NCBI GenBank assembly: GCA_051531975.1
Contig: JAOPTT010000018.1
Location: 8,147 to 72,146 of the forward strand
Source: Spirochaetaceae bacterium
Lineage (GTDB): Bacteria; Spirochaetota; Spirochaetia; DSM-2461
Reading direction: 5' to 3'
DNA length: 64,000 bases
Below the pieces are notes generated by a model. That model was not told the DNA's origin and ran no database searches. It saw nothing but the letters and a program-made list of their open reading frames with translations. The translations under genes and the position numbers were made by a program. Every line of letters begins with the position of its first letter. Positions within the stretch are counted from its first letter, which is position 1. This document shows, piece after piece, positions 1-64,000 of this stretch.

Positions 1-600
1 ACTCTTATCATCACAAATGAAGAATTACCAGATTCTGTAGTCATCATAATTCCCATTTTTATTATATTATTAATGTTAGTAGAGATGATAAGCACTATAT
101 TAGCTTCTACGGGTTATGTAGAAAAACAATTTTTAATTATTGATGAGATTAAAAGTAATATTCTTAGAGCAATTCCATACCTATTTATTACTTTATTGGC
201 TGTTTTAATTGCTTTTTTAGGAGTATCAATACTTGTTATCCCAGGAATTATAGCAACTATAGTCTTTAGCATTATCAAAGTAGATTATTCAATAAGTGGA
301 CGTAAAATTAATGAATCCTTTAAAGAAGTTATTAAAATGCTTAAGTTTGGATCATTTATCAAAGTATTAAAAATTTATTTACTACCTATTGGTTTACAAT
401 TTATATTAGGATTATTATTAAATCCGTTGCTTAAACCACTATTAAGCTCAGCTACTTTAGAGCAAGATATTTTAAATATATACCCATATATTACAGTTGC
501 TTTAGTTCTTATATTTCCTGTAGCTATATGTTTTAGGACAGCAGTATATTTTAATATGGTAAAACAATATCAGTTAAATTCTACCAACCAACTCGTATAA
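1..600 (+). CDS. Integral membrane protein, 5'-truncated by the window edge
   Basis: Frame is open from base 1 (TLIITNEELPDSVVII...) into the 73..600 ORF. Several hydrophobic segments. Overlaps the convergent mutL 3' end by 27 nt. Confidence 0.7.
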   Translation, partial: TLIITNEELPDSVVIIIPIFIILLMLVEMISTILASTGYVEKQFLIIDEIKSNILRAIPYLFITLLAVLIAFLGVSILVIPGIIATIVFSIIKVDYSISGRKINESFKEVIKMLKFGSFIKVLKIYLLPIGLQFILGLLLNPLLKPLLSSATLEQDILNIYPYITVALVLIFPVAICFRTAVYFNMVKQYQLNSTNQLV

Positions 601-2322
601 CTCTTTTTTAGATAGTTCAAACCATATAGGCCGGCCATGGGGGCATCTAGCTTGTTCTAAAGAAAATGCTCCATCAATTAATTCTCTAGCAGCGATGTCA
701 TCTATAGGATCACCTTCCTTTATTGCGCTTCGACAAGCTAAAGTATCAAATAAATCCCTCTGAATATCCTCTTTAGTTCCCTTCTTGGTCTTAATAAAAT
801 CAATTATTTCACTATCTAATAGTTTACAAAAACTAGGTAAAGAAGTTACTTCCCAATTATCGTTATTCTTTCTATTTATCTTTATACCAAGATCAATATA
901 TGTCTGGATATTTTTATCAATTAAGTACCTATCTTCCTCAGTCACATCAAATTCAATAGGTAATAATAGATCCTGTGAATTTACTGCTAAAGATGCAATT
1001 TTGTTATATAAAATAATTTCATGGGTCGCATGTTGATCCACAACATATAATGTATTATCTTTTTCAACTAGTAAAAATACACCCATGATTTGACCTAAAT
1101 AATTGTAGGAACTAGAGAAAGTATTAGGGAGATCCTTAGTTGTTTGAAATGTTGGTGCCTTTTCTAAAAAGGAATCAAATCTTTCTTTTGGAACATAACT
1201 ATTAACATTTTGTTCTTTATTTGAAAAAGATTTTATATTACTAATATTATTTGAGTTGTTATTAAAACTATTTTTAACCTGAAATAATTCACTTATGCTT
1301 TCTGAGTTAGATTTTGAAGATGTTAATAGATTATAGTGATATTCTGATAAAAACGATTTAATAAGTTCAACTAATCTATGATGTATCGTTTGTAAGTTTC
1401 TAAATTTTGCTTCTTTTTTAGCTGGGTGAATATTGAAATCTATAAGTGCTGGATCAACATCTATAAAAATGAATGCAATTGGAAAGTTACCTCCAGGTAG
1501 AACCTCATTATAACCGTATTGTAGTGCTTGAATAAAAGCAAATTCGGTAATTCGTCTTTTGTTAGTATAAATATGCATATATTTTCTGTCTTTTCTATGT
1601 AGTTCAGGTCTACCTAATACAGCACTAATTGTAAAACCTTCACCCTGACATGAAACTTGTCCTAATAAAGAAGCATTAAACTTACCTTTAAAACTATTCA
1701 TAACTCTTTCTTTGAGATCTGACTTTGGTAAAAATAGCTCTAATTTGTCATCTTTATAAAATTTGAAATTTATATCGGGAAATGGCAGTGCCTTTTCTAA
1801 AAATGCATTTCTACATAGTGTTGCCTCAGATGAGGGTTTTTTTAAGAACTTTCGCCTTGCAGGGATTGAGAAGAACAGGTCTGAAGCATTTATTATTGAA
1901 CCCTTAGAACCTCTAAATTCCTCTAATGATATAAATTCTCCACCATGCACAACTAATTTGTAGGCTTCACAGTTCTCTTGTTTACTTACAATATTAAGTT
2001 TTGTACATGTTGATATACTAGATAAAGCTTCACCTCTAAATCCTAAACTAGATAATGTTAGTAGATCATCTTCTGTCATTATTTTGCTAGTAGCGTGGGG
2101 AAGATAGCAGATTTCTAAATCTTCACGACTCATTCCAGTACCATTATCAACAATTCTTATATTAGATATACCACCATTTTCAATATATATTGAGATATCT
2201 TTGCTGTTTGCATCAATGGAGTTATCTAGTAATTCTCTAACAACAGAATATGGTCTATCAATAACTTCGCCAGCAGCAATTTTTTTTGCAACAATATCAT
2301 TTAATCTTCTTATAGGTTTCAT
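574..2322 (-). CDS. mutL: DNA mismatch repair endonuclease MutL
   Basis: KIAAGEVIDRP, GFRGEALSSI, NIHPAKKE; C-terminal endonuclease motifs DQHATHE, ACR, CPHGRP (MutH-independent type). Confidence 0.98.
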   Translation of the reverse strand: MKPIRRLNDIVAKKIAAGEVIDRPYSVVRELLDNSIDANSKDISIYIENGGISNIRIVDNGTGMSREDLEICYLPHATSKIMTEDDLLTLSSLGFRGEALSSISTCTKLNIVSKQENCEAYKLVVHGGEFISLEEFRGSKGSIINASDLFFSIPARRKFLKKPSSEATLCRNAFLEKALPFPDINFKFYKDDKLELFLPKSDLKERVMNSFKGKFNASLLGQVSCQGEGFTISAVLGRPELHRKDRKYMHIYTNKRRITEFAFIQALQYGYNEVLPGGNFPIAFIFIDVDPALIDFNIHPAKKEAKFRNLQTIHHRLVELIKSFLSEYHYNLLTSSKSNSESISELFQVKNSFNNNSNNISNIKSFSNKEQNVNSYVPKERFDSFLEKAPTFQTTKDLPNTFSSSYNYLGQIMGVFLLVEKDNTLYVVDQHATHEIILYNKIASLAVNSQDLLLPIEFDVTEEDRYLIDKNIQTYIDLGIKINRKNNDNWEVTSLPSFCKLLDSEIIDFIKTKKGTKEDIQRDLFDTLACRSAIKEGDPIDDIAARELIDGAFSLEQARCPHGRPIWFELSKKELYELVGRI

Positions 2323-2369
2323 ATTTATATATTAGCAAAAAAAATAATATTGTATAAGTAGAACTATAA

Positions 2370-5300
2370 CTAAAATATAATAGTAGTAAATATTCCTAAT
2401 TCAAAACTTAAATGATCTAAGGATTCAGTATCATAACCAATATCTAAATATAAATTACTTTCATTCATATCCTTTACAGTTAAAGTTGTGTCGTGTCTTA
2501 TTCCAATATTAAAATTTTCATCATCATCAATTTTAAAATACAATTTCTCTATATGAGTAAAATAGTAGGGATTATCTAAAACTTTATCTATTATAGGAAC
2601 AATATATACTGGTCCTGATTTACCAGGCCATTTAAATTCAATCTCTGTAATATTTGAACTGTCATTCTCAGTAATTGATAGGTTATTTTCAATATCAATA
2701 TAAGTCTTATCTTTGATTTCTTTATATATTAAAAGTATCCACTCAGTTTCATACTCTTCATCATCACTTTCGACATTTAAACTATTTGTGAAAGATAGAG
2801 TATTTTTTATTATTGGGTTAATAGTAAAATTTGAGCTTATTGTTTTTATTATATCGGTACTTTGTTGACTTTCTTCATTTAGATAGATCTTATTTAAGGT
2901 AATAGATACCGTTTCTGGAATTAATACATTAAAAAAAGAGGTGTTTTTAATTCCAAGTTTAAACTCAGTATTAAATGACGAATTTAGTGATCTTTCATTA
3001 CTTAAATATTCATTATCATAAAAATCTGAATCTTCATCAGAAAAAAATTGATCAATGAAAGATATGTCTGAATAGGGATTAGTTGATTGAAATATTTTAA
3101 AATATTCCTCTATTCCATCTGAGATATAAAGTTGGTCTGTACCATTAATTAGGTATTCATAACTTGTAGAGAGTGATGGTGTTATTGTTAGATAACCAAA
3201 GGTTAATGCTAATGATGTAAAGGCTCCATATACGTTCAGATCTTTTTTCTCTGGTGAATATGACTGAGAGAGTTGATTTTTTAAAGATAGAGTATAGTCA
3301 ATTAAACTTAAATCTAATTTAAGATCAAAATTTTGTATCAGATTATTAGATAGGTCTAAATCATCTATTGGTATAATATCTTTATAGCTATTTATTAACT
3401 CATTTTCTAGACTATCAAGTTCAAGAGATCTAATTTGAGTTAATTTAGTTGTATTAGATATAGAAAAAAGTTGTTCAGGAAACAGTTCGAGTAATAATTC
3501 ACTATTTCTTATACCTTTATCACTACCTTTACTATCTGAAAGAATTAGATTTGAGTCAAAGTTAGAAGTATCTATTTTAAGTTTATTACTTCTATAGCTA
3601 TTTGTATTATATGAAAAAGAATCAAATACCTTTATTGGAAAATCCATATAAGGAATTTCAAGATTATACGATATATTATCATCAGAATCCCCATAATAAA
3701 TACTGCCATCTAACTTTGTCCCAAGTAATGTTAATGCAATATTAGAATTACCTGTATAGGATGTCGTTGAATCATCGGTTATTAAGTTATTATGAGCTGT
3801 AAATTTAATATTTTCGATAACTGGAAATGAACCAATTTTTACCGAAAGTGGTGGGGTTAAAGTAAAAGAGAGGTTGTTTTCATTATAAAATGTAAGTTTT
3901 GGTTCTTTTAGAACAATATTAGAAATAGTCACAGTACCGGAACCAGTATCTGAAAATGATAGTGAAAAAGAGTTTGTCTCATCACCAGTAGAGTCCCAAG
4001 TAGATTCCATTGAAGGTGAATCGTTTATATTTACTGTATTAGTTTCAAATTCGATATTAATAATATTTTCACCACTAATTAACTCAGTTTTAGGAATCGT
4101 TAATGTTGAAATAACATCTAAATTATTTTTTAGTTCTAAACTAATTACTGTATCATCAGTAATAACTCCATTGTTTTGTATTGTGAATTCCATAAAGTTA
4201 TATGTATCGATATCAACGGTTGAGATTCTAGAAGATATAACAATTGTATTGTCCCCAGAAGCTGGATCAGCAGCAGTAATCTTAATATCATCGTCACTTT
4301 TTCTAACAAGATAATCGGCACTACCTTCATGGGTTACAAGGCTATCTCCTTTAAAGTTTAATGCTTTAAGTAAAAGTAAATTTTCTGATCCCTCTGCTAT
4401 TTTTATATCTATTGAATCAATATAAGAAAGTTTTGACCTTTCATCATTAGAAAATAGGATATTATATGTTACATAACCTGTGGCCTCTTGAACTATTACT
4501 TGCTTAGTTAATATGTCTGAACTGGTAAGACTTGGATTTGTAAACAGTATATCTACAGTACGTTCATCACCATTGTTATATATATCAAAACTAAATTCTG
4601 TTGCCCAAGAATAATCCTGACTATAATCATCTAATCCTAAAGTTGCTAAACTATAGTCACCTGAAGTTAATTCAATAGTTTCGAGAACTATAACATCATA
4701 AGAACTTTCGTTATAAGAATGGTTTAATGTATATGGTCCACCTAATGGATCTAAATCAAGCTCCATTATTTCTGTTACTGTATATGCCCCGGTATCAGAA
4801 TCTCTTTTTATTAAAGGTTGAATTGATATGTTATCAGCTGAATCTTCTAGAACTATACTATCCACTGGAATATCAATAGATGCCTGATCATATTCAAAAA
4901 GTAGGTATTCACCGATAGTATCATGGTTTGTTACATTTAAAGATGAGTTTAATTCTACTGATATTATTTCTGAATCATATTTAAATTTAGCTTTAGATGT
5001 CATCGATCCACTGTTCTCATTTATATCGGTACTATAATCATCAGTAGAAAATATCCAGTTACCAGTATGAGAAATGTCTAAGGTCAGATCATCATTGAGA
5101 TTATATCTACTACCATAAGATAATAATAGATTACCATTTCCTAAAGTAGATTCAGTATTATAGTTAATAATTATTTTATCAAAAGGGGAGATCTCTTTTT
5201 CTAATGTTATTAAACCAGAATCTGAATCGTGGTGAAAGTCTGTATATTTTGAACCGTTAATGATTATAGTAACACTGTCTTTTTGTGCTTCTGTTGGAAT

Positions 5301-6464
5301 CGTTAAACTATCTACAGGGGTTATTTTTTCTATGGTAATACTGTTTTCACTATTTAGACCATTTCCCTCTAAAGAGTATATATCAGAATCTAATTCCATA
5401 AATGGATATCTATTAGTTAGTGCATTATATGAATCTTCTAATTTTTTAAAGACTATTAAACTATTCTCTAAAGTGAAATTTAATTCCTTTGAACTATTTA
5501 CATATATTTCTATATCTGAAGAATCTGTAATTGTGAGTACTTCTGTACTATAACAACCTAAATTTTCAAATGGAGAGAAAGATCCAGCATCTGATAAAAC
5601 TAAGTATTTTTTACCTTCGTAATCTGTAGTATATAAATTCCACAGATCATCCTCAGATATTGTATCTAAAATACCAGGATTATCTTCAGGTTGAACAAAC
5701 TCCATTAAACTGTTTTTTGCATCAATAATATTCAGATCAGAAATATCTAAATATATAGTTTTGTATTCTACGTCTTCTATATATAGCATATTTGTTTCAG
5801 AATAATGTATAAAGTTCTGACTACCTATATTTTCTAATTCATCATCAGTTAATATAAAAAGATTTAAAGGTTCTATGTCATCAAAAGGTAAGATGTAATA
5901 ATTATATTTTGAGTAGTTATTTAATAGAAGAACCTCTTCTTCAAATAAATTCAACCCTCTAAATTCGATACTATTTTTTACTTCATTACTATATCTTGCT
6001 AGAATTTCATGTTGTGTATTTGTAGTTTTTATTTTAAATCTTGTTCCAGGAACTCTATCAACGTTTTCAGGAGGTATATAACCAGCATATTCTTCGATAT
6101 TAATATCATCGTTACCAATACGAACTTCTTGAAGAATACCATTACTGTTTTGATAACCAAGTAGAAATAGATTCTCATCACTTTCTTCTTTTATTTGAGC
6201 TTCAAAAAAATATTTATTAAATAACCATATTGATGCTGTTAAATCTGGGACCATTGAAAATATAATATTATCAAATGCTTCAGAAATATTACCTTCTGCA
6301 AATGTCGTAATATCAAACTTCCAAGAGCCTTCTAAAGTCATATAGATATCATTTTCATCCATTAAATCATATGAAAATATAGTAGTACCATTTGAAATTT
6401 CTTCAATAGCATACAAATATATAGATGAAAATATAAATAGTGAGACTATAAGAAATCTTTTCAT
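2370..6464 (-). CDS. Very large (1364 aa) acidic secreted protein, putative outer-membrane/surface protein
   Basis: Sec-type signal peptide (MKRFLIVSLFIFSSIYLYA), D/E/N/S/T-rich, alternating beta-strand pattern, C-terminal Phe (...LGIFTTIIF). Confidence 0.6.
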   Translation of the reverse strand: MKRFLIVSLFIFSSIYLYAIEEISNGTTIFSYDLMDENDIYMTLEGSWKFDITTFAEGNISEAFDNIIFSMVPDLTASIWLFNKYFFEAQIKEESDENLFLLGYQNSNGILQEVRIGNDDINIEEYAGYIPPENVDRVPGTRFKIKTTNTQHEILARYSNEVKNSIEFRGLNLFEEEVLLLNNYSKYNYYILPFDDIEPLNLFILTDDELENIGSQNFIHYSETNMLYIEDVEYKTIYLDISDLNIIDAKNSLMEFVQPEDNPGILDTISEDDLWNLYTTDYEGKKYLVLSDAGSFSPFENLGCYSTEVLTITDSSDIEIYVNSSKELNFTLENSLIVFKKLEDSYNALTNRYPFMELDSDIYSLEGNGLNSENSITIEKITPVDSLTIPTEAQKDSVTIIINGSKYTDFHHDSDSGLITLEKEISPFDKIIINYNTESTLGNGNLLLSYGSRYNLNDDLTLDISHTGNWIFSTDDYSTDINENSGSMTSKAKFKYDSEIISVELNSSLNVTNHDTIGEYLLFEYDQASIDIPVDSIVLEDSADNISIQPLIKRDSDTGAYTVTEIMELDLDPLGGPYTLNHSYNESSYDVIVLETIELTSGDYSLATLGLDDYSQDYSWATEFSFDIYNNGDERTVDILFTNPSLTSSDILTKQVIVQEATGYVTYNILFSNDERSKLSYIDSIDIKIAEGSENLLLLKALNFKGDSLVTHEGSADYLVRKSDDDIKITAADPASGDNTIVISSRISTVDIDTYNFMEFTIQNNGVITDDTVISLELKNNLDVISTLTIPKTELISGENIINIEFETNTVNINDSPSMESTWDSTGDETNSFSLSFSDTGSGTVTISNIVLKEPKLTFYNENNLSFTLTPPLSVKIGSFPVIENIKFTAHNNLITDDSTTSYTGNSNIALTLLGTKLDGSIYYGDSDDNISYNLEIPYMDFPIKVFDSFSYNTNSYRSNKLKIDTSNFDSNLILSDSKGSDKGIRNSELLLELFPEQLFSISNTTKLTQIRSLELDSLENELINSYKDIIPIDDLDLSNNLIQNFDLKLDLSLIDYTLSLKNQLSQSYSPEKKDLNVYGAFTSLALTFGYLTITPSLSTSYEYLINGTDQLYISDGIEEYFKIFQSTNPYSDISFIDQFFSDEDSDFYDNEYLSNERSLNSSFNTEFKLGIKNTSFFNVLIPETVSITLNKIYLNEESQQSTDIIKTISSNFTINPIIKNTLSFTNSLNVESDDEEYETEWILLIYKEIKDKTYIDIENNLSITENDSSNITEIEFKWPGKSGPVYIVPIIDKVLDNPYYFTHIEKLYFKIDDDENFNIGIRHDTTLTVKDMNESNLYLDIGYDTESLDHLSFELGIFTTIIF

Positions 6465-6483
6465 GGCTTATTATATATTATAT

Positions 6484-7167
6484 CTAGTCCTGTTTAAATA
6501 GAAGTATATTACTGCATGTGTGAGTCAAATGAGCTTGGAACTGATCGTTTATATTTTCTTCCGATGTTAAAGTTAGCTCAAAAAAATGTGGTGAAGCTTC
6601 GTAATCTTTACTATCAATCTCAACCTGAAAAATAAATGTTTTTGTCTCTCCAATTTTAGTAGATGTAATTGCTTTTGGCCAAAATAGATAGTTTTCATTT
6701 GTAGATTTGGTTAACTGAATAGGATTATCCCATTTATTGTCTTTCATTAAAGCTGGATCATCATCTAAAATTAAAGTCACTTTCGATTCAATTGGTGCAA
6801 ATGTTTCACCTGAAAGAATTGAACCAGTTATGGTTGGAAAATTAAAGTATGCCTCTGCCTTTTCTACAATTGACTCCACAGGTTCAAGATGATGGGCTCT
6901 TTTTGCCTTTGAAATTAGAGTTATCCCATTTTCAACAAGTCTAGTCAAATCTGCTAAATCCTGAAGTGAATTTGAATAATTATCTTTTAAGTGAGCTATC
7001 CCTCTTTCAGAAAGAACATAAATTGGTTTTGCTCGATTTAAAACATAACAAGTAACATCAAGTCTGCATTGGTAACATAAACATAATTCTTTTGGTATAT
7101 CTTTAGAATCAAATGCACGATTAACTATATCTGTAACTCTCTCTTTAGTAATGTTGTAGATTTGCAT
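6484..7167 (-). CDS. ComFB (late competence development) family protein with C-terminal extension
   Basis: N-terminal MQIYN..E.V and CxCxxC..D..C..LN...P.Y motif (LCLCYQCRLDVTCYVLNRAKPIY); AAGGAG RBS upstream. Confidence 0.85.
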   Translation of the reverse strand: MQIYNITKERVTDIVNRAFDSKDIPKELCLCYQCRLDVTCYVLNRAKPIYVLSERGIAHLKDNYSNSLQDLADLTRLVENGITLISKAKRAHHLEPVESIVEKAEAYFNFPTITGSILSGETFAPIESKVTLILDDDPALMKDNKWDNPIQLTKSTNENYLFWPKAITSTKIGETKTFIFQVEIDSKDYEASPHFFELTLTSEENINDQFQAHLTHTCSNILLFKQD

Positions 7168-7268
7168 TAGTAAAACTCCTTACAAGTAATTATAATTCAT
7201 TATAAACTTTTTTTATATAAAAAAAACAATCTATTTTACTTTTTGGAAACTATAATTATACTGATGTC

Positions 7269-7847
7269 ATGAAAAAGATAACTTTACTAATAATTTTATT
7301 ATCATTATCTCTATTTTTGAATTCTGAAGAAGGGGTTATTGGTTTAAAAAATATTTCAAACAATGAAGCCGAAACCTCAAAAAACAAGACAAATGAAAAA
7401 GTGAAATTAAAAAAAGCTAAAGAGAAAATAAATGTACACATTATAAATAATAATCCACTTCTACCTAAGGCAAACTATATAGGTGACTTAGGAGATATCC
7501 TTAGTACTAACAAAGATAATAATGCTGTATTATTTAGAACAAACCTTTTTTTTAATTTGTTAAAAAGTGATAAAAAAAACACAGTATTAGATCAAGATTT
7601 TAGTTTTATTTTTAAAAATGCTTATTCAGATAGTTTATTATTGAAAAACAGAGAATTGTTATATTGGTATATCTCTCAACCTAAAATATACCAAGATTAT
7701 TCAGATTTAGATATTGAATTATATTATAGGAATAAAATATTGATAGGTACTATTTATCTTGAATATGAAAGTGATTGGTTTGTTGTAGATTTACAACTGG
7801 ATACTCAGGAAAAAGGGATCTTTGACCCCTCAATCCCATATTATTAA
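7269..7847 (+). CDS. Hypothetical secreted protein
   Basis: 192-aa ORF with signal-peptide-like N-terminus; no motif recognised. Confidence 0.65.
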   Translation: MKKITLLIILLSLSLFLNSEEGVIGLKNISNNEAETSKNKTNEKVKLKKAKEKINVHIINNNPLLPKANYIGDLGDILSTNKDNNAVLFRTNLFFNLLKSDKKNTVLDQDFSFIFKNAYSDSLLLKNRELLYWYISQPKIYQDYSDLDIELYYRNKILIGTIYLEYESDWFVVDLQLDTQEKGIFDPSIPYY

Positions 7848-8386
7848 TTTATTTCAATACCACGTTGAGCTTTAGGGAATATTTTACTAACAGCAACTTT
7901 GTTAGCTCTTTCAGTATAAACAACACCTTTGTTCCAATATTCAAGAGCTGCAAACATTGCATTTCCACCATCTCTATCATCACTATCTTGAGTTCTATAA
8001 GAAACATAATTTCCTAATTCTTCAAAGTTTTCATCATGAAGACACTGAAGACGTTTTTCATTAAAATCATTCCATTCACGAATTTTAAGGAAACCTTTTC
8101 CTTCATCTTCAACAATAATCCGAGCTTCTTCAGTAGAAAAATAATACCAAATATGTACTTTTTTATTAATATCACATTTATTACCATGCTTAACTGCATT
8201 TTTAATAAGTTCACTAATTTGCTGTTCTAAAAGATTTAACTCTTTTATCTCAGGTGGTGCTTTTTGCACAATGAGTAATGTAAAATATCTTACTTGTCTT
8301 AAATCACTAGGAAATTCTTTGTGAAAACAACCATCAGTATTAAATAATTTACTTTTATCATCTATTTCTATCATCTTATTTGACAT
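7844..8386 (-). CDS. Anti-sigma factor / Ser kinase, RsbW/SpoIIAB-like HATPase_c
   Basis: N box SELIKNAVKHGN, G1 box EDEGKGF; directly downstream of a STAS gene; GGAGA RBS. Confidence 0.8.
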   Translation of the reverse strand: MSNKMIEIDDKSKLFNTDGCFHKEFPSDLRQVRYFTLLIVQKAPPEIKELNLLEQQISELIKNAVKHGNKCDINKKVHIWYYFSTEEARIIVEDEGKGFLKIREWNDFNEKRLQCLHDENFEELGNYVSYRTQDSDDRDGGNAMFAALEYWNKGVVYTERANKVAVSKIFPKAQRGIEIN

Positions 8387-8399
8387 TTAATCTCCAAAT

Positions 8400-8732
8400 T
8401 TAAAGATTTTTTATGGCATCATTAACTGTTGCTGCCATAGGAAAATATCCCATTAGTTTTGTTAACTCTATAACTTTCTTAACAGAACCATGTACGTTTG
8501 TTAACAAAAGTTGAAGGTTCATTTTCTTGATAGTAGAGCAAATATATATTAATGCTCCTATCCCACTCGAATCAATGTATTCTACTTTATCTAAGTTTAT
8601 TACAAACTTTGTAACCTTTTTTTCTAGCATTTTCATTACAAGGTCTTTTAGTTTATAAGAATTGTATAAATCCATTTCTCCATGAATATCTATTATGTAG
8701 ATATTAGAGCTTTTACGAATTTTTAATTCCAC
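8400..8732 (-). CDS. Anti-sigma factor antagonist (STAS domain, RsbV/SpoIIAA-like)
   Basis: GEMDLYN and YIDSSGIG (phosphoacceptor Ser). Start moved to GTG at 8732, 5 nt after a GGAGA RBS. Confidence 0.92.
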   Translation of the reverse strand: MELKIRKSSNIYIIDIHGEMDLYNSYKLKDLVMKMLEKKVTKFVINLDKVEYIDSSGIGALIYICSTIKKMNLQLLLTNVHGSVKKVIELTKLMGYFPMAATVNDAIKNL

Positions 8733-8866
8733 AGGCATCTCCAATTAATTTTCTATATGTTGTCAGAATTAGCTTCATAGTACCACCAGAAAAAGTAGTC
8801 GTCAAGTTAAGGTTATTTTTAAATTTTATTTAACATAATAATAATAATTAATGTTATAATGATTTT

Positions 8867-11533
8867 ATGTTTTCACTTTATATAATAATTGAGCATAATA
8901 ATTTACTAATTAAAAGTAATTCTATCAATGAACAAAATCTCACAAAATCTTTAATTTCTAATATTAATAATCGAGGTGGAGTCAATAGTGAGATATCTTC
9001 TTATTTAAGCTATTTCCCATCTGAATATGATTATTCTAGAGTTAATTTTATTAAATGTTTACAAGAAATATATCAAACCCTCATAGAAAACAGTGATCTA
9101 GTAGGTTTTTCTATGGTTATAGATTGTAATAAAATTAGTAGTGATTTTGAGTATTTAGATAATAGAAATAACTTTATATTAAAAACCAATGATATTGATC
9201 AAATTTGGTTCTCTAATGATGCATATAAACTATTAGAACTGTTTTTTAATGGTAAACGTATTAATGGCTTAATAAAAGCTTCAAAAGATTTTCATAAAAT
9301 GTATTTACCTACTGAGAGTGCAGATAATGTAATGATATCTGAGTCAATGCAAAATTATTTTTCAGAATTAACAACATCCATAAATTTTTTCAATAATAGA
9401 ATGAGTTCAGCTTTATATAAGAATATAAATTATTGGGCTAATAGTAATAAATTGGATAAAAATCTGTTCATTGATTTTGAAATGAGTCATGATCATCTTA
9501 TCACTTTTATTGAATACCTAATCACATTAACCTCAATGTTTAATCCTCTCACAGATTTAGATTCTGAAGAACAAAACAGTTGGGGAATATACTTAGAATT
9601 GTTTAATGAGTTTTCTACAAAAAGTTTTAACTATTTTGTACTTGATGATGCAAATATACATTTCAAAAAATTAATATTGTTATGGTTTGAATCTTTATCT
9701 CTACGAAAGTCTATATTAATTACGATAAGTGTAGATGATGATCAAGAAATTTTAGAAATATTAACGTGTTTAAGTTTATTGGATCATATAAATATATTTG
9801 TTTTTAAAAATTCTTCAGAATATGGATTGAATTCTATAACATTACCCTACTTAATTTCTTTGGAAAACTCACTTCAATGTACTCTTTCAACTTATTTAAA
9901 AAGTAAACCTGATTCATCTTTAAATGTTCTTTATATAATAATTATAACTGGTGGAGAATTATTACTAAGTGATATTTTAAATATATTCAAGATTTTAAAT
10001 TATGACGTTCTAGAATTACAAGAAGAGATAGACAATTTTATAAGAGAAGGTCTATTATTAGGTGATCAGAATTTGTACTCTAGTAGTAAGAAAATATTAT
10101 CGAATATAATTGATCAAAAACCCGACTTGATAGAAGGTTGGAAAAATGATTTTATTGGGGTATTTATTAAAGAGCATTATAATAATATTTTTAATTATGC
10201 TTTTATATTTAGTTCTATTTCCTTAGGGTCTATGTATCATAAAGAATCACTACAAACTCTTTATAATTGCATTCAGAATATGCTTGATCTTGGTAGAGAA
10301 ATTTCATTGCCTGATTATTATTATCAGATGAAAGCTGATATACCACTACAAAATATTTTAGTTTATAAGAAAATACGGGAGAATAGACTCAATCATAATC
10401 TATTAGATATTGAAATAATCGAAAAACTCCATACATCATTTGGCACACCTTTAGAATTCCTTGATTTATTGAATATTTGGTCATTTAATAAAGATGAAAA
10501 ACTAATAGATAGATGTAAAAGTCTATATTTTACATATCAATCAGCAGGGGAAAGCTTTAATGAATGTCGTATTAAGATGTTATTCTCTTTAGGATTATTA
10601 AGTTGTGGTCGGGTGAGTGAATCCATTGACTATTTTGAACTTAATTGTAGCTATAGTAAAGGTATATCTGATACATATTCTTATATTCGAAACGGTTCTT
10701 TTTTAGCAATGGCTCACTATGTAAAAGGTGATTTAAGTGGTGTTTTAAGGGTTTCAGAACTATTTCTACAGCATAACTGGATCTATTTCAAAACTAGATG
10801 GTTTTTATATCTAAAATTTATAAGAGCTCGGGCATTAAGCGAATTAGGAATGTACGATGATGCATTAATTCTTCTTTCTGATGGAATTCATATTGCAGAA
10901 GAATTTGATTATATAGATATTTTAAAAGTATTCATTAATTGGAAAGGTCGTACCTTATTTTTCTCTGGTAATAGTGAAGCTGCTAGTGAATTATTATTAA
11001 ACAATACTCCTAATAACGAATCGTTCTACTTTTTATCTGAAATAGAGTATTTTTTAGGTAATCTTTCAAAAGCTATTGAATATGCAGAAAAAGCTTTGTT
11101 TGTTGAAGATAATACTGTTTTATATGATGAGAATTTAAAATGGCGTGATGGTTTTTTTGTAATTGAAGAATTTTATAATAGAGCTGATAGAACTTCAATT
11201 TTATATCAAGAAATTACTTACTTTTATTATATGTTAAAAATAACTAATGGAGATAAAGATGCTCTTGATAAATATTCAGAAATAATTTTAAATATTTCAA
11301 ACTTTTCATTAGCAGTAAATGATTATAAATATCTTTTTTATCTCTATATTGCTACAGAAGACATTGAGATAACTGAAAAAATAAATAGAGAAAACATCTA
11401 TAATAAAGTTATTAGATTATTGCAACAAAAAACTACAAACTTGAGTGAACATAACCAAAAACATAAATTTTTAGATAACTTTTGGAATAGTCATATAAAT
11501 AATGTATCAAGAACTAAAAAGTTTTTTAAATAA
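8867..11533 (+). CDS. Large hypothetical protein with C-terminal TPR-like helical repeats
   Basis: 888-aa ORF; TPR-like segments such as RALSELGMYDDALILL and EIEYFLGNLSKAIEYAEKAL. Confidence 0.6.
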   Translation: MFSLYIIIEHNNLLIKSNSINEQNLTKSLISNINNRGGVNSEISSYLSYFPSEYDYSRVNFIKCLQEIYQTLIENSDLVGFSMVIDCNKISSDFEYLDNRNNFILKTNDIDQIWFSNDAYKLLELFFNGKRINGLIKASKDFHKMYLPTESADNVMISESMQNYFSELTTSINFFNNRMSSALYKNINYWANSNKLDKNLFIDFEMSHDHLITFIEYLITLTSMFNPLTDLDSEEQNSWGIYLELFNEFSTKSFNYFVLDDANIHFKKLILLWFESLSLRKSILITISVDDDQEILEILTCLSLLDHINIFVFKNSSEYGLNSITLPYLISLENSLQCTLSTYLKSKPDSSLNVLYIIIITGGELLLSDILNIFKILNYDVLELQEEIDNFIREGLLLGDQNLYSSSKKILSNIIDQKPDLIEGWKNDFIGVFIKEHYNNIFNYAFIFSSISLGSMYHKESLQTLYNCIQNMLDLGREISLPDYYYQMKADIPLQNILVYKKIRENRLNHNLLDIEIIEKLHTSFGTPLEFLDLLNIWSFNKDEKLIDRCKSLYFTYQSAGESFNECRIKMLFSLGLLSCGRVSESIDYFELNCSYSKGISDTYSYIRNGSFLAMAHYVKGDLSGVLRVSELFLQHNWIYFKTRWFLYLKFIRARALSELGMYDDALILLSDGIHIAEEFDYIDILKVFINWKGRTLFFSGNSEAASELLLNNTPNNESFYFLSEIEYFLGNLSKAIEYAEKALFVEDNTVLYDENLKWRDGFFVIEEFYNRADRTSILYQEITYFYYMLKITNGDKDALDKYSEIILNISNFSLAVNDYKYLFYLYIATEDIEITEKINRENIYNKVIRLLQQKTTNLSEHNQKHKFLDNFWNSHINNVSRTKKFFK

Positions 11534-11547
11534 TAATAATCTTATAG

Positions 11548-11576
11548 TTGACATATTATTTCATGGTTGCTATATT
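11548..11576 (+). promoter_or_regulatory. sigma-70 promoter of the tRNA gene
   Basis: TTGACA (11548-11553), 17-nt spacer, TGc-TATATT (11571-11576), 17 nt before the tRNA. Confidence 0.85.
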
Positions 11577-11593
11577 ACAAAAGCAATTAACAA

Positions 11594-11666
11594 GGTGGCG
11601 TAGCTCAGTTGGTAGAGCAATCGGCTCATATCCGGTCTGTCAGGGGTTCAAGTCCCTTCGCCACTA
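11594..11666 (+). tRNA. tRNA with CAU anticodon; probably elongator Met, Ile2 not excluded; CCA not encoded
   Basis: Acceptor GGTGGCG/CGCCACT, D arm TAGCTCAGTTGGTAGAGC, anticodon stem ATCGG-CTCATAT-CCGGT, T arm AGGGG-TTCAAGT-CCCTT. Lacks initiator features (C1:A72, three G-C pairs). Confidence 0.95.
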
Positions 11667-11668
11667 TT

Positions 11669-11696
11669 AAAACCTAAGCTATTAGCTTAGGTTTTT
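11669..11696 (+). terminator. Intrinsic terminator after the tRNA
   Basis: AAAACCTAAGCT-ATT-AGCTTAGGTTTT perfect hairpin followed by a T-run. Confidence 0.9.
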
Positions 11697-11754
11697 CTTT
11701 TTATAAATATTGTCTTTTTATAATTACAGACGTATTATTGCATATAGGTGTTAT

Positions 11755-12651
11755 ATGAATTTAGAAAGATTACAAATATTTTATGCTGTAGCTACCCAAA
11801 ACAGTTTTTCTAAAGCTGCTAAGAAAATAGAGAAAACTCAATCTGCTGTAAGTCAATCAATCCGATTATTGGAGAAAGAGATAGGTGAGACTTTATTCCA
11901 AAGAAGTAATAGAAGTGTTGTTCTATCTGAAGCAGGTATAATACTTTTTGAACATGTATCTTTAATTATTCAATCCATAGAAGACGCTCAAGTTAGAATT
12001 GATTCATTAAAAAATTTACAAGAAGGTGAATTAATTATAAGTTCAAGTATGGCTTCAGCATGTTATATGCTACCTGAAGTACTCAAAAAATTTAAACTTA
12101 AATATCCCGGTGTAAAAATTGTCCTAAAAAATGGTTTATCAGATCAAGCAGCTGACATGGTTGTTAGTAAAGAGAGTGATGTAGGTGTTGTCATGTTACC
12201 AATAAATAACCCAAATCTCGATTATATACCTCTTGCGGTAAGGGAAGATGTACTTATCACCTCAATAAATCATGAATTAAATAAAGTAGAAGATATAAAT
12301 GTTAATTCTCTATTAGATTACGAGTTTATACTGTTGGATAAAGAAGCTCATACTAGACAATACATTAACAATTTCTTTACAACGGTAGGTGCCAAACCAA
12401 AGGTAGCTATGGAAGTAGGTAATATGGAAATAATCAAACAAATGGTTATTCTAAACTTTGGAATATCTGTAATACCTAGAATTGCTGTAAAAAGAGAAGA
12501 GAATCGTACTTTAAGAGTTCGTAGAATCTTCTCAAAGGATCAGTGCCGGGAAATAGGTATTGTATTTAGAAAAAATAAGAAGATAAAAGCTACTACTAAA
12601 GTATTTATTGAAATGATTACAGAACATTTTAAAGATATTGAGATGATTTAA
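11755..12651 (+). CDS. LysR-family transcriptional regulator
   Basis: HTH SFSKAAKKIEKTQSAVSQSIRLLEKEIG. ATG at 11755 with AGGTG RBS preferred over TTG at 11710. Confidence 0.95.
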   Translation: MNLERLQIFYAVATQNSFSKAAKKIEKTQSAVSQSIRLLEKEIGETLFQRSNRSVVLSEAGIILFEHVSLIIQSIEDAQVRIDSLKNLQEGELIISSSMASACYMLPEVLKKFKLKYPGVKIVLKNGLSDQAADMVVSKESDVGVVMLPINNPNLDYIPLAVREDVLITSINHELNKVEDINVNSLLDYEFILLDKEAHTRQYINNFFTTVGAKPKVAMEVGNMEIIKQMVILNFGISVIPRIAVKREENRTLRVRRIFSKDQCREIGIVFRKNKKIKATTKVFIEMITEHFKDIEMI

Positions 12652-13618
12652 TCTTTTTTAAATTATTAAGATGAGGGTAGTCTTTTTTTAACTGATCTAT
12701 AGTTCTATTTAATTTATCAAAAAATATGTTTGTTGAGGAACTATCTTTGTTAATAATTTTGTGTCCAAGCATGTTGTTTAATTTATCAATTCTTTTAATG
12801 TAATCATCTAATTCTTCTGATCCAGCTGAATTTATAAATTTTTCAATAATATATTCAACAGCTTGATTATTAGGATGGGTTAAGTCCGGTTTGTACCACC
12901 TATAATCTCTAAGTTCATCAAGAAGTATTTCATATGAAGGAAAATAGTAAGCTGATGTAATATTTTCTAATATAATGTTTACAGCGACTCTTAATAGAGC
13001 TTTACTGTATGAGTTTTCTTTGGGATTATCTCTTAAATGTCTAACTGGGCTAATTGTAAAAATAATTTTTATGTCTCTATTTTCTTCTTGTAATTTTTTT
13101 AATGGAATTATTAAACTTTCAGCTATCTCATCAAGTGTTAAAACTCTTCTAGTAAATTCGTTTTTTGGTAGTTTATGGCAATTATTAACCGGTCTGTTAT
13201 CCTTTTCATATAAATATGATGTTCCTAGGGTTATAACTAGTATATTAGCCTTTAATAAACTTGCATGTGCATCTTGTATTCCACCATTAACACCTTGTAA
13301 AAATAGTTCTATTTTTTTATTACCTGAATGGGTATAAAAATCAAAATGTTGATATAAACCATCTACTAATATACATTCTGATTCTTCAATAAGTTTACAA
13401 TTAATTAATCTATTTAATGAACTTCCTAAAGATTTGGGGTTGTATATATTTCCAAAGGGAGAGCTTTTACAGTTTAAGTATTTATTTTTAAATGATTCAT
13501 ATAAATTCTCAGAAAAACAAGAACCAATAAAATAACTTAATGTGTGAGTATTCATAGAAATATTCAATGAATCACAGACTACTTCAGTTATATTTTTTTG
13601 GTAGAAATTATTAATCAT
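12629..13618 (-). CDS. GSCFA domain protein (SGNH-like)
   Basis: IGSCFSE, ITLGT, TISPVRH, YFPSYE, DELRDYRWY...HPN motifs. Confidence 0.88.
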   Translation of the reverse strand: MINNFYQKNITEVVCDSLNISMNTHTLSYFIGSCFSENLYESFKNKYLNCKSSPFGNIYNPKSLGSSLNRLINCKLIEESECILVDGLYQHFDFYTHSGNKKIELFLQGVNGGIQDAHASLLKANILVITLGTSYLYEKDNRPVNNCHKLPKNEFTRRVLTLDEIAESLIIPLKKLQEENRDIKIIFTISPVRHLRDNPKENSYSKALLRVAVNIILENITSAYYFPSYEILLDELRDYRWYKPDLTHPNNQAVEYIIEKFINSAGSEELDDYIKRIDKLNNMLGHKIINKDSSSTNIFFDKLNRTIDQLKKDYPHLNNLKKIKSSQYL

Positions 13619-13726
13619 AAAATATTATATTATAATAGAAACTTAATATAAAGTGTTAAGAGTCTAGTATCGACAATTGTAATTCAATTTCATATAATGG
13701 CATTGAATAATGTAGGATGAAAAATT

Positions 13727-15556
13727 ATGAAATTTGATGATTACGCATTTAGTGCGGAAATTAAGAGTGGAATACAAAAAGCAAAATTTGTTGATTGTAC
13801 TCCAGTTCAAGAAAAAACCTTTGATTTTATTTTAGAAGGTAGAGATGTATATGCTCAGTCTCAGACAGGTACAGGAAAAACAGCAGCTTTTTTAATATCG
13901 ATATTCCACCTATTACAAACAGATAAGTATTTAAATAGAAAGGCTCTTGTTGTAGTTCCAACAAGAGAACTAGCAGTTCAAATAAAAGAAGAAGCAGACC
14001 TTTTAGGTCAAGATGTAGATCTTACATCAGCATGTTTTTACGGTGGTACAGGTTATAAAACCCAAGAAGCTTTATTGGAGAAGGGTGTTGATATAATTAT
14101 CGCAACTCCAGGAAGATTATTAGATTTTAGTAAACAAGGTAAGATTAATTTTAAAGATTTTTCAATTCTTGTTGTAGATGAAGCGGATAGATTATTTGAT
14201 ATGGGTTTTGTTGATGATATAAGACGTATTTTTAACTCAACTAAAAGTGTTAAGGATAAGATGACACTTTTATTTAGTGCAACGATGAATCCTAGTGTTG
14301 GAAATATATCTTGGGAATACATGAATAATCCAGGTGAAATATTTATTGAAGCTGAACAATTAACAGTAGAGTCTATAGCACAAGAGTTATATCATGTTGG
14401 TAAAGATGAAAAAATGAGTATTCTTTTAGGTCTTCTTGAAAGAGAAAAACCTGAATCTGCAATAATATTCACCAATACAAAACATATGGCTCATGAAATT
14501 TCTAAAAGACTTGATCATAATGGTATTAAAAATGAATATTTAATGGGTGATCTACCACAGAAAAAACGTTTACAAATTGTGAATAGTGTAAAAGATGGTC
14601 AAGTGAAATTTTTGGTAGCTACAGATGTTGCTGCAAGAGGCTTACATGTGGATGATCTTTCTTTAGTCATAAATTATGATCTTCCGTTAGATACTGAAAA
14701 CTATGTTCACAGAATTGGACGTACAGCCAGAGCTGGTAAAGATGGAAAAGCGATATCTTTAGCTTGTGAAAATTATGTATATAGCTTATCTGGAATTGAG
14801 GATTTTATTGATTCTAAGATTCCTGTATTTCCAACTACTGAAGACCTTTTTGTTGAAGATAAAAGTTCACATCTTAGATTTAGTCTTAATGAGCATAAAA
14901 ATAGAGGTCGAGATAGTCGTGGAAATAATAACCGTGGGAATAATAATCATGGGAATAACAAACGTGTTAATTCTAACCGTAACAGTGAGAAACATGGTAA
15001 TACAAACCGGAATAATTATAACAAAGTAAGTGGAAACCATGGTAATAAAAAAAGGCATACTGAATCTGACAAAGAGAGATTAGAAAGAGTAAGAAATAGT
15101 GTTATGAATATTTCTGGTACAAACTCTTTAGATGCAAACTTTGATAAAGAGATAAAACATAGCCATAAAAAGAGTACTAATCAAACTAGACCTAACAATA
15201 AAAATCAAGCTAGGCCTAACAACAAAAATAACCGGAATAATAGAACTACTAATACAAATACGTCAAATCCTAATAATAATAAAAAAAGATTTGATAATAG
15301 TAACAATAATAATAAAAGGTTTGATAATAATAAAAGAAATTCAGCAATGGTTGGTGTTAAAAGAGTATCATCAGAATCTAATGTTGAAGAGAGAATCGCT
15401 TATTATAAGAAAAAATATGGTGAAGACTTTAAGCCATCTGATTCTATGTTATCTAACAAGAAGAAGGTTGTAAAAAAGCAGCCTGAAACTAAAGTAAAAA
15501 ATCCTAAAAAAGTTGGATTATTAGGTTCAATTTCTAACATATTTAAGAAGAAATAA
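13727..15556 (+). CDS. DEAD-box RNA helicase with Asn/Lys-rich disordered C-terminal tail
   Basis: Q motif, SQTGTGKT, PTRELA, TPGRL, DEAD, SAT, ARGL, HRIGRTAR. Confidence 0.97.
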   Translation: MKFDDYAFSAEIKSGIQKAKFVDCTPVQEKTFDFILEGRDVYAQSQTGTGKTAAFLISIFHLLQTDKYLNRKALVVVPTRELAVQIKEEADLLGQDVDLTSACFYGGTGYKTQEALLEKGVDIIIATPGRLLDFSKQGKINFKDFSILVVDEADRLFDMGFVDDIRRIFNSTKSVKDKMTLLFSATMNPSVGNISWEYMNNPGEIFIEAEQLTVESIAQELYHVGKDEKMSILLGLLEREKPESAIIFTNTKHMAHEISKRLDHNGIKNEYLMGDLPQKKRLQIVNSVKDGQVKFLVATDVAARGLHVDDLSLVINYDLPLDTENYVHRIGRTARAGKDGKAISLACENYVYSLSGIEDFIDSKIPVFPTTEDLFVEDKSSHLRFSLNEHKNRGRDSRGNNNRGNNNHGNNKRVNSNRNSEKHGNTNRNNYNKVSGNHGNKKRHTESDKERLERVRNSVMNISGTNSLDANFDKEIKHSHKKSTNQTRPNNKNQARPNNKNNRNNRTTNTNTSNPNNNKKRFDNSNNNNKRFDNNKRNSAMVGVKRVSSESNVEERIAYYKKKYGEDFKPSDSMLSNKKKVVKKQPETKVKNPKKVGLLGSISNIFKKK

Positions 15557-16310
15557 TATTCAAATAACAGGAGAATCTTCCAGAAGGTTCTCCTTCTTTT
15601 CTAAAAGAAAAAAACATATCATTATTACATGAGGTACAGATATTCATAACTTCAATATTAGAATTAATAATACCTATATTTAAAGATTGATTTTTATTAA
15701 TTTCTTTAAGATCTAAATAGTACTTTTTATTTTTAATATACCCTTCGCCTGTTGTTGGGGCAAATTTAGTATATAGGTCTTCTGATACGTTATAACAACA
15801 ACCACCAATTGATGGACCAATTCCTATAAGCAGATCAGGGATTGAAGAATTATAATTATCAACTAATTTGCTTATTGTTTTAATTAAGAGTTTTTTATAT
15901 GTTCCCTTCCAGCCACAATGACATAACGCCCCAACTCTGTTTATTGGATCAAAAATAACGATTGGGACACAATCCGCAACAAAAATATTTAATAGGACAT
16001 CTACTTCTTTAGTAATTAATGCATCGCAAGAGAAAGTATTTAAGCCTATATTATTATTATCAACAATATGAATTATATCACTATGGATTTGATTCCCATG
16101 GGTATATTTGTTATAGTCGCATCCTAAATGATCTATTAATAATAATCTATTTCTATCGACAGTGTTAAAATTATCCCCAGTATGTTTAGCAAGATTTAGT
16201 GAAGAGTAGGGCGAATTAGATAATCCATTTATTCTAGTAGTAATTCCAGTTTGAATAAAATTATCTTTAAATAAATCCCAATTAAGAATTCTAATATTTG
16301 CCGATTTCAT
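15543..16310 (-). CDS. pgeF: PgeF/YfiH family (purine nucleoside phosphorylase-like / peptidoglycan editing factor)
   Basis: SLNL, QIHS, DALIT, ADCVP, HCGWKG, GPSIGGCCY, FSFR. Confidence 0.92.
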   Translation of the reverse strand: MKSANIRILNWDLFKDNFIQTGITTRINGLSNSPYSSLNLAKHTGDNFNTVDRNRLLLIDHLGCDYNKYTHGNQIHSDIIHIVDNNNIGLNTFSCDALITKEVDVLLNIFVADCVPIVIFDPINRVGALCHCGWKGTYKKLLIKTISKLVDNYNSSIPDLLIGIGPSIGGCCYNVSEDLYTKFAPTTGEGYIKNKKYYLDLKEINKNQSLNIGIINSNIEVMNICTSCNNDMFFSFRKEGEPSGRFSCYLNIISS

Positions 16311-17391
16311 AAATAACTTTTTCTGCCATTACTTTGTATTTTCCATCTTCTATTTTTTCAAGATATTTTTTAGCATTATCAAAATCCCTATTTCTGTAAA
16401 AATTAATACCTATAGAGTAATATACTATATTTTTAGGTGCTCCTTTGTCTAAAGCAGTTGAAAAATGTGAATATGCCTTTGAATAATCCTCTAGGGAGCT
16501 ATAACAGAGAGCTAAATAGTATTCAGGGCTATAATGTTTGGATTCTAACTCTATCGCTTGTTTTAGATGTTTTATAGAGCTTATATAGTCCTCATTATTA
16601 TAATCATCAACACCAAGTTTTATATATTCAGTGTAGCCGTTAATACTATTAAGATGGTTAAAAAGATCCAAATCAAGATTATACTCTAAAAAATAATCAT
16701 TTATAATTGATCGATTATCTCCAACTTTATTAAGTTTGAGTATAGATAATGAGTCCCAAAAAAGTCGGTTATGTTTTTTATTGTCACTGTTTATTAAATA
16801 ATCAACCAACAGCCAGCTATTATAGTTTTTAATTTCTTCCCGGTTTTTATTTTTCATTAGTGTTGAGAAAACTTTTTCTTTAGTACTACTTCTTTTAAGA
16901 GTTTGGACCCATTTGAAATTTCTTTTTAGTCTTGATTCTATAGAAAAATCTTCAAAGTAAGTTGCAATTCCTAAATTGAACCAATCAGGAGCACTATTTC
17001 CAAAAAAGCCTATATATTGAAGGGTTAATTGGTGGGCTAAGCTTAAGCTTGATAAGACATTAGATTTATAAATAACAACTCTATTTTGGTTATTGCTATA
17101 TTTTAAATAAACATAATCTTTTCTTGGTTTAATCCCTAATTTATCCAGGTAAGAAGTATAAACATCGTAATTATCTAAAATAAGTATTTCTCTAAGGCTT
17201 TCACTATTTTTAAGTCTAAGTAATTCTTCAAACGATCTGTTTAACTCTTCAGAAAAATTAATTATATCTTGAATCTCATCCTGTGATCCATTGTATTTAA
17301 TAATAAAATTTTCTGACTCATAAATGGATAACTCCTGAGCAAAAATAACAGATGAAAAAACTATTATAAATATTATTAAGATCTTTTTCAT
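16291..17391 (-). CDS. Secreted protein with degenerate gluzincin/peptidase-MA-like domain and C-terminal TPRs
   Basis: Signal peptide; LAHQLTLQY...PDWFNLGIATYFE (compare HExxH...PxWxxEGxAxY); TPRs at the C-terminus. Confidence 0.7.
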   Translation of the reverse strand: MKKILIIFIIVFSSVIFAQELSIYESENFIIKYNGSQDEIQDIINFSEELNRSFEELLRLKNSESLREILILDNYDVYTSYLDKLGIKPRKDYVYLKYSNNQNRVVIYKSNVLSSLSLAHQLTLQYIGFFGNSAPDWFNLGIATYFEDFSIESRLKRNFKWVQTLKRSSTKEKVFSTLMKNKNREEIKNYNSWLLVDYLINSDNKKHNRLFWDSLSILKLNKVGDNRSIINDYFLEYNLDLDLFNHLNSINGYTEYIKLGVDDYNNEDYISSIKHLKQAIELESKHYSPEYYLALCYSSLEDYSKAYSHFSTALDKGAPKNIVYYSIGINFYRNRDFDNAKKYLEKIEDGKYKVMAEKVIYEIGKY

Positions 17392-17400
17392 TCTACACCT

Positions 17401-18255
17401 CTATTTGTGGGATATCTGATCAATAGAAATTGATACTTCATTTATTATTATACCAGTAAGTCTTTCAATACTTTCGGTAATGTATTTTTGCAGAGAGTGA
17501 AAGTTTCCAGAAAGTTGTTCTCCAAAAGAAACATTTACAGATAAACTAATACTATATCCAGCATTAGCTTGGCTAACAATTATTTTTTTAACTTTAACAT
17601 TTCTGCTATGCTCATCAACACAATGAAGAACCATCTGGCTTAGAGCTGCTTCAGAAATACTTACAGATCCATGTTCTCTTTTATGAAACATTGGTCTTAC
17701 TACAGACTTTTCTACAAAGTTTTTATTTTTTTTCCTTGAAAAGAACACTTTTATAGAGTCATAAAAAATATGAGCATAATCTCTTTTTACTTCAATTGAA
17801 GGAACAGGAATAACATGTTTACCTTCTTTCGTTCTAGATTTTATAGCAATTTGAATCTCTTCCTTACTTGCTATATCTTCTATTTGAACAAAAGTTGAGA
17901 TTTCTGGTAGTTCTAAACGCTCAGCTATTTTAGCAACCATCTTGTTTGAGGTACCTATTAATAAGATTTTTTTAAATTTTATAATTTTAAGTTTGGCTTT
18001 TACTTCTTCTTTATGTGTAGGGTTATCAAATAGAGCTGTTTTAATTGCACCCATATATGCATCTTCTTTTTTAGCAGATTTACCTGCAACTATTTTTTCA
18101 TTGTGTATTAATAGACCATCGTCTATCATCAGTTCGATTTGGTTTTTTTTTGCAACAAGACCAGCTCTAAAGCTTTTTCCTGTTCCACTTTTACCTACAA
18201 GTGCAAATACTTTTACACCTTTTAGTCTCCATTTAAATGATTTTAATAAATTCAT
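17401..18255 (-). CDS. P-loop NTPase fused to an Asp23/Gls24-like C-terminal domain
   Basis: Walker A GKSGTGKS, IDDGLLI; C-terminal G.V.IS...Q..I...IE.LTG.....V.I.I pattern. Confidence 0.75.
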   Translation of the reverse strand: MNLLKSFKWRLKGVKVFALVGKSGTGKSFRAGLVAKKNQIELMIDDGLLIHNEKIVAGKSAKKEDAYMGAIKTALFDNPTHKEEVKAKLKIIKFKKILLIGTSNKMVAKIAERLELPEISTFVQIEDIASKEEIQIAIKSRTKEGKHVIPVPSIEVKRDYAHIFYDSIKVFFSRKKNKNFVEKSVVRPMFHKREHGSVSISEAALSQMVLHCVDEHSRNVKVKKIIVSQANAGYSISLSVNVSFGEQLSGNFHSLQKYITESIERLTGIIINEVSISIDQISHK

Positions 18256-19217
18256 AACTGTTTAAGCCCCTTTTGAACAAGCTTTTCAACTTTTTCTATT
18301 TCTACATTATTAAATAAATCGTTTAAAATTTTATCTTTAAAACTACTTAAAGATAATGTGAATGTTTTATTACTAAGAATATCACTGTTTTTACTAAAAG
18401 ACAAAGATATCGCAGATAAAAAATAAGTATTATAATTCGTACTATTATTATATTTATTATCTCCAACTAAAGGCCTATTATGAATTTTGCATTGAACTCT
18501 TATCTGATGAGTTCTTCCTGTTTTTATTTCAATTAAAGCTATTGTTTTTCCATTTTTTCTATAAAGAGGGATGAAGTTTGATAGTGCTTGCTGTCCATCA
18601 ATAGATTCAAAACTTTTATGTGTTTTATCATCCCTAGAGATTTTATCATTCCACTCTTCTTTATTAGAATATTCACCATCAACAATAGTTATATATACTT
18701 TTTTTATATCACCCTCTTGTAACATCTGTGTGAAACCTCTAGCACCTTTTAGAGATTTACTAAAAACAATTAATCCTTGAGTATTTCTGTCTAATCTATG
18801 TAAGGGACCGGGAGAAAATGATAAAGTTTTTTCAATTTTATCTTTTAAATATTCTTTAATTTGTATATCAAGGCTATCTGAATCTCCATGTACTAATACA
18901 CCTTTAGGTTTATTATAAAGAAGAATATGATCATTTTCAAAATAAATTCTACTAGTAACGATTTTTGATGTGGATCTTTTTTGTGGTTTGTTTTCCACAT
19001 GGGAGAGAAATGGTTTGTATATCCATAAAACATCTCCTTCTACTAATCTGTGGTTTTGTTTAACTTTTTTTGAATTTACACGAATATCTCCGGCTCTTAT
19101 ACTTTTAAAAACTAATTTAAGTGGCATATTAGGTAGAAATCTTCTAATAACATTATCAATTCTTTTTAAGGAGTCATTTGAGTAGATTGTAAAAAGTTCA
19201 TATTTATCATTATTCAC
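18252..19217 (-). CDS. RluA/RluC-family pseudouridine synthase with S4 domain
   Basis: S4-like RID...IRAGDIRVN, NKPKG, HRLDRNTQG, GRTHQIRV, GDNKY. Confidence 0.95.
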   Translation of the reverse strand: MNNDKYELFTIYSNDSLKRIDNVIRRFLPNMPLKLVFKSIRAGDIRVNSKKVKQNHRLVEGDVLWIYKPFLSHVENKPQKRSTSKIVTSRIYFENDHILLYNKPKGVLVHGDSDSLDIQIKEYLKDKIEKTLSFSPGPLHRLDRNTQGLIVFSKSLKGARGFTQMLQEGDIKKVYITIVDGEYSNKEEWNDKISRDDKTHKSFESIDGQQALSNFIPLYRKNGKTIALIEIKTGRTHQIRVQCKIHNRPLVGDNKYNNSTNYNTYFLSAISLSFSKNSDILSNKTFTLSLSSFKDKILNDLFNNVEIEKVEKLVQKGLKQL

Positions 19218-19309
19218 ATGTAAAAGATACTTATTACACTATATATTGGTCAACCACCTTTTAAGAATAAACTCTTGACAAATAGCTACTCAATACAGGA
19301 AACTACCAT

Positions 19310-20518
19310 ATGATTAAAACTGTCGCAAAAATACTAATAACTATACTTTTTATTTTGATATCCATATATTTCTATAAACAGAAACCAGATGACAATGTTT
19401 GGGGAAATTATTCTTCGTTAATATTTGAGTCAAACTTGGATGCACAAAAAAGTGTACAACTTCTGAAAAAAAATGGTTTTACAGATATTCTTTCATTAGA
19501 AGATATAACTATTGGTATTAATAACTATTTTGATCTTGAAGAAAGAACTCTAGCACAGATAAGCAATTCATTAGATAAAAATGATTATAGGTATGATCCA
19601 TATATTGAATCTGTGAGCTCACTATTTTCAAGTAATGATTTGAATGGAAATGTTATTTATGTTCTTCTTAGTAAAAGTGATCTACTAAGTTTATATAGTT
19701 TACATACTCTTTTAGATAGTAACGCGATTTTGTATAAGCTCGGAAATCCAATATTTTTGAGAATAATATTAAATTATATAAGTTTTTTCCTTTTATTATT
19801 GATACTAGGCTTAGGATGTAAAAAAAGATTTATTATATCACTACTGTTTGGTATATTAGGATTTGTTTTTATGGATCCATCCTCTGTATATAATTACATT
19901 AGTTTTGTTGTGATATATTTCTTATCAATATTAATAATTGAATCAGTATCGTTTAGTAATCGATATATAAAAAGAAATAATGTTGGTCTAATTAGAATCC
20001 TTATTTCAGTTTCTCTTTTTGCGATGCCAACATTAATCCCAAGTTTTCTAGATTATTCTAAAATTGTTAATACTCCAGTGGTAACAGAAGTTAATACATT
20101 TGAATATAATTCTCTAGAAGAGACATTTGATGAATCATCTCCATCAATCAGTAATTATTTTTCACATTTTGCATTTCAAAAAAGCTACTTATATGGTTAC
20201 AAATATATGTTTCCATCTCTAGGAAATTCTGTTACAATAAATGAATTCAAAAAAGAAGATTATTTTCTTTCTGATTATAAAAGGGTTGTTTTTACTTATG
20301 ATGAAGCTTTTTTTAAAGATTTTTTATCTTATTGTAAGACAACAGCACTAGGTAGATTTTATTTGGATTATGGTAGGCCTTTTAAATTAGAACTAAATTC
20401 TCTTCTATCTCTGTATATTAAAGAAAACGAGTATATGCAAATAGGTGTCATAGCGTCTATTATGCTTTTTGCATCACTTTTTTTTAAAAAAAGCAGAGAT
20501 AAAAAAATAAAGTATTAG
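19310..20518 (+). CDS. Hypothetical membrane protein, first gene upstream of rnfC
   Basis: N-terminal TM, central TM cluster, C-terminal TM; 8-nt gap to rnfC. Confidence 0.65.
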   Translation: MIKTVAKILITILFILISIYFYKQKPDDNVWGNYSSLIFESNLDAQKSVQLLKKNGFTDILSLEDITIGINNYFDLEERTLAQISNSLDKNDYRYDPYIESVSSLFSSNDLNGNVIYVLLSKSDLLSLYSLHTLLDSNAILYKLGNPIFLRIILNYISFFLLLLILGLGCKKRFIISLLFGILGFVFMDPSSVYNYISFVVIYFLSILIIESVSFSNRYIKRNNVGLIRILISVSLFAMPTLIPSFLDYSKIVNTPVVTEVNTFEYNSLEETFDESSPSISNYFSHFAFQKSYLYGYKYMFPSLGNSVTINEFKKEDYFLSDYKRVVFTYDEAFFKDFLSYCKTTALGRFYLDYGRPFKLELNSLLSLYIKENEYMQIGVIASIMLFASLFFKKSRDKKIKY

Positions 20519-20526
20519 GTTGTTTT

Positions 20527-21855
20527 ATGAAGTTAATGAGTTTTCCCAAAGGGGGGATTCACCCTCCCCATAGAAAAAATTCTATGTATAGTAAAGATGA
20601 TTTAAATGCGACATTACCTGCGATTGCAGTGATTCCACTATCTCAACATATAGGTGCACCTGCAAAGTGTGTTGTCTCTGTTGGAGATATTGTTGAAGAA
20701 GAGGATCTAATTGGAGAGTCCACTGGTTTTGTATCAGCGAACATCCATGCCTCTATTCCTGGTGAAGTCATTGAGATTAAAGATGTTTTTTTACCAAGTG
20801 GTAGAGTTAGTCAAGCTGTCGTAATTGAAACTAAAGGTGAGTTTACAAGATTAGGTAAACCTTTGGAGATTTTTGATTGGGATAGTCTTACTAAAGAAGA
20901 ACTAACAGATGTCATTCAAGAAAAGGGTGTAGTTGGTCTTGGTGGTGCAACTTTTCCAACACATGTTAAAGCTGTTCTTCCAAAAGATTTTGTCTTAGAG
21001 AACCTACTGATAAACGCTTCCGAATGTGAGCCATATTTATCTAGTGATCATGTTCTTATGTTAGAATATAGCAAGGAAATTGCTATCGGTCTTAAAATCC
21101 TAAAAAAGATTTTAGAGCCTAAAAATATAACAGTTGGAATGGAAGTTAATAAAAAAGATGCTGGAGAGCTTCTTGAAAAAACTTTTAAAGAAGAAAACTT
21201 AGATGCCTCTGTTGCACTTTTAAAAAATAAATATCCACAGGGTGCTGAAAAAAACCTTGTTAAAGCTATAATAGGTGTTGAGATCCCATCTGGGAAACTT
21301 CCACTTACTGTAGGTGTTGTTAACTTAAATATATCCACTGTTTATGCAATTTACGAAGCAGTTTGTTTAAAACGTCCATTAGTTGAACGTTTTGTTACTA
21401 TTGCAGGTGGTGCTATAAAAAAACCAGGTGTTTATAGAGTTCGAATTGGAACTAGTGCAAGAGCTCTTATAGAAGAGTGTGGTGGTTTTAGTGAGGATCC
21501 TATAAAAGTTATCTTTGGTGGCCCGATGATGGGATTTACTGTTTTTGATTTAGATGCACCGGTAACAAAAGGTACCTCAGGTATTTTAGCTTTAACCAAA
21601 AAAGAAGTTAACAGTGCTAAAACTACAAATTGTCTAAAATGTGGACGATGTGTAGATGGATGCCCAATGGGTCTTCTCCCTTCTAAATTATACAAACTAA
21701 TTGATCATAACATGCACGATGAAGCGGTGGAATATGGATTAAACGACTGTGTAGAGTGTGGTTCTTGTAGTTACAATTGCCCAGCTCACCTGTTTTTAGT
21801 TCAACAATTTAGATCTGGTAAATCAATTGTTCGACGTAGTAAAGGAGCTAAATAG
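20527..21855 (+). CDS. rnfC: Rnf electron transport complex subunit C
   Basis: GGIHP, QHIGAPA, GLGGATFPTHVK, NASECEPY, two CxxCxxCxxxCP clusters. Confidence 0.97.
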   Translation: MKLMSFPKGGIHPPHRKNSMYSKDDLNATLPAIAVIPLSQHIGAPAKCVVSVGDIVEEEDLIGESTGFVSANIHASIPGEVIEIKDVFLPSGRVSQAVVIETKGEFTRLGKPLEIFDWDSLTKEELTDVIQEKGVVGLGGATFPTHVKAVLPKDFVLENLLINASECEPYLSSDHVLMLEYSKEIAIGLKILKKILEPKNITVGMEVNKKDAGELLEKTFKEENLDASVALLKNKYPQGAEKNLVKAIIGVEIPSGKLPLTVGVVNLNISTVYAIYEAVCLKRPLVERFVTIAGGAIKKPGVYRVRIGTSARALIEECGGFSEDPIKVIFGGPMMGFTVFDLDAPVTKGTSGILALTKKEVNSAKTTNCLKCGRCVDGCPMGLLPSKLYKLIDHNMHDEAVEYGLNDCVECGSCSYNCPAHLFLVQQFRSGKSIVRRSKGAK

Positions 21856-22886
21856 TGAAAGATAAATTAATAATTACCTCTAGTCCTCAGTTTCACAATG
21901 GTGACTCTACTTTAACAGTAATGTGGAGTGTTTCTTTAGCTCTACTCCCTGCTACAATTTGGGGATTCATGATGTTTGGTATTTCATCAGTATGGACTGT
22001 TTTAATATCTATAATAGCTGCAGTATTTGCAGAGTTTATATTAAATAAATGTTACAACAAAAGTTCCTTATGGGATGGTAGTGCAATTTTAACTGGTTTA
22101 TTGATAGGTATGAATATGCCTCCTCAGATGCCAGGTTTAGCATGGATTTATGTTCCAATAGGAGCATCCTTTTTTGCTATATTTATTGTTAAGGGTGCAT
22201 TTGGTGGTTTAGGTAATAACTGGATGAATCCAGCACTAGGTGGCCGAGTATTTGTTTTTTTCTCATGGACCAAACAGATGACTGTATGGAATGTTCCAAT
22301 GCTTGATGGTGTTACAGGAGCTACTCCTTTAGGTGCAGTAAAATCTGGCCTACTTGGATATTCTGGAGATGCATCAAATCCTCTTTCTTTATTAAATGAA
22401 GTTGGAAGTAGTACTGTAAGTTATTTTGATATGTTTATTGGTAAAATTGGTGGTTCAATCGGTGAAATTTCAGCTCTTTTACTTTTAATAGGTGCAATCT
22501 TTTTAATCATTAAAAAAATAATTAGATGGGAAATATTTGCATCTTACATTGGAGTATTCATACTATTTATTTGGATATTTGATGGTACTAGATTTGGAGC
22601 AGGTCTATTTAGTGGAGATATTCTTTTTCATCTACTTTCAGGAGGTTTAATCTTAGGTGTCTTTTTTATGGCAACTGATATGGTTACTTCTCCAATAAGT
22701 GCTAAAGGTATGTTTATATATGGAGCTGGTTGTGGTTTCTTAACTTTCTTATTTAGAGTATATGGAGCTAATCCTGAAGGTGTCTCATTAGCTATAATTG
22801 TAATGAATATCATCGTTCCAATAATAAATAGGTATTCAAAACCTGCACTATTTGGACATCCCAAAAAGGAGGCAATTAATGAATAA
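21855..22886 (+). CDS. rnfD: Rnf subunit D
   Basis: FGGLG.N.MNPAL.GR, flavinylation motif DGVTGATPL, FMATDMVTSP. Confidence 0.96.
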   Translation: MKDKLIITSSPQFHNGDSTLTVMWSVSLALLPATIWGFMMFGISSVWTVLISIIAAVFAEFILNKCYNKSSLWDGSAILTGLLIGMNMPPQMPGLAWIYVPIGASFFAIFIVKGAFGGLGNNWMNPALGGRVFVFFSWTKQMTVWNVPMLDGVTGATPLGAVKSGLLGYSGDASNPLSLLNEVGSSTVSYFDMFIGKIGGSIGEISALLLLIGAIFLIIKKIIRWEIFASYIGVFILFIWIFDGTRFGAGLFSGDILFHLLSGGLILGVFFMATDMVTSPISAKGMFIYGAGCGFLTFLFRVYGANPEGVSLAIIVMNIIVPIINRYSKPALFGHPKKEAINE

Positions 22887-23436
22887 AACATTAAACATGG
22901 CATTAAAGCTTCTTATCATTTGTTCTGTAGCAGCATTTGCTTTAGGTGTTGCTAATGCATTAACAGCTCCTGAGATTCAAAGATTAGAAGATGCAGCCAA
23001 AGCTAAGGCTTTAGGTGAATTAATAGATACTGGAAGCGCAGATCCTAACAATGAAATTATCGTTGAAGAAAATGATGTAGTTTCATCTTATTATTTAATC
23101 GAAGATGGCGGACAGACAATTGGATATATTTTATATTTGAAAGCTAAAGGATATGGTGGATCCATGACTGTTATGGCTTCATATAAAACAACTGGAGAAG
23201 TTATTGGTTCTGTTCTTATGAACAATGCCGAAACTCCTGGATTTGGGAAAAAAGCTGAAAAAGCTGGATATATGGATAAATTTATTGGCAGAGGGACTAC
23301 TTCTGATCCTATTCCACTATTTGGTTATCAAGTAGAGGAGAATATCGATACTGTAACTGGTGCTACTATTACTTTTATGGGAATATCTAGCGCATTAGAA
23401 AGTGGTCGTGAATTTGTTAAAGGAGGGCTTAAATGA
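22879..23436 (+). CDS. rnfG: Rnf subunit G (FMN-binding)
   Basis: GYGG, ETPGFG, DTVTGATIT flavinylation motif. ATG 22879 after AGGAGG. Confidence 0.93.
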   Translation: MNKTLNMALKLLIICSVAAFALGVANALTAPEIQRLEDAAKAKALGELIDTGSADPNNEIIVEENDVVSSYYLIEDGGQTIGYILYLKAKGYGGSMTVMASYKTTGEVIGSVLMNNAETPGFGKKAEKAGYMDKFIGRGTTSDPIPLFGYQVEENIDTVTGATITFMGISSALESGREFVKGGLK

Positions 23437-24044
23437 AAGTATTTAGCCGAGGTATTTTTAAAGAAAATCCTGTTTTTGCTATAGCTTTAGGTCTATGTCC
23501 TGCTTTAGCTGTTACATCCATGGTATGGAATGCTATAGGTATGGGATTTGGTGTTATTTTTGTTTTAGTATGTTCAAATCTTATTATTTCATTATTAAGA
23601 AATTTTATCCCTGATGAGGTTCATATTCCAGCATATATTGTTGTTATTGCTTCATTTGTAACAATTGTAGAACTGTTAATGAAAGCTTATTTGCCATCAT
23701 TAGCTGCTAGTTTAGGAATATTTATACCACTTATTGTTGTTAACTGTGTAATTCTTGGTAGAGCTGAAGCTTTTGCAAGTAAAAATTCCCCATTAGATTC
23801 TGTATTAGATGGTCTAGGTATGGGAATTGGATTTACTGTTGCTCTTATAGTAATCGCATTTGTTAGAGAGGTATTAGGTGCCGGTCAAATAACACTTTTT
23901 GAGCAGGGAGATACTCTTGTTCGAATAACATTAGGTGGCTTAAGTGAGAATCCTATTAGAGTTTTTGCTTTTCCTGCAGGTGCTTTAATCGTAATGGGGT
24001 ATTTTAAGGCTCTATTTGATAGCATGATGAAGAGGGGTAAATAA
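23433..24044 (+). CDS. rnfE: Rnf subunit E
   Basis: ENP...LGLCPALAVT, FIPLIVVNCVILGRAEAFA. Confidence 0.96.
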   Translation: MKVFSRGIFKENPVFAIALGLCPALAVTSMVWNAIGMGFGVIFVLVCSNLIISLLRNFIPDEVHIPAYIVVIASFVTIVELLMKAYLPSLAASLGIFIPLIVVNCVILGRAEAFASKNSPLDSVLDGLGMGIGFTVALIVIAFVREVLGAGQITLFEQGDTLVRITLGGLSENPIRVFAFPAGALIVMGYFKALFDSMMKRGK

Positions 24045-24649
24045 TGGGTATTTTAACTGATGTTTTTGGTATTATTGTTGCTTATGTTCTTGTAAGTAAT
24101 GTTATTCTAACCCAATTCCTAGGGTTATGCCCATTTATTGGTGTTTCAAAAAATACAGAATCTGCTGTAGGTATGGGATTTGCCGTAACTTTTGTTATGA
24201 CTTTAGCAACTCTATTTACATGGATGTTATATAACTGGGTTTTAGTCCCAGCAGGATTAGAGTATTTAAAGGTTATTTCATTTATTTTAGTAATCGCGTC
24301 ATTAGTTCAATTTGTTGAGATGTTTGTTAAGAAAAACTCTCCTGCTTTATATAAGGCTTTAGGTATTTATCTTCCATTAATTACTACAAACTGTGCTGTT
24401 ATGGGTATAGCGTTATTGGTTGTTGAAGTTGAAAAGTTGTCCCTCTTTTATAGTGTTTTGGCTGGATTTTCAGCTGGAATTGGTTTTTTAATTGCTATAC
24501 TACTTATGTCAGCAATTAGAGAGCAACTAGAAGTAGAATGGGTTCCAAAAGGTTTAAAAGGTGTTCCAATAGCTTTTATTTCTGCTGGTCTTATGGCGAT
24601 GGCTTTTATGGCTTTTGACAAAGCACTATTAATGAATATGGTAGGTTAA
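24044..24649 (+). CDS. rnfA: Rnf subunit A
   Basis: FLGLCPFIGVS, LGIYLPLITTNCAV. Confidence 0.96.
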   Translation: MGILTDVFGIIVAYVLVSNVILTQFLGLCPFIGVSKNTESAVGMGFAVTFVMTLATLFTWMLYNWVLVPAGLEYLKVISFILVIASLVQFVEMFVKKNSPALYKALGIYLPLITTNCAVMGIALLVVEVEKLSLFYSVLAGFSAGIGFLIAILLMSAIREQLEVEWVPKGLKGVPIAFISAGLMAMAFMAFDKALLMNMVG

Positions 24650-24651
24650 GA

Positions 24652-25485
24652 ATGGGAAATATAATATTAAGTATAGTATTAGCGATAGTTTCAATTGGAC
24701 TATTAGGAGCATTTTTAGGTGCTGTATTATCTGTCGCTTCAGAAAAACTAAAAGTTGAAGAAGACTTAAGAATTAAAGATTTAGAAGCTATTCTTCCTCA
24801 GTATAACTGTGGTGCATGTGGATATTCTGGTTGTTCTGGTTATGCTGGTGCAGTAATTAACGATGGAGAACCAATAAATAAATGTACACCAGGTGGTGAC
24901 ACCCTTGTTTCACAAATCTCAGATTTATTAGGGGTTGAAGCTACAAACGTTGAAAGAATGGTAGCTCAAATTCATTGCCGTGGTGGTCAAGGTACTGCTA
25001 AAGAACAGTATAATTATGACGGTATAACTGGATGTAATGCTAAGTATCAACTTTATAGTGGTGATAAGTTATGTAAGTTTGGTTGTCTAGGCGACGGTAG
25101 TTGCATGACTGTTTGTCCTGTAGATGCAATTTACAGAGATGAAAAAAATCTAATTTGGGTAAATAAAGAGTTATGTGTAGGTTGTGAAAAATGTGTAGAT
25201 ATTTGTCCAACAAATGTAATGAAGATGATCCCATACTCGGCAGACTATATTGTTGCATGTCATTCACAAGAAAAAGGTAAAAGTGTTAAAAGTAAATGTT
25301 CAGTTGGATGTATAGCATGTAGTATTTGTGTTAGAAAATTTCCTGAAGCTGGATTTAGCGTTGACAAAAACCTTTCAAGTGTTGATTATACAATAGTAAG
25401 AGATAGATCAGATGTTTCTGCAGCTTGTCCTGTTAAATGTATAATTAAACCATATAAAGATAATAAAGGAAAAAGTAATAACTAG
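24652..25485 (+). CDS. rnfB: Rnf subunit B (polyferredoxin type)
   Basis: N-terminal TM, LPQYNCGACGYSGC...CTPGG, multiple 4Fe-4S motifs. Confidence 0.95.
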   Translation: MGNIILSIVLAIVSIGLLGAFLGAVLSVASEKLKVEEDLRIKDLEAILPQYNCGACGYSGCSGYAGAVINDGEPINKCTPGGDTLVSQISDLLGVEATNVERMVAQIHCRGGQGTAKEQYNYDGITGCNAKYQLYSGDKLCKFGCLGDGSCMTVCPVDAIYRDEKNLIWVNKELCVGCEKCVDICPTNVMKMIPYSADYIVACHSQEKGKSVKSKCSVGCIACSICVRKFPEAGFSVDKNLSSVDYTIVRDRSDVSAACPVKCIIKPYKDNKGKSNN

Positions 25486-25488
25486 ATA

Positions 25489-27495
25489 ATGAGAAAAGTT
25501 AAATTAGTATTTGGTACCTATAATAGTCAACCTCCCGAAGAAATAAATTCTACAGTTGAGGGCTATTATCAAAACGCATATAAAACTTTTCTCACTACAA
25601 TGTATAATTATCCTTCTATTAAGTTAACCTTACATTACAGTGGTGGACTCCTAGAATGGATTGAAGAAAAACATCCTGAGTTTATTTCTGTATTACAAGA
25701 GATGATAAACTCTAAGCAAGTAGAGCTTCTAAGCGGTGGTTATTATGACCCCGCTTTAACTCTTCTACCTGTCCCAGATAGAGTTGGGCAGATGGAAAAA
25801 CTCACAACTTTTATTCGTAAAAACTTTGGTAAAAAACCAAGAGGATGTTTTCTCTCAGAAAATGTCTGGGATTCATCTCTATTAACTAGTTTAAGATCTT
25901 GTGGTTTTGATTATATATTTTTAGATGATAATCAGTTTCTATCAAGTGGTATTTCTGAAAAAGATCTGTCTAAACCTGTTTTAACAGAAGATCAGGGTAA
26001 GATAATTACAGTTGTCCCTATTTGCTCAGACTTAACTGAGATGTTTTTACGTCGTCCACCAATAGAATTAATAGAATATATACAGAACCAAGAAAATATT
26101 GACGGTGTTTACACTATAATGCTGAAAGGTGAATTTTTAAAATCCACTAATATGGAATCCTCTGAAATAAAATTATGGATTGAGGAATTTAACGATCTAC
26201 TGGAAGAAAATAGTAGCTGGATTGAAACAATTACTCCCGGAAAATATGTAAAACAGATTCAAGGAACATTACAACGAGTATATTTTCCCCAGTATTCAAT
26301 TAATGGAATGCGTTATAAACCATTGCCAATTGTCAGTCAAAAAGAATTAATTAGACTAAATCGTCACTTAGAAGCACTTGGAGATGTATCACATTGGATT
26401 AATAGTGGATTTTTTAAACAATTTATTTCTAGATATCATGATTCATCACTTTTATATTCTAAAATGATATATATTAATTTACTTGTTAATCAGATAAAAG
26501 GTGATCGTTCAAGAAAAAAAACAGCTAGAGAAGAACTTTGGAGAGCACAATCTCACTATGTCTTTTGGCATGGATCTCATCTAGGAATTTATGATAAATC
26601 TTTACGAGAAAGAAGTTATAGATTTTTAATTGAAGCTGAGAAGAGTACTCGAGAAAAGGGTATATTTAAATCTGGAATAAATCATTTTGATATTAATTTA
26701 GATGGAAAAAAAGAAGCACTTTATGAAGGTGATATATATAATGCTTATATCTCCTGTAAGGGTGGCGTCTTATTTCAATTCGATTATCTCAAAAAGAAAA
26801 TGAATTTGGTTTCTACTGTCATGAGGATACAAGAATCATATCATACAGAAGAACATTCATTAGCAGGATTTGATACATATAGCCGTAAAATGTTTCATGA
26901 TCATTTTATATCAGAAGATATAACTCAAGAGGAATTTCAGCTTCAATCTTTTAAGGAGTTAGGAACTTTTATACATAATAATTATGAATATAATAGTTTG
27001 AACAGAGAAAAGAAGTCAGTTGTCTTAACATCGAAAGGAAGTGTAATGTCCTTAGGGAATCAACATGATGTAAATATAGAGAAAAAATACCACTTTAATA
27101 AGAGTAGTACCATTTTAACTTACAAAATTGAGAATTTAGATGATTTTGCGATTGATACAATTTTTGCACCTGAGTTTAATCTTTCTTTAAGTGAAATTTC
27201 AGAAGATCCTGTTGCTACATTTTCCTCAGATAAAGAACATTCAACATTAAATAAGTTTACAGCAACTAATAGTATTAATAATTTAATTATAGACGATATG
27301 GCTAATTCAATAAAAGTTAACATATCTTTCTCTACAATTGTTGATAGATTTTGGTCAGTTCCACAATATTCAAACTCACTAGAACAGGGAATTATTAAAG
27401 AAATTTATCAATTTACTAGTTTTCTTCCACAATGGAGAATAAAATTAGGTGCAAAAGAAGTGTGGTCTGTATCAATAAATATCTCACTTAGTTAG
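25489..27495 (+). CDS. GH57 alpha-amylase/4-alpha-glucanotransferase-like protein, probably catalytically incomplete
   Basis: LHYSGGLLEW, ELLSGGYYDP, PRGCFLSENVW, FLDD, WHG..GIY; the expected DDGEKFG motif reads LKGEFLK. Confidence 0.85.
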   Translation: MRKVKLVFGTYNSQPPEEINSTVEGYYQNAYKTFLTTMYNYPSIKLTLHYSGGLLEWIEEKHPEFISVLQEMINSKQVELLSGGYYDPALTLLPVPDRVGQMEKLTTFIRKNFGKKPRGCFLSENVWDSSLLTSLRSCGFDYIFLDDNQFLSSGISEKDLSKPVLTEDQGKIITVVPICSDLTEMFLRRPPIELIEYIQNQENIDGVYTIMLKGEFLKSTNMESSEIKLWIEEFNDLLEENSSWIETITPGKYVKQIQGTLQRVYFPQYSINGMRYKPLPIVSQKELIRLNRHLEALGDVSHWINSGFFKQFISRYHDSSLLYSKMIYINLLVNQIKGDRSRKKTAREELWRAQSHYVFWHGSHLGIYDKSLRERSYRFLIEAEKSTREKGIFKSGINHFDINLDGKKEALYEGDIYNAYISCKGGVLFQFDYLKKKMNLVSTVMRIQESYHTEEHSLAGFDTYSRKMFHDHFISEDITQEEFQLQSFKELGTFIHNNYEYNSLNREKKSVVLTSKGSVMSLGNQHDVNIEKKYHFNKSSTILTYKIENLDDFAIDTIFAPEFNLSLSEISEDPVATFSSDKEHSTLNKFTATNSINNLIIDDMANSIKVNISFSTIVDRFWSVPQYSNSLEQGIIKEIYQFTSFLPQWRIKLGAKEVWSVSINISLS

Positions 27496-27511
27496 TTTTT
27501 TACTTATTCGT

Positions 27512-27541
27512 TTGACAGAACAGTACTTTTTCCAATAGATT
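27512..27541 (+). promoter_or_regulatory. sigma-70 promoter of the cas2-like/prfB operon (leaderless geometry)
   Basis: TTGACA (27512), 18 nt, TAGATT (27536), 6 nt, ATG (27548); no SD. Confidence 0.65.
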
Positions 27542-27547
27542 ATTAGT

Positions 27548-27838
27548 ATGTATGTATCTATAGTTTGTGATTTTAATAGTGAGAATAGTAGGAAAATAGT
27601 AGATTCTATTTTAATGCAATATGGTTTTAAAAGATGCCAGAAAGATGTTTATGAGGTCAATTCTATACTTGATAGTAGCGTATCCAAGTTAAAGCTTGAA
27701 ATAGATAGACATTGTGATTCATTTGATCAGATTAGGATGCATCAGTATCCATTAGACCATAAACTAGTTATATCTTTTCTTCATGAAAAACGGTGGAAAA
27801 AAAAGATAATACAAGATAAATCAATTATTAAGGGTTAA
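27548..27838 (+). CDS. Orphan Cas2-like (VapD/Cas2 ferredoxin-fold) protein
   Basis: 96 aa; first beta strand ending in Asp (MYVSIVCD), L..YGF.R.QK.VYE (compare G.R.Q.SVFE), D.IR...L. No cas1 or array in the window. Confidence 0.75.
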   Translation: MYVSIVCDFNSENSRKIVDSILMQYGFKRCQKDVYEVNSILDSSVSKLKLEIDRHCDSFDQIRMHQYPLDHKLVISFLHEKRWKKKIIQDKSIIKG

Positions 27839-27840
27839 CA

Positions 27841-28939
27841 ATGTTAGAAGAATTAAATCAACCAATAAAAAATCTATACAACCAAATCCAAGAATCATGG
27901 AGGCGTCTTTGACGTCACTATTATTAAAAAAGAAGTTAAAGAACTTGAATTAATATCTGGTTCTCCTGATTTTTGGGATAATAGAGAATTTGCAGAGTCA
28001 AAGTTATCTGAGATGACTCAATTAAAACGTCTTTATGAGCCATGGGAAGAGATTGTAAATTCTGTTGAAGACCTAAAAGAGTTATACGACTTAGCAATAG
28101 AGGAGTCCGAGGAGTCATATTTTGAAGAGATTGAAAATTCTTTTAAGGAACTAACATCAACTTATGAGAAGTTAACTGTTATGGAATTAATGGGTGAAGA
28201 AACCGATTCAGCTGGGGCTTATGTTACAATACATTCAGGGGCAGGAGGAACAGAGGCTTGCGACTGGGCTAATATGTTATACCGTATGTATTTTAGGTGG
28301 ATTGAAAAAAGTGGATTCTCATATACCTTGTTTGAAATGCAAGATTCAGAAGGTGGAATAAAATCTGTATCATTTGAAGTAAAAGGTGAATTTACTTATG
28401 GAATGCTTAAAGGTGAAACCGGGGTTCATAGATTAGTTCGGATTTCTCCATTTGACTCAAATGCTAGAAGACATACATCTTTTGCTTCTGTATATGTATC
28501 TCCAGTTATTGATGATACAATTGTTGTTGATATTAAACCTGATGATATAAGAGTTGATACATATAGAGCTTCAGGTGCTGGTGGACAACATGTAAATAAA
28601 ACTTCAAGTGCAGTTAGATTAACACATCATGAGTCCGGATTAGTTGTTCAATGCCAAAATGAACGTAGTCAATTAAAAAATAGAGCATTGGCCATGAAGG
28701 TTTTAAAATCTAGATTATACGAGTATTATAAACAGATACAAGATGCAAAAAATGCTGAAAACTCGGCTGAAAAAAGAGATATTGGATGGGGGAATCAGAT
28801 AAGAAGTTATGTGTTTCAACCATATCGAATGGTAAAAGATCTAAGAACAAGACATGAAACTGCAAATATCCAAGCAGTAATGGACGGTAACTTAGATCCA
28901 TTTATAGAATCGTATTTAAGGTATAATGCAGGATTATGA
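27841..28939 (+). CDS. prfB: Peptide chain release factor 2, decoded by programmed +1 frameshift
   Basis: ATG 27841, 23 codons, then GGAGG-CGT-CTT-TGA-C (27899-27913). The +1 frame (from 27911) is open into the 28013 ORF with SPF and GGQ motifs. Confidence 0.97.
27899..27913 (+). promoter_or_regulatory. RF2 autoregulatory +1 frameshift site
   Basis: Internal SD GGAGG 3 nt before the CTT-TGA-C shift site. Confidence 0.95.
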
Positions 28940-29295
28940 AAAGAGTATTAATAGTTGATGATATATCATTTATACGGGCTGTAATAAAAGATATTTTAAT
29001 TGAAGGTGGTTTTAGTGTTGTTGGAGAGGCTTCTGATGGAGCTCAAGCCTTAGCATATTATAAAGCTATTAAACCTGATATTGTTCTTTTAGATATACAT
29101 ATGCCAGTTCTCGACGGTATGGAAACTTTAAAAAGAATAAAAAAAATTAATAAGGATGCTATTATTATCATGTGTTCTTCTCTAGGTGATCAGGAAAATA
29201 TCATAAAAGCTATTTCTTTAGGTGCCAAAGATTTTGTTGTAAAACCATTTAGAAAAGAACGGATATTATCAGCAATTAATAAAGCAATAGTTTGA
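28936..29295 (+). CDS. Single-domain response regulator (CheY-like)
   Basis: IVDD, LLDIHMP.LDG, KPF; ATGA overlap with prfB. Confidence 0.93.
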   Translation: MKRVLIVDDISFIRAVIKDILIEGGFSVVGEASDGAQALAYYKAIKPDIVLLDIHMPVLDGMETLKRIKKINKDAIIIMCSSLGDQENIIKAISLGAKDFVVKPFRKERILSAINKAIV

Positions 29296-30638
29296 AAAAA
29301 ACAGTATTCAGCCTTCTAATTTTATTGTCCTCTATTACTTGTTTCTCTGAGGAGTTAAATAAAGAAAATTGGACTGTAGAGTGGGGTCAGTTAGAGGGCA
29401 ATAATTTGTCTCTTAGTAATCAACTTTTATTAACTTCAATTCCAACATATTTTTCTCAGAATATTCAAAAAGAGCATAAACATTATATTGATAAAAACGA
29501 ATCCTTATTGGTTTTAAGACATATAAGGGATAAAAATATAGATGACTTAAAAGATGAGAAATTTAAGATTTTAAAGGCAAAGGACAAGTTAATTTTTTTA
29601 GAAAAGCCTGATAATAAGAAAAAAAAAGAGTTCGATAAAAGGATACAAGAATTAAATGATGAAATTTCGAAACTGAATAATATTGAAATTAGTAAATTAG
29701 ATTTTATTAATGATTTAGTAATTGATTACCAACCTAAAACACCATCCTTCAAAGCATTAAAAGATAACCAAATTAGACATTATATTCATAGAGAAAATAT
29801 TGATTATTTTGTAAGTGGAACTATTGAACAAGAAGAAGATAGTCTTTTTTTAACACTAAAGTTATATTCAAAATACACAGATGAGATCCAAATAATTTGG
29901 AGTGGTGTTGGAAGTAATGAAGAGATTATGGGTTATAGAGAAGAGATGTTAGTTGAACTATATAAATATTTAGTATCTCCAGATCTGTATCAAATTGAAA
30001 TAAATATTGAACCAGAGGATGGACTTATTTATATCAATGATAGTTTTAGATCATTAGGGTATTATAAAGGATTCTTTCTTAAAAATACTGAACTAGATAT
30101 TACAATTTCAAAAGAAGGATTTAATAAATTAGAACTTTCTAGAATAATAGATGAAGATATGAAAGTTAATTTAAAATTACTACCGGTTAATACTAAGAGT
30201 GTAAATATAAAGTCTGTTCCCTCTGGGGCGTCTCTATACTATGGATCTTTGTATATCGGTAAAACACCACTAGATATACCTATCTATTCATATTCACAGA
30301 AACTTACCTTAAGCTATGATGGGTATATGGATCAAGCAATATTAATAAATGGAGACAGTACAAGTTCAGAAATCCTTTTAACTAAGGGTATTATTGATAA
30401 GGAATATAATTTTATAAAAGAAAAGAAGAACTTTTTTATATCTTCTGCAATTTTTTCTTTCTCTCTTGGTATTCCTTTGTATTTATCAGCCCAAAATGAT
30501 AATGTTTTGGATGATGATCAAGTTGATATTACTGACTTAATTGTAAATATTTCAATTGGTAATGCTGTTGTATGGGGTATAAACCTGTTTTATAGATTGT
30601 ATATATATTTAAAAGCAGCAGAAATGAGTGTAGAGTAG
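29292..30638 (+). CDS. PEGA-domain secreted/membrane protein
   Basis: Signal peptide; SVPSGASLY....YIGKTPL and GY PEGA motifs; C-terminal hydrophobic helices. Confidence 0.8.
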   Translation: MKKTVFSLLILLSSITCFSEELNKENWTVEWGQLEGNNLSLSNQLLLTSIPTYFSQNIQKEHKHYIDKNESLLVLRHIRDKNIDDLKDEKFKILKAKDKLIFLEKPDNKKKKEFDKRIQELNDEISKLNNIEISKLDFINDLVIDYQPKTPSFKALKDNQIRHYIHRENIDYFVSGTIEQEEDSLFLTLKLYSKYTDEIQIIWSGVGSNEEIMGYREEMLVELYKYLVSPDLYQIEINIEPEDGLIYINDSFRSLGYYKGFFLKNTELDITISKEGFNKLELSRIIDEDMKVNLKLLPVNTKSVNIKSVPSGASLYYGSLYIGKTPLDIPIYSYSQKLTLSYDGYMDQAILINGDSTSSEILLTKGIIDKEYNFIKEKKNFFISSAIFSFSLGIPLYLSAQNDNVLDDDQVDITDLIVNISIGNAVVWGINLFYRLYIYLKAAEMSVE

Positions 30639-30648
30639 GAATGATGAT

Positions 30649-31521
30649 ATGTTAAAAAATTTTAGTCAAAAACTTAAAAATATATTTAGAACTAATGTTG
30701 ATGAAAATTTCTTTGAAGATATGGAAGATTTATTAATTGAATCCGATCTTGGTGCAACATTAGCAATTCAGATTGTAGATCGATTAAGAGAGCAGAGTAA
30801 AAAAAATAGATTAAAATCAATTGATGATTTAAAAGCAGAGCTAAAAGTTATACTTGATTATTATATATTAGAAGATACCCTGGATGTTGATGAGAACAAA
30901 TTAAATTTATTTCTGTTTCTAGGAGTTAATGGTGTTGGGAAAACTACCACTATTGGGCGTTTAACTAATTATTATAAAAAGATTGAGGGCATTGAAAATA
31001 TCGTTTTAAGTGCAGGTGATACATTTAGAGCTGCAGCAGTTGATCAATTAAAAATTCACGGTGAAAGAACTGATACCAGGGTTGTTAGCCAAGCCCATGG
31101 CGCAGACCCAGGTGCAGTTATATTTGACACAATAAAATCTGCACAATCTAAGGGTGAGACACTAATTCTAGCTGATACTGCTGGTCGGATGCATAATCGT
31201 GCAAACTTAATAAAAGAGTTAGAGAAGATTAATAAAATAGTTTTAAATGCTGTCGAAGACCAAAACTATAAAAAAATATTAGTTATTGATTGTACTACGG
31301 GGCAAAATGGGTTAAACCAGGCTCTTCAATTTAACGAAGCAGTTGATATTGATGGTGTTGTATTAACAAAATATGACTCTAGTGCAAAAGGGGGGATAAT
31401 CCCAGCCATTTGTAACAAACTTAAAATCCCATTTTATTTCATTGGAACAGGAGAGGGATTAGAAGATATAAAACCGTTTAATAAATCTGAATATATAAAT
31501 GAATTAATAGGAATCGAATGA
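30649..31521 (+). CDS. ftsY: SRP receptor GTPase FtsY
   Basis: GVNGVGKTTT, DTFRAAA, DTAGR, TKYDSSAKGG. Confidence 0.97.
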   Translation: MLKNFSQKLKNIFRTNVDENFFEDMEDLLIESDLGATLAIQIVDRLREQSKKNRLKSIDDLKAELKVILDYYILEDTLDVDENKLNLFLFLGVNGVGKTTTIGRLTNYYKKIEGIENIVLSAGDTFRAAAVDQLKIHGERTDTRVVSQAHGADPGAVIFDTIKSAQSKGETLILADTAGRMHNRANLIKELEKINKIVLNAVEDQNYKKILVIDCTTGQNGLNQALQFNEAVDIDGVVLTKYDSSAKGGIIPAICNKLKIPFYFIGTGEGLEDIKPFNKSEYINELIGIE

Positions 31522-32582
31522 GATTACATTTAATATTGTTTCTACTTTTTTCTCAATTTTTATATAGTGAAACTCTGTTTCACAAGTCTAATAAGTCTGG
31601 AATGTTACTTGGGCAGATAAAAGATGAAAAATTAGTTGATATATATGTTAAAGAAGAAATTGACAATGAAAACTTTACTAAGTCTTTTACACTATTTAAT
31701 AATAATATTATTCAGCACATAAAATTAGATGTTTATACTGAAAATTTTAAAACTTTGGTATCTTCTTCAAAAATCGAAAAAGAGATAAAAACCGTCGAGT
31801 TTTATACTGATGAATTATTAAGGATTATCGAGACATATAAAAATAAAATACTTTATAGTTCAGAAAAATATAGCTATAATTCAGATAGAAAGTTACATAA
31901 AGTTGAATTAATTGATTTAGATGGTGTTTTAATCTATACAGATGTTTATTTTAGAAACAAAGATGGTGCTTTAAGGGCCATTAAACGGTCATCTGAAATT
32001 GGTTATTATTATCATTGGTTCTATAAGGATGGTGCAATAATAGAGTCTTGGTTTATTGAAGGTAATAGTGCAACACAGACAAAATATAATAATTCTGGTG
32101 CAATATTTAATGTTACCGACTATGTTAACGACGTTTTAGTATCAAATGAAGAAATTGAATATTTCCAGAGTGGTAAGCTTAAAAGTTCAAATAAGAGCAT
32201 TGGAACTAATATTGAACGTAAGAAATTTAATAACCGAGGTGTCATAAGTGAATCCAATACATATGAAAATAATATTTTACAAAAAAAAGAACTTTATGAG
32301 TATAAAGATGATGTTTTAGTAAAAGTATTAATTGTAGGTCATGGGAAAAAGGAAGAGACATTCTATTACAGGAATAAAGACAATATAATTAATTTAATTG
32401 AATATTATGTTAATGATAAACTTAAACGTAAAGAGTATATAATAGATGAAGATACTGAAATTTGGGAACATTATAGAGATGAAATATTATATTTAAAAGA
32501 GTATTATTACCTTGGTGAAAGATTAAAAAAAGAACTTTATCATAAAGGTTCACTGTTTAAAAGCGAGATATTTAGTGAATAA
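31518..32582 (+). CDS. Secreted Tyr-rich beta-hairpin repeat protein (YwqK/MORN-variant-like)
   Basis: Signal peptide; recurring Y-x-x-G-x-L and E-x-Y patterns; overlaps ftsY and the first lol permease gene. Confidence 0.55.
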   Translation: MRLHLILFLLFSQFLYSETLFHKSNKSGMLLGQIKDEKLVDIYVKEEIDNENFTKSFTLFNNNIIQHIKLDVYTENFKTLVSSSKIEKEIKTVEFYTDELLRIIETYKNKILYSSEKYSYNSDRKLHKVELIDLDGVLIYTDVYFRNKDGALRAIKRSSEIGYYYHWFYKDGAIIESWFIEGNSATQTKYNNSGAIFNVTDYVNDVLVSNEEIEYFQSGKLKSSNKSIGTNIERKKFNNRGVISESNTYENNILQKKELYEYKDDVLVKVLIVGHGKKEETFYYRNKDNIINLIEYYVNDKLKRKEYIIDEDTEIWEHYRDEILYLKEYYYLGERLKKELYHKGSLFKSEIFSE

Positions 32583-33846
32583 TTGGATTATTTTTATAGG
32601 ATTTAGACATTTTAAGACTAAAAGAAGAGAGAAAGGTGATACGTCTACACTGCTTTCTATTATAGGGATTCTATCAGGTGTAATGACTATGATTACAGTT
32701 ATAGGTGTAATGAATGGATTTCAGGGAAGCAATATTGATAAAAAAATTGAAATCTCTTCTGCTCATATTGCCTTAGAACCTATATCAGATACACCCATAG
32801 CAGATGAAATAATTTTCAAAGATTATCCTGAAATAAAATTATTTTATAAAAGTTCTGAATTTATAACAGCAGCTTCTGATCAATGGGATAGTGAAATGAT
32901 CGGATTACAAGTTATATCTGTTCCAGAAAATATATTTAACATTGATCCCATTTTTAAACAATGGGTAAAAATTTTTGATGGAAGTTTTAATATTAGTGAT
33001 AACAAATCTATTATTATAGGGCAATCTCTTGCATATCATAAAAACTTGGGTTTAGGAGATAAATTAAACTTATTATCTTTAAAATCAACTACTACTTCAG
33101 GATATACTCCAGAACAAATTGATTATACAATTACAGGTATATTTAGAACTGGAAGTATTGATTACGATGAAAATGTAGTATTTATATCTAATAATAGTGC
33201 ACTAGAGTATTTTGTTAATATTCAAGAATTAATATATAAAATAAAAATTGATAATCGAAAAAAATATGAGCATCTAACTAATAAATTGAAAGAAAATAAA
33301 GAGATATCAAAAAATTATGAAGTTAAAAATTGGACTAACTATAATACTAGTTATTTTAATGCATTAAAAAATGAAAAAGACTTAATGACTGTATTGATAG
33401 GACTTATTTTTTTAGTTGTTGGAGTAAATATATATAACTCTTTAAGAAGGTCTGTATATCTTCGTTTTGAAGAAATCTCTGTACTAAAAACTATGGGTGC
33501 TACGTCTTTACAAGTTAGATTTATTTTTATATTAGAAAGTCTGTTTATAGGTCTAATTGGAGCTACAATTGGTGTGGTTTTAGGTTTATTAATAGCATTT
33601 AATATTAATCAGATATTTGGGATATTAGAAATTATAGTTAATTGGATTCTTAACATTGTTAACCAATCATCTGTTTCATTTTATGGTTCACAGTTTTTTT
33701 ATATAAATAAAGTTCCTGTAGCGGTGTATTTTTCAGAATGTGTTATGGTTTACCTATCTGCAGTTTTTACATCAATAATAGCAGCATATGCTGCATCTAA
33801 ACGTATATCAACAATTAAACCTGGAGAGGTAATAAGAAATGAGTAG
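32575..33846 (+). CDS. Lipoprotein-releasing ABC permease (LolC/E/F family)
   Basis: GVMNGF, EISVLKTMGA, FtsX/MacB 4-TM layout, P...IRNE C-terminus. Confidence 0.88.
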   Translation: MNNWIIFIGFRHFKTKRREKGDTSTLLSIIGILSGVMTMITVIGVMNGFQGSNIDKKIEISSAHIALEPISDTPIADEIIFKDYPEIKLFYKSSEFITAASDQWDSEMIGLQVISVPENIFNIDPIFKQWVKIFDGSFNISDNKSIIIGQSLAYHKNLGLGDKLNLLSLKSTTTSGYTPEQIDYTITGIFRTGSIDYDENVVFISNNSALEYFVNIQELIYKIKIDNRKKYEHLTNKLKENKEISKNYEVKNWTNYNTSYFNALKNEKDLMTVLIGLIFLVVGVNIYNSLRRSVYLRFEEISVLKTMGATSLQVRFIFILESLFIGLIGATIGVVLGLLIAFNINQIFGILEIIVNWILNIVNQSSVSFYGSQFFYINKVPVAVYFSECVMVYLSAVFTSIIAAYAASKRISTIKPGEVIRNE

Positions 33847-34516
33847 TATTCTTGAAGTAAGCAATGTACACAAATTATATAAATCTGAAGGTGAAAATCT
33901 TGAAGTTTTAAAAGATATATCATTTTCTTTAAATTCTGGTGAATCACTAGTTATCACTGGAGAAAGCGGGTGTGGTAAAAGTACTTTACTTAATATCATA
34001 GGTGGTTTAGATAGTGCCTCATCAGGTATAATTAAAAGCTGTGGATATGATATATCTGGTTTAAATGAAGAAAAATTAACTGATTATAGAAAAAAATCAA
34101 TTGGATTCATTTTTCAATTTCATTATTTATTAAAAGACTTTTCAGCTTTAGAAAATCTTATGTTACCTCTTTTAATTAATGGTGAAAATCGTAAAGTAGC
34201 AAAGGAACATGCTCTACAGTTAATAGAAGATGTTGGTTTAACAAATAGAAAAATGCACTTTCCATCTCAACTTTCTGGTGGCGAGAGGCAGAGAATTGCA
34301 ATAGCAAGAGCATTAGCTAATAAACCCAAAATTATACTTGCAGATGAACCTACAGGTAATCTTGATGAAAAAAACTCTAGGTTAGTTGAAGCTTTACTAT
34401 TTAAACTAGTAGAAGATTATAATAAAACCCTAATATTGGTTACCCACGATGCAACATTAAAAAAGAAGGGTAACTATCACTTCTCAATTAAAAGTGGAAG
34501 GTTTGACCATTTATGA
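33839..34516 (+). CDS. lolD: Lipoprotein-releasing ABC ATPase LolD
   Basis: GESGCGKS, GFIFQFHYLL (LolD motif), LSGGERQR, ADEPTGNLD. Confidence 0.9.
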   Translation: MSSILEVSNVHKLYKSEGENLEVLKDISFSLNSGESLVITGESGCGKSTLLNIIGGLDSASSGIIKSCGYDISGLNEEKLTDYRKKSIGFIFQFHYLLKDFSALENLMLPLLINGENRKVAKEHALQLIEDVGLTNRKMHFPSQLSGGERQRIAIARALANKPKIILADEPTGNLDEKNSRLVEALLFKLVEDYNKTLILVTHDATLKKKGNYHFSIKSGRFDHL

Positions 34517-35817
34517 GTATTAAAACAGTTATCTATCTAGGCTTAAGACCTTTTATTCCTAAAAAACATGGTATTAAGGGTGTAGTTACACATACAATAT
34601 TAGTTGTTGCAATCGCTATGTTACCACTTGTAGTTGTTTTAATGGTCGCAGATGGAATGATTCAAGGCATAACAAGTCGTTTTATTGAGACTTCTAGTTA
34701 TCATTTCCGAGTATATTCTAGGCAATCATCAGATGTATTAAATTTAGATGTATATAACGAAACAAGAGATAATATATTAAAGATTCCCTCCATTACTGTT
34801 TCTGAAGTAGAACGGACAGCAGCTGGTGTTGGTGTCGTTGGGGATATAAGACGGGGAATCGAGGTTCGTGGAATAAATCCAGAAATGTTATTAAAAGATA
34901 AATATATGTCAAAATATTTAGAAGTTGTATCTGGATCATTTGATGTATCAGATAATAATTCTATTGTTATAAGCAGTTATTTAGCTAGACAAATGCATGT
35001 AAATATTGGAGATGACTTTAGGGTAATAACTGGAAAGATACTTAAAAGTGGTAAGATTCTACCACGTATTACAAAATTAAAAGTTACTGGAGTTATTAAA
35101 ACTGGATATGAAGAGCTAGATAAATTGTGGGTTTTTATTTCTACTGACCTTTCAAAAAAAATTTTACCAAGTAACAGTTCTGAAACATTTATTGGCATAA
35201 AATGTACTAATCCCTATGGTAATCTTAATCAAGAATACTTGGATATAAAACAGGCATTGCCAAGTGGTTGGATAATTCGTAAATGGAGTCAAATAAATAG
35301 AAATGCCTATGAGAATTTCAACACAACGAAGATGGTTCTTACATTAATTATGGGACTAATTGTGGTTGTAGCAGGTATTAATATATCATCATCATTAATC
35401 ATGTTAGTTTTAGAGAAACGTCGTGACATTGCCATACTTAAAAGTATGGGACTATCTCCAGGTGAAGTTATGGGTTCTTATATTTTAACAGGAATTATTA
35501 TTGGAGTCATTGGTACTATATTAGGTGTAATTTTGGGTCTATTGATAACCTTAAATATAAACCAGATTGTATTCTTTTTTGAGAATATTATTAATTCTAT
35601 ATCTCATCTAATACAAATGTTATTTCATTTAGAACAAGATAAAAACTTTATATTTTTAGACTCCGAATATTATTTAGAAAATATACCTGTTGAGCTAAAT
35701 TTTAGAAAATTATTGTTTATGACATTTTTCTCTATAACAACAACTGCTTTAGCCTCATATTTCCCAGCTCGAAAAGCAGGCCTTATAAAACCACTAAAAA
35801 TAATGCAAAAATTTTAA
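34513..35817 (+). CDS. Lipoprotein-releasing ABC permease (LolE-like)
   Basis: LIMLVLEKRRDIAILKSMG, YFPARKA...P. Confidence 0.88.
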   Translation: MSIKTVIYLGLRPFIPKKHGIKGVVTHTILVVAIAMLPLVVVLMVADGMIQGITSRFIETSSYHFRVYSRQSSDVLNLDVYNETRDNILKIPSITVSEVERTAAGVGVVGDIRRGIEVRGINPEMLLKDKYMSKYLEVVSGSFDVSDNNSIVISSYLARQMHVNIGDDFRVITGKILKSGKILPRITKLKVTGVIKTGYEELDKLWVFISTDLSKKILPSNSSETFIGIKCTNPYGNLNQEYLDIKQALPSGWIIRKWSQINRNAYENFNTTKMVLTLIMGLIVVVAGINISSSLIMLVLEKRRDIAILKSMGLSPGEVMGSYILTGIIIGVIGTILGVILGLLITLNINQIVFFFENIINSISHLIQMLFHLEQDKNFIFLDSEYYLENIPVELNFRKLLFMTFFSITTTALASYFPARKAGLIKPLKIMQKF

Positions 35818-35869
35818 TTTATTTAGTATTTTGTTAATTATGTTCTAAAATAGTAGTAAGGGGATAATT

Positions 35870-38329
35870 ATGATTCGAGGTTTTACTCCAGAGTTTCAGA
35901 AAATTATATTAAGCACAACTCAAAAAATTGCAAGAAATTACCGTTCAATTAAGATTGAACCAGAGCATATTTTATTATCATTATTAGAAGACAAAAATAA
36001 TATATGTGCAAAATCATTATTAGCAATGAGTGTAGATGTAGATGATTTTTTATCTAATATAGATAAATCTATTAAAATTGAAGAAGAAGACTTTTATGAT
36101 TCAGGAGAAATACCCCAATCTAGAAGGTCAAAATGGTTATTTGAATCCGCTAGTAAAGAGGCTAGAAACTTTAGTAGTGATCTAATTGGGTCTGAGCATG
36201 TTCTTATTGCATGTTTAACTGAATTAGGTAGTTTAGCCAATATATATGTTTCTGGGATTAAATTAAATGTTGATATATTAAGACGTGTAATTTTTGAACT
36301 AAATAAGAAGAAAAATGCATTAAGCAAATTCACTAATAGTATCTTCCAGGATAATATTAAAACGAAAGAAGAGCCTAAAACAACTTCACTGACAGACTTT
36401 TGTATAGATTTAACACAACGGGCTAAAAGTGGGCTTATTGACCCTGTATTAGGCCGTGAATTCGAACTAGAAAGAACACTAAGGATCTTATCTAGAAGAA
36501 ACAAAAATAATCCTGTTTTAATCGGTGAACCTGGAGTTGGAAAAACTGCGATAATTGAAGGTTTAGCATCTAGAATATTTAATGGTGATGTTCCAGAAAA
36601 ATTTATGGGAAAAAAAATATTATCTCTAGATATAGCATCAATGATTGCTGGAACAAAATATAGGGGTGAATTTGAGGGTCGTTTTAAAAAACTAATTAAA
36701 GACATTATAGAAGATGGAAATGTAATTCTTTTTATTGATGAATTACACTCAATAGTTGGTGCTGGAGGTGCAGAGGGAGCAATAGATGCTTCTACGATCT
36801 TAAAACCTTCGCTTTCTAGAGGTGAAATTCGATGTATTGGTGCTACAACATTAGATGACTATAAAAGGTATATCGAAAAAGATACCGCTTTAGATCGCCG
36901 TTTTCAGCAAGTTACTGTAGAAGAGCCTGATAAAACTACCTGTATAGAAATAATAAAAGGAATCGCACATAAATATGAAGATTATCATAATGTATTTTAT
37001 ACAGAAGAAGCTCTTTTAACTGCGGTCTCTCTGTCTAATAGGTATATTACAGATAAATTTCAGCCAGATAAAACAATTGATCTTTTGGATGAAGCAGGTG
37101 CTGTAAAATCATTACGTTTTACTAAGCAGCCAGAGGAGTTATTATCATTAGAGAGTAGAGTTGATGAGTTAATACATGAAAAATCACTTCTAGTCCAGAA
37201 CCAGAATTATGAGAAAGCTGCCAGTATTAGGGACGAAGTTTTATCTATACGTCATGAAATAGAGGATTTAAAAAAGTCTTGGAAAGAGAATTTGAACTCC
37301 AAAAAAATCGAAGTATCACAAAATGATATATATGAACTAATATCAAAAATTACAGGAATTCCTTCAATGAAATTTGAAGAAGATGAAAAAATGAAGCTAT
37401 TAAAACTTGATTCCTATTTAAAAGCACGAGTAATTGGACAAGATGAAGCTGTAAATGCAATAGCTGCATCCGTTAGAAGAGGTAGAGCCGGTATATCTAG
37501 CCCTAATAGACCACTAGGCTCATTTATCTTTTTAGGTCCAACGGGTGTAGGTAAAACTTTATTAGCAAAAACATTAGCGTCGTTTTTATTTGGAAATGAA
37601 AAGTCGTTAATTAGAGTGGATATGTCTGACTATATGGAAAAACATAATATATCTAGACTTGTTGGAGCACCTCCTGGTTATGTTGGTTATGAGGAAGGTG
37701 GTTTTTTAACAGATAAAATACGTCGAAAACCATATAGTGTAATTTTATTGGATGAGATTGAGAAAGCTCATTCTGATGTATTTAATATATTATTACAAAT
37801 ATTAGAAGAGGGGGAACTCCAGGATAGTACGGGTAGAACAGTCTCTTTTAAAAATTGTGTAGTGATTATGACAAGCAATGCTGGTGCTAGGGATATTATT
37901 AATGTAAATAAATTTGGTTTTGTATCCCATGGAGGAGAGCAAGATCAAAAGTCTATACGTTCTTCTGCATTAGGTGAATTAAAGAGACTTTTTAGACCAG
38001 AATTCCTTAATAGAGTGGATGAAACAGTCGTATTTAAAGCACTTAACAGTGATAATTTACATGATATATTAGATATTAGCTTAGGTGAGTTAATAGAAAG
38101 GCTTAAAAATATGGATATTGACTTAACTCTTAGTCCAGAATCAAAAAAATATTTACTAGACGAAAAACACTATGATAAAAGTTATGGAGCACGACCTATA
38201 AGAAGGATTATTCTTAATCAATTAGAAGATCCTCTCTCATTAGAAATATTACAGGGGAACCTTGCACAAGGTGCTTATGTTTCTGTAGAATTGGAGGAAG
38301 AAAAACTTGTGTTTAACTATGGAGATTAA
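35870..38329 (+). CDS. clpC: ATP-dependent Clp protease ATPase subunit ClpC
   Basis: Clp-N repeats, GEPGVGKT, short UVR-like middle domain (QNYEKAASIRD), GPTGVGKT, GAPPGYVGY, KFGF ClpP-binding loop. Confidence 0.92.
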   Translation: MIRGFTPEFQKIILSTTQKIARNYRSIKIEPEHILLSLLEDKNNICAKSLLAMSVDVDDFLSNIDKSIKIEEEDFYDSGEIPQSRRSKWLFESASKEARNFSSDLIGSEHVLIACLTELGSLANIYVSGIKLNVDILRRVIFELNKKKNALSKFTNSIFQDNIKTKEEPKTTSLTDFCIDLTQRAKSGLIDPVLGREFELERTLRILSRRNKNNPVLIGEPGVGKTAIIEGLASRIFNGDVPEKFMGKKILSLDIASMIAGTKYRGEFEGRFKKLIKDIIEDGNVILFIDELHSIVGAGGAEGAIDASTILKPSLSRGEIRCIGATTLDDYKRYIEKDTALDRRFQQVTVEEPDKTTCIEIIKGIAHKYEDYHNVFYTEEALLTAVSLSNRYITDKFQPDKTIDLLDEAGAVKSLRFTKQPEELLSLESRVDELIHEKSLLVQNQNYEKAASIRDEVLSIRHEIEDLKKSWKENLNSKKIEVSQNDIYELISKITGIPSMKFEEDEKMKLLKLDSYLKARVIGQDEAVNAIAASVRRGRAGISSPNRPLGSFIFLGPTGVGKTLLAKTLASFLFGNEKSLIRVDMSDYMEKHNISRLVGAPPGYVGYEEGGFLTDKIRRKPYSVILLDEIEKAHSDVFNILLQILEEGELQDSTGRTVSFKNCVVIMTSNAGARDIINVNKFGFVSHGGEQDQKSIRSSALGELKRLFRPEFLNRVDETVVFKALNSDNLHDILDISLGELIERLKNMDIDLTLSPESKKYLLDEKHYDKSYGARPIRRIILNQLEDPLSLEILQGNLAQGAYVSVELEEEKLVFNYGD

Positions 38330-41071
38330 ATGAAAAAATATTTTATGTTATTACTTATGTTAAGTTTGCTTCTTAAAAATGTAATAGCAAATGATCTTCA
38401 GTTATTTGAGGCAGGTAAAAAAGCATTTTCTGTTGGACTTTATACTATAGCATTAGAAAATTTAGATGCATATATTAAAACTGAGACTGATAAAAAACGA
38501 GTAGATGCAATATATTTAAGTGGTATCTCCGCATATTATTTAAAAAATTACAAAAAATCTCTTAGTTATCTAACTGGGATAGAAAAATATTACAAAGATT
38601 CTGCATATGTAAATAAAACTTTTTATTGGATTGGTTTAAACAACTATCATCTTGATCATTTTGATTTAGCAATAAAATGGTTTTTAAAAAATACAAAAAT
38701 TGATTCATCATATAATGATATTTCATGGTTATTTATGGCGTTATCAAATTTAAAAATTAATAATCAAATTGAAGCCGTAGAATGTTTTAATACATTAATA
38801 AATAGTAATACAGCTAAGGATCGATATAAAGAAGAGGCTTTATTTAGACTTTCAACACTTTATATAGAGAACGATCAGATAGGTAATGCGATAAATACTC
38901 TTAATAAACTTGTATTTGATTATTCTGATTCAAAGTATTTTACTGACTCATTGAAACTATTAAGTGAAGCATATTTTAAAATTGAAGAGTGGCAAAATGC
39001 AAAACGGATATATCTTTTATTGTTAGAAGATTCAAATAACAACGAATCTATTTATAAAAGATTAGCAACAATAAATCTTAATATTGGCAATCTTAAACAG
39101 AGTAAAATGTATTTAGAATTATATAATGATGAAATTGGTATTGATAAACAAATTCTTTTTATGTTAGCTGATGTCTCTGTTAGGTTAGGAGAAAATGATA
39201 ATGCAATATCTATATATACTAAGATTAAAAATGAAGTAGAATTGACTATAGGTGAAGTTAATGAAAATAATTATAGATTAGGAACTTTATATTACCAAAA
39301 AAGTGACTTTAAAAAATCATATATCTCTTTTTCAGAAGTAGATAGTAAAGAAGCTATATACTTTACAGTTCTATCCGGTATTAATTCAGGAGAACAAGTT
39401 ATTAAATATATAAAGAAAATGAATACTCGTTTTCCATCAGACAAATTAACTTTTGACCTTATTAATAGGTATATAAATTATTTACAAAATGAGAGTCGGT
39501 TAACTGATCTTGAATCTTTCTTAATTTTTGCTACAGAATCTTACCCTGAGAATTTAACATATTCATTAACATACGGTGAACTTTTACTTGAAACTGATGA
39601 ATTAGATAAAAGTCTAAAATATTTATCTAAAGGTTTTTACCCTGAATCTCCTTATTATAGTAATATTGCATATAAAATTGGATGGATTTATTTTAATAAA
39701 GAAGAGTATAACAGATCCATTGGATTTTTTGATTTAATTAAACCAACTGATAATGATTATAATAAGGCTCTATACTCTAAAAGTATTTCCCAGTATAAAA
39801 TTGGTGACTTAAAAGATGGAAAAAAAGGTTTTATTACTCTCTTGGATTTAGAAACTATTTATTCTGAAGAGGTTAGCTTCTACCTAGGTATGATTGAGAA
39901 AGACAATTATAATTATGAGTTGGCTATAGAATACTTTAATGAATCCTTGAAAAAAGAATCTTTATATATAAATTCCTTGGATAATATTGCATGGTGTCAT
40001 TATCATTTGGAACAGTATCGTGAAGCATTAGAATATTACGATAAATTATATGATTTAGAAAAGCTTTTAATTTATAAATTTAATAGTGCCAATTGTCATC
40101 TGTTTTTAGAAAATTATAACCTTGCATTGGATCTATATATAGATGTATCAAAAAGTGAAAATTTATTAAAGAGTAGTTCGTATTACAAGACAATTGAAAT
40201 ATTTTTTAAACTAAAAGATCCAGAGTCTGGTTATATATGGTTTGAAAAGTATCAAAATGAATTTCCAAAATCTGATTTACCATCTGAGGTCGTTTTTACC
40301 TATGCAGATAATAATCTATATAATGGAGATATAGATACCAGTATAGTTGCATACGAAAAAATAATAAGTTTGCTAAACAAAAATTATCACTGGTATAAAG
40401 CAAGATACCGTTTATCGGAAGCTTTCTATATAAAGAAAGAGTATACAAAATCTATTGAATTATATATTCAGTCAATTATTGACCAAGATAAGTACTATAA
40501 AGAGAGTATTATTAAAATTATAACCATTCTTTCTGAAGTATCTAACCCAGATTTAACAAAAAATACAATTGTCCTACTGGATAACATTGTAGAAGATAGA
40601 GCAGATGTTGTGTCTATTTATATTGAAGCCATTAGACAAGAAATAGATCCTGAAAACGTCTTTAAAAATATAGCATCTTTGATAACAATAGCTAAAACTA
40701 GGGAGGATATTGATCAACTGATATATTTAAGAGCGCTTAATTTTTACAACATTGGAAATATTGAAACATCTCAGGAGAATTTAATACCTATACTTTCTAG
40801 ATCAGAAGTTTTTGATGATACAAAAATAGATGGTTTATTGTTGCAAGGTTTAATTTATCAAGATCAACAAAAATTTAAAGAAGCAATTGATCTCTATTTA
40901 AACTTATATGTAAATTTTCCCGATAATACTGAAAAAGCATCAAATGCACTTTATAAAGGTCTTTTGTTGTCAAAAAGTATAAATGATACAGACACATTTA
41001 GTAAAATTAAGAGTATTCTAAGTACTGAATACATAGATACAACTTGGGGTGAAAGGAGTTTAAATGAATAA
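38330..41071 (+). CDS. Large periplasmic TPR protein
   Basis: Signal peptide; many TPR units across 913 aa. Confidence 0.85.
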   Translation: MKKYFMLLLMLSLLLKNVIANDLQLFEAGKKAFSVGLYTIALENLDAYIKTETDKKRVDAIYLSGISAYYLKNYKKSLSYLTGIEKYYKDSAYVNKTFYWIGLNNYHLDHFDLAIKWFLKNTKIDSSYNDISWLFMALSNLKINNQIEAVECFNTLINSNTAKDRYKEEALFRLSTLYIENDQIGNAINTLNKLVFDYSDSKYFTDSLKLLSEAYFKIEEWQNAKRIYLLLLEDSNNNESIYKRLATINLNIGNLKQSKMYLELYNDEIGIDKQILFMLADVSVRLGENDNAISIYTKIKNEVELTIGEVNENNYRLGTLYYQKSDFKKSYISFSEVDSKEAIYFTVLSGINSGEQVIKYIKKMNTRFPSDKLTFDLINRYINYLQNESRLTDLESFLIFATESYPENLTYSLTYGELLLETDELDKSLKYLSKGFYPESPYYSNIAYKIGWIYFNKEEYNRSIGFFDLIKPTDNDYNKALYSKSISQYKIGDLKDGKKGFITLLDLETIYSEEVSFYLGMIEKDNYNYELAIEYFNESLKKESLYINSLDNIAWCHYHLEQYREALEYYDKLYDLEKLLIYKFNSANCHLFLENYNLALDLYIDVSKSENLLKSSSYYKTIEIFFKLKDPESGYIWFEKYQNEFPKSDLPSEVVFTYADNNLYNGDIDTSIVAYEKIISLLNKNYHWYKARYRLSEAFYIKKEYTKSIELYIQSIIDQDKYYKESIIKIITILSEVSNPDLTKNTIVLLDNIVEDRADVVSIYIEAIRQEIDPENVFKNIASLITIAKTREDIDQLIYLRALNFYNIGNIETSQENLIPILSRSEVFDDTKIDGLLLQGLIYQDQQKFKEAIDLYLNLYVNFPDNTEKASNALYKGLLLSKSINDTDTFSKIKSILSTEYIDTTWGERSLNE

Positions 41072-42104
41072 AAGTATTTGGTTTCTTCTCTTTATCTCTT
41101 CTTGTATTAATATATACTCCAATGAATTTTCTATACAGGAATATAACATAAGAGCTTTAGAAGATTGGCAAAACAGTCCAGCAAACGCCCTATTTTATGC
41201 TGATTTAGCAATAGATAAAAATCTAGAGATATCTTTAAAAGAAGATTATATAGACTCTTTATATATTAAATCTTTAAGTTATAAAGTTTTAGAAGAGGAT
41301 TATTATGTGTTATATAACTTAAGTTTAGCCTTTAATTATTTAAAAGATAATGGATATTTTTATACAAACAGTGACTTTTATCTTTTTTATGCAAATACAA
41401 TGTTTGAGAGAAAGGAATACCTTTTATTAGAGCAGATATTAACAACAGATATTATCACATCTAAACTTAGCGATCAAAATCGTTTATCCTTTGATATACT
41501 TAATATAAAACTTAATGTGGAATTAAATAACAATATAGATTTTGGCTTAATAGATAATATCCTTAACTTGGCTGAAGATTTTGAAACTACTGCTCATATA
41601 GCTGAAATTTATCTATTAAAAGCCGATTTATTAATGTCTTCAAATATAGAACTAGCGAAACGAAATTATCTGAATGTAATAAAAACTGATAATGAAAAGT
41701 TTTCTGCATTGGCATATTTACGATTAGGTGAAATAAATAAAAATAAGTCATACCTTGAACGTTCATATCTTCTTAGTGAAAAAATAGGTGATTATGAGAT
41801 AAAATTACAAATATTAAACTCTTTAATAGATTTATATGAACAAACTGGTGATTTCAAAAAATTAGCAGAAACATATCAGCATTTAGATTATATACGGAAT
41901 AGGCATAATATATTTCTTATAACACAACAAAAAGAGATAAATAATTATAATTATGAGAAAACAAAACTATCAAATGAGTTAAAAAAAAGTAACTCCCAAA
42001 TTACCTTTTTTGAACTAATTATTAGGTTTATGGGAGTTTTACTTGTTCTACTTATCATATTCTTATCTATACAGTCATATAGATTAAGAATTCATCGTCA
42101 CTAA
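41064..42104 (+). CDS. Helical (TPR-like) exported protein with C-terminal TM anchor
   Basis: N-terminal signal, helical repeats, coiled coil, then TM (FMGVLLVLLIIFLSI) and a short basic tail. Confidence 0.6.
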   Translation: MNKSIWFLLFISSCINIYSNEFSIQEYNIRALEDWQNSPANALFYADLAIDKNLEISLKEDYIDSLYIKSLSYKVLEEDYYVLYNLSLAFNYLKDNGYFYTNSDFYLFYANTMFERKEYLLLEQILTTDIITSKLSDQNRLSFDILNIKLNVELNNNIDFGLIDNILNLAEDFETTAHIAEIYLLKADLLMSSNIELAKRNYLNVIKTDNEKFSALAYLRLGEINKNKSYLERSYLLSEKIGDYEIKLQILNSLIDLYEQTGDFKKLAETYQHLDYIRNRHNIFLITQQKEINNYNYEKTKLSNELKKSNSQITFFELIIRFMGVLLVLLIIFLSIQSYRLRIHRH

Positions 42105-43732
42105 TATTTAAAATAACTTTTTCCAATAAATTCCCTAAGAAGAGAATCTGTTGGTACTATATCTTCTGGTATAGGTGCAAAGTTATTTAGTAGGTTTAAC
42201 ATTCTAACGGCTTCGTTGTAATTTTTATTATCTGGTCTTATAGTTCTAAGTAGTGGTTCTGCATATATTTTAAGAACTGCGATTTCATAGGGTAGTGCTG
42301 AATTAAATGCTATGTCTGCAGTTCCTTGAAATGGGAAGATATATTTTTTCTCACCCCTATTAACACTTGGCCAAATATTAAAGGTATTATCTGCTGAATA
42401 TCTCCTAAAATTATAGTCTCTAACCATTCTTCTTAATAATCTATTATCGGTAGATGATATTCTGTTGTTATCGTCTAAGTTTAAACCGGTTAATGCTGAA
42501 ATATATATTTTAAACTTTGACTTCTTATCAACTTTTTCAGTCAACTCATCATTTAATGCATGTATACCCTCAATTATTAAAATATTATTAGAATGTATTT
42601 GTAACTTTCTTCCTTTTAATATTTGTATGCCTTTTTTAAAATCATTAACTGGGATATATGTCTCTTTACCATCCAATAAATCATTCAAATTCTGGTTAAG
42701 GAGAGGTATGTTCAGGGCGTGTACTGTTTCTAGATCTTTTTCTCCAAACTCATCAAGTGGAACTTGGTCATGGGGTAGGTAATAATCATCTAATGATATG
42801 TTAATAGGTTTTATTCCATTAACTTCTAAAGCTAAAGCTAGTTTCTTTGAAAAAGTTGTTTTACCTGACGAAGATGGACCTGCAATTAAAACTGTTTTCA
42901 CACTACTGCTTTTCATAATTTTTGTTGCTATATTAGAAATTTGTCTATCGTGTTCTGTTTCTGTTAATTTAATAAAATGTCGAATATCCTTTGTCATAGC
43001 TATCTGATTTAATTTGGCTACACTATGTACATTTTGAAGTTTAACCCACTTTTTATAATCTTGAAAAATATTAAATATTACAGGCATATCTGCTATAGGT
43101 GTTAATTTATCTGAATCAATTGAATTAGGGAAATGTAGTAGGAATCCAGTACCTTTATCTATAATATCAAATGTCTTAATATAACCTGTAGAGGGTGCTA
43201 GAGGTATGTGATATAACTCTTTAAAACTATTACATGTAACTATTTTTAATGTATCGTCAGTTTTATAATTTAGTAAATCCACAGTATCAAATTGTTTTAA
43301 TGATTTAAAATATTCAACTGATTCAGACCAAGATAAATAGTTTTCATTTATTGGTAAATCTGCTTTTATAATCTCTAACATTTTAACTTTTAATTTATCC
43401 AAATCATTTTGTGTTACTAGTTCATCTAAAAAATAATAATAGAATGAGTGACCTAAAGAGTGTCCAATAATAAGTTTTTTTTCTGGAAATATTTCTTTTG
43501 CAGCCATAGATAAAATAAAACATAATGTCTGCCTATAAGTTCTCGCTCCCTCTATAGTATTTAGAAACACAGGTTCTATTTTACAATTACATTTAACATA
43601 AGAATTTAATGATACTATTTTATTATTAGTTTTTGCCGCTATTATACTTCTCTCTTTAAATAAATTTAAAAGAGTAGAATATTGATCAACAATTACTTTA
43701 TCGTTTTGGATTTCAAGTTCAATTTTTAACAT
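42101..43732 (-). CDS. Uridine/nucleoside kinase fused to a ThrRS N-terminal-like (TGS/SAD) region
   Basis: AGPSSSGKTT, SLDDYY, IEGIHALN, RLLRRMVRD, REFIG; ThrRS-like N-terminus. Confidence 0.9.
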   Translation of the reverse strand: MLKIELEIQNDKVIVDQYSTLLNLFKERSIIAAKTNNKIVSLNSYVKCNCKIEPVFLNTIEGARTYRQTLCFILSMAAKEIFPEKKLIIGHSLGHSFYYYFLDELVTQNDLDKLKVKMLEIIKADLPINENYLSWSESVEYFKSLKQFDTVDLLNYKTDDTLKIVTCNSFKELYHIPLAPSTGYIKTFDIIDKGTGFLLHFPNSIDSDKLTPIADMPVIFNIFQDYKKWVKLQNVHSVAKLNQIAMTKDIRHFIKLTETEHDRQISNIATKIMKSSSVKTVLIAGPSSSGKTTFSKKLALALEVNGIKPINISLDDYYLPHDQVPLDEFGEKDLETVHALNIPLLNQNLNDLLDGKETYIPVNDFKKGIQILKGRKLQIHSNNILIIEGIHALNDELTEKVDKKSKFKIYISALTGLNLDDNNRISSTDNRLLRRMVRDYNFRRYSADNTFNIWPSVNRGEKKYIFPFQGTADIAFNSALPYEIAVLKIYAEPLLRTIRPDNKNYNEAVRMLNLLNNFAPIPEDIVPTDSLLREFIGKSYFKY

Positions 43733-43831
43733 ATATACCTCTTGTTTTAATCATAGTATTAGTTCTGAAATTTTTATAGTAATTAAAATTAAATTATGGT
43801 AAAATTCTTTTAATACAAATTAGGAGATATT

Positions 43832-44275
43832 ATGAAAAAAATTACTTTATTATTACTACTATCGTTCATCCTAACAATATCAGCGGTTAGTGCAAATACA
43901 ACTGTAGGTGTTATTTCTAGCAATTATGACAATGCTAATCTAACTTTTAGCCTTGAACAAATTGAATTTGAATTAGATATAAATGCCTTACTAAACTCAA
44001 ATTTATATATAAGTGCGGATTATAATCTTATTTGGAAGAATTTTTCTTTAGGCGCAGCTAACAACTTTTTCTGGAATGTTGCTTTAGGGGCATCTATTTC
44101 ATATTATTCAGAATTAGGTCTTGCTGCAATTGCACCAGTAGAGTTAGGTTATAGATTTCCAATAGTTGCATCAGGTTTAGATGTATATTTTCAAGTTAAA
44201 CCTATATTATCTTTATTACCAACATTTGTTGATTTTGATTTTGACTCAGGACTTGGTGTTAGAGTAGCATTCTAA
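43832..44275 (+). CDS. Small putative 8-stranded outer-membrane beta-barrel protein
   Basis: Signal peptide, amphipathic strands, terminal GLGVRVAF; AGGAGA RBS. Confidence 0.7.
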   Translation: MKKITLLLLLSFILTISAVSANTTVGVISSNYDNANLTFSLEQIEFELDINALLNSNLYISADYNLIWKNFSLGAANNFFWNVALGASISYYSELGLAAIAPVELGYRFPIVASGLDVYFQVKPILSLLPTFVDFDFDSGLGVRVAF

Positions 44276-44277
44276 AA

Positions 44278-44841
44278 ATGAGATATGTTTTTTTAACTAT
44301 CATTTTATTACTGAGTACAGCTGTGTTTTCTGAAGATCCACGGCTGTTTCAGTTTATAAGTGATAAAGAGGATGAAAGTTTTATTTCTATTGAAGCTGGT
44401 AATCATGTAGGTCTATCTTTACATCTAAATAATATGAGTTTTAATGTTGGTTATTCATATTTAATTCAAAGTGGTTTTTACATTTCTACAGATATCTTTT
44501 TATATCATAAAGAGTTAACAGAGAATATTAATCTCAAAATTGGACTTGGTGGTGGAATTATATTTAATCCATCACTTGATAATTTTGAATCAGATGCTTA
44601 TTTACGAGTACCTATAAAGTTTCAATATAAGGACCTTTTTTGTTTAGCATCTCCAATTATTGGAACATCAATGTTTGAGTATGATATTAGTTGGATTTTT
44701 GGTGGATTTGTAGGTATTGGATATCAATTAGAAACTAAGCAAAAGAAAACTATAAAAGATAGTAATACTGAAACAGAAGAAAATAAAGATGTTGAAGCTA
44801 ATCCAGAAGTTATAAATAAAAATGAGCAACCTAAGAAATAA
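44278..44841 (+). CDS. Small putative beta-barrel protein with charged C-terminal tail (probable paralog of the previous gene)
   Basis: Signal peptide; YISTD, IGLGGG, RVP, VGIGYQL strands; K/E/N-rich tail. Confidence 0.6.
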   Translation: MRYVFLTIILLLSTAVFSEDPRLFQFISDKEDESFISIEAGNHVGLSLHLNNMSFNVGYSYLIQSGFYISTDIFLYHKELTENINLKIGLGGGIIFNPSLDNFESDAYLRVPIKFQYKDLFCLASPIIGTSMFEYDISWIFGGFVGIGYQLETKQKKTIKDSNTETEENKDVEANPEVINKNEQPKK

Positions 44842-44859
44842 GTTAAGCTGCTCTTTTTT

Positions 44860-46236
44860 TTAGAATGTAAGATTTTTTGCAGTCCTTGGGAATGGGATTA
44901 CGTCTCTAATATTCTCCATTCCAGTTACATACATTATTAATCTTGCAAATCCAAGACCAAAACCTGAATGAGGAACAGAACCATACTTTCGAGTATCTAA
45001 ATACCATTCATATTCCGCTGGATCTAATCCTACAGCTTCAATTTTTTGTTTTAATACATCGTAGTCATCTTCTCTCTGAGAACCACCAATTATTTCACCT
45101 AATCTAGGAACTAAGACATCAACACCTCTTACAGTTTTTCCATCATCGTTAAGCTTCATATAAAAAGCTTTTATATCTTTAGGGTAGTCAACTACTGATA
45201 CTGGACCATTAAAGTGTTTTGTTAAATACTTTTCATGCTCAGTATGTAGATCAATACCCCAGGATACTGGAAATTGAAATTTTTCATCAGCCTGTTCTAG
45301 AATTTCGATTCCTTCTGTATAAGTAATTCTTTTAAAATTTGAGTTAATAACATCCTGAAGTTTTTGTATAAGTCCCTTTTCAATTCTAGCATTAAAGAAT
45401 TCCATATCTTCTGCACAGTTATCTAAAACGTATTGTAAAATATACTTTAAAAACTCCTCTGCAATATCAATATTCATATCAATGTCACAAAATGCCATTT
45501 CAGGCTCTATCATCCAAAACTCAGATAAATGTTTAGTTGTATTAGAGTTTTCTGCTCTAAATGTTGGTCCAAAAGTATAGATGTTTCCAAGTGCTGTAGC
45601 GTAAGTTTCACCACAAAGTTGACCACTAACAGTTAAAGAAGCTTTTTTCCCATAAAAGTCTCTTGTATAGTCAACACCACCATTTAGTTTTTCCATTGGT
45701 ATTGTAGTTACCTGGAACATCTCTCCAGCACCTTCGGCATCACTTTCTGTGATTATTGGAGTATTCACATATAGGAATCCATTTTCTTGAAAATATTTAT
45801 GTACTGCAAAACTCATTGCATTTCTAACTCTTGCCACTGCAGCAAATGTATTAGATCTAGGTCTTAAGTGAGCAATCTCTCTTAAGAATTCAAATGAGTG
45901 TCTTTTTTTCTGTAGTGGATAGTCATCTGGTGATTCACCTAAAACAACAATGTCTGTAGCTTGAACCTCTACAGTTTGTCCTTTACCCTGAGATTCAACC
46001 AAATTACCATTAACAGTACAACTTGCACCTGTATTAAGACGATTTATAGCATTTAATAGATTATCATTAGCAATCTCTTTATTAATGATTATCTGTATAT
46101 TACTCATACATGAACCGTCATTTAATGCGATAAAACACACTGCTTTAGAATCTCTTTTAGTTCTAACCCAGCCCTTAACTGTAATTTCCTGCTCTTTTGC
46201 AGGGGTCTGTAGAATCTCTTTTATTCGTATATCCAT
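44860..46236 (-). CDS. asnS: Asparaginyl-tRNA synthetase
   Basis: [55 protein letters not shown]. Confidence 0.98.
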
Positions 46237-46264
46237 AGTAATGTATTATACAGAAAATAAAATA

Positions 46265-47050
46265 TTATTGTATATGGTTTTGTGTAAAAAATAACTTGTA
46301 TCGGTCCCAAAACAGTAAGAAAAGGTGTTGTATGTCTTGGAAATATTCCCTTTGTAGAAAAGCTGCATTAAACCCGATATATCTATAATGCCAAGGTTCC
46401 CACATGTAAGTTGTTATATCTTCTTTATCTTTAGGATAGGAGAGTGTAAAACCATACTTCCAGCTATTCTCTTTTAACCATATTCCCGGTTTTGTATATG
46501 CGTATGAGGGGGTAATTGTTCCAAAATCCACAGCTGTCCCCAGTTGATGTTGACTTGACCCTGGGTAAGCTACTATTGTTGCTGCTTTCTCTTCTCCGTG
46601 ATAATTTTTCATATTAGTGAAGATTTTATCTTGAAATTGATAAGAGCGATAAGTTGAAGCAATGAAAAGCTCTAAACCTTCTTTTTCAGCATCTTTCGAC
46701 ATCTTCAAGAAACTTTTAACAGTTATTTCAGAAAACGGCATTTGTTTGTAACGGGTCACTAGATCATAATCAGTTAGATTAATTATATCATTAGGTAAAA
46801 AAGTTGATGACAACTTATGTTCTTTATCAACCAATATAAGATTTGTATCAGGGGATTTTAAAATTTTATCTATATATTCTAAAAAAAGATAATCATTGAA
46901 CAATATATTTTTAACAATATCATTTTGGAAATCACTTATAGTTTCAGTTAAAACCTCTTTTGATATTTTAAATGATGGATGTATATTCTTAGAATATAAT
47001 GGGGTTGAAATAAATAAAAATATATAAATTAGTGTCTTATAGAAACTCAT
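46265..47050 (-). CDS. M15B D-Ala-D-Ala carboxypeptidase (VanY-like)
   Basis: STYRSY..Q, PGSSQHQLGTAVD, WEPWHYRY. Confidence 0.92.
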   Translation of the reverse strand: MSFYKTLIYIFLFISTPLYSKNIHPSFKISKEVLTETISDFQNDIVKNILFNDYLFLEYIDKILKSPDTNLILVDKEHKLSSTFLPNDIINLTDYDLVTRYKQMPFSEITVKSFLKMSKDAEKEGLELFIASTYRSYQFQDKIFTNMKNYHGEEKAATIVAYPGSSQHQLGTAVDFGTITPSYAYTKPGIWLKENSWKYGFTLSYPKDKEDITTYMWEPWHYRYIGFNAAFLQREYFQDIQHLFLLFWDRYKLFFTQNHIQ

Positions 47051-47058
47051 GATTAAAA

Positions 47059-47631
47059 TTATGAAGTTAATATAAATTTGTCAATAGTGAAAATTATAAT
47101 GGTTAATATAAAACTTATATAAACATATGGATTTTTTTTTGAAGATATTATATTACCACTTTTTTCAGAATAAGGTTTAAGATTCAGAAGTTTAATATCT
47201 ATATCTGAAATCATACTTTTAAACTTTATTTTGTCACCTGTTGTTAACTGGCTAAAGTAGAAGAAAGTATCTCTTATTAAAATTCCAAATGATCCAGGCA
47301 GTTTTATATTTGACATGTTCATTGATTTAGATAGATATAACAGACCTATTAGTAGAGCCCCTCTTTCTATTCCTGAACTAAGTGCTCCTAAAGTAATATT
47401 TAATGGTCCTAAAGTATAAATTATTTGACCTAACGGCGATAATAAATTTATAAACACAATAGTAGTTAATAATATTACATTAGGAAGTATTTTTACTCTA
47501 ATTCCACTAAGAGAAGCTATTAATATATATAATATTACTAAAACAAGTTTTATTATTGGGTTTTCAATAAATATAAATAATAAAATTGTTAATAATGAGA
47601 TTAAGTTTCTAATATTAAGCTCCTTATCCAT
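47059..47631 (-). CDS. Short ECF transporter T-component-like membrane protein
   Basis: NLLSPLGQII..LG...IT.GAL..G pattern; follows a Gx-transporter gene. Confidence 0.6.
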   Translation of the reverse strand: MDKELNIRNLISLLTILLFIFIENPIIKLVLVILYILIASLSGIRVKILPNVILLTTIVFINLLSPLGQIIYTLGPLNITLGALSSGIERGALLIGLLYLSKSMNMSNIKLPGSFGILIRDTFFYFSQLTTGDKIKFKSMISDIDIKLLNLKPYSEKSGNIISSKKNPYVYISFILTIIIFTIDKFILTS

Positions 47632-48128
47632 TTAGAATTAGAAATAAAGTTATTTGTTAATACTCCAATTGCAATACCTGTTACTAACCCAGTTACTAAA
47701 ATTGGCAATCCAATATATTTTGCTCCAGATCCTAAAAGTAGTGTAGCTACTAAAATTTGTACTAGATTACTAGCTAGGGCTCCTAAAACACTAATTCCTA
47801 TCATGCTAACTCTTTTTTTTAATATTATATAAACTAGTATCATTATTAATCCACTGGATATAGAACCAGCTAGTGAGTATAAAAAAATCCAACTAAATAT
47901 TGTTCCCGTGACTATAGATGAACCTATAGATTTAATAAAAATTAACATTAAAGTTTGTTTTGGTGTTAACAAAATGAGGGAAATAATTATTGGAATATTA
48001 GCTAAACCTAACCGAACAAATGGGATTGGTTTAGGAATTATATGTTCTAATAAAGCTAAAAAAAGAGAAAGCGCTCCAAGAATTGAGATTAACTCTCTAG
48101 TTTTAGTGGGAGATAGCATCAATTTCAT
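47601..48128 (-). CDS. Gx transporter family (heptaprenyl diphosphate synthase component I-like; ECF S-component fold)
   Basis: LEHIIPKPIPFVRLGLAN, S..G.SVLGALASN..Q. Confidence 0.9.
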   Translation of the reverse strand: MKLMLSPTKTRELISILGALSLFLALLEHIIPKPIPFVRLGLANIPIIISLILLTPKQTLMLIFIKSIGSSIVTGTIFSWIFLYSLAGSISSGLIMILVYIILKKRVSMIGISVLGALASNLVQILVATLLLGSGAKYIGLPILVTGLVTGIAIGVLTNNFISNSKWIRSLILET

Positions 48129-48468
48129 TGTTAATATCTCCTTCTATTGTAATTAATATACGGTTGGGTAGACATGCACTACTGTGACCACTTTTACTAA
48201 TAAAACCTATTTTAATACAGGACTTATTTTTACAAGGAGATTCAATTATACGAGCTTCTGAGTTTAAAATGATTATTTTAGTCTCTCCTATTATTCCACT
48301 AAATATCTTTTCCATATCTTGATCCAATGGATACAAAAAATCTTTTCCTTGTGCTACTACTTTTAAATATTGTTGGCTATTATTTGAATCTACTATATCT
48401 ATTGAATAAATTGCGATTATAGATATAACACATATTATTATTACAATATCCCAGAATTTTATTAACAT
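48103..48468 (-). CDS. NusG domain II-like (DUF1312) membrane-anchored protein
   Basis: N-terminal TM; SPCKNKSC...G.I.......CLPN. ATG 48468 preferred (TATACT-6 nt-ATG). Confidence 0.88.
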   Translation of the reverse strand: MLIKFWDIVIIICVISIIAIYSIDIVDSNNSQQYLKVVAQGKDFLYPLDQDMEKIFSGIIGETKIIILNSEARIIESPCKNKSCIKIGFISKSGHSSACLPNRILITIEGDINNEIDAISH

Positions 48469-48556
48469 AGTTAGAGTATAACTTAGCATATAACATTTTG
48501 TTAATAGAGCATTAAAATATATTTACTCTAAGGGCCTAAAGTTATAATATAATATA

Positions 48557-48898
48557 ATGAATATACAGGTTATTGGTACAAAAAAGTGTAAAGATACTCA
48601 GAAGGTTGAGAGGTTCTTAAAAGATAGATCTATTTCTTATCATTTTGCAGATTTAACAGAACGAGGAATTAGTGTCGGTGAATTAAATAAAATTGCTGCT
48701 GGAAGAGATTCAGAGGAACTAATTAATACTAATTCTAAAATATATAAAAAAAAGAATTTCAAATATATGGATTTCAATCCATTAGAAGAGATCTTAGAGG
48801 CCCCCGAACTTTTAATTACTCCAATTATTAGAAGTGGTAATAAAGTTATTATTGGATTTAATCAGAAGACTCTAAAAGAGTTAATACAGGAGTCGTAA
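48557..48898 (+). CDS. ArsC/Spx/YffB-family thioredoxin-fold protein
   Basis: GTKKCKDTQK..RF, P.L..TPIIR......GF. Confidence 0.88.
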   Translation: MNIQVIGTKKCKDTQKVERFLKDRSISYHFADLTERGISVGELNKIAAGRDSEELINTNSKIYKKKNFKYMDFNPLEEILEAPELLITPIIRSGNKVIIGFNQKTLKELIQES

Positions 48899-48901
48899 TA
48901 T

Positions 48902-49651
48902 ATGCGCTATGCAGTTATTGGTTCAGGATCATCAGCGAACTCATACATATTTGAAGTAGGTGACTCTTTATACGTTATCGATAATGGATTTTCTTTGAAA
49001 CAGTTTAAAGAGAGAGTTTCTAGGCTAGGTTTTAATTATACAAAAATTAAAGGAATTTTTTTAACTCATATACATTCTGATCACAGTAAAGGGGTTGGGG
49101 CACTATCTAGAGATTTAGAAATACCTGTTTATGCACATATTGATGTAACCGGTGATTTTTACATCCATGAAGGAATAGAACCTTCTAAACATTATGTATT
49201 TGGAGAATTAAATATAATGCCTTTTGAGCTTTCCCACGACGCAGATGACTCAATTAGTTTTTATTTTAAGATAGGTGATACAAGATATACATTAATTACA
49301 GATACTGGTGTCATAACTCCTCAGATGTATGAATTGGCTAAGCGATCGGATATTCTATTTTTAGAAGCAAATTATAATGAGCAAATGTTAAAAGATGGTT
49401 CTTACCCTAGCTTTCTTAAACGTAGAATATCATCTAATGTAGGACATTTATCCAATCGAGCTGCAATTAAATTTCTAAATGATCTGAGCGAAGAGGATGA
49501 TTGTGCCATATCCTATGTCTATCTTTGCCACTTATCCAAAAATAATAATAGTATTGAAGCTGTCAAAGATGATTTTGAGGAGTATTATGACGGTGAATTC
49601 CCTTATCGTATTTGTAATAGAGATGAAGCGGTGTCGTATAAAGAACGTTAA
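48902..49651 (+). CDS. Metallo-beta-lactamase fold hydrolase (YycJ/WalJ-like)
   Basis: GSGSSAN, THIHSDH, SHDA, TDTG, EANY, GHLSN, HLS..NN. Confidence 0.92.
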   Translation: MRYAVIGSGSSANSYIFEVGDSLYVIDNGFSLKQFKERVSRLGFNYTKIKGIFLTHIHSDHSKGVGALSRDLEIPVYAHIDVTGDFYIHEGIEPSKHYVFGELNIMPFELSHDADDSISFYFKIGDTRYTLITDTGVITPQMYELAKRSDILFLEANYNEQMLKDGSYPSFLKRRISSNVGHLSNRAAIKFLNDLSEEDDCAISYVYLCHLSKNNNSIEAVKDDFEEYYDGEFPYRICNRDEAVSYKER

Positions 49652-49661
49652 ATGGTTATTT

Positions 49662-49681
49662 AAACCAGGCACTGGTTTTTT
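49662..49681 (+). terminator. Hairpin after the MBL gene (terminator and/or activator binding site)
   Basis: AAACCAG-GCA-CTGGTTT followed by Ts. Confidence 0.5.
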
Positions 49682-49728
49682 ATACCTGATTATAGTCTGT
49701 TTAACTGGTTTTATCAGCTAAAATTTAT

Positions 49729-49744
49729 TGGCATGGAATATGCA
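49729..49744 (+). promoter_or_regulatory. sigma-54 (-24/-12) promoter
   Basis: TGGCATG-GAAT-ATGCA; GG 49730-49731 and GC 49742-49743 exactly spaced; AGGGGG RBS and ATG 49767 follow. Confidence 0.75.
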
Positions 49745-49766
49745 ATGTGGTAGATAGGGGGACGCT

Positions 49767-50033
49767 ATGTTGAGTCTATTTATTGTTGGTCTATTTTTAT
49801 TCCTAAGTGCTATTTTTGTATTTAAGTTAATCCTTTTTGTTTTAGGTGTTTTATTAGCTGGAGCTGGTTTTCTAATTAAATTTGTAATACTTTTAATAAT
49901 ACTATTTCCTATTTTTCCTATAATTATTTTTTTAGCAGGTAATTTCTTTTCTTTTATATCAATTTTTCTGATAATAACTTGTGGAATAATATTATCATAT
50001 ATATTTGTTGATGACAGGCGATATAGTAGATAA
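49767..50033 (+). CDS. Small very hydrophobic membrane protein (PspG-like layout)
   Basis: 88 aa, nearly all hydrophobic, charged tail DDRRYSR; good RBS. Confidence 0.7.
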   Translation: MLSLFIVGLFLFLSAIFVFKLILFVLGVLLAGAGFLIKFVILLIILFPIFPIIIFLAGNFFSFISIFLIITCGIILSYIFVDDRRYSR

Positions 50034-50106
50034 TTATCTGGCTTTATATAGTAACATAGTGTATCCTAATGGTAAGTTTGGCAGACAAAACTATTAGGAG
50101 TGTTTA

Positions 50107-50919
50107 ATGAGTAATTTTAATTTATATAAAAAAGAAGAAGGTAAAACTTTAAGTTCAAATAATTTAAAAGATATATTTTCTGGTTGGAGAGGTGCTGAAA
50201 ATGAGCATTTCGTTTTTGTAGTTCCCCATGATGATGACGTTATTATTGGTGGTGCTCTTATTATTCAAAAGGCTATAGAAGAAGGTGCAAAAGTATCAGT
50301 TTTAATTACTACAGATGGTAGTATGGGGTACTGTACTGAAGAGCAAAGAGATACAATTACAGATGTACGATATCAAGAAACAGTAAAAGGATTGGATATC
50401 TTAGGTGTAACAAATTATACATGGTTGAATTTCCCTGACTGCAGTACTTCTAAATACATTGGAAGACGTATAGCAAAAGAGGGTGACCCTTGTATTATTG
50501 ATGGTTGTACAGGCATTGAGAATGCATATACACACCATTTAAGAAAACTAAAACCTACTAGATTGTTTGTTCCTGCTGGATCTGATCTTAATATAGATCA
50601 TAAAGTTGTTTATGATGAGTTATTGATGTCAGTTTTTCATGCAACAGGTACTATTTGGCCAAACTTAGGAGAACCTCTATCTTGGTTACCTCCAGTATAT
50701 GAAATGGCAGTATATTGTGATTTTGAATCTGATCCAAATATAAAAATTACTGGCGACGATGAAGCTCTAAATAAAAAATTAGAAGCAATACTTGCTTTCC
50801 AATCACAAACACAGATTGCAGTTTTAGTAGAAAGTACAAGAGTATCCGGTAGTGTTGAATACTATAGAGATATAAAGTTCAATTTATATTCACCAGAGAC
50901 TTATAAAGATCTTTTTTAG
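50107..50919 (+). CDS. PIG-L/LmbE family deacetylase
   Basis: PHDDD, TDGS.G, R..E, NIDH (canonical HxDH), K..A...F.SQ; AGGAG RBS. Confidence 0.88.
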   Translation: MSNFNLYKKEEGKTLSSNNLKDIFSGWRGAENEHFVFVVPHDDDVIIGGALIIQKAIEEGAKVSVLITTDGSMGYCTEEQRDTITDVRYQETVKGLDILGVTNYTWLNFPDCSTSKYIGRRIAKEGDPCIIDGCTGIENAYTHHLRKLKPTRLFVPAGSDLNIDHKVVYDELLMSVFHATGTIWPNLGEPLSWLPPVYEMAVYCDFESDPNIKITGDDEALNKKLEAILAFQSQTQIAVLVESTRVSGSVEYYRDIKFNLYSPETYKDLF

Positions 50920-51392
50920 TTTTTTGTGTAGGTCACATAGGAAAATATTAAATCAGGATTTTCTTTGTGATCTTCAACATCTGATATATTCCACTCATTA
51001 ATGAATTCAGGGAAGAATGTATCAGCATTAAATTCTTTTTCTAGGTGTGTTATATATAGTTTTTCAGCGTATGGTAGGGATTCTTTGTATATATCTCCAC
51101 CTCCTATAATAAATACTTCATCATCATTTTTTGAAATTGACATTGCTTCTTTTAGAGAATTTACTACAGTTGTTCCTTTAATATTCAAATCCATATTTCT
51201 TGTTATCACAATATTTTTCCTGTTTGGAAGAGGCCCTTTAGGTAGAGATTCAAATGTTTTTCTACCCATTATTACTGTGTGTCCTGTTGTTATTTTCTTA
51301 AATCTTGGAAGATCTCCAGGAACAAAGGTTAAAAGGTTTCCCTTGTATCCTATACCTCTATTTTTATCTATTGCAACAATTATCGATATCAT
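50916..51392 (-). CDS. folA: Dihydrofolate reductase
   Basis: [36 protein letters not shown]. Start 51392 overlaps the thyA stop (ATGA). Confidence 0.96.
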
Positions 51393-52183
51393 ACTGATAT
51401 TTTTCCTTTTATTCCTGGGTGACATTCATAATTTTCTAGTGTGAAGTCTTCATAAGTAAAATCAAAAATATTTTTTATATCAGGATTTATTTTCATAGTT
51501 GGTAGAGTTTTGGGTTTCCTAGATAACTGTAATTTTACCTGCTTTAAGTGATTATTGTAAATATGTGCATCACCTATAGTATGAATGAATTCGAAGGGTT
51601 GCAGGTTTGTTACTTGAGCAATCATCTGTAGAAGTAGGGCGTATGAGGCAATATTAAAAGGCACACCTAAAAATATATCTGCACTTCTTTGGTATAATTG
51701 AAGTGATAATTTGCCATCATTTACATAAAATTGAAAAAAAGCATGACATGGAGGTAGTGCCATATTATCTATTTCTCCAACATTCCATGCGCTTACAATA
51801 TGTCTTCTTGAACCAGGGTTATTTTTTATAGCTTCTATTACTTCTGTAATCTGATCAATATGTTTTCCATTTGCTGTTGGCCAACTTCTCCATTGATAGC
51901 CATAAACAGGGCCTAGGTTTCCCTGGGGATCTGCCCATTCATTCCAAATTTTCACATTATTTTCTTGTAGATACTTAATATTAGTATCGCCTTTTAAAAA
52001 CCATAATAGTTCGTGAATTATCGATTTTAAATGTACTTTTTTAGTTGTAACTAAAGGGAATCCATTCTCTAAATTATATCTGTTTTGATAACCAAATGTA
52101 CTAATAGTTCCAGTTCCAGTTCTATCACCTTTTTGGTTTCCTATTTCTAATACATGTTGTAATAAGTCTAAATATTGTTTCAT
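51389..52183 (-). CDS. thyA: Thymidylate synthase
   Basis: DRTGTGT, ELLWFL.G, MALPPCH, YQRSAD.FLGVPFN, GDAHIY.NH. Confidence 0.98.
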
Positions 52184-52391
52184 AGCTTAATAGTATAGGA
52201 AATAAAGTATGAAATAAAGTATGAAATGTAGAAGTTAATCTTTTTTTTTATTCTGATAAATCTAAATTATATATCTCTGAGTTTTATATTGTGGACAAAT
52301 TGTATCAATCGATTCTGTAGAACCAATGATTAATATAAACTATACTATTTTTCAAGCTTCTTTATATTTTTTCCCTTTTAATTAAAGCTCG

Positions 52392-52754
52392 TCAATTAAC
52401 TACCCTGTCAATTATAGTTAATAATGTATCCCTATTGAAAGGTTTCACAATCCACCCTTTTATCCCTGATATTGTACCCTTAATTTTCATATCATCACTA
52501 ATTTTTGTGGTCAAAAATACTATTGGAATATTTGTGTAAGGTTCTCTCTTCTTTAAGTGTGTAACAAATTCAAAACCATCCATAATGGGCATATGTACAT
52601 CAACAACAAAGATCGTTATATCATTTGTCAATTTATCTAATGCATCTTGACCATTTTCACTTTCGATAATTTCCCAACCTTCAGGTATTAAAGAATCTTT
52701 TATTAAGTTTCTTATTGTAGGTGAGTCATCGATACACATCATCTTATTGCTCAT
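52392..52754 (-). CDS. Single-domain response regulator (CheY-like)
   Basis: IDDS, VDVHMP.MDG, LTT, GWIVKPF; GAGGAG RBS. Confidence 0.92.
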   Translation of the reverse strand: MSNKMMCIDDSPTIRNLIKDSLIPEGWEIIESENGQDALDKLTNDITIFVVDVHMPIMDGFEFVTHLKKREPYTNIPIVFLTTKISDDMKIKGTISGIKGWIVKPFNRDTLLTIIDRVVN

Positions 52755-53016
52755 ATTATATTCTCCTCATTCAATAATTTGCCATACCACCTTATCATTT
52801 ATCAGTTAATGTTATTAATTCATTTGCTAAATTATCAACTGAACGTTGCATCAATCTAATAACTTCTTTACTTAAATCTTCTGTATTATATATTTTGTGA
52901 TTATCTTCTTGTTTTATCCCATGGGTAATATTAGTAGAATTGATTTTGCTTCTATTAAAATGTTTTAACATGTATTAAATATAAGATATCAGTATTCGAT
53001 TTGCAATTTTATTAAT

Positions 53017-53043
53017 AAAAAAAGGTGCTCGACATGAGCACCT
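53017..53043 (-). terminator. Intrinsic terminator of the fab operon
   Basis: On the minus strand AGGTGCTC-ATGTC-GAGCACCT followed by a T-run, just after the fabV stop. Confidence 0.9.
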
Positions 53044-53071
53044 CGTAATATTTTGATATTATACTATAAAC

Positions 53072-54241
53072 TTATAGAAAACTTACATCTGCATTATAGT
53101 CAACATCATCGAAACCAAAACCATGAAGTTTTAGAAAGTCAGATTTGTATGATTCAATGTCAGTTGTTTCTATTAAAGTTTCTGATGTAATTGAGTCCCA
53201 ATGTTTAGCAATTTCTGCTTGAACATCTTCTCTCATTTCCAGGTCATCTAATCTAAGTCTACCAACTTCATCAACAATAACATTAGAACCATTGTAGATT
53301 TTCTCTACAAACATTCTTTGCATTTGCTCTATGCATCCTTCATGAATACCTTTTTCTTTCATAATTTTAAATAACAATGAAATATATAAAGGAACAACAG
53401 GAATAACTGATGAACTTCTAGTTACTAATGCTTTATTTACAGAAACCCAAGCATTACCACCTAAGTCTTTAACATAATCTGTAATCTCTTTAGCTGTAGC
53501 TTCTAAATGTTCTTTAGCTTTACCAATAGTTCCCTTTCTATATACTGCCATAGTTAATTCAGGGCCAATATATGAGTATGCTAAAGTTTTAAAACATTCT
53601 TCTAGAACATCAGCTTCTTTTAAAGCTTTAATCCACAACATCCAATCTTCTCCACCCATAACTTTTACAGTTGGAGCAATTTCAGATTCCTCTGCAGGGT
53701 TAATAGATACTTCTGTTACAGTTCCTTTTTCTGGATTTACTGTTTTTGCTGTATATACTTCACCTAGTGGTTTAAGACAAGATCTGTATAATTCTCCAGT
53801 ATCGGGATCAGGACGTACTGGTGATGCTAATGAATATACAATCATATCAACTTTACCAAATAGTTCTTTAATTCTTTCAATAGCTATTTTTCTTGTTTCA
53901 TGACTAAATGCATCTGCATTAATACTTTCTGCAATTAATCCTGCAGATTTAGCTTTCTCATCAAATGCTCTGCTATTGTAAAATCCAGGTGTAGCCGGTC
54001 TTTTTTCAGTTCCCTCTTTTTCAAATGAAATGCTTAAAGTACCTGCATCTGATCCATATGCTAAAGATATTCTAGAAGATAATCCATAACCAGTTGAACC
54101 ACCTACAACTAATACTTTTTTAGCTCCGTCAAATTTAGGTTGTGATTTCACAAAATCTATCTCTGTTTGTACTGAATGTGCACACCCAACTGGGTGAGCT
54201 GTCATACATATACCATTTCTAATTCTTGGTTCTACTATCAT
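53072..54241 (-). CDS. fabV: Enoyl-ACP reductase FabV / trans-2-enoyl-CoA reductase
   Basis: AHPVGC, G.STGYGL, YSLASP.R, VMGGEDW, YSYIG......Y..GTIG.AK, HEGCIEQ. Confidence 0.95.
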   Translation of the reverse strand: MIVEPRIRNGICMTAHPVGCAHSVQTEIDFVKSQPKFDGAKKVLVVGGSTGYGLSSRISLAYGSDAGTLSISFEKEGTEKRPATPGFYNSRAFDEKAKSAGLIAESINADAFSHETRKIAIERIKELFGKVDMIVYSLASPVRPDPDTGELYRSCLKPLGEVYTAKTVNPEKGTVTEVSINPAEESEIAPTVKVMGGEDWMLWIKALKEADVLEECFKTLAYSYIGPELTMAVYRKGTIGKAKEHLEATAKEITDYVKDLGGNAWVSVNKALVTRSSSVIPVVPLYISLLFKIMKEKGIHEGCIEQMQRMFVEKIYNGSNVIVDEVGRLRLDDLEMREDVQAEIAKHWDSITSETLIETTDIESYKSDFLKLHGFGFDDVDYNADVSFL

Positions 54242-54244
54242 CTC

Positions 54245-55477
54245 TTAATCCTCAAACTGCTTAAATATAAGTGAACCATTATGTCCACCAAAACCTAATG
54301 AATCTGTTAAAGCTGCTTTAATCTCGCCTTTAACACCTTTTCCTTTCACATAGTCTAAATCACACTTTTCATCTTCTGTTTCTAAACCAATTGTAGGAGG
54401 GAAGTAGTTGTTATTGATTGCTAAGATAGAAAGAATTGCTTCTATTCCCCCAGCTGCACCAACACAGTGTCCCGTCATTCCTTTAGTAGAAGAAACTTTT
54501 AATTTATATGCATGTTCACCAAAAGCAGTTTTAATTGCGTTTGTTTCAATAGGATCATTTTTAGGTGTTGAAGTACCATGAGCGTTAATATATTGGATAT
54601 CTTCTGGCTCCATACCTGCATCTTTTAATGCAACCATCATTGATCTTGCACCACCTTCACCATCAGGAGATGGAGCAGTAATGTGTCCAGCGTCACAAGT
54701 TTGACCATAACCTGCAAGTTCAGCATAAATATGTGCACCTCTTGCTTTTGCATGTTCTAACTCTTCTAAGATTACGACACCAGCACCTTCACCTAAAGTA
54801 AATCCATCTCTATCTTTATCAAATGGTCTACAAGCTGTTTTGGGATCATTATTTGTAGTTAAAGCTTGGATTTTACAGAAACCATCAATTGCTAATAATG
54901 ATATTGGAGCTTCCATTCCACCAGTAATAACCATATCAGTTTGGCCACATCTAATAGACATTAAAGCATTACCAATTGCATCTGTTCCTGCAGCACAAGC
55001 TGTAACAACGGCATGACACGGACCTTTTATTCCATGCATAATAGCAACGTTAGCAGGGCCTTCGTTTAAAATAAGTTTTGGAATTGTCATAGGAGCTACA
55101 CTTTTATCTCTAAAAATCTGTCTATAACCATCTTCAATTACTTCAAATCCACCAATTCCATTACCCAAAATAACACCGGCTCTATAAGGGTCGAATGTTC
55201 CATCTTTTAAACCTGCATCATCCATTGCTTCTTTCGCAGCAACACATGCAAATTGTGTAAATCTGGCCATCTGTCTAGCAGCTCTTTTGTCAATAAAATC
55301 AGATGCTTTCCAATCTTTAACTTCTGCTGACACTTTTGAAGGAAATCTTTCTACATCAACTAAAGTTGTAGGCCCAATTCCACACTCTCCATTCTGAACT
55401 GCTGTCCATGTATCTTTAACGTTTTTTGCAAGTGGGTTTACTGTTCCCATTCCTGTTACAACGACTCTTCTTCTCAT
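54245..55477 (-). CDS. fabF: 3-oxoacyl-ACP synthase II
   Basis: RRVVVTG.G, TACAAG, NAHGTST, KGMTGH, SLGFGGHN. Confidence 0.97.
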   Translation of the reverse strand: MRRRVVVTGMGTVNPLAKNVKDTWTAVQNGECGIGPTTLVDVERFPSKVSAEVKDWKASDFIDKRAARQMARFTQFACVAAKEAMDDAGLKDGTFDPYRAGVILGNGIGGFEVIEDGYRQIFRDKSVAPMTIPKLILNEGPANVAIMHGIKGPCHAVVTACAAGTDAIGNALMSIRCGQTDMVITGGMEAPISLLAIDGFCKIQALTTNNDPKTACRPFDKDRDGFTLGEGAGVVILEELEHAKARGAHIYAELAGYGQTCDAGHITAPSPDGEGGARSMMVALKDAGMEPEDIQYINAHGTSTPKNDPIETNAIKTAFGEHAYKLKVSSTKGMTGHCVGAAGGIEAILSILAINNNYFPPTIGLETEDEKCDLDYVKGKGVKGEIKAALTDSLGFGGHNGSLIFKQFED

Positions 55478-55514
55478 TTTAAAATCCTTAAAATTAAGTT
55501 AATAGCTACCAACT

Positions 55515-55716
55515 AGGTAGCTTTCAGAAAAACAACCCAAAAAGGTTACCTTCGGAAAAACAACCCAAAAAGGTTACCTTCGGAAAAACAACCAAGAAAG
55601 GTTACCTTCGGAAAAACAACCAAGAAAGGTTACCTTCGGAAAAACAACCAAGAAAGGTTACCTTCGGAAAAACAACCATTCAGGTTACCTTCGGAAAAAC
55701 AACCATTCAGGTTGTT
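55515..55716. repeat. Tandem array of seven 27-28 bp units between fabG and fabF
   Basis: Core AGGTTACCTTCGGAAAAACAACC plus a variable tail (CAAAA x2, AAGAA x3, ATTC x2). Units start at 55515 (degenerate), 55543, 55571, 55599, 55627, 55655 and 55682. Confidence 0.97.
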
Positions 55717-56466
55717 TTACATATTTAATCCACCATTAATACCAAGTACCTGACCGGTCACATATTTTGACATATCAGATGCTAAAAACAGTACAGCGTT
55801 TGCAATATCGTCTGCTTCACCAAAAGATGCTAAAGGAATTGCAGCTTTATAGTTATTCTGAACTTCTTCAGAAAGTTTATCAGTCATTGGAGAAGTAATA
55901 AAACCAGGAGCAATAGCATTTACTCTAACTGATCTAGAACCAATCTCTTTAGCTAATGCTTTAGTAAGACCTAACATCCCAGCTTTAGAAGCACAGTAGT
56001 TTGTTTGACCAGGATTACCTTGAACACCTACAACAGAAGACATATTGATTATAGAACCAGTTCTTTTTTTCATCATAGATCTAGACAATTCTCTAGACAT
56101 TAAAAAAGCTGATTTTAAGTTGATGTTCATTACATCATCCCAATCTTTAGATTTCATTCTCATCATAAGGCCATCTCTAGTTATACCAGCATTATTAACT
56201 AATATATCAATTTGACCAGCATGTTCTAAAATTTCTTTACAAACAGAAACAACTTGATCTTCGTTACTAACATCTGCAGTATAACCAAAAATCTCAACAC
56301 CATTTTCTTTTGCAAGAGCTTCCATCTTAGATGCTTCTGGATCTACTCCAAGATCTAAGTTGTAAACAGTAGCTCCATTTTCGATTGCTTTTGTAGCTAT
56401 AGCTTTACCGATTCCTCTTGAACCACCAGTTACTAATAGTTTTTTTCCCTCTAATAATTTAGACAT
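55717..56466 (-). CDS. fabG: 3-oxoacyl-ACP reductase
   Basis: TGGSRGIG, NNAGITRD, NYCASKAG, NAIAPGFI. Confidence 0.96.
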   Translation of the reverse strand: MSKLLEGKKLLVTGGSRGIGKAIATKAIENGATVYNLDLGVDPEASKMEALAKENGVEIFGYTADVSNEDQVVSVCKEILEHAGQIDILVNNAGITRDGLMMRMKSKDWDDVMNINLKSAFLMSRELSRSMMKKRTGSIINMSSVVGVQGNPGQTNYCASKAGMLGLTKALAKEIGSRSVRVNAIAPGFITSPMTDKLSEEVQNNYKAAIPLASFGEADDIANAVLFLASDMSKYVTGQVLGINGGLNM

Positions 56467-57391
56467 TGCTTACTCCTTGAATATCTTCTAATGTTCCAGA
56501 TGGAACACATTTAAATTCTTTATCGATTCCAGAAAAAAGTCCAGTTAAAACTTTTCCTGGTCCACTTTCATATCCTGCAGTAAAACCTGCTGCTTTTATT
56601 TTTTCTTCTATTGCAATCCATCTTACTGGGCTTACAATTTGTTCACCACATAGTTTTTTTGCTTCATCACCAGATGAAATAACATCGCCAGTTACATTTG
56701 AATATATTGGCATTGTAGGGTCTTTAAACTCAATAGTTTTTAAGAACTCTTCAAATTGACTCTTTGCATCATCTAATAGAGGTGAGTGAAAAGGACCTGA
56801 AACAGCAAGATGTACAACTCTTCGAGCACCAGCTTCTTTTAAAAGTGGCTCAATTTCTAATAATCCAGCTTTTAAACCTGATATAACAGTCTGAGCAGGG
56901 CTATTATAGTTAGCCATGTAAACACCTTCTATACCTGAGGACTTTATTACATTTTCTATTTGCTCAGGTGTAATTCTTAATACTGCAGACATACCAGTTT
57001 CACCCTTTGTATCCTTAAGACCTGCACATACAGATGCCATAACATCCCCACGCTTCTTTACTAATTTAAAGACATCGGAAGTCGTTACTACTCCAGCAGT
57101 TACTAGTGCTGCATACTCTCCTAAAGAGAAACCAGCAACACCTTCTGGAACAATACCTTTTTCTTTCAACATTATAGTTGTTGCTAAGTTAACTAAAGTT
57201 ATTGCTACCTGAGTATTATCTGTCTGTTTTAAATCTTCAGCAGATCCGTTAAAAAGTAACTCTTTAACATCAATTCCTGTTTCCTTAGTTGCAATATCAA
57301 ACAACTCTTTTACTGAATCTGAATTATCATAAAAGTCAGTTCCCATTTTAGGGTATTGAGCACCCTGTCCTGGATATAAAAATACATTCAT
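56459..57391 (-). CDS. fabD: Malonyl-CoA:ACP transacylase
   Basis: PGQGAQ, GFSLGEY, R, SGPFHS, SPVRW, GPGKVL. Confidence 0.96.
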   Translation of the reverse strand: MNVFLYPGQGAQYPKMGTDFYDNSDSVKELFDIATKETGIDVKELLFNGSAEDLKQTDNTQVAITLVNLATTIMLKEKGIVPEGVAGFSLGEYAALVTAGVVTTSDVFKLVKKRGDVMASVCAGLKDTKGETGMSAVLRITPEQIENVIKSSGIEGVYMANYNSPAQTVISGLKAGLLEIEPLLKEAGARRVVHLAVSGPFHSPLLDDAKSQFEEFLKTIEFKDPTMPIYSNVTGDVISSGDEAKKLCGEQIVSPVRWIAIEEKIKAAGFTAGYESGPGKVLTGLFSGIDKEFKCVPSGTLEDIQGVSNV

Positions 57392-57400
57392 CTATGTCTC

Positions 57401-58384
57401 CTAATATCTAATAAGGTTTGCTGCGTATGTTAATCCAGCACCAAATCCCATTGTTATAATATAATCGCCTCTTTTGATTTCACCTTTTTCGTATATCTCA
57501 TTAAGTGCTAAACCAATTGAAGCCGCTGAAGTATTTCCATAATCTTTTAAGTTCATATAGAATTTATTTTCATCAATTTTTAATCTTCTAGCAGCAGCTC
57601 TGATTATTCGATAATTAGCTTGGTGAGGAACTATCCATCTAATATCGTCGGCTGTTAGGTCATGTCTTTCTAATAACTCTTTTAACATCTCTGTATTTAC
57701 TCTTACAGCAAAATTATAAACAGCTTGTCCATCCATAGATAAAGAAATATCTTCCTTTTTAGGTAGATAATTCTTTATAGGATTTCTAGAACCACCTACT
57801 TTTATTTTTAATGCATCTTCACCAGTACCATCAGCTTTAATAATAGAATCTATTATATCACCTTCGCCTTCTTTAGATTCAGTTAATATTAATGCACCTG
57901 CACCATCACCAAATAGACAGCAAGTATTTCTATCTTCCCAATTTACAATTGAAGAAAGTTTTTCTGCACCAATAACTACAATGTTTTTCATTTTACCGTT
58001 ATTGATTAAACCTCTTGCGACTTCGATGGCATAAGCTAGGCCTGAACAACCAGCAATTAAGTCGAAAGCACCTGAATTTACGGCACCAATTTTACCTTGA
58101 ATAATACAAGATGTTGATGGAAACCCCTGAAAGTCAGGTGTTGCTGTTGCTAAAATAATCATATCCAAGTCTTCTGGTAGAAGATCTGCTCTTTTTAAAG
58201 CTATTTCTACTGCCTTTATTGCAATGTCAGAAGTTGCAGTATTTTCATCTGCTATATGTCTTTGACAAATTCCTGTTTTACTCTGTATCCACTCATCAGA
58301 AGTATCTACCATTTTTGATAAATCATCATTAGTTAGTATTTTCTCAGGAGCCCACGCTCCAATCGAAAGTATTTTAACACCCAT
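57401..58384 (-). CDS. fabH: 3-oxoacyl-ACP synthase III
   Basis: AGCSG, FGDGAGA, PHQAN.RII, GNTSAASI, GFGAGLT. Start 58384 follows a GGAGAG RBS. Confidence 0.97.
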   Translation of the reverse strand: MGVKILSIGAWAPEKILTNDDLSKMVDTSDEWIQSKTGICQRHIADENTATSDIAIKAVEIALKRADLLPEDLDMIILATATPDFQGFPSTSCIIQGKIGAVNSGAFDLIAGCSGLAYAIEVARGLINNGKMKNIVVIGAEKLSSIVNWEDRNTCCLFGDGAGALILTESKEGEGDIIDSIIKADGTGEDALKIKVGGSRNPIKNYLPKKEDISLSMDGQAVYNFAVRVNTEMLKELLERHDLTADDIRWIVPHQANYRIIRAAARRLKIDENKFYMNLKDYGNTSAASIGLALNEIYEKGEIKRGDYIITMGFGAGLTYAANLIRY

Positions 58385-58396
58385 TTGTCTCTCCAT

Positions 58397-58602
58397 TTAA
58401 TATAAATGATGATTTATTTTTGACAATTAATCGGTTGTTGTCAATAATCAAAGCTTGAAAAAAAGCATCTTCCCCTAAAAAACAAGAATTATTTTTTTGA
58501 CATTTCTTTAAAACTGTTCAATTTCTCTTCATTTATCTTGACAATTGAGCCTTAAACGTTAAAATAATATTCATTAACTTTATGTTATATAAGGAGCAAT
58601 CT
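58397..58602. promoter_or_regulatory. Divergent promoter region between fabH and the carboxyltransferase cluster
   Basis: TTGACAA-N11-TTGTCAA (58420-58444); TTGACA at 58538 with TAAAAT 16 nt later; AAGGAG RBS at 58591. Confidence 0.55.
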
Positions 58603-60168
58603 ATGTCTACAGTAGCTGATAAACTTGAAGAGTTAAGAAAGCGAGAAGAAATAATAAAGCAGATGGGTGGAGAAGCCCGTGTGCAAAAACAACATGATAA
58701 AAAGAAACTAACTGCAAGAGAGAGAATTGATATTCTGTTTGATAAAGGAACATTTCGAGAAATTGATATGTTTGTAAAGCATAGATCAACTAATTTTAAT
58801 TTTCAAGAAGTTGAAATACCAGCAGATGGAGTTGTTACAGGACATGGTTTAATCGAAGGTAGACCTGTTTTTGCTTATTCTCAAGATTTTACAGCTCGTG
58901 GAGGTTCTTTAGGAGAGCAACACGCTGCAAAAATTGTAAAAGTACAAGACTTAGCAATGAAGTGTGGAGTTCCTATTATAGGATTAAACGATTCTGGTGG
59001 TGCCCGGGTTGAAGAAGGTATAGATGCATTAAAAGGTTATGGAGATATCTTTTTTAGAAACTCTAGAGCTTCAGGAGTAATACCACAGATTTCATGTATT
59101 ATGGGCCCTTGTGCAGGTGGGGCAGTTTATTCACCAGCTATGACCGACTTTATATTAATGGTTAAAAAAACTAGTTATATGTTTATTACAGGTCCATCGG
59201 TAATCGAGTCTGTAACTGGAGAAAAAACAACGTTCGAAGAGTTAGGTGGAGCAGTAGTTCATAACGCTAAATCTGGAAATGCACACTTCGCATGTGAAGA
59301 TGATGAAGATGCAATAGAGAGAATTAGAGAACTAGTTTCATTTTTACCAAATAATAACATGGAAGAACCAGAAGCTATATTATCGGGGGATGATCCACAT
59401 AGAGAGTGTCCTGAATTAAATAAAATTATTCCAGACGATGCTAAAACGCCATACGATATGAAAGGTGTTTTAGAAGAAGTATTAGACGATGGTTATTTCT
59501 TTGAAGTTCAGGAACTTTTTGCTGAAAATGCAATTGTTGGATATGGACGATTAGATGGTAAAGTAATTGGTATTGTTGCTAATCAGCCAATGTACCTAGC
59601 AGGTTGTTTAGATATTGATGCCTCAGATAAAATCACAAGATTTATCAGAACTTGTGATGCATATAATATACCACTTGTAACATTTGTAGATGTTCCAGGT
59701 TTTTTACCAGGAGTTAACCAAGAGCATAGTGGAATTATTAGGCATGGTGCTAAAATGTTATGGGCTTACTCTGAAGCTACAGTCCCTAAACTAACAGTTG
59801 TTACTAGAAAGAACTACGGTGGTTCATATATTGCCATGAGTTCAACTCACTTAGGTGCTGATATGGTATTTGCATGGCCATCATCAGAAATTGCAGTTAT
59901 GGGTGCAAAGGGTGCCGTTGGAATTATCTCTTCATATAGAAAAGCAATTGCAGCTGCAGATGAAGGTGACAAACAAGCAGTAATTGATGGAAAAATTGCA
60001 GAGTACGAAGAGGCTTTTAATACACCTTATATCGCCGCAGAACGTGGATATGTCGATGCAATTATTGAACCATCTACTACTAGAGCAAGATTAATTGATG
60101 CATTAAATATATTAAAAACAAAACGTGAAACATTACCTCCTAAAAAACATGGTAATATTCCACTATAG
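58603..60168 (+). CDS. Acyl-CoA carboxyltransferase (PccB/MmdA/transcarboxylase 12S family)
   Basis: LTARERI, DGVVTG.G, DSGGAR..EG, GPCAGGAVYSPA.TD, DVPGFLPG, GIIRHGAK, KKHGNIPL. ATG 58603 after AAGGAG. Confidence 0.95.
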   Translation: MSTVADKLEELRKREEIIKQMGGEARVQKQHDKKKLTARERIDILFDKGTFREIDMFVKHRSTNFNFQEVEIPADGVVTGHGLIEGRPVFAYSQDFTARGGSLGEQHAAKIVKVQDLAMKCGVPIIGLNDSGGARVEEGIDALKGYGDIFFRNSRASGVIPQISCIMGPCAGGAVYSPAMTDFILMVKKTSYMFITGPSVIESVTGEKTTFEELGGAVVHNAKSGNAHFACEDDEDAIERIRELVSFLPNNNMEEPEAILSGDDPHRECPELNKIIPDDAKTPYDMKGVLEEVLDDGYFFEVQELFAENAIVGYGRLDGKVIGIVANQPMYLAGCLDIDASDKITRFIRTCDAYNIPLVTFVDVPGFLPGVNQEHSGIIRHGAKMLWAYSEATVPKLTVVTRKNYGGSYIAMSSTHLGADMVFAWPSSEIAVMGAKGAVGIISSYRKAIAAADEGDKQAVIDGKIAEYEEAFNTPYIAAERGYVDAIIEPSTTRARLIDALNILKTKRETLPPKKHGNIPL

Positions 60169-60177
60169 GATATTTAT

Positions 60178-60336
60178 ATGGATATACATTCAAAGAGAAA
60201 GAAAGCTGCAATAATAGCTGTCTTGGCTTTTTTAGAAGAAGAGAGAAATAGAAAAACAAAAAACACCTGGGTTCATTCCGGGAGACAGATGGCCATGGGT
60301 AATAGACAGATGGCTCATACAAAGTTTTTTAAATAG
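60178..60336 (+). CDS. 52-aa acyl-CoA carboxylase epsilon-like small subunit (absent from the ORF track)
   Basis: MDIHSKRKKAAIIAVLAFLEEERNRKTKNTWVHSGRQMAMGNRQMAHTKFFK; AA..AV.A helix plus W..SGR; AGGA upstream; lies between the two carboxyltransferase genes. Confidence 0.8.
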   Translation: MDIHSKRKKAAIIAVLAFLEEERNRKTKNTWVHSGRQMAMGNRQMAHTKFFK

Positions 60337-60384
60337 GGTTTAAAAGCTGGTCATAATAAACGATCTAGTCTGGACGAACTAAGA

Positions 60385-60512
60385 AACCAAGGCTGGTTGG
60401 AACTATGTTCCTGCTCGCCTATGCAACCAAGGCTGGTCGGAACTATGTTCCTGCTCGCCTATGCAACCAAGGCTGGTCGGAACTATGTTCCTGCTCGCCT
60501 ATGCAACCAAGG
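60385..60512. repeat. 40-bp GC-richer tandem repeat (three copies plus 8 bp) with internal hairpin
   Basis: AACCAAGGCTGGTYGGAACTATGTTCCTGCTCGCCTATGC at 60385, 60425 and 60465, then AACCAAGG running into the AGGAGA RBS; GGAAC-TAT-GTTCC stem. Confidence 0.97.
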
Positions 60513-60522
60513 AGATTACATA

Positions 60523-62424
60523 ATGAAATTAGATAAACATGGTGTTTTAAATATGACACAAATGAACTATGAAGGTGATAGACCTAAAGCGATGAATCCT
60601 GTAAAAGTTCAGGATGTTTCATTTAGAGATGGACACCAATCTATATTTGCTACACGTGGTAGAACTGAAGATATGATACCAGTTGCAGAGATGATGGATG
60701 AAATAGGTTTTCATTCATTAGAAATGTGGGGTGGGGCAACATTTGATGTAATGCACCGATTTTTAAACGAAGACCCATGGTCAAGAATTAAAACTCTAAG
60801 AGAACATGCTCCTAAAACACCATTTTCAATGTTATTAAGAGGGCAAAACCTAGTTGGTTATAGAAATTATCCAGATGACGTAGTTGATACTTTTATTCAT
60901 AGAGCTGCAGAAAACGGAATTGATATCTTTAGAATGTTTGATGCTTTACACGACTTTAGAAACTTTGAAACTGCAGCTAAAGCAATTAAAGATAGCGGTA
61001 AACATTTTCAGGGAACTCTGTGTTATACATTGACGGAACTTAGATTGGGTGGAGATATCTATAATATGGACTTCTACCTTAAAAAAGCTCAGGATCTTGT
61101 AGATATGGGTGCAGATTCTATCTGTATTAAAGATATGGCTGGGCTTTTAGCTCCCTACGATGCATATAACTTAGTTAAAGCATTAAAGGAACAATCAGAT
61201 ACACCTATCCATCTACATTCCCATTTTACTTCTGGTATGGCTGATTTAACACTGTTAAAAGCTATTGAAGCTGGTGTCGATGTTGTTGATACCTGTATGG
61301 CACCATATGCTTACAGAACTTCTCATCCAGCAATTGAGCCGTTAGTTGTAACTCTAATGGGTACAGATAGGGATACTGGCTTAGATATAAAGAAGTTAGC
61401 TGCAATTAGTAAAAAAATGGAAGAGTATACTCCTAAATATATGCACTTAATGGATAATACAAAACTTGCAATTACTGATACAGACGTTATATTACATCAG
61501 ACTCCTGGTGGAATGTTATCAAATCTTGTTAATCAGTTAAAAGCTATGGGTGAAATAGATAAACTTGATAAAGTTTTTGAAATGCTGCCAATAGTACGTA
61601 AAAAACTTGGTCAAATTCCATTAGTTACTCCTACATCACAAATTGTAGGAACTCAAACTGTAAATAACGTTCTTTTTGATAAGGATGGTGAGGAATTTAC
61701 ACAAATAACAGAGCAGGTAAAAGATCTTTGTTATGGTCTATATGGTAAAACTGAACTTCCTATTGATGCGGTCGTACAAAAGAAAGCATTAAAAGGATAT
61801 CCAAGAGGCGAAGAACCTATTACATGTAGACCTGCAGATATTTTAGAGCCAGAAATGGAAACAGTAAAAGAAGCATTTGCTGAAGTTACTAAAGATCTAG
61901 ATGACGAAGTTCTATGTGCTTTATATCCAATAACTGGTAAAAGATTCCTTAAATGGAAACATGGGATAGAAGATGCTCCTGATGAAGTTAGACCTAAAAC
62001 TTTAGAAGAAGTAGAAATGGAAAGGGAATTAATTGCGAAAGCTGTAAGTGGTGAACTAAAAGAAAAAGGAGATGCGGAAGCACCTTCTAATGCCAGATCT
62101 TTTGATGTTTATGTTGAAGGCGAGCATTTTAGTGTCCAAGTCGCAGTTCCTAGAACTGGTGGTAGCGCAAATAAATCAGTTAAAAAGAAAAAGGAATCTG
62201 TAGTAGCAGATCCAAAGTCTATAGTTGCACCAATACCTGGTATGATTGTTGAATTTAAAAAACAAGTTGGAGACGAAGTAAAGAAGGGTGATGTTGTTGT
62301 TGTATTAGAAGCAATGAAGATGATGAATAACCTTGAAGCTGCAATTGATGGAGTTATTAAAGCAATTCACTTTGATACGGCTGATAGTGTAGCTAAAGGT
62401 GATGTACTAGTTACGATAGATTGA
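60523..62424 (+). CDS. Pyruvate/oxaloacetate carboxyltransferase (5S/OadA/PycB family) fused to a C-terminal biotinyl domain
   Basis: RDGHQS..ATR, WGGATFD, LRGQN, IKDMAG, HSH, PGGM.SN, PLVTPTSQIVG, EAMKM. Start moved to ATG 60523 (AGGAGA RBS). Confidence 0.94.
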   Translation: MKLDKHGVLNMTQMNYEGDRPKAMNPVKVQDVSFRDGHQSIFATRGRTEDMIPVAEMMDEIGFHSLEMWGGATFDVMHRFLNEDPWSRIKTLREHAPKTPFSMLLRGQNLVGYRNYPDDVVDTFIHRAAENGIDIFRMFDALHDFRNFETAAKAIKDSGKHFQGTLCYTLTELRLGGDIYNMDFYLKKAQDLVDMGADSICIKDMAGLLAPYDAYNLVKALKEQSDTPIHLHSHFTSGMADLTLLKAIEAGVDVVDTCMAPYAYRTSHPAIEPLVVTLMGTDRDTGLDIKKLAAISKKMEEYTPKYMHLMDNTKLAITDTDVILHQTPGGMLSNLVNQLKAMGEIDKLDKVFEMLPIVRKKLGQIPLVTPTSQIVGTQTVNNVLFDKDGEEFTQITEQVKDLCYGLYGKTELPIDAVVQKKALKGYPRGEEPITCRPADILEPEMETVKEAFAEVTKDLDDEVLCALYPITGKRFLKWKHGIEDAPDEVRPKTLEEVEMERELIAKAVSGELKEKGDAEAPSNARSFDVYVEGEHFSVQVAVPRTGGSANKSVKKKKESVVADPKSIVAPIPGMIVEFKKQVGDEVKKGDVVVVLEAMKMMNNLEAAIDGVIKAIHFDTADSVAKGDVLVTID

Positions 62425-62451
62425 TATTATTACCAAATATAATTCGTCATT

Positions 62452-62485
62452 AAAAAGAGTCTTCCTATTTAGGGAGGCTTTTTTT
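62452..62485 (+). terminator. Intrinsic terminator after the carboxyltransferase cluster
   Basis: GAGTCTTCCT-ATTT-AGGGAGGCTT stem (with G-U pairs) followed by a T-run. Confidence 0.85.
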
Positions 62486-62549
62486 AATTAATTGCTTAAT
62501 CCCAATATTATAGATTGACAATAGCAGGATCTAATAGTTAAATAGTTTC

Positions 62550-63944
62550 ATGAAGAAACTAATTTTACTAACTATAATAATTTTGTTATTGACTAATTCA
62601 TGTTCTCTATTAGAAGAGGATAATTCAGCTGATCTATCTTTATCATTATCTATTAATAGCCGGAGTATAGGTGTTGAGGATATTGATCGTATTGTATTAA
62701 CTGTTACAGGTGCGGGCATGAGTCCTATTGTTAAAGAAACTACATCTAATACATTAAGGTTATCTGTTGAATATGGTTCGGATCGAAGGTTTGAGATTGA
62801 TCTTACTTTATGTGATGGCCGTGAATATAATGGCAGTACAACTATAGATATTAATGGATCAACTAGGTCTGTACCAATGACATTGAATTACGCTTTGGAA
62901 TTCTCCTTTGAATTTGATATTATTTCTGCAAATAGTCCTGTAACTGTAAATAAAAGTGGTAAGGATATTGTTATACAAGACGAGCAACTCTATTTAGGGG
63001 TTTGGAAGTCAGGAGATGAAAACCAATCAGGAGTATATATTTATGACATTACCAATAGAGGGAATCCAATATACGACACTACTGCAGTATTGTGGGCTGA
63101 TGCCCTTAGTATTGATATAAATAATAATCATCTTTATGCTGCAAACGGAGCTCGTAATCTTAGAACATTTAATATAAATACACCTTCCAATCCTATATTG
63201 CTTGATGAGAATGATACTGACGATGGAAGTTTTCCTGAAACTATGGGACTTTCTTCGGACTCTAGCACCATTAAAACCATTTCTCAGGATAATAGCGTCT
63301 ATCTTCTCTCTTACGCAGATAATTATATTGCCGGAGAGTTTCAGGCGGGAGCTAGCTTTATCCAGTTTGATGTAACGGAGCCTAATAATCCGGATAAATC
63401 AATTTATTATAGTGTTGGTGAAGCAATGCCTAAATCTTTTTGTCTAGATGATTCATACGCATATGTTGTTGGAAGACATTTGGATATATTTGATATAAAC
63501 AATCAAGTAGGAGCTAGAGAGAGTCATACTACATTATTAGATAGTAGTGAAACTGCATATGATGTTGTTAAAAGTGGGGATTATCTATATATCGTTACAT
63601 CTAATAAATTAATTGTGGTTGATGTCTCTAATCCACTAGAATCTGAAGAAGTTTATGCTTTCAATTTAGATGGAAATGCTATATCAGATGGTTGTCCAAG
63701 TTCAGGAAAAGCTTTAGTGAAGTCAGGTAACTATCTCTATATTGCAGATGGTAGTGCTGGTATTGTTATTTTAGATGTTACAGATCCTTTGGTTCCTACC
63801 CTGAAAAATAGTATAGTAGCAGAGACAAATCAATATTTTAGAGACATCTATTTTTATGAAAGTAAACTTTATACAGTTGTTGAAAAAACATCAGAGATGA
63901 ATTCAATATCATATTTAAACTCATACAATTTAGAGTTACAATAA
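62550..63944 (+). CDS. Lipoprotein with N-terminal Ig-like region and LVIVD beta-propeller repeats
   Basis: Lipobox-like LLLTNSC; repeats such as GDYLYIV...LIVVDVSNP and GNYLYIADGSAGIVILDVTDP; TTGACA-17-TTAAAT upstream. Confidence 0.85.
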   Translation: MKKLILLTIIILLLTNSCSLLEEDNSADLSLSLSINSRSIGVEDIDRIVLTVTGAGMSPIVKETTSNTLRLSVEYGSDRRFEIDLTLCDGREYNGSTTIDINGSTRSVPMTLNYALEFSFEFDIISANSPVTVNKSGKDIVIQDEQLYLGVWKSGDENQSGVYIYDITNRGNPIYDTTAVLWADALSIDINNNHLYAANGARNLRTFNINTPSNPILLDENDTDDGSFPETMGLSSDSSTIKTISQDNSVYLLSYADNYIAGEFQAGASFIQFDVTEPNNPDKSIYYSVGEAMPKSFCLDDSYAYVVGRHLDIFDINNQVGARESHTTLLDSSETAYDVVKSGDYLYIVTSNKLIVVDVSNPLESEEVYAFNLDGNAISDGCPSSGKALVKSGNYLYIADGSAGIVILDVTDPLVPTLKNSIVAETNQYFRDIYFYESKLYTVVEKTSEMNSISYLNSYNLELQ

Positions 63945-64000
63945 TTAAATAAAGTTTTTTTGCAATATTTAAAAAATATTGTTGACAAAAAAATGGTGAA

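Follow-up and report, generated by a model that had tools for sequence, protein, structure and literature searches.

A transcarboxylase-like gene cluster head-to-head with a type II fatty-acid synthase operon in a marine spirochaete, and its possible role in malonyl-CoA supply

The transcarboxylase of Propionibacterium freudenreichii subsp. shermanii (12S/5S/1.3S, EC 2.1.3.1) combines two carboxyltransferases (CTs) and a biotin carrier in a soluble enzyme that has no ATP-using subunit, and it takes acetyl-CoA too, as a side activity (PMC8085960). In Entamoeba, an anaerobe without conventional malonyl-CoA synthesis, a transcarboxylase makes malonyl-CoA by the same route that we consider below (PMC8136499, citing Clark 2007 and Barbosa-Cabrera 2012). 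For bacteria, we found no case of transcarboxylase-made malonyl-CoA for fatty acids in the literature searched. Jordan et al. are said to have described the Entamoeba enzyme in 2003 as a single fused polypeptide that feeds fatty-acid elongation. The locus presented here, which we liken to that eukaryotic enzyme by description, instead comprises three separate bacterial genes beside a type II synthase.

The window, a stretch of 64,000 nucleotides, belongs to the genome of a marine spirochaete (98.5% complete, 2.9% contamination, 29 contigs). Three of its plus-strand genes probably encode a soluble biotin transcarboxylase made up of a 12S-type CT, a small subunit and a 5S-type protein with a biotin domain (Table 1). 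We consider it rather likely, judging from sequence, that this propionate-type enzyme has been recruited to convert oxaloacetate and acetyl-CoA to pyruvate and malonyl-CoA, which would feed the neighboring type II fatty-acid synthase (FAS II). Domain architecture and the absences from the genome reported below are computed; the substrate, the direction of transfer and the coupling to fatty-acid synthesis we infer.

Table 1. Features of the two divergent units, in positions of the window
Feature	Position	Strand	Basis or remark
Terminator-like hairpin ending the fab operon	53022..53044	-	9-pair stem then T run, directly past the FabV stop
fabV, enoyl-ACP reductase	53072..54241	-	NF043048, 575.7 bits (cut-off 400)
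fabF, ketoacyl-ACP synthase II	54245..55477	-	TIGR03150, 558.9 bits (cut-off 493.75)
Tandem repeat, 28 bp x 6.6	55523..55705		Fills the fabF-fabG spacer
fabG, 3-oxoacyl-ACP reductase	55717..56466	-	TIGR01830, 329.5 bits (cut-off 297.75)
fabD, malonyl-CoA:ACP transacylase	56459..57391	-	TIGR00128, 262.2 bits (cut-off 260.9); malonyl-CoA consumer
fabH, ketoacyl-ACP synthase III	57401..58396	-	NF006829, 404.1 bits (cut-off 249)
Divergent control region	58397..58602		206 bp; contains an inverted repeat, and both strands have promoter-like sites
12S/MmdA-type acyl-CoA CT, 521 aa	58603..60168	+	PF01039, 643 bits
Conserved small subunit, 52 aa	60178..60336	+	Same-position ORF in 61 related loci
Tandem repeat, 40 bp x 3.2	60385..60512		Between small gene and third gene; related copies on six further contigs
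5S/OadA/PycB-type oxaloacetate-pyruvate CT with biotin carrier, 633 aa	60523..62424	+	HMGL-like, PYC_OADA, Biotin_lipoyl
Terminator-like hairpin ending the three-gene unit	62461..62477	+

Architecture of the three-gene unit

The carboxyltransferase encoded by the first gene aligns with PF01039 across profile positions 1-493 of 493 and has mmdA as its best family match, although its score against TIGR01117 (836.9 bits) is under the cut-off of 998.8. Among structures it matches PccB (1xnw, 685 bits) and the 12S subunit (1on3, 617 bits); its matches to the models for accA and accD are only weak. Translation most likely starts at the ATG at 58603, preceded by AAGGAG, rather than at 58582; homologues align from residues 1-4 of the protein that begins there.

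In the third gene, the Biotin_lipoyl domain with its EAMKM motif is C-terminal; the carrier thus forms part of the 5S-type protein, in place of the free 1.3S subunit of Propionibacterium. This protein is also nearer to OadA (2nx9) and PycB (5ks8), at 459 bits each, than to the 5S subunit (1rqb, 383 bits), and the NCBIfam 5S model NF008984 gives 468 bits, under its cut-off of 827. The start is most likely the ATG at 60523, preceded by AGGAG. We rejected a 675-aa version from the TTG at 60397, which would cross the 40-bp tandem repeat and in which the family profiles begin only at residue 64-71. The repeat itself is missing at the matching place in the close relative discussed below.

A further departure from the Propionibacterium enzyme is the additional conserved small protein, which in this operon type measures about 52-65 aa and, when aligned, has near-invariant K6, A10, A11, W31, M40, R43 and Q47. 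The epsilon subunit of actinobacterial acyl-CoA carboxylases (PF13822) is likewise small and encoded immediately 3' of the CT gene. Weak matches to PF13822 were obtained for 7 of the 40 aligned small proteins (best E-value 0.0023), whereas the window copy matches neither this nor any other Pfam family; the likeness is weak, and membership at best tentative.

The unit shares its CT and biotin-carrier families with the Na+-translocating MmdABCDE and OadGAB complexes, yet the cluster has no beta (PF03977) or gamma/delta (PF04277) membrane subunit, and no biotin carboxylase or AccA/AccD either. A first-pass annotation had already described a cluster lacking these components, in which fabH-D-G-F-V on the minus strand faces, across a divergent promoter region of about 200 bp, a terminator-closed unit of an acyl-CoA CT, a 52-aa protein and a keto-acid CT-biotin carrier fusion. 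This layout holds throughout, with all five fab genes in place, a hairpin at the end of the unit and two of the three-gene unit's starts corrected.

Malonyl-CoA supply and the substrate of the enzyme

What could provide malonyl-CoA for FAS II in this genome? AccABCD would deliver the same proposed product at the same place in the pathway, ahead of FabD. This genome has no match to biotin carboxylase (PF02785; the control was positive in 13 of 14 named genomes) and no split AccA/AccD or any second CoA carboxyltransferase, PF01039 matching only the window gene genome-wide. Nor did we find the succinate-propionate enzymes that accompany the Propionibacterium transcarboxylase: methylmalonyl-CoA mutase has no match genome-wide, and the top epimerase match reaches 28.8 bits (cut-off 115), compared with 147-162 bits in five of five mutase-bearing genomes tested. 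Such absences are not proof, because the assembly is in 29 contigs. They leave the FAS II genes with no visible malonyl-CoA source other than this enzyme, and the classical methylmalonyl-CoA substrate with no source. The earlier reading of the cluster as a malonyl-CoA-supplying transcarboxylase, for which searches for accA/accC/accD, pycA, mutase and epimerase had been proposed, is thus supported, the genomic tests it named being favorable or neutral.

In the recruited role, the 5S domain would move the carboxyl group of oxaloacetate to the tethered biotin and release pyruvate, and the swinging biotin domain would then ferry the carboxyl to the 12S subunit, where acetyl-CoA would become malonyl-CoA. 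The malonyl group would then reach ACP through FabD, whose gene lies on the other side of the shared promoter region. With oxaloacetate as carboxyl donor in place of bicarbonate and ATP, the route would require neither ATP nor bicarbonate activation, and the condensations that FabH and FabF catalyze, being decarboxylative, could pull the near-equilibrium transfer onward. The enzyme would in this way replace acetyl-CoA carboxylase, missing from the genome, in this lineage.

Outside the lineage, the closest operons are found in Bacteroidota and Cloacimonadota (60-76% identity), and CTs from genomes with the methylmalonyl pathway share 70-76% identity with this one. Since all 14 non-spirochaete carriers tested (Bacteroidota, Cloacimonadota, unclassified) have the mutase, the operon looks recruited from that pathway. 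The same co-occurrence, together with the mmdA family match, would also fit an ordinary methylmalonyl-CoA:pyruvate transcarboxylase that works here without a mutase, for example on propionyl-CoA from amino-acid breakdown, and is next to the fab genes by coincidence. The CT itself does not separate the two, as we found in it no residue signature that distinguishes acetyl-CoA from propionyl-CoA use. At the site equivalent to position 422 of Streptomyces coelicolor PccB, which governs acetyl-CoA acceptance, it carries Ile, a point in favor of the recruited role; Ile, Leu or Val is general here across the whole clade, including mutase-adjacent genes of Veillonellaceae and Selenomonadaceae, so no sequence feature marks a change of substrate. 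None of the 15 lineage-specific substitutions, mostly conservative, could be placed in the binding pocket. Nonetheless, we regard an ordinary transcarboxylase as unlikely: with mutase and epimerase missing both here and in the close relative, methylmalonyl-CoA would be a dead end, FAS II would be left without its visible malonyl-CoA source, and the head-to-head layout with its control elements is conserved in that relative.

Carboxyl donor and the sodium pump

Pyruvate carboxylase, PEP carboxylase and PEP carboxykinase were not found in the genome, so that no conventional source of oxaloacetate is visible, a point against the recruited role. Possibly the energy comes from elsewhere: a reversed OadB could use the Na+ gradient to place CO2 on the biotin of the 5S fusion or of OadA, from which the 12S subunit would make malonyl-CoA, the same product with another donor and energy source. 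Dimroth and Hilpert reportedly ran the Oad and Mmd pumps in reverse in 1984, carboxylating pyruvate and acetyl-CoA. The genome does encode OadB (PF03977), once, in a full oadG-oadA-oadB operon on contig 7, and the window contains, at 20527-25485, an Rnf operon whose products may pump ions. Moreover, in other Spirochaetota that lack ACC, and whose genomes have no mutase, the only CT sits in a CT-OadG-BCCP-OadB operon. However, a bare biotin carrier would be enough for such a route, as in Mmd-type operons, and the complete 5S catalytic domain would be superfluous; OadB lies on another contig with its own OadA and OadG; and it was near the operon in none of 80 genome loci of the window type. We therefore find a sodium-driven carboxylation improbable. 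An oadB/mmdB search had been suggested together with those above; the cluster has neither gene, and the genome has the one OadB.

Might both CTs conversely supply carboxybiotin to OadB, with decarboxylation of malonyl-CoA or oxaloacetate pumping Na+? The presence of OadB and the equal scores of the third protein against OadA and PycB would allow this. Yet no malonyl-CoA source besides this enzyme is seen in the genome, the OadB operon is self-contained, its dedicated OadA and OadG making the window genes unnecessary as partners, and the small protein lacks the features of a membrane subunit of this kind, having a hydrophobic stretch of 10 residues only and no OAD_gamma match (PF04277; 0 of 40 aligned small proteins). 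A decarboxylase role is accordingly very unlikely.

The fab operon, its relatives and the divergent region

Recruitment for malonyl-CoA supply presupposes a working synthase next door. FabZ/FabA has no match in the genome, although the same search was positive in 39 of 43 Spirochaetota genomes. For a complete fab set, a HadAB-like hotdog pair, which the genome does encode, would have to stand in; this pair is a candidate dehydratase. The fab cluster might then be no working de novo synthase, and the transcarboxylase an acquired operon of little current function. Against this very unlikely reading, the ORFs of both units are all intact, the operon keeps 81-91% protein identity in the close relative, and both operons are covered by contigs from an RNA library: metatranscriptome contigs from the same sample are at least 99% identical over fabV/F, fabG, fabD, fabH, the CT gene and the 5S gene, a weak hint of expression, as DNA may have been carried over into the library.

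Unlike the Propionibacterium genes, the unit abuts a fab operon, a linkage that outside the source genome occurs in only one close relative (L013, 90% identity), where the head-to-head layout is kept and where, likewise, biotin carboxylase, mutase and epimerase were not found. None of 79 further genome loci, 80 metagenome loci or the other Spirochaetota checked has this linkage; conservation across the phylum, proposed as a further test, thus extends to this relative and stops there.

Of the remaining functions, BirA is encoded in the genome and acpP, absent from the fabF-fabG spacer, was found where contigs 16 and 15 overlap at their ends. The 28-bp repeat filling that spacer has no further copy elsewhere in the genome.

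The divergent spacer itself contains an inverted repeat with arms at 58413-58426 and 58438-58451. Promoter-like sites show no excess across the scanned 10-kb region (40 found vs 41.4 expected from shuffles), and the four best sigma-70-like matches in that region all fall within the spacer. In the corresponding spacer of the close relative, the sequence between the arms differs, while the arms and three TTGACA boxes are kept.

Two divergent gene units and their shared spacer

The first-pass annotation had described a minus-strand fabH-D-G-F-V unit that shares a divergent promoter region of about 200 bp with a terminator-closed unit encoding an acyl-CoA carboxyltransferase, a 52-aa small protein and a keto-acid carboxyltransferase fused to a biotin carrier, with no biotin carboxylase, AccA/AccD or membrane Na+-pump subunit. 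This description holds: all five fab genes are placed, profile matches confirm the domains of the second unit, and terminator-like hairpins are located at the end of both units. The plus-strand genes encode the domains of a transcarboxylase whose biotin is tethered, and no ATP-grasp or membrane component. The 12S/MmdA-type carboxyltransferase (CT) matches PF01039 over its full length, with mmdA (TIGR01117) as top family match at 836.9 bits, below the cut-off of 998.8, and the third (5S-type) protein combines HMGL-like, PYC_OADA and Biotin_lipoyl domains with the motif EAMKM.

Features of the divergent gene units and of other elements in the window
Feature	Coordinates	Strand	Remark
ORF, 1364 aa	2370-6464	-	no Pfam match at E<=1e-5
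ORF, 888 aa	8867-11533	+	no Pfam match at E<=1e-5
Rnf-type operon	20527-25485	+	RnfC, D, G, E, A, B domains
GH57 glucanotransferase-like gene	25489-27495
fabV	53072-54241	-	above NCBIfam cut-off
fabF	54245-55477	-	above NCBIfam cut-off
Tandem repeat, 28 bp x 6.6	55523-55705		single occurrence in genome
fabG	55717-56466	-	above NCBIfam cut-off
fabD	56459-57391	-	above NCBIfam cut-off
fabH	57401-58396	-	above NCBIfam cut-off
Divergent spacer	58397-58602		206 bp
Inverted repeat in spacer	58413-58451
CT gene	58603-60168	+	most likely start ATG 58603, preceded by AAGGAG
RNA contig cover on CT gene	58858-59148
52-aa ORF	60178-60336	+	second gene of three-gene unit
Tandem repeat, 40 bp x 3.2	60385-60512		missing in L013
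5S/BCCP gene	from 60523	+	most likely start ATG 60523, preceded by AGGAG
RNA contig cover on 5S/BCCP gene	60597-60842
LVIVD-repeat protein gene	62550-63944	+	464 aa

The starts preferred here for the CT and third genes correct earlier ones. The longer reading of the third gene adds 42 upstream codons that span the 40-bp tandem repeat, which does not occur in L013, the locus of a close spirochaete relative. Related copies of this repeat unit are present on contigs 14, 5, 3, 10, 7 and 4 of the genome, and one DNA contig from the source sample has an extra A after 60484. The gap between fabF and fabG, considered as a site for acpP, contains no such gene and consists of the 28-bp tandem repeat. 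The LVIVD-repeat gene lies immediately past the transcarboxylase terminator; in L013 no such gene is found within the ~230 bp 3' of the 5S gene, where that locus ends.

The spacer carries the four top promoter-like matches of the region, two per strand; such sites are not enriched overall (40 observed vs 41.4 in shuffles). Compared with L013, the arms of the inverted repeat and three TTGACA boxes are kept but the stretch they enclose is not, a pattern that would be expected of an operator shared by both units. Contigs from an RNA library of the same marine sample are at least 99% identical over fabV/F, fabG, fabD, fabH, CT and the 5S gene. They cover 14 of 30 bins, uncovered bins carrying no meaning, and, as DNA carry-over is possible, they offer a weak indication of expression.

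Malonyl-CoA metabolism across the genome

In bacterial fatty-acid synthesis, acetyl-CoA carboxylase (ACC) is regarded as the universal committed step, one that costs ATP, and it is an antibiotic target. The assembly containing the window (5.46 Mb, 29 contigs, 98.5% complete, 2.9% contamination; window on contig 18) has no match to the biotin carboxylase profile PF02785, which as a positive control matched 13 of 14 named genomes, and its sole PF01039 match is the window CT, so that AccA and AccD are absent too. No CoA carboxyltransferase other than the window enzyme is encoded in this genome. With biotin carboxylase, AccA and AccD all missing, the genome therefore has a consumer of malonyl-CoA and no conventional producer. 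The methylmalonyl pathway fares similarly: methylmalonyl-CoA mutase has no match in the genome, and the best epimerase match reaches 28.8 bits where the cut-off is 115, whereas the five comparison genomes that have mutase all reach 147-162 bits. Neither accA, accC or accD nor a methylmalonyl pathway elsewhere in the genome thus stands against the earlier proposal.

The absence of a membrane Na+-pump subunit, also part of that proposal, stands for the cluster but not for the genome, in which OadB has one match. It lies on contig 7 in an oadG-oadA-oadB operon (L089:6163-9488, minus strand) that adjoins a Ca2+/Na+ antiporter gene and has its own biotin-bearing OadA, only ~27% identical to the window 5S-type protein.

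BirA is encoded in the genome, and acpP, in the order rpmF-acpP-rnc, is split by a contig break between the end of contig 16 and the start of contig 15, which are neighbours since their ends overlap by ~22 bases. Neither profile search nor tblastn found FabZ or FabA. Two adjacent hotdog proteins on contig 6 (~289361-290225; L114:8361-9225), with PF13452 (146 aa) and MaoC PF01575 (137 aa) domains, resemble the mycobacterial HadAB dehydratase in domain content; this pair is a candidate FabZ substitute that may complete FAS II.

Relatives of the operon and the substrate of its carboxyltransferase

With the CT as query, 80 loci were taken from reference genomes. A 5S/BCCP gene lies immediately downstream of the CT in 71 of them (at least 57% identity in 69 of these), and some of the remaining contigs break off there; the 71 are mostly Bacteroidota (Marinilabiliales-like, Flavobacteriaceae) and Cloacimonadota, at 60-76% identity. 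Within 10 kb, OadB occurs in none of the 80 loci and mutase in five. In 61 loci a short ORF (about 50-65 aa) lies between the CT and 5S/BCCP genes, and an alignment of 40 such proteins has near-invariant K6, A10, A11, W31, M40, R43 and Q47, which shows the 52-aa gene to be real. ACC_epsilon is weakly matched by seven of the 40 and unmatched by the window copy; a predicted complex between this small protein and the CT gained no support and is uninformative on binding either way.

Only one of the 80 loci, L013 (a Spirochaetales assembly, CT 90% identical), has fabV-F-G-D-H against the operon, and none of 80 metagenome loci, the closest with a CT 74% identical, shows a fab gene inside 7 kb. A neighbour-joining tree of 93 carboxyltransferases, computed without support values and from which we read neither donor nor direction of transfer, places the window and L013 next to the large soluble-operon clade, away from other spirochaete CTs (50-58% identical).

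The 16 genomes bearing the closest operons form a contrast set. All encode FabD; mutase is present in all 14 non-spirochaete members and in neither of the two Spirochaetota (the genomes of L013 and L085). Biotin carboxylase is found in nine of the 16, with L013's genome and all six Cloacimonadota negative. As a rule, this operon type occurs together with the methylmalonyl pathway; the window lineage has lost that pathway and has no ACC, and its operon has come to lie against the fab genes. The six Cloacimonadota genomes (those of L071, L074, L077, L087, L019 and L023) combine transcarboxylase operon, mutase and FabD without biotin carboxylase; in them the transcarboxylase may have a double role, in propionate metabolism and in providing malonyl-CoA.

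Can the substrate be read from individual residues? The CT aligns best with Streptomyces coelicolor PccB chains; its alignments with two of them differ solely at position 422, where one chain has Ile and the second Val, and the window CT has Ile. Wild-type PccB carries Asp422, and hydrophobic replacements there are reported to allow acetyl-CoA. However, Ile, Leu or Val occupies the equivalent position in all 79 related loci that cover it, mutase-adjoining genes included; residue 422 is therefore permissive rather than diagnostic, and we dropped it as a mark of acetyl-CoA use. The 15 lineage-specific CT substitutions, mostly conservative and none tied to the binding pocket, were likewise set aside as a mark of a substrate shift.

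Proposed carboxyl donor and malonyl-CoA supply, and the wider pattern

Every available genomic test supports the proposal that two carboxyltransferases and a biotin carrier supply malonyl-CoA independently of ATP, a function that is predicted. The 5S domain would be where oxaloacetate gives up its carboxyl group; the biotin domain would then swing across to the 12S subunit, and acetyl-CoA would there become malonyl-CoA, to be taken up by FabD. In Entamoeba a transcarboxylase performs this oxaloacetate-to-malonyl-CoA transfer physiologically (PMC8136499). We lean towards oxaloacetate-driven malonyl-CoA supply by the window enzyme. Searches of the genome for pyruvate carboxylase, PEP carboxylase, PEPCK-ATP and PEPCK-GTP found none of them. 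Malic enzyme is encoded, and OadGAB reversed by a Na+ gradient could also be the source of oxaloacetate; from this follows the main rival, carboxylation driven by the gradient and not by oxaloacetate. Whichever the donor, malonyl-CoA is the probable product.

Across Spirochaetota, 276 of 301 sampled genomes have a PF01039 match of some kind. We selected 42 genomes for a full-length 12S-type match, mostly their sole match, and added the window's genome; the counts in these 43 are descriptive and do not constitute a test. Biotin carboxylase is absent from 33 and mutase from 30, while FabD is matched in 42 (21 above cut-off) and FabZ/FabA in 39. The combination of FAS II and a 12S-type CT in the absence of ACC is thus widespread. 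The context of the CT differs by family: CT-OadG-BCCP-OadB with a separate OadA-OadB in one, CT-ankyrin-BCCP-OadB in a second, and a lone CT with oadGAB elsewhere in a third; a further family shares the CT-small-5S/BCCP arrangement of the window, yet also has biotin carboxylase. Conservation of the fab-transcarboxylase linkage in Spirochaetota, which the first-pass annotation had raised, extends to L013 but not elsewhere among the loci and genomes examined: where both lie on one contig, the distance between fab and CT is ~100 kb to 2 Mb in five genomes and 13 kb in another, which makes physical linkage a peculiarity of the window's lineage. L096 (genome G214) and L099 (genome G010) have CT-OadG-BCCP-OadB or CT-ankyrin-BCCP-OadB, FabD and FabZ, and neither mutase nor biotin carboxylase; the pump of these Mmd-type operons may use malonyl-CoA as substrate, possibly in reverse.

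The enzyme family, the acetyl-CoA side reaction of the Propionibacterium transcarboxylase and the eukaryotic case are already known. A 2011 survey reports that ACC is lacking in the spirochaete and Thermotogales genomes analysed, and names no source of their malonyl-CoA (PMC3199775); a 2026 review of alternative malonyl-CoA pathways contains no occurrence of the term transcarboxylase (PMC12799670). Full-text literature searches, with subscription journals largely outside their reach, returned no bacterial case, whether proposed or demonstrated, of a transcarboxylase providing FAS II with malonyl-CoA. The locus offers a concrete answer to how malonyl-CoA is made without ACC: a soluble three-gene enzyme against the fab operon, with no other route found. 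We regard as evenly balanced the fuller reading, a dedicated malonyl-CoA:pyruvate transcarboxylase that replaces ACC as the committed step of FAS II, is regulated together with the fab genes by way of a common operator, and is the clearest case of a wider anaerobe habit. That habit would be the use of 12S-type CTs for malonyl-CoA in several Spirochaetota families and Cloacimonadota; it would be driven by oxaloacetate or a sodium gradient instead of ATP, and would have gone unrecognised so far. If the answer offered by this locus is confirmed, energy-limited anaerobes would have a way to spare one ATP per C2 unit, the Entamoeba solution would extend to bacteria, and metabolic engineering would gain a compact ATP-free malonyl-CoA module.

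Elsewhere in the window, two long ORFs match no Pfam family at the threshold given in the table. The Rnf-type operon marks an anaerobe with ferredoxin-driven ion pumping, and is followed directly by the GH57 glucanotransferase-like gene.
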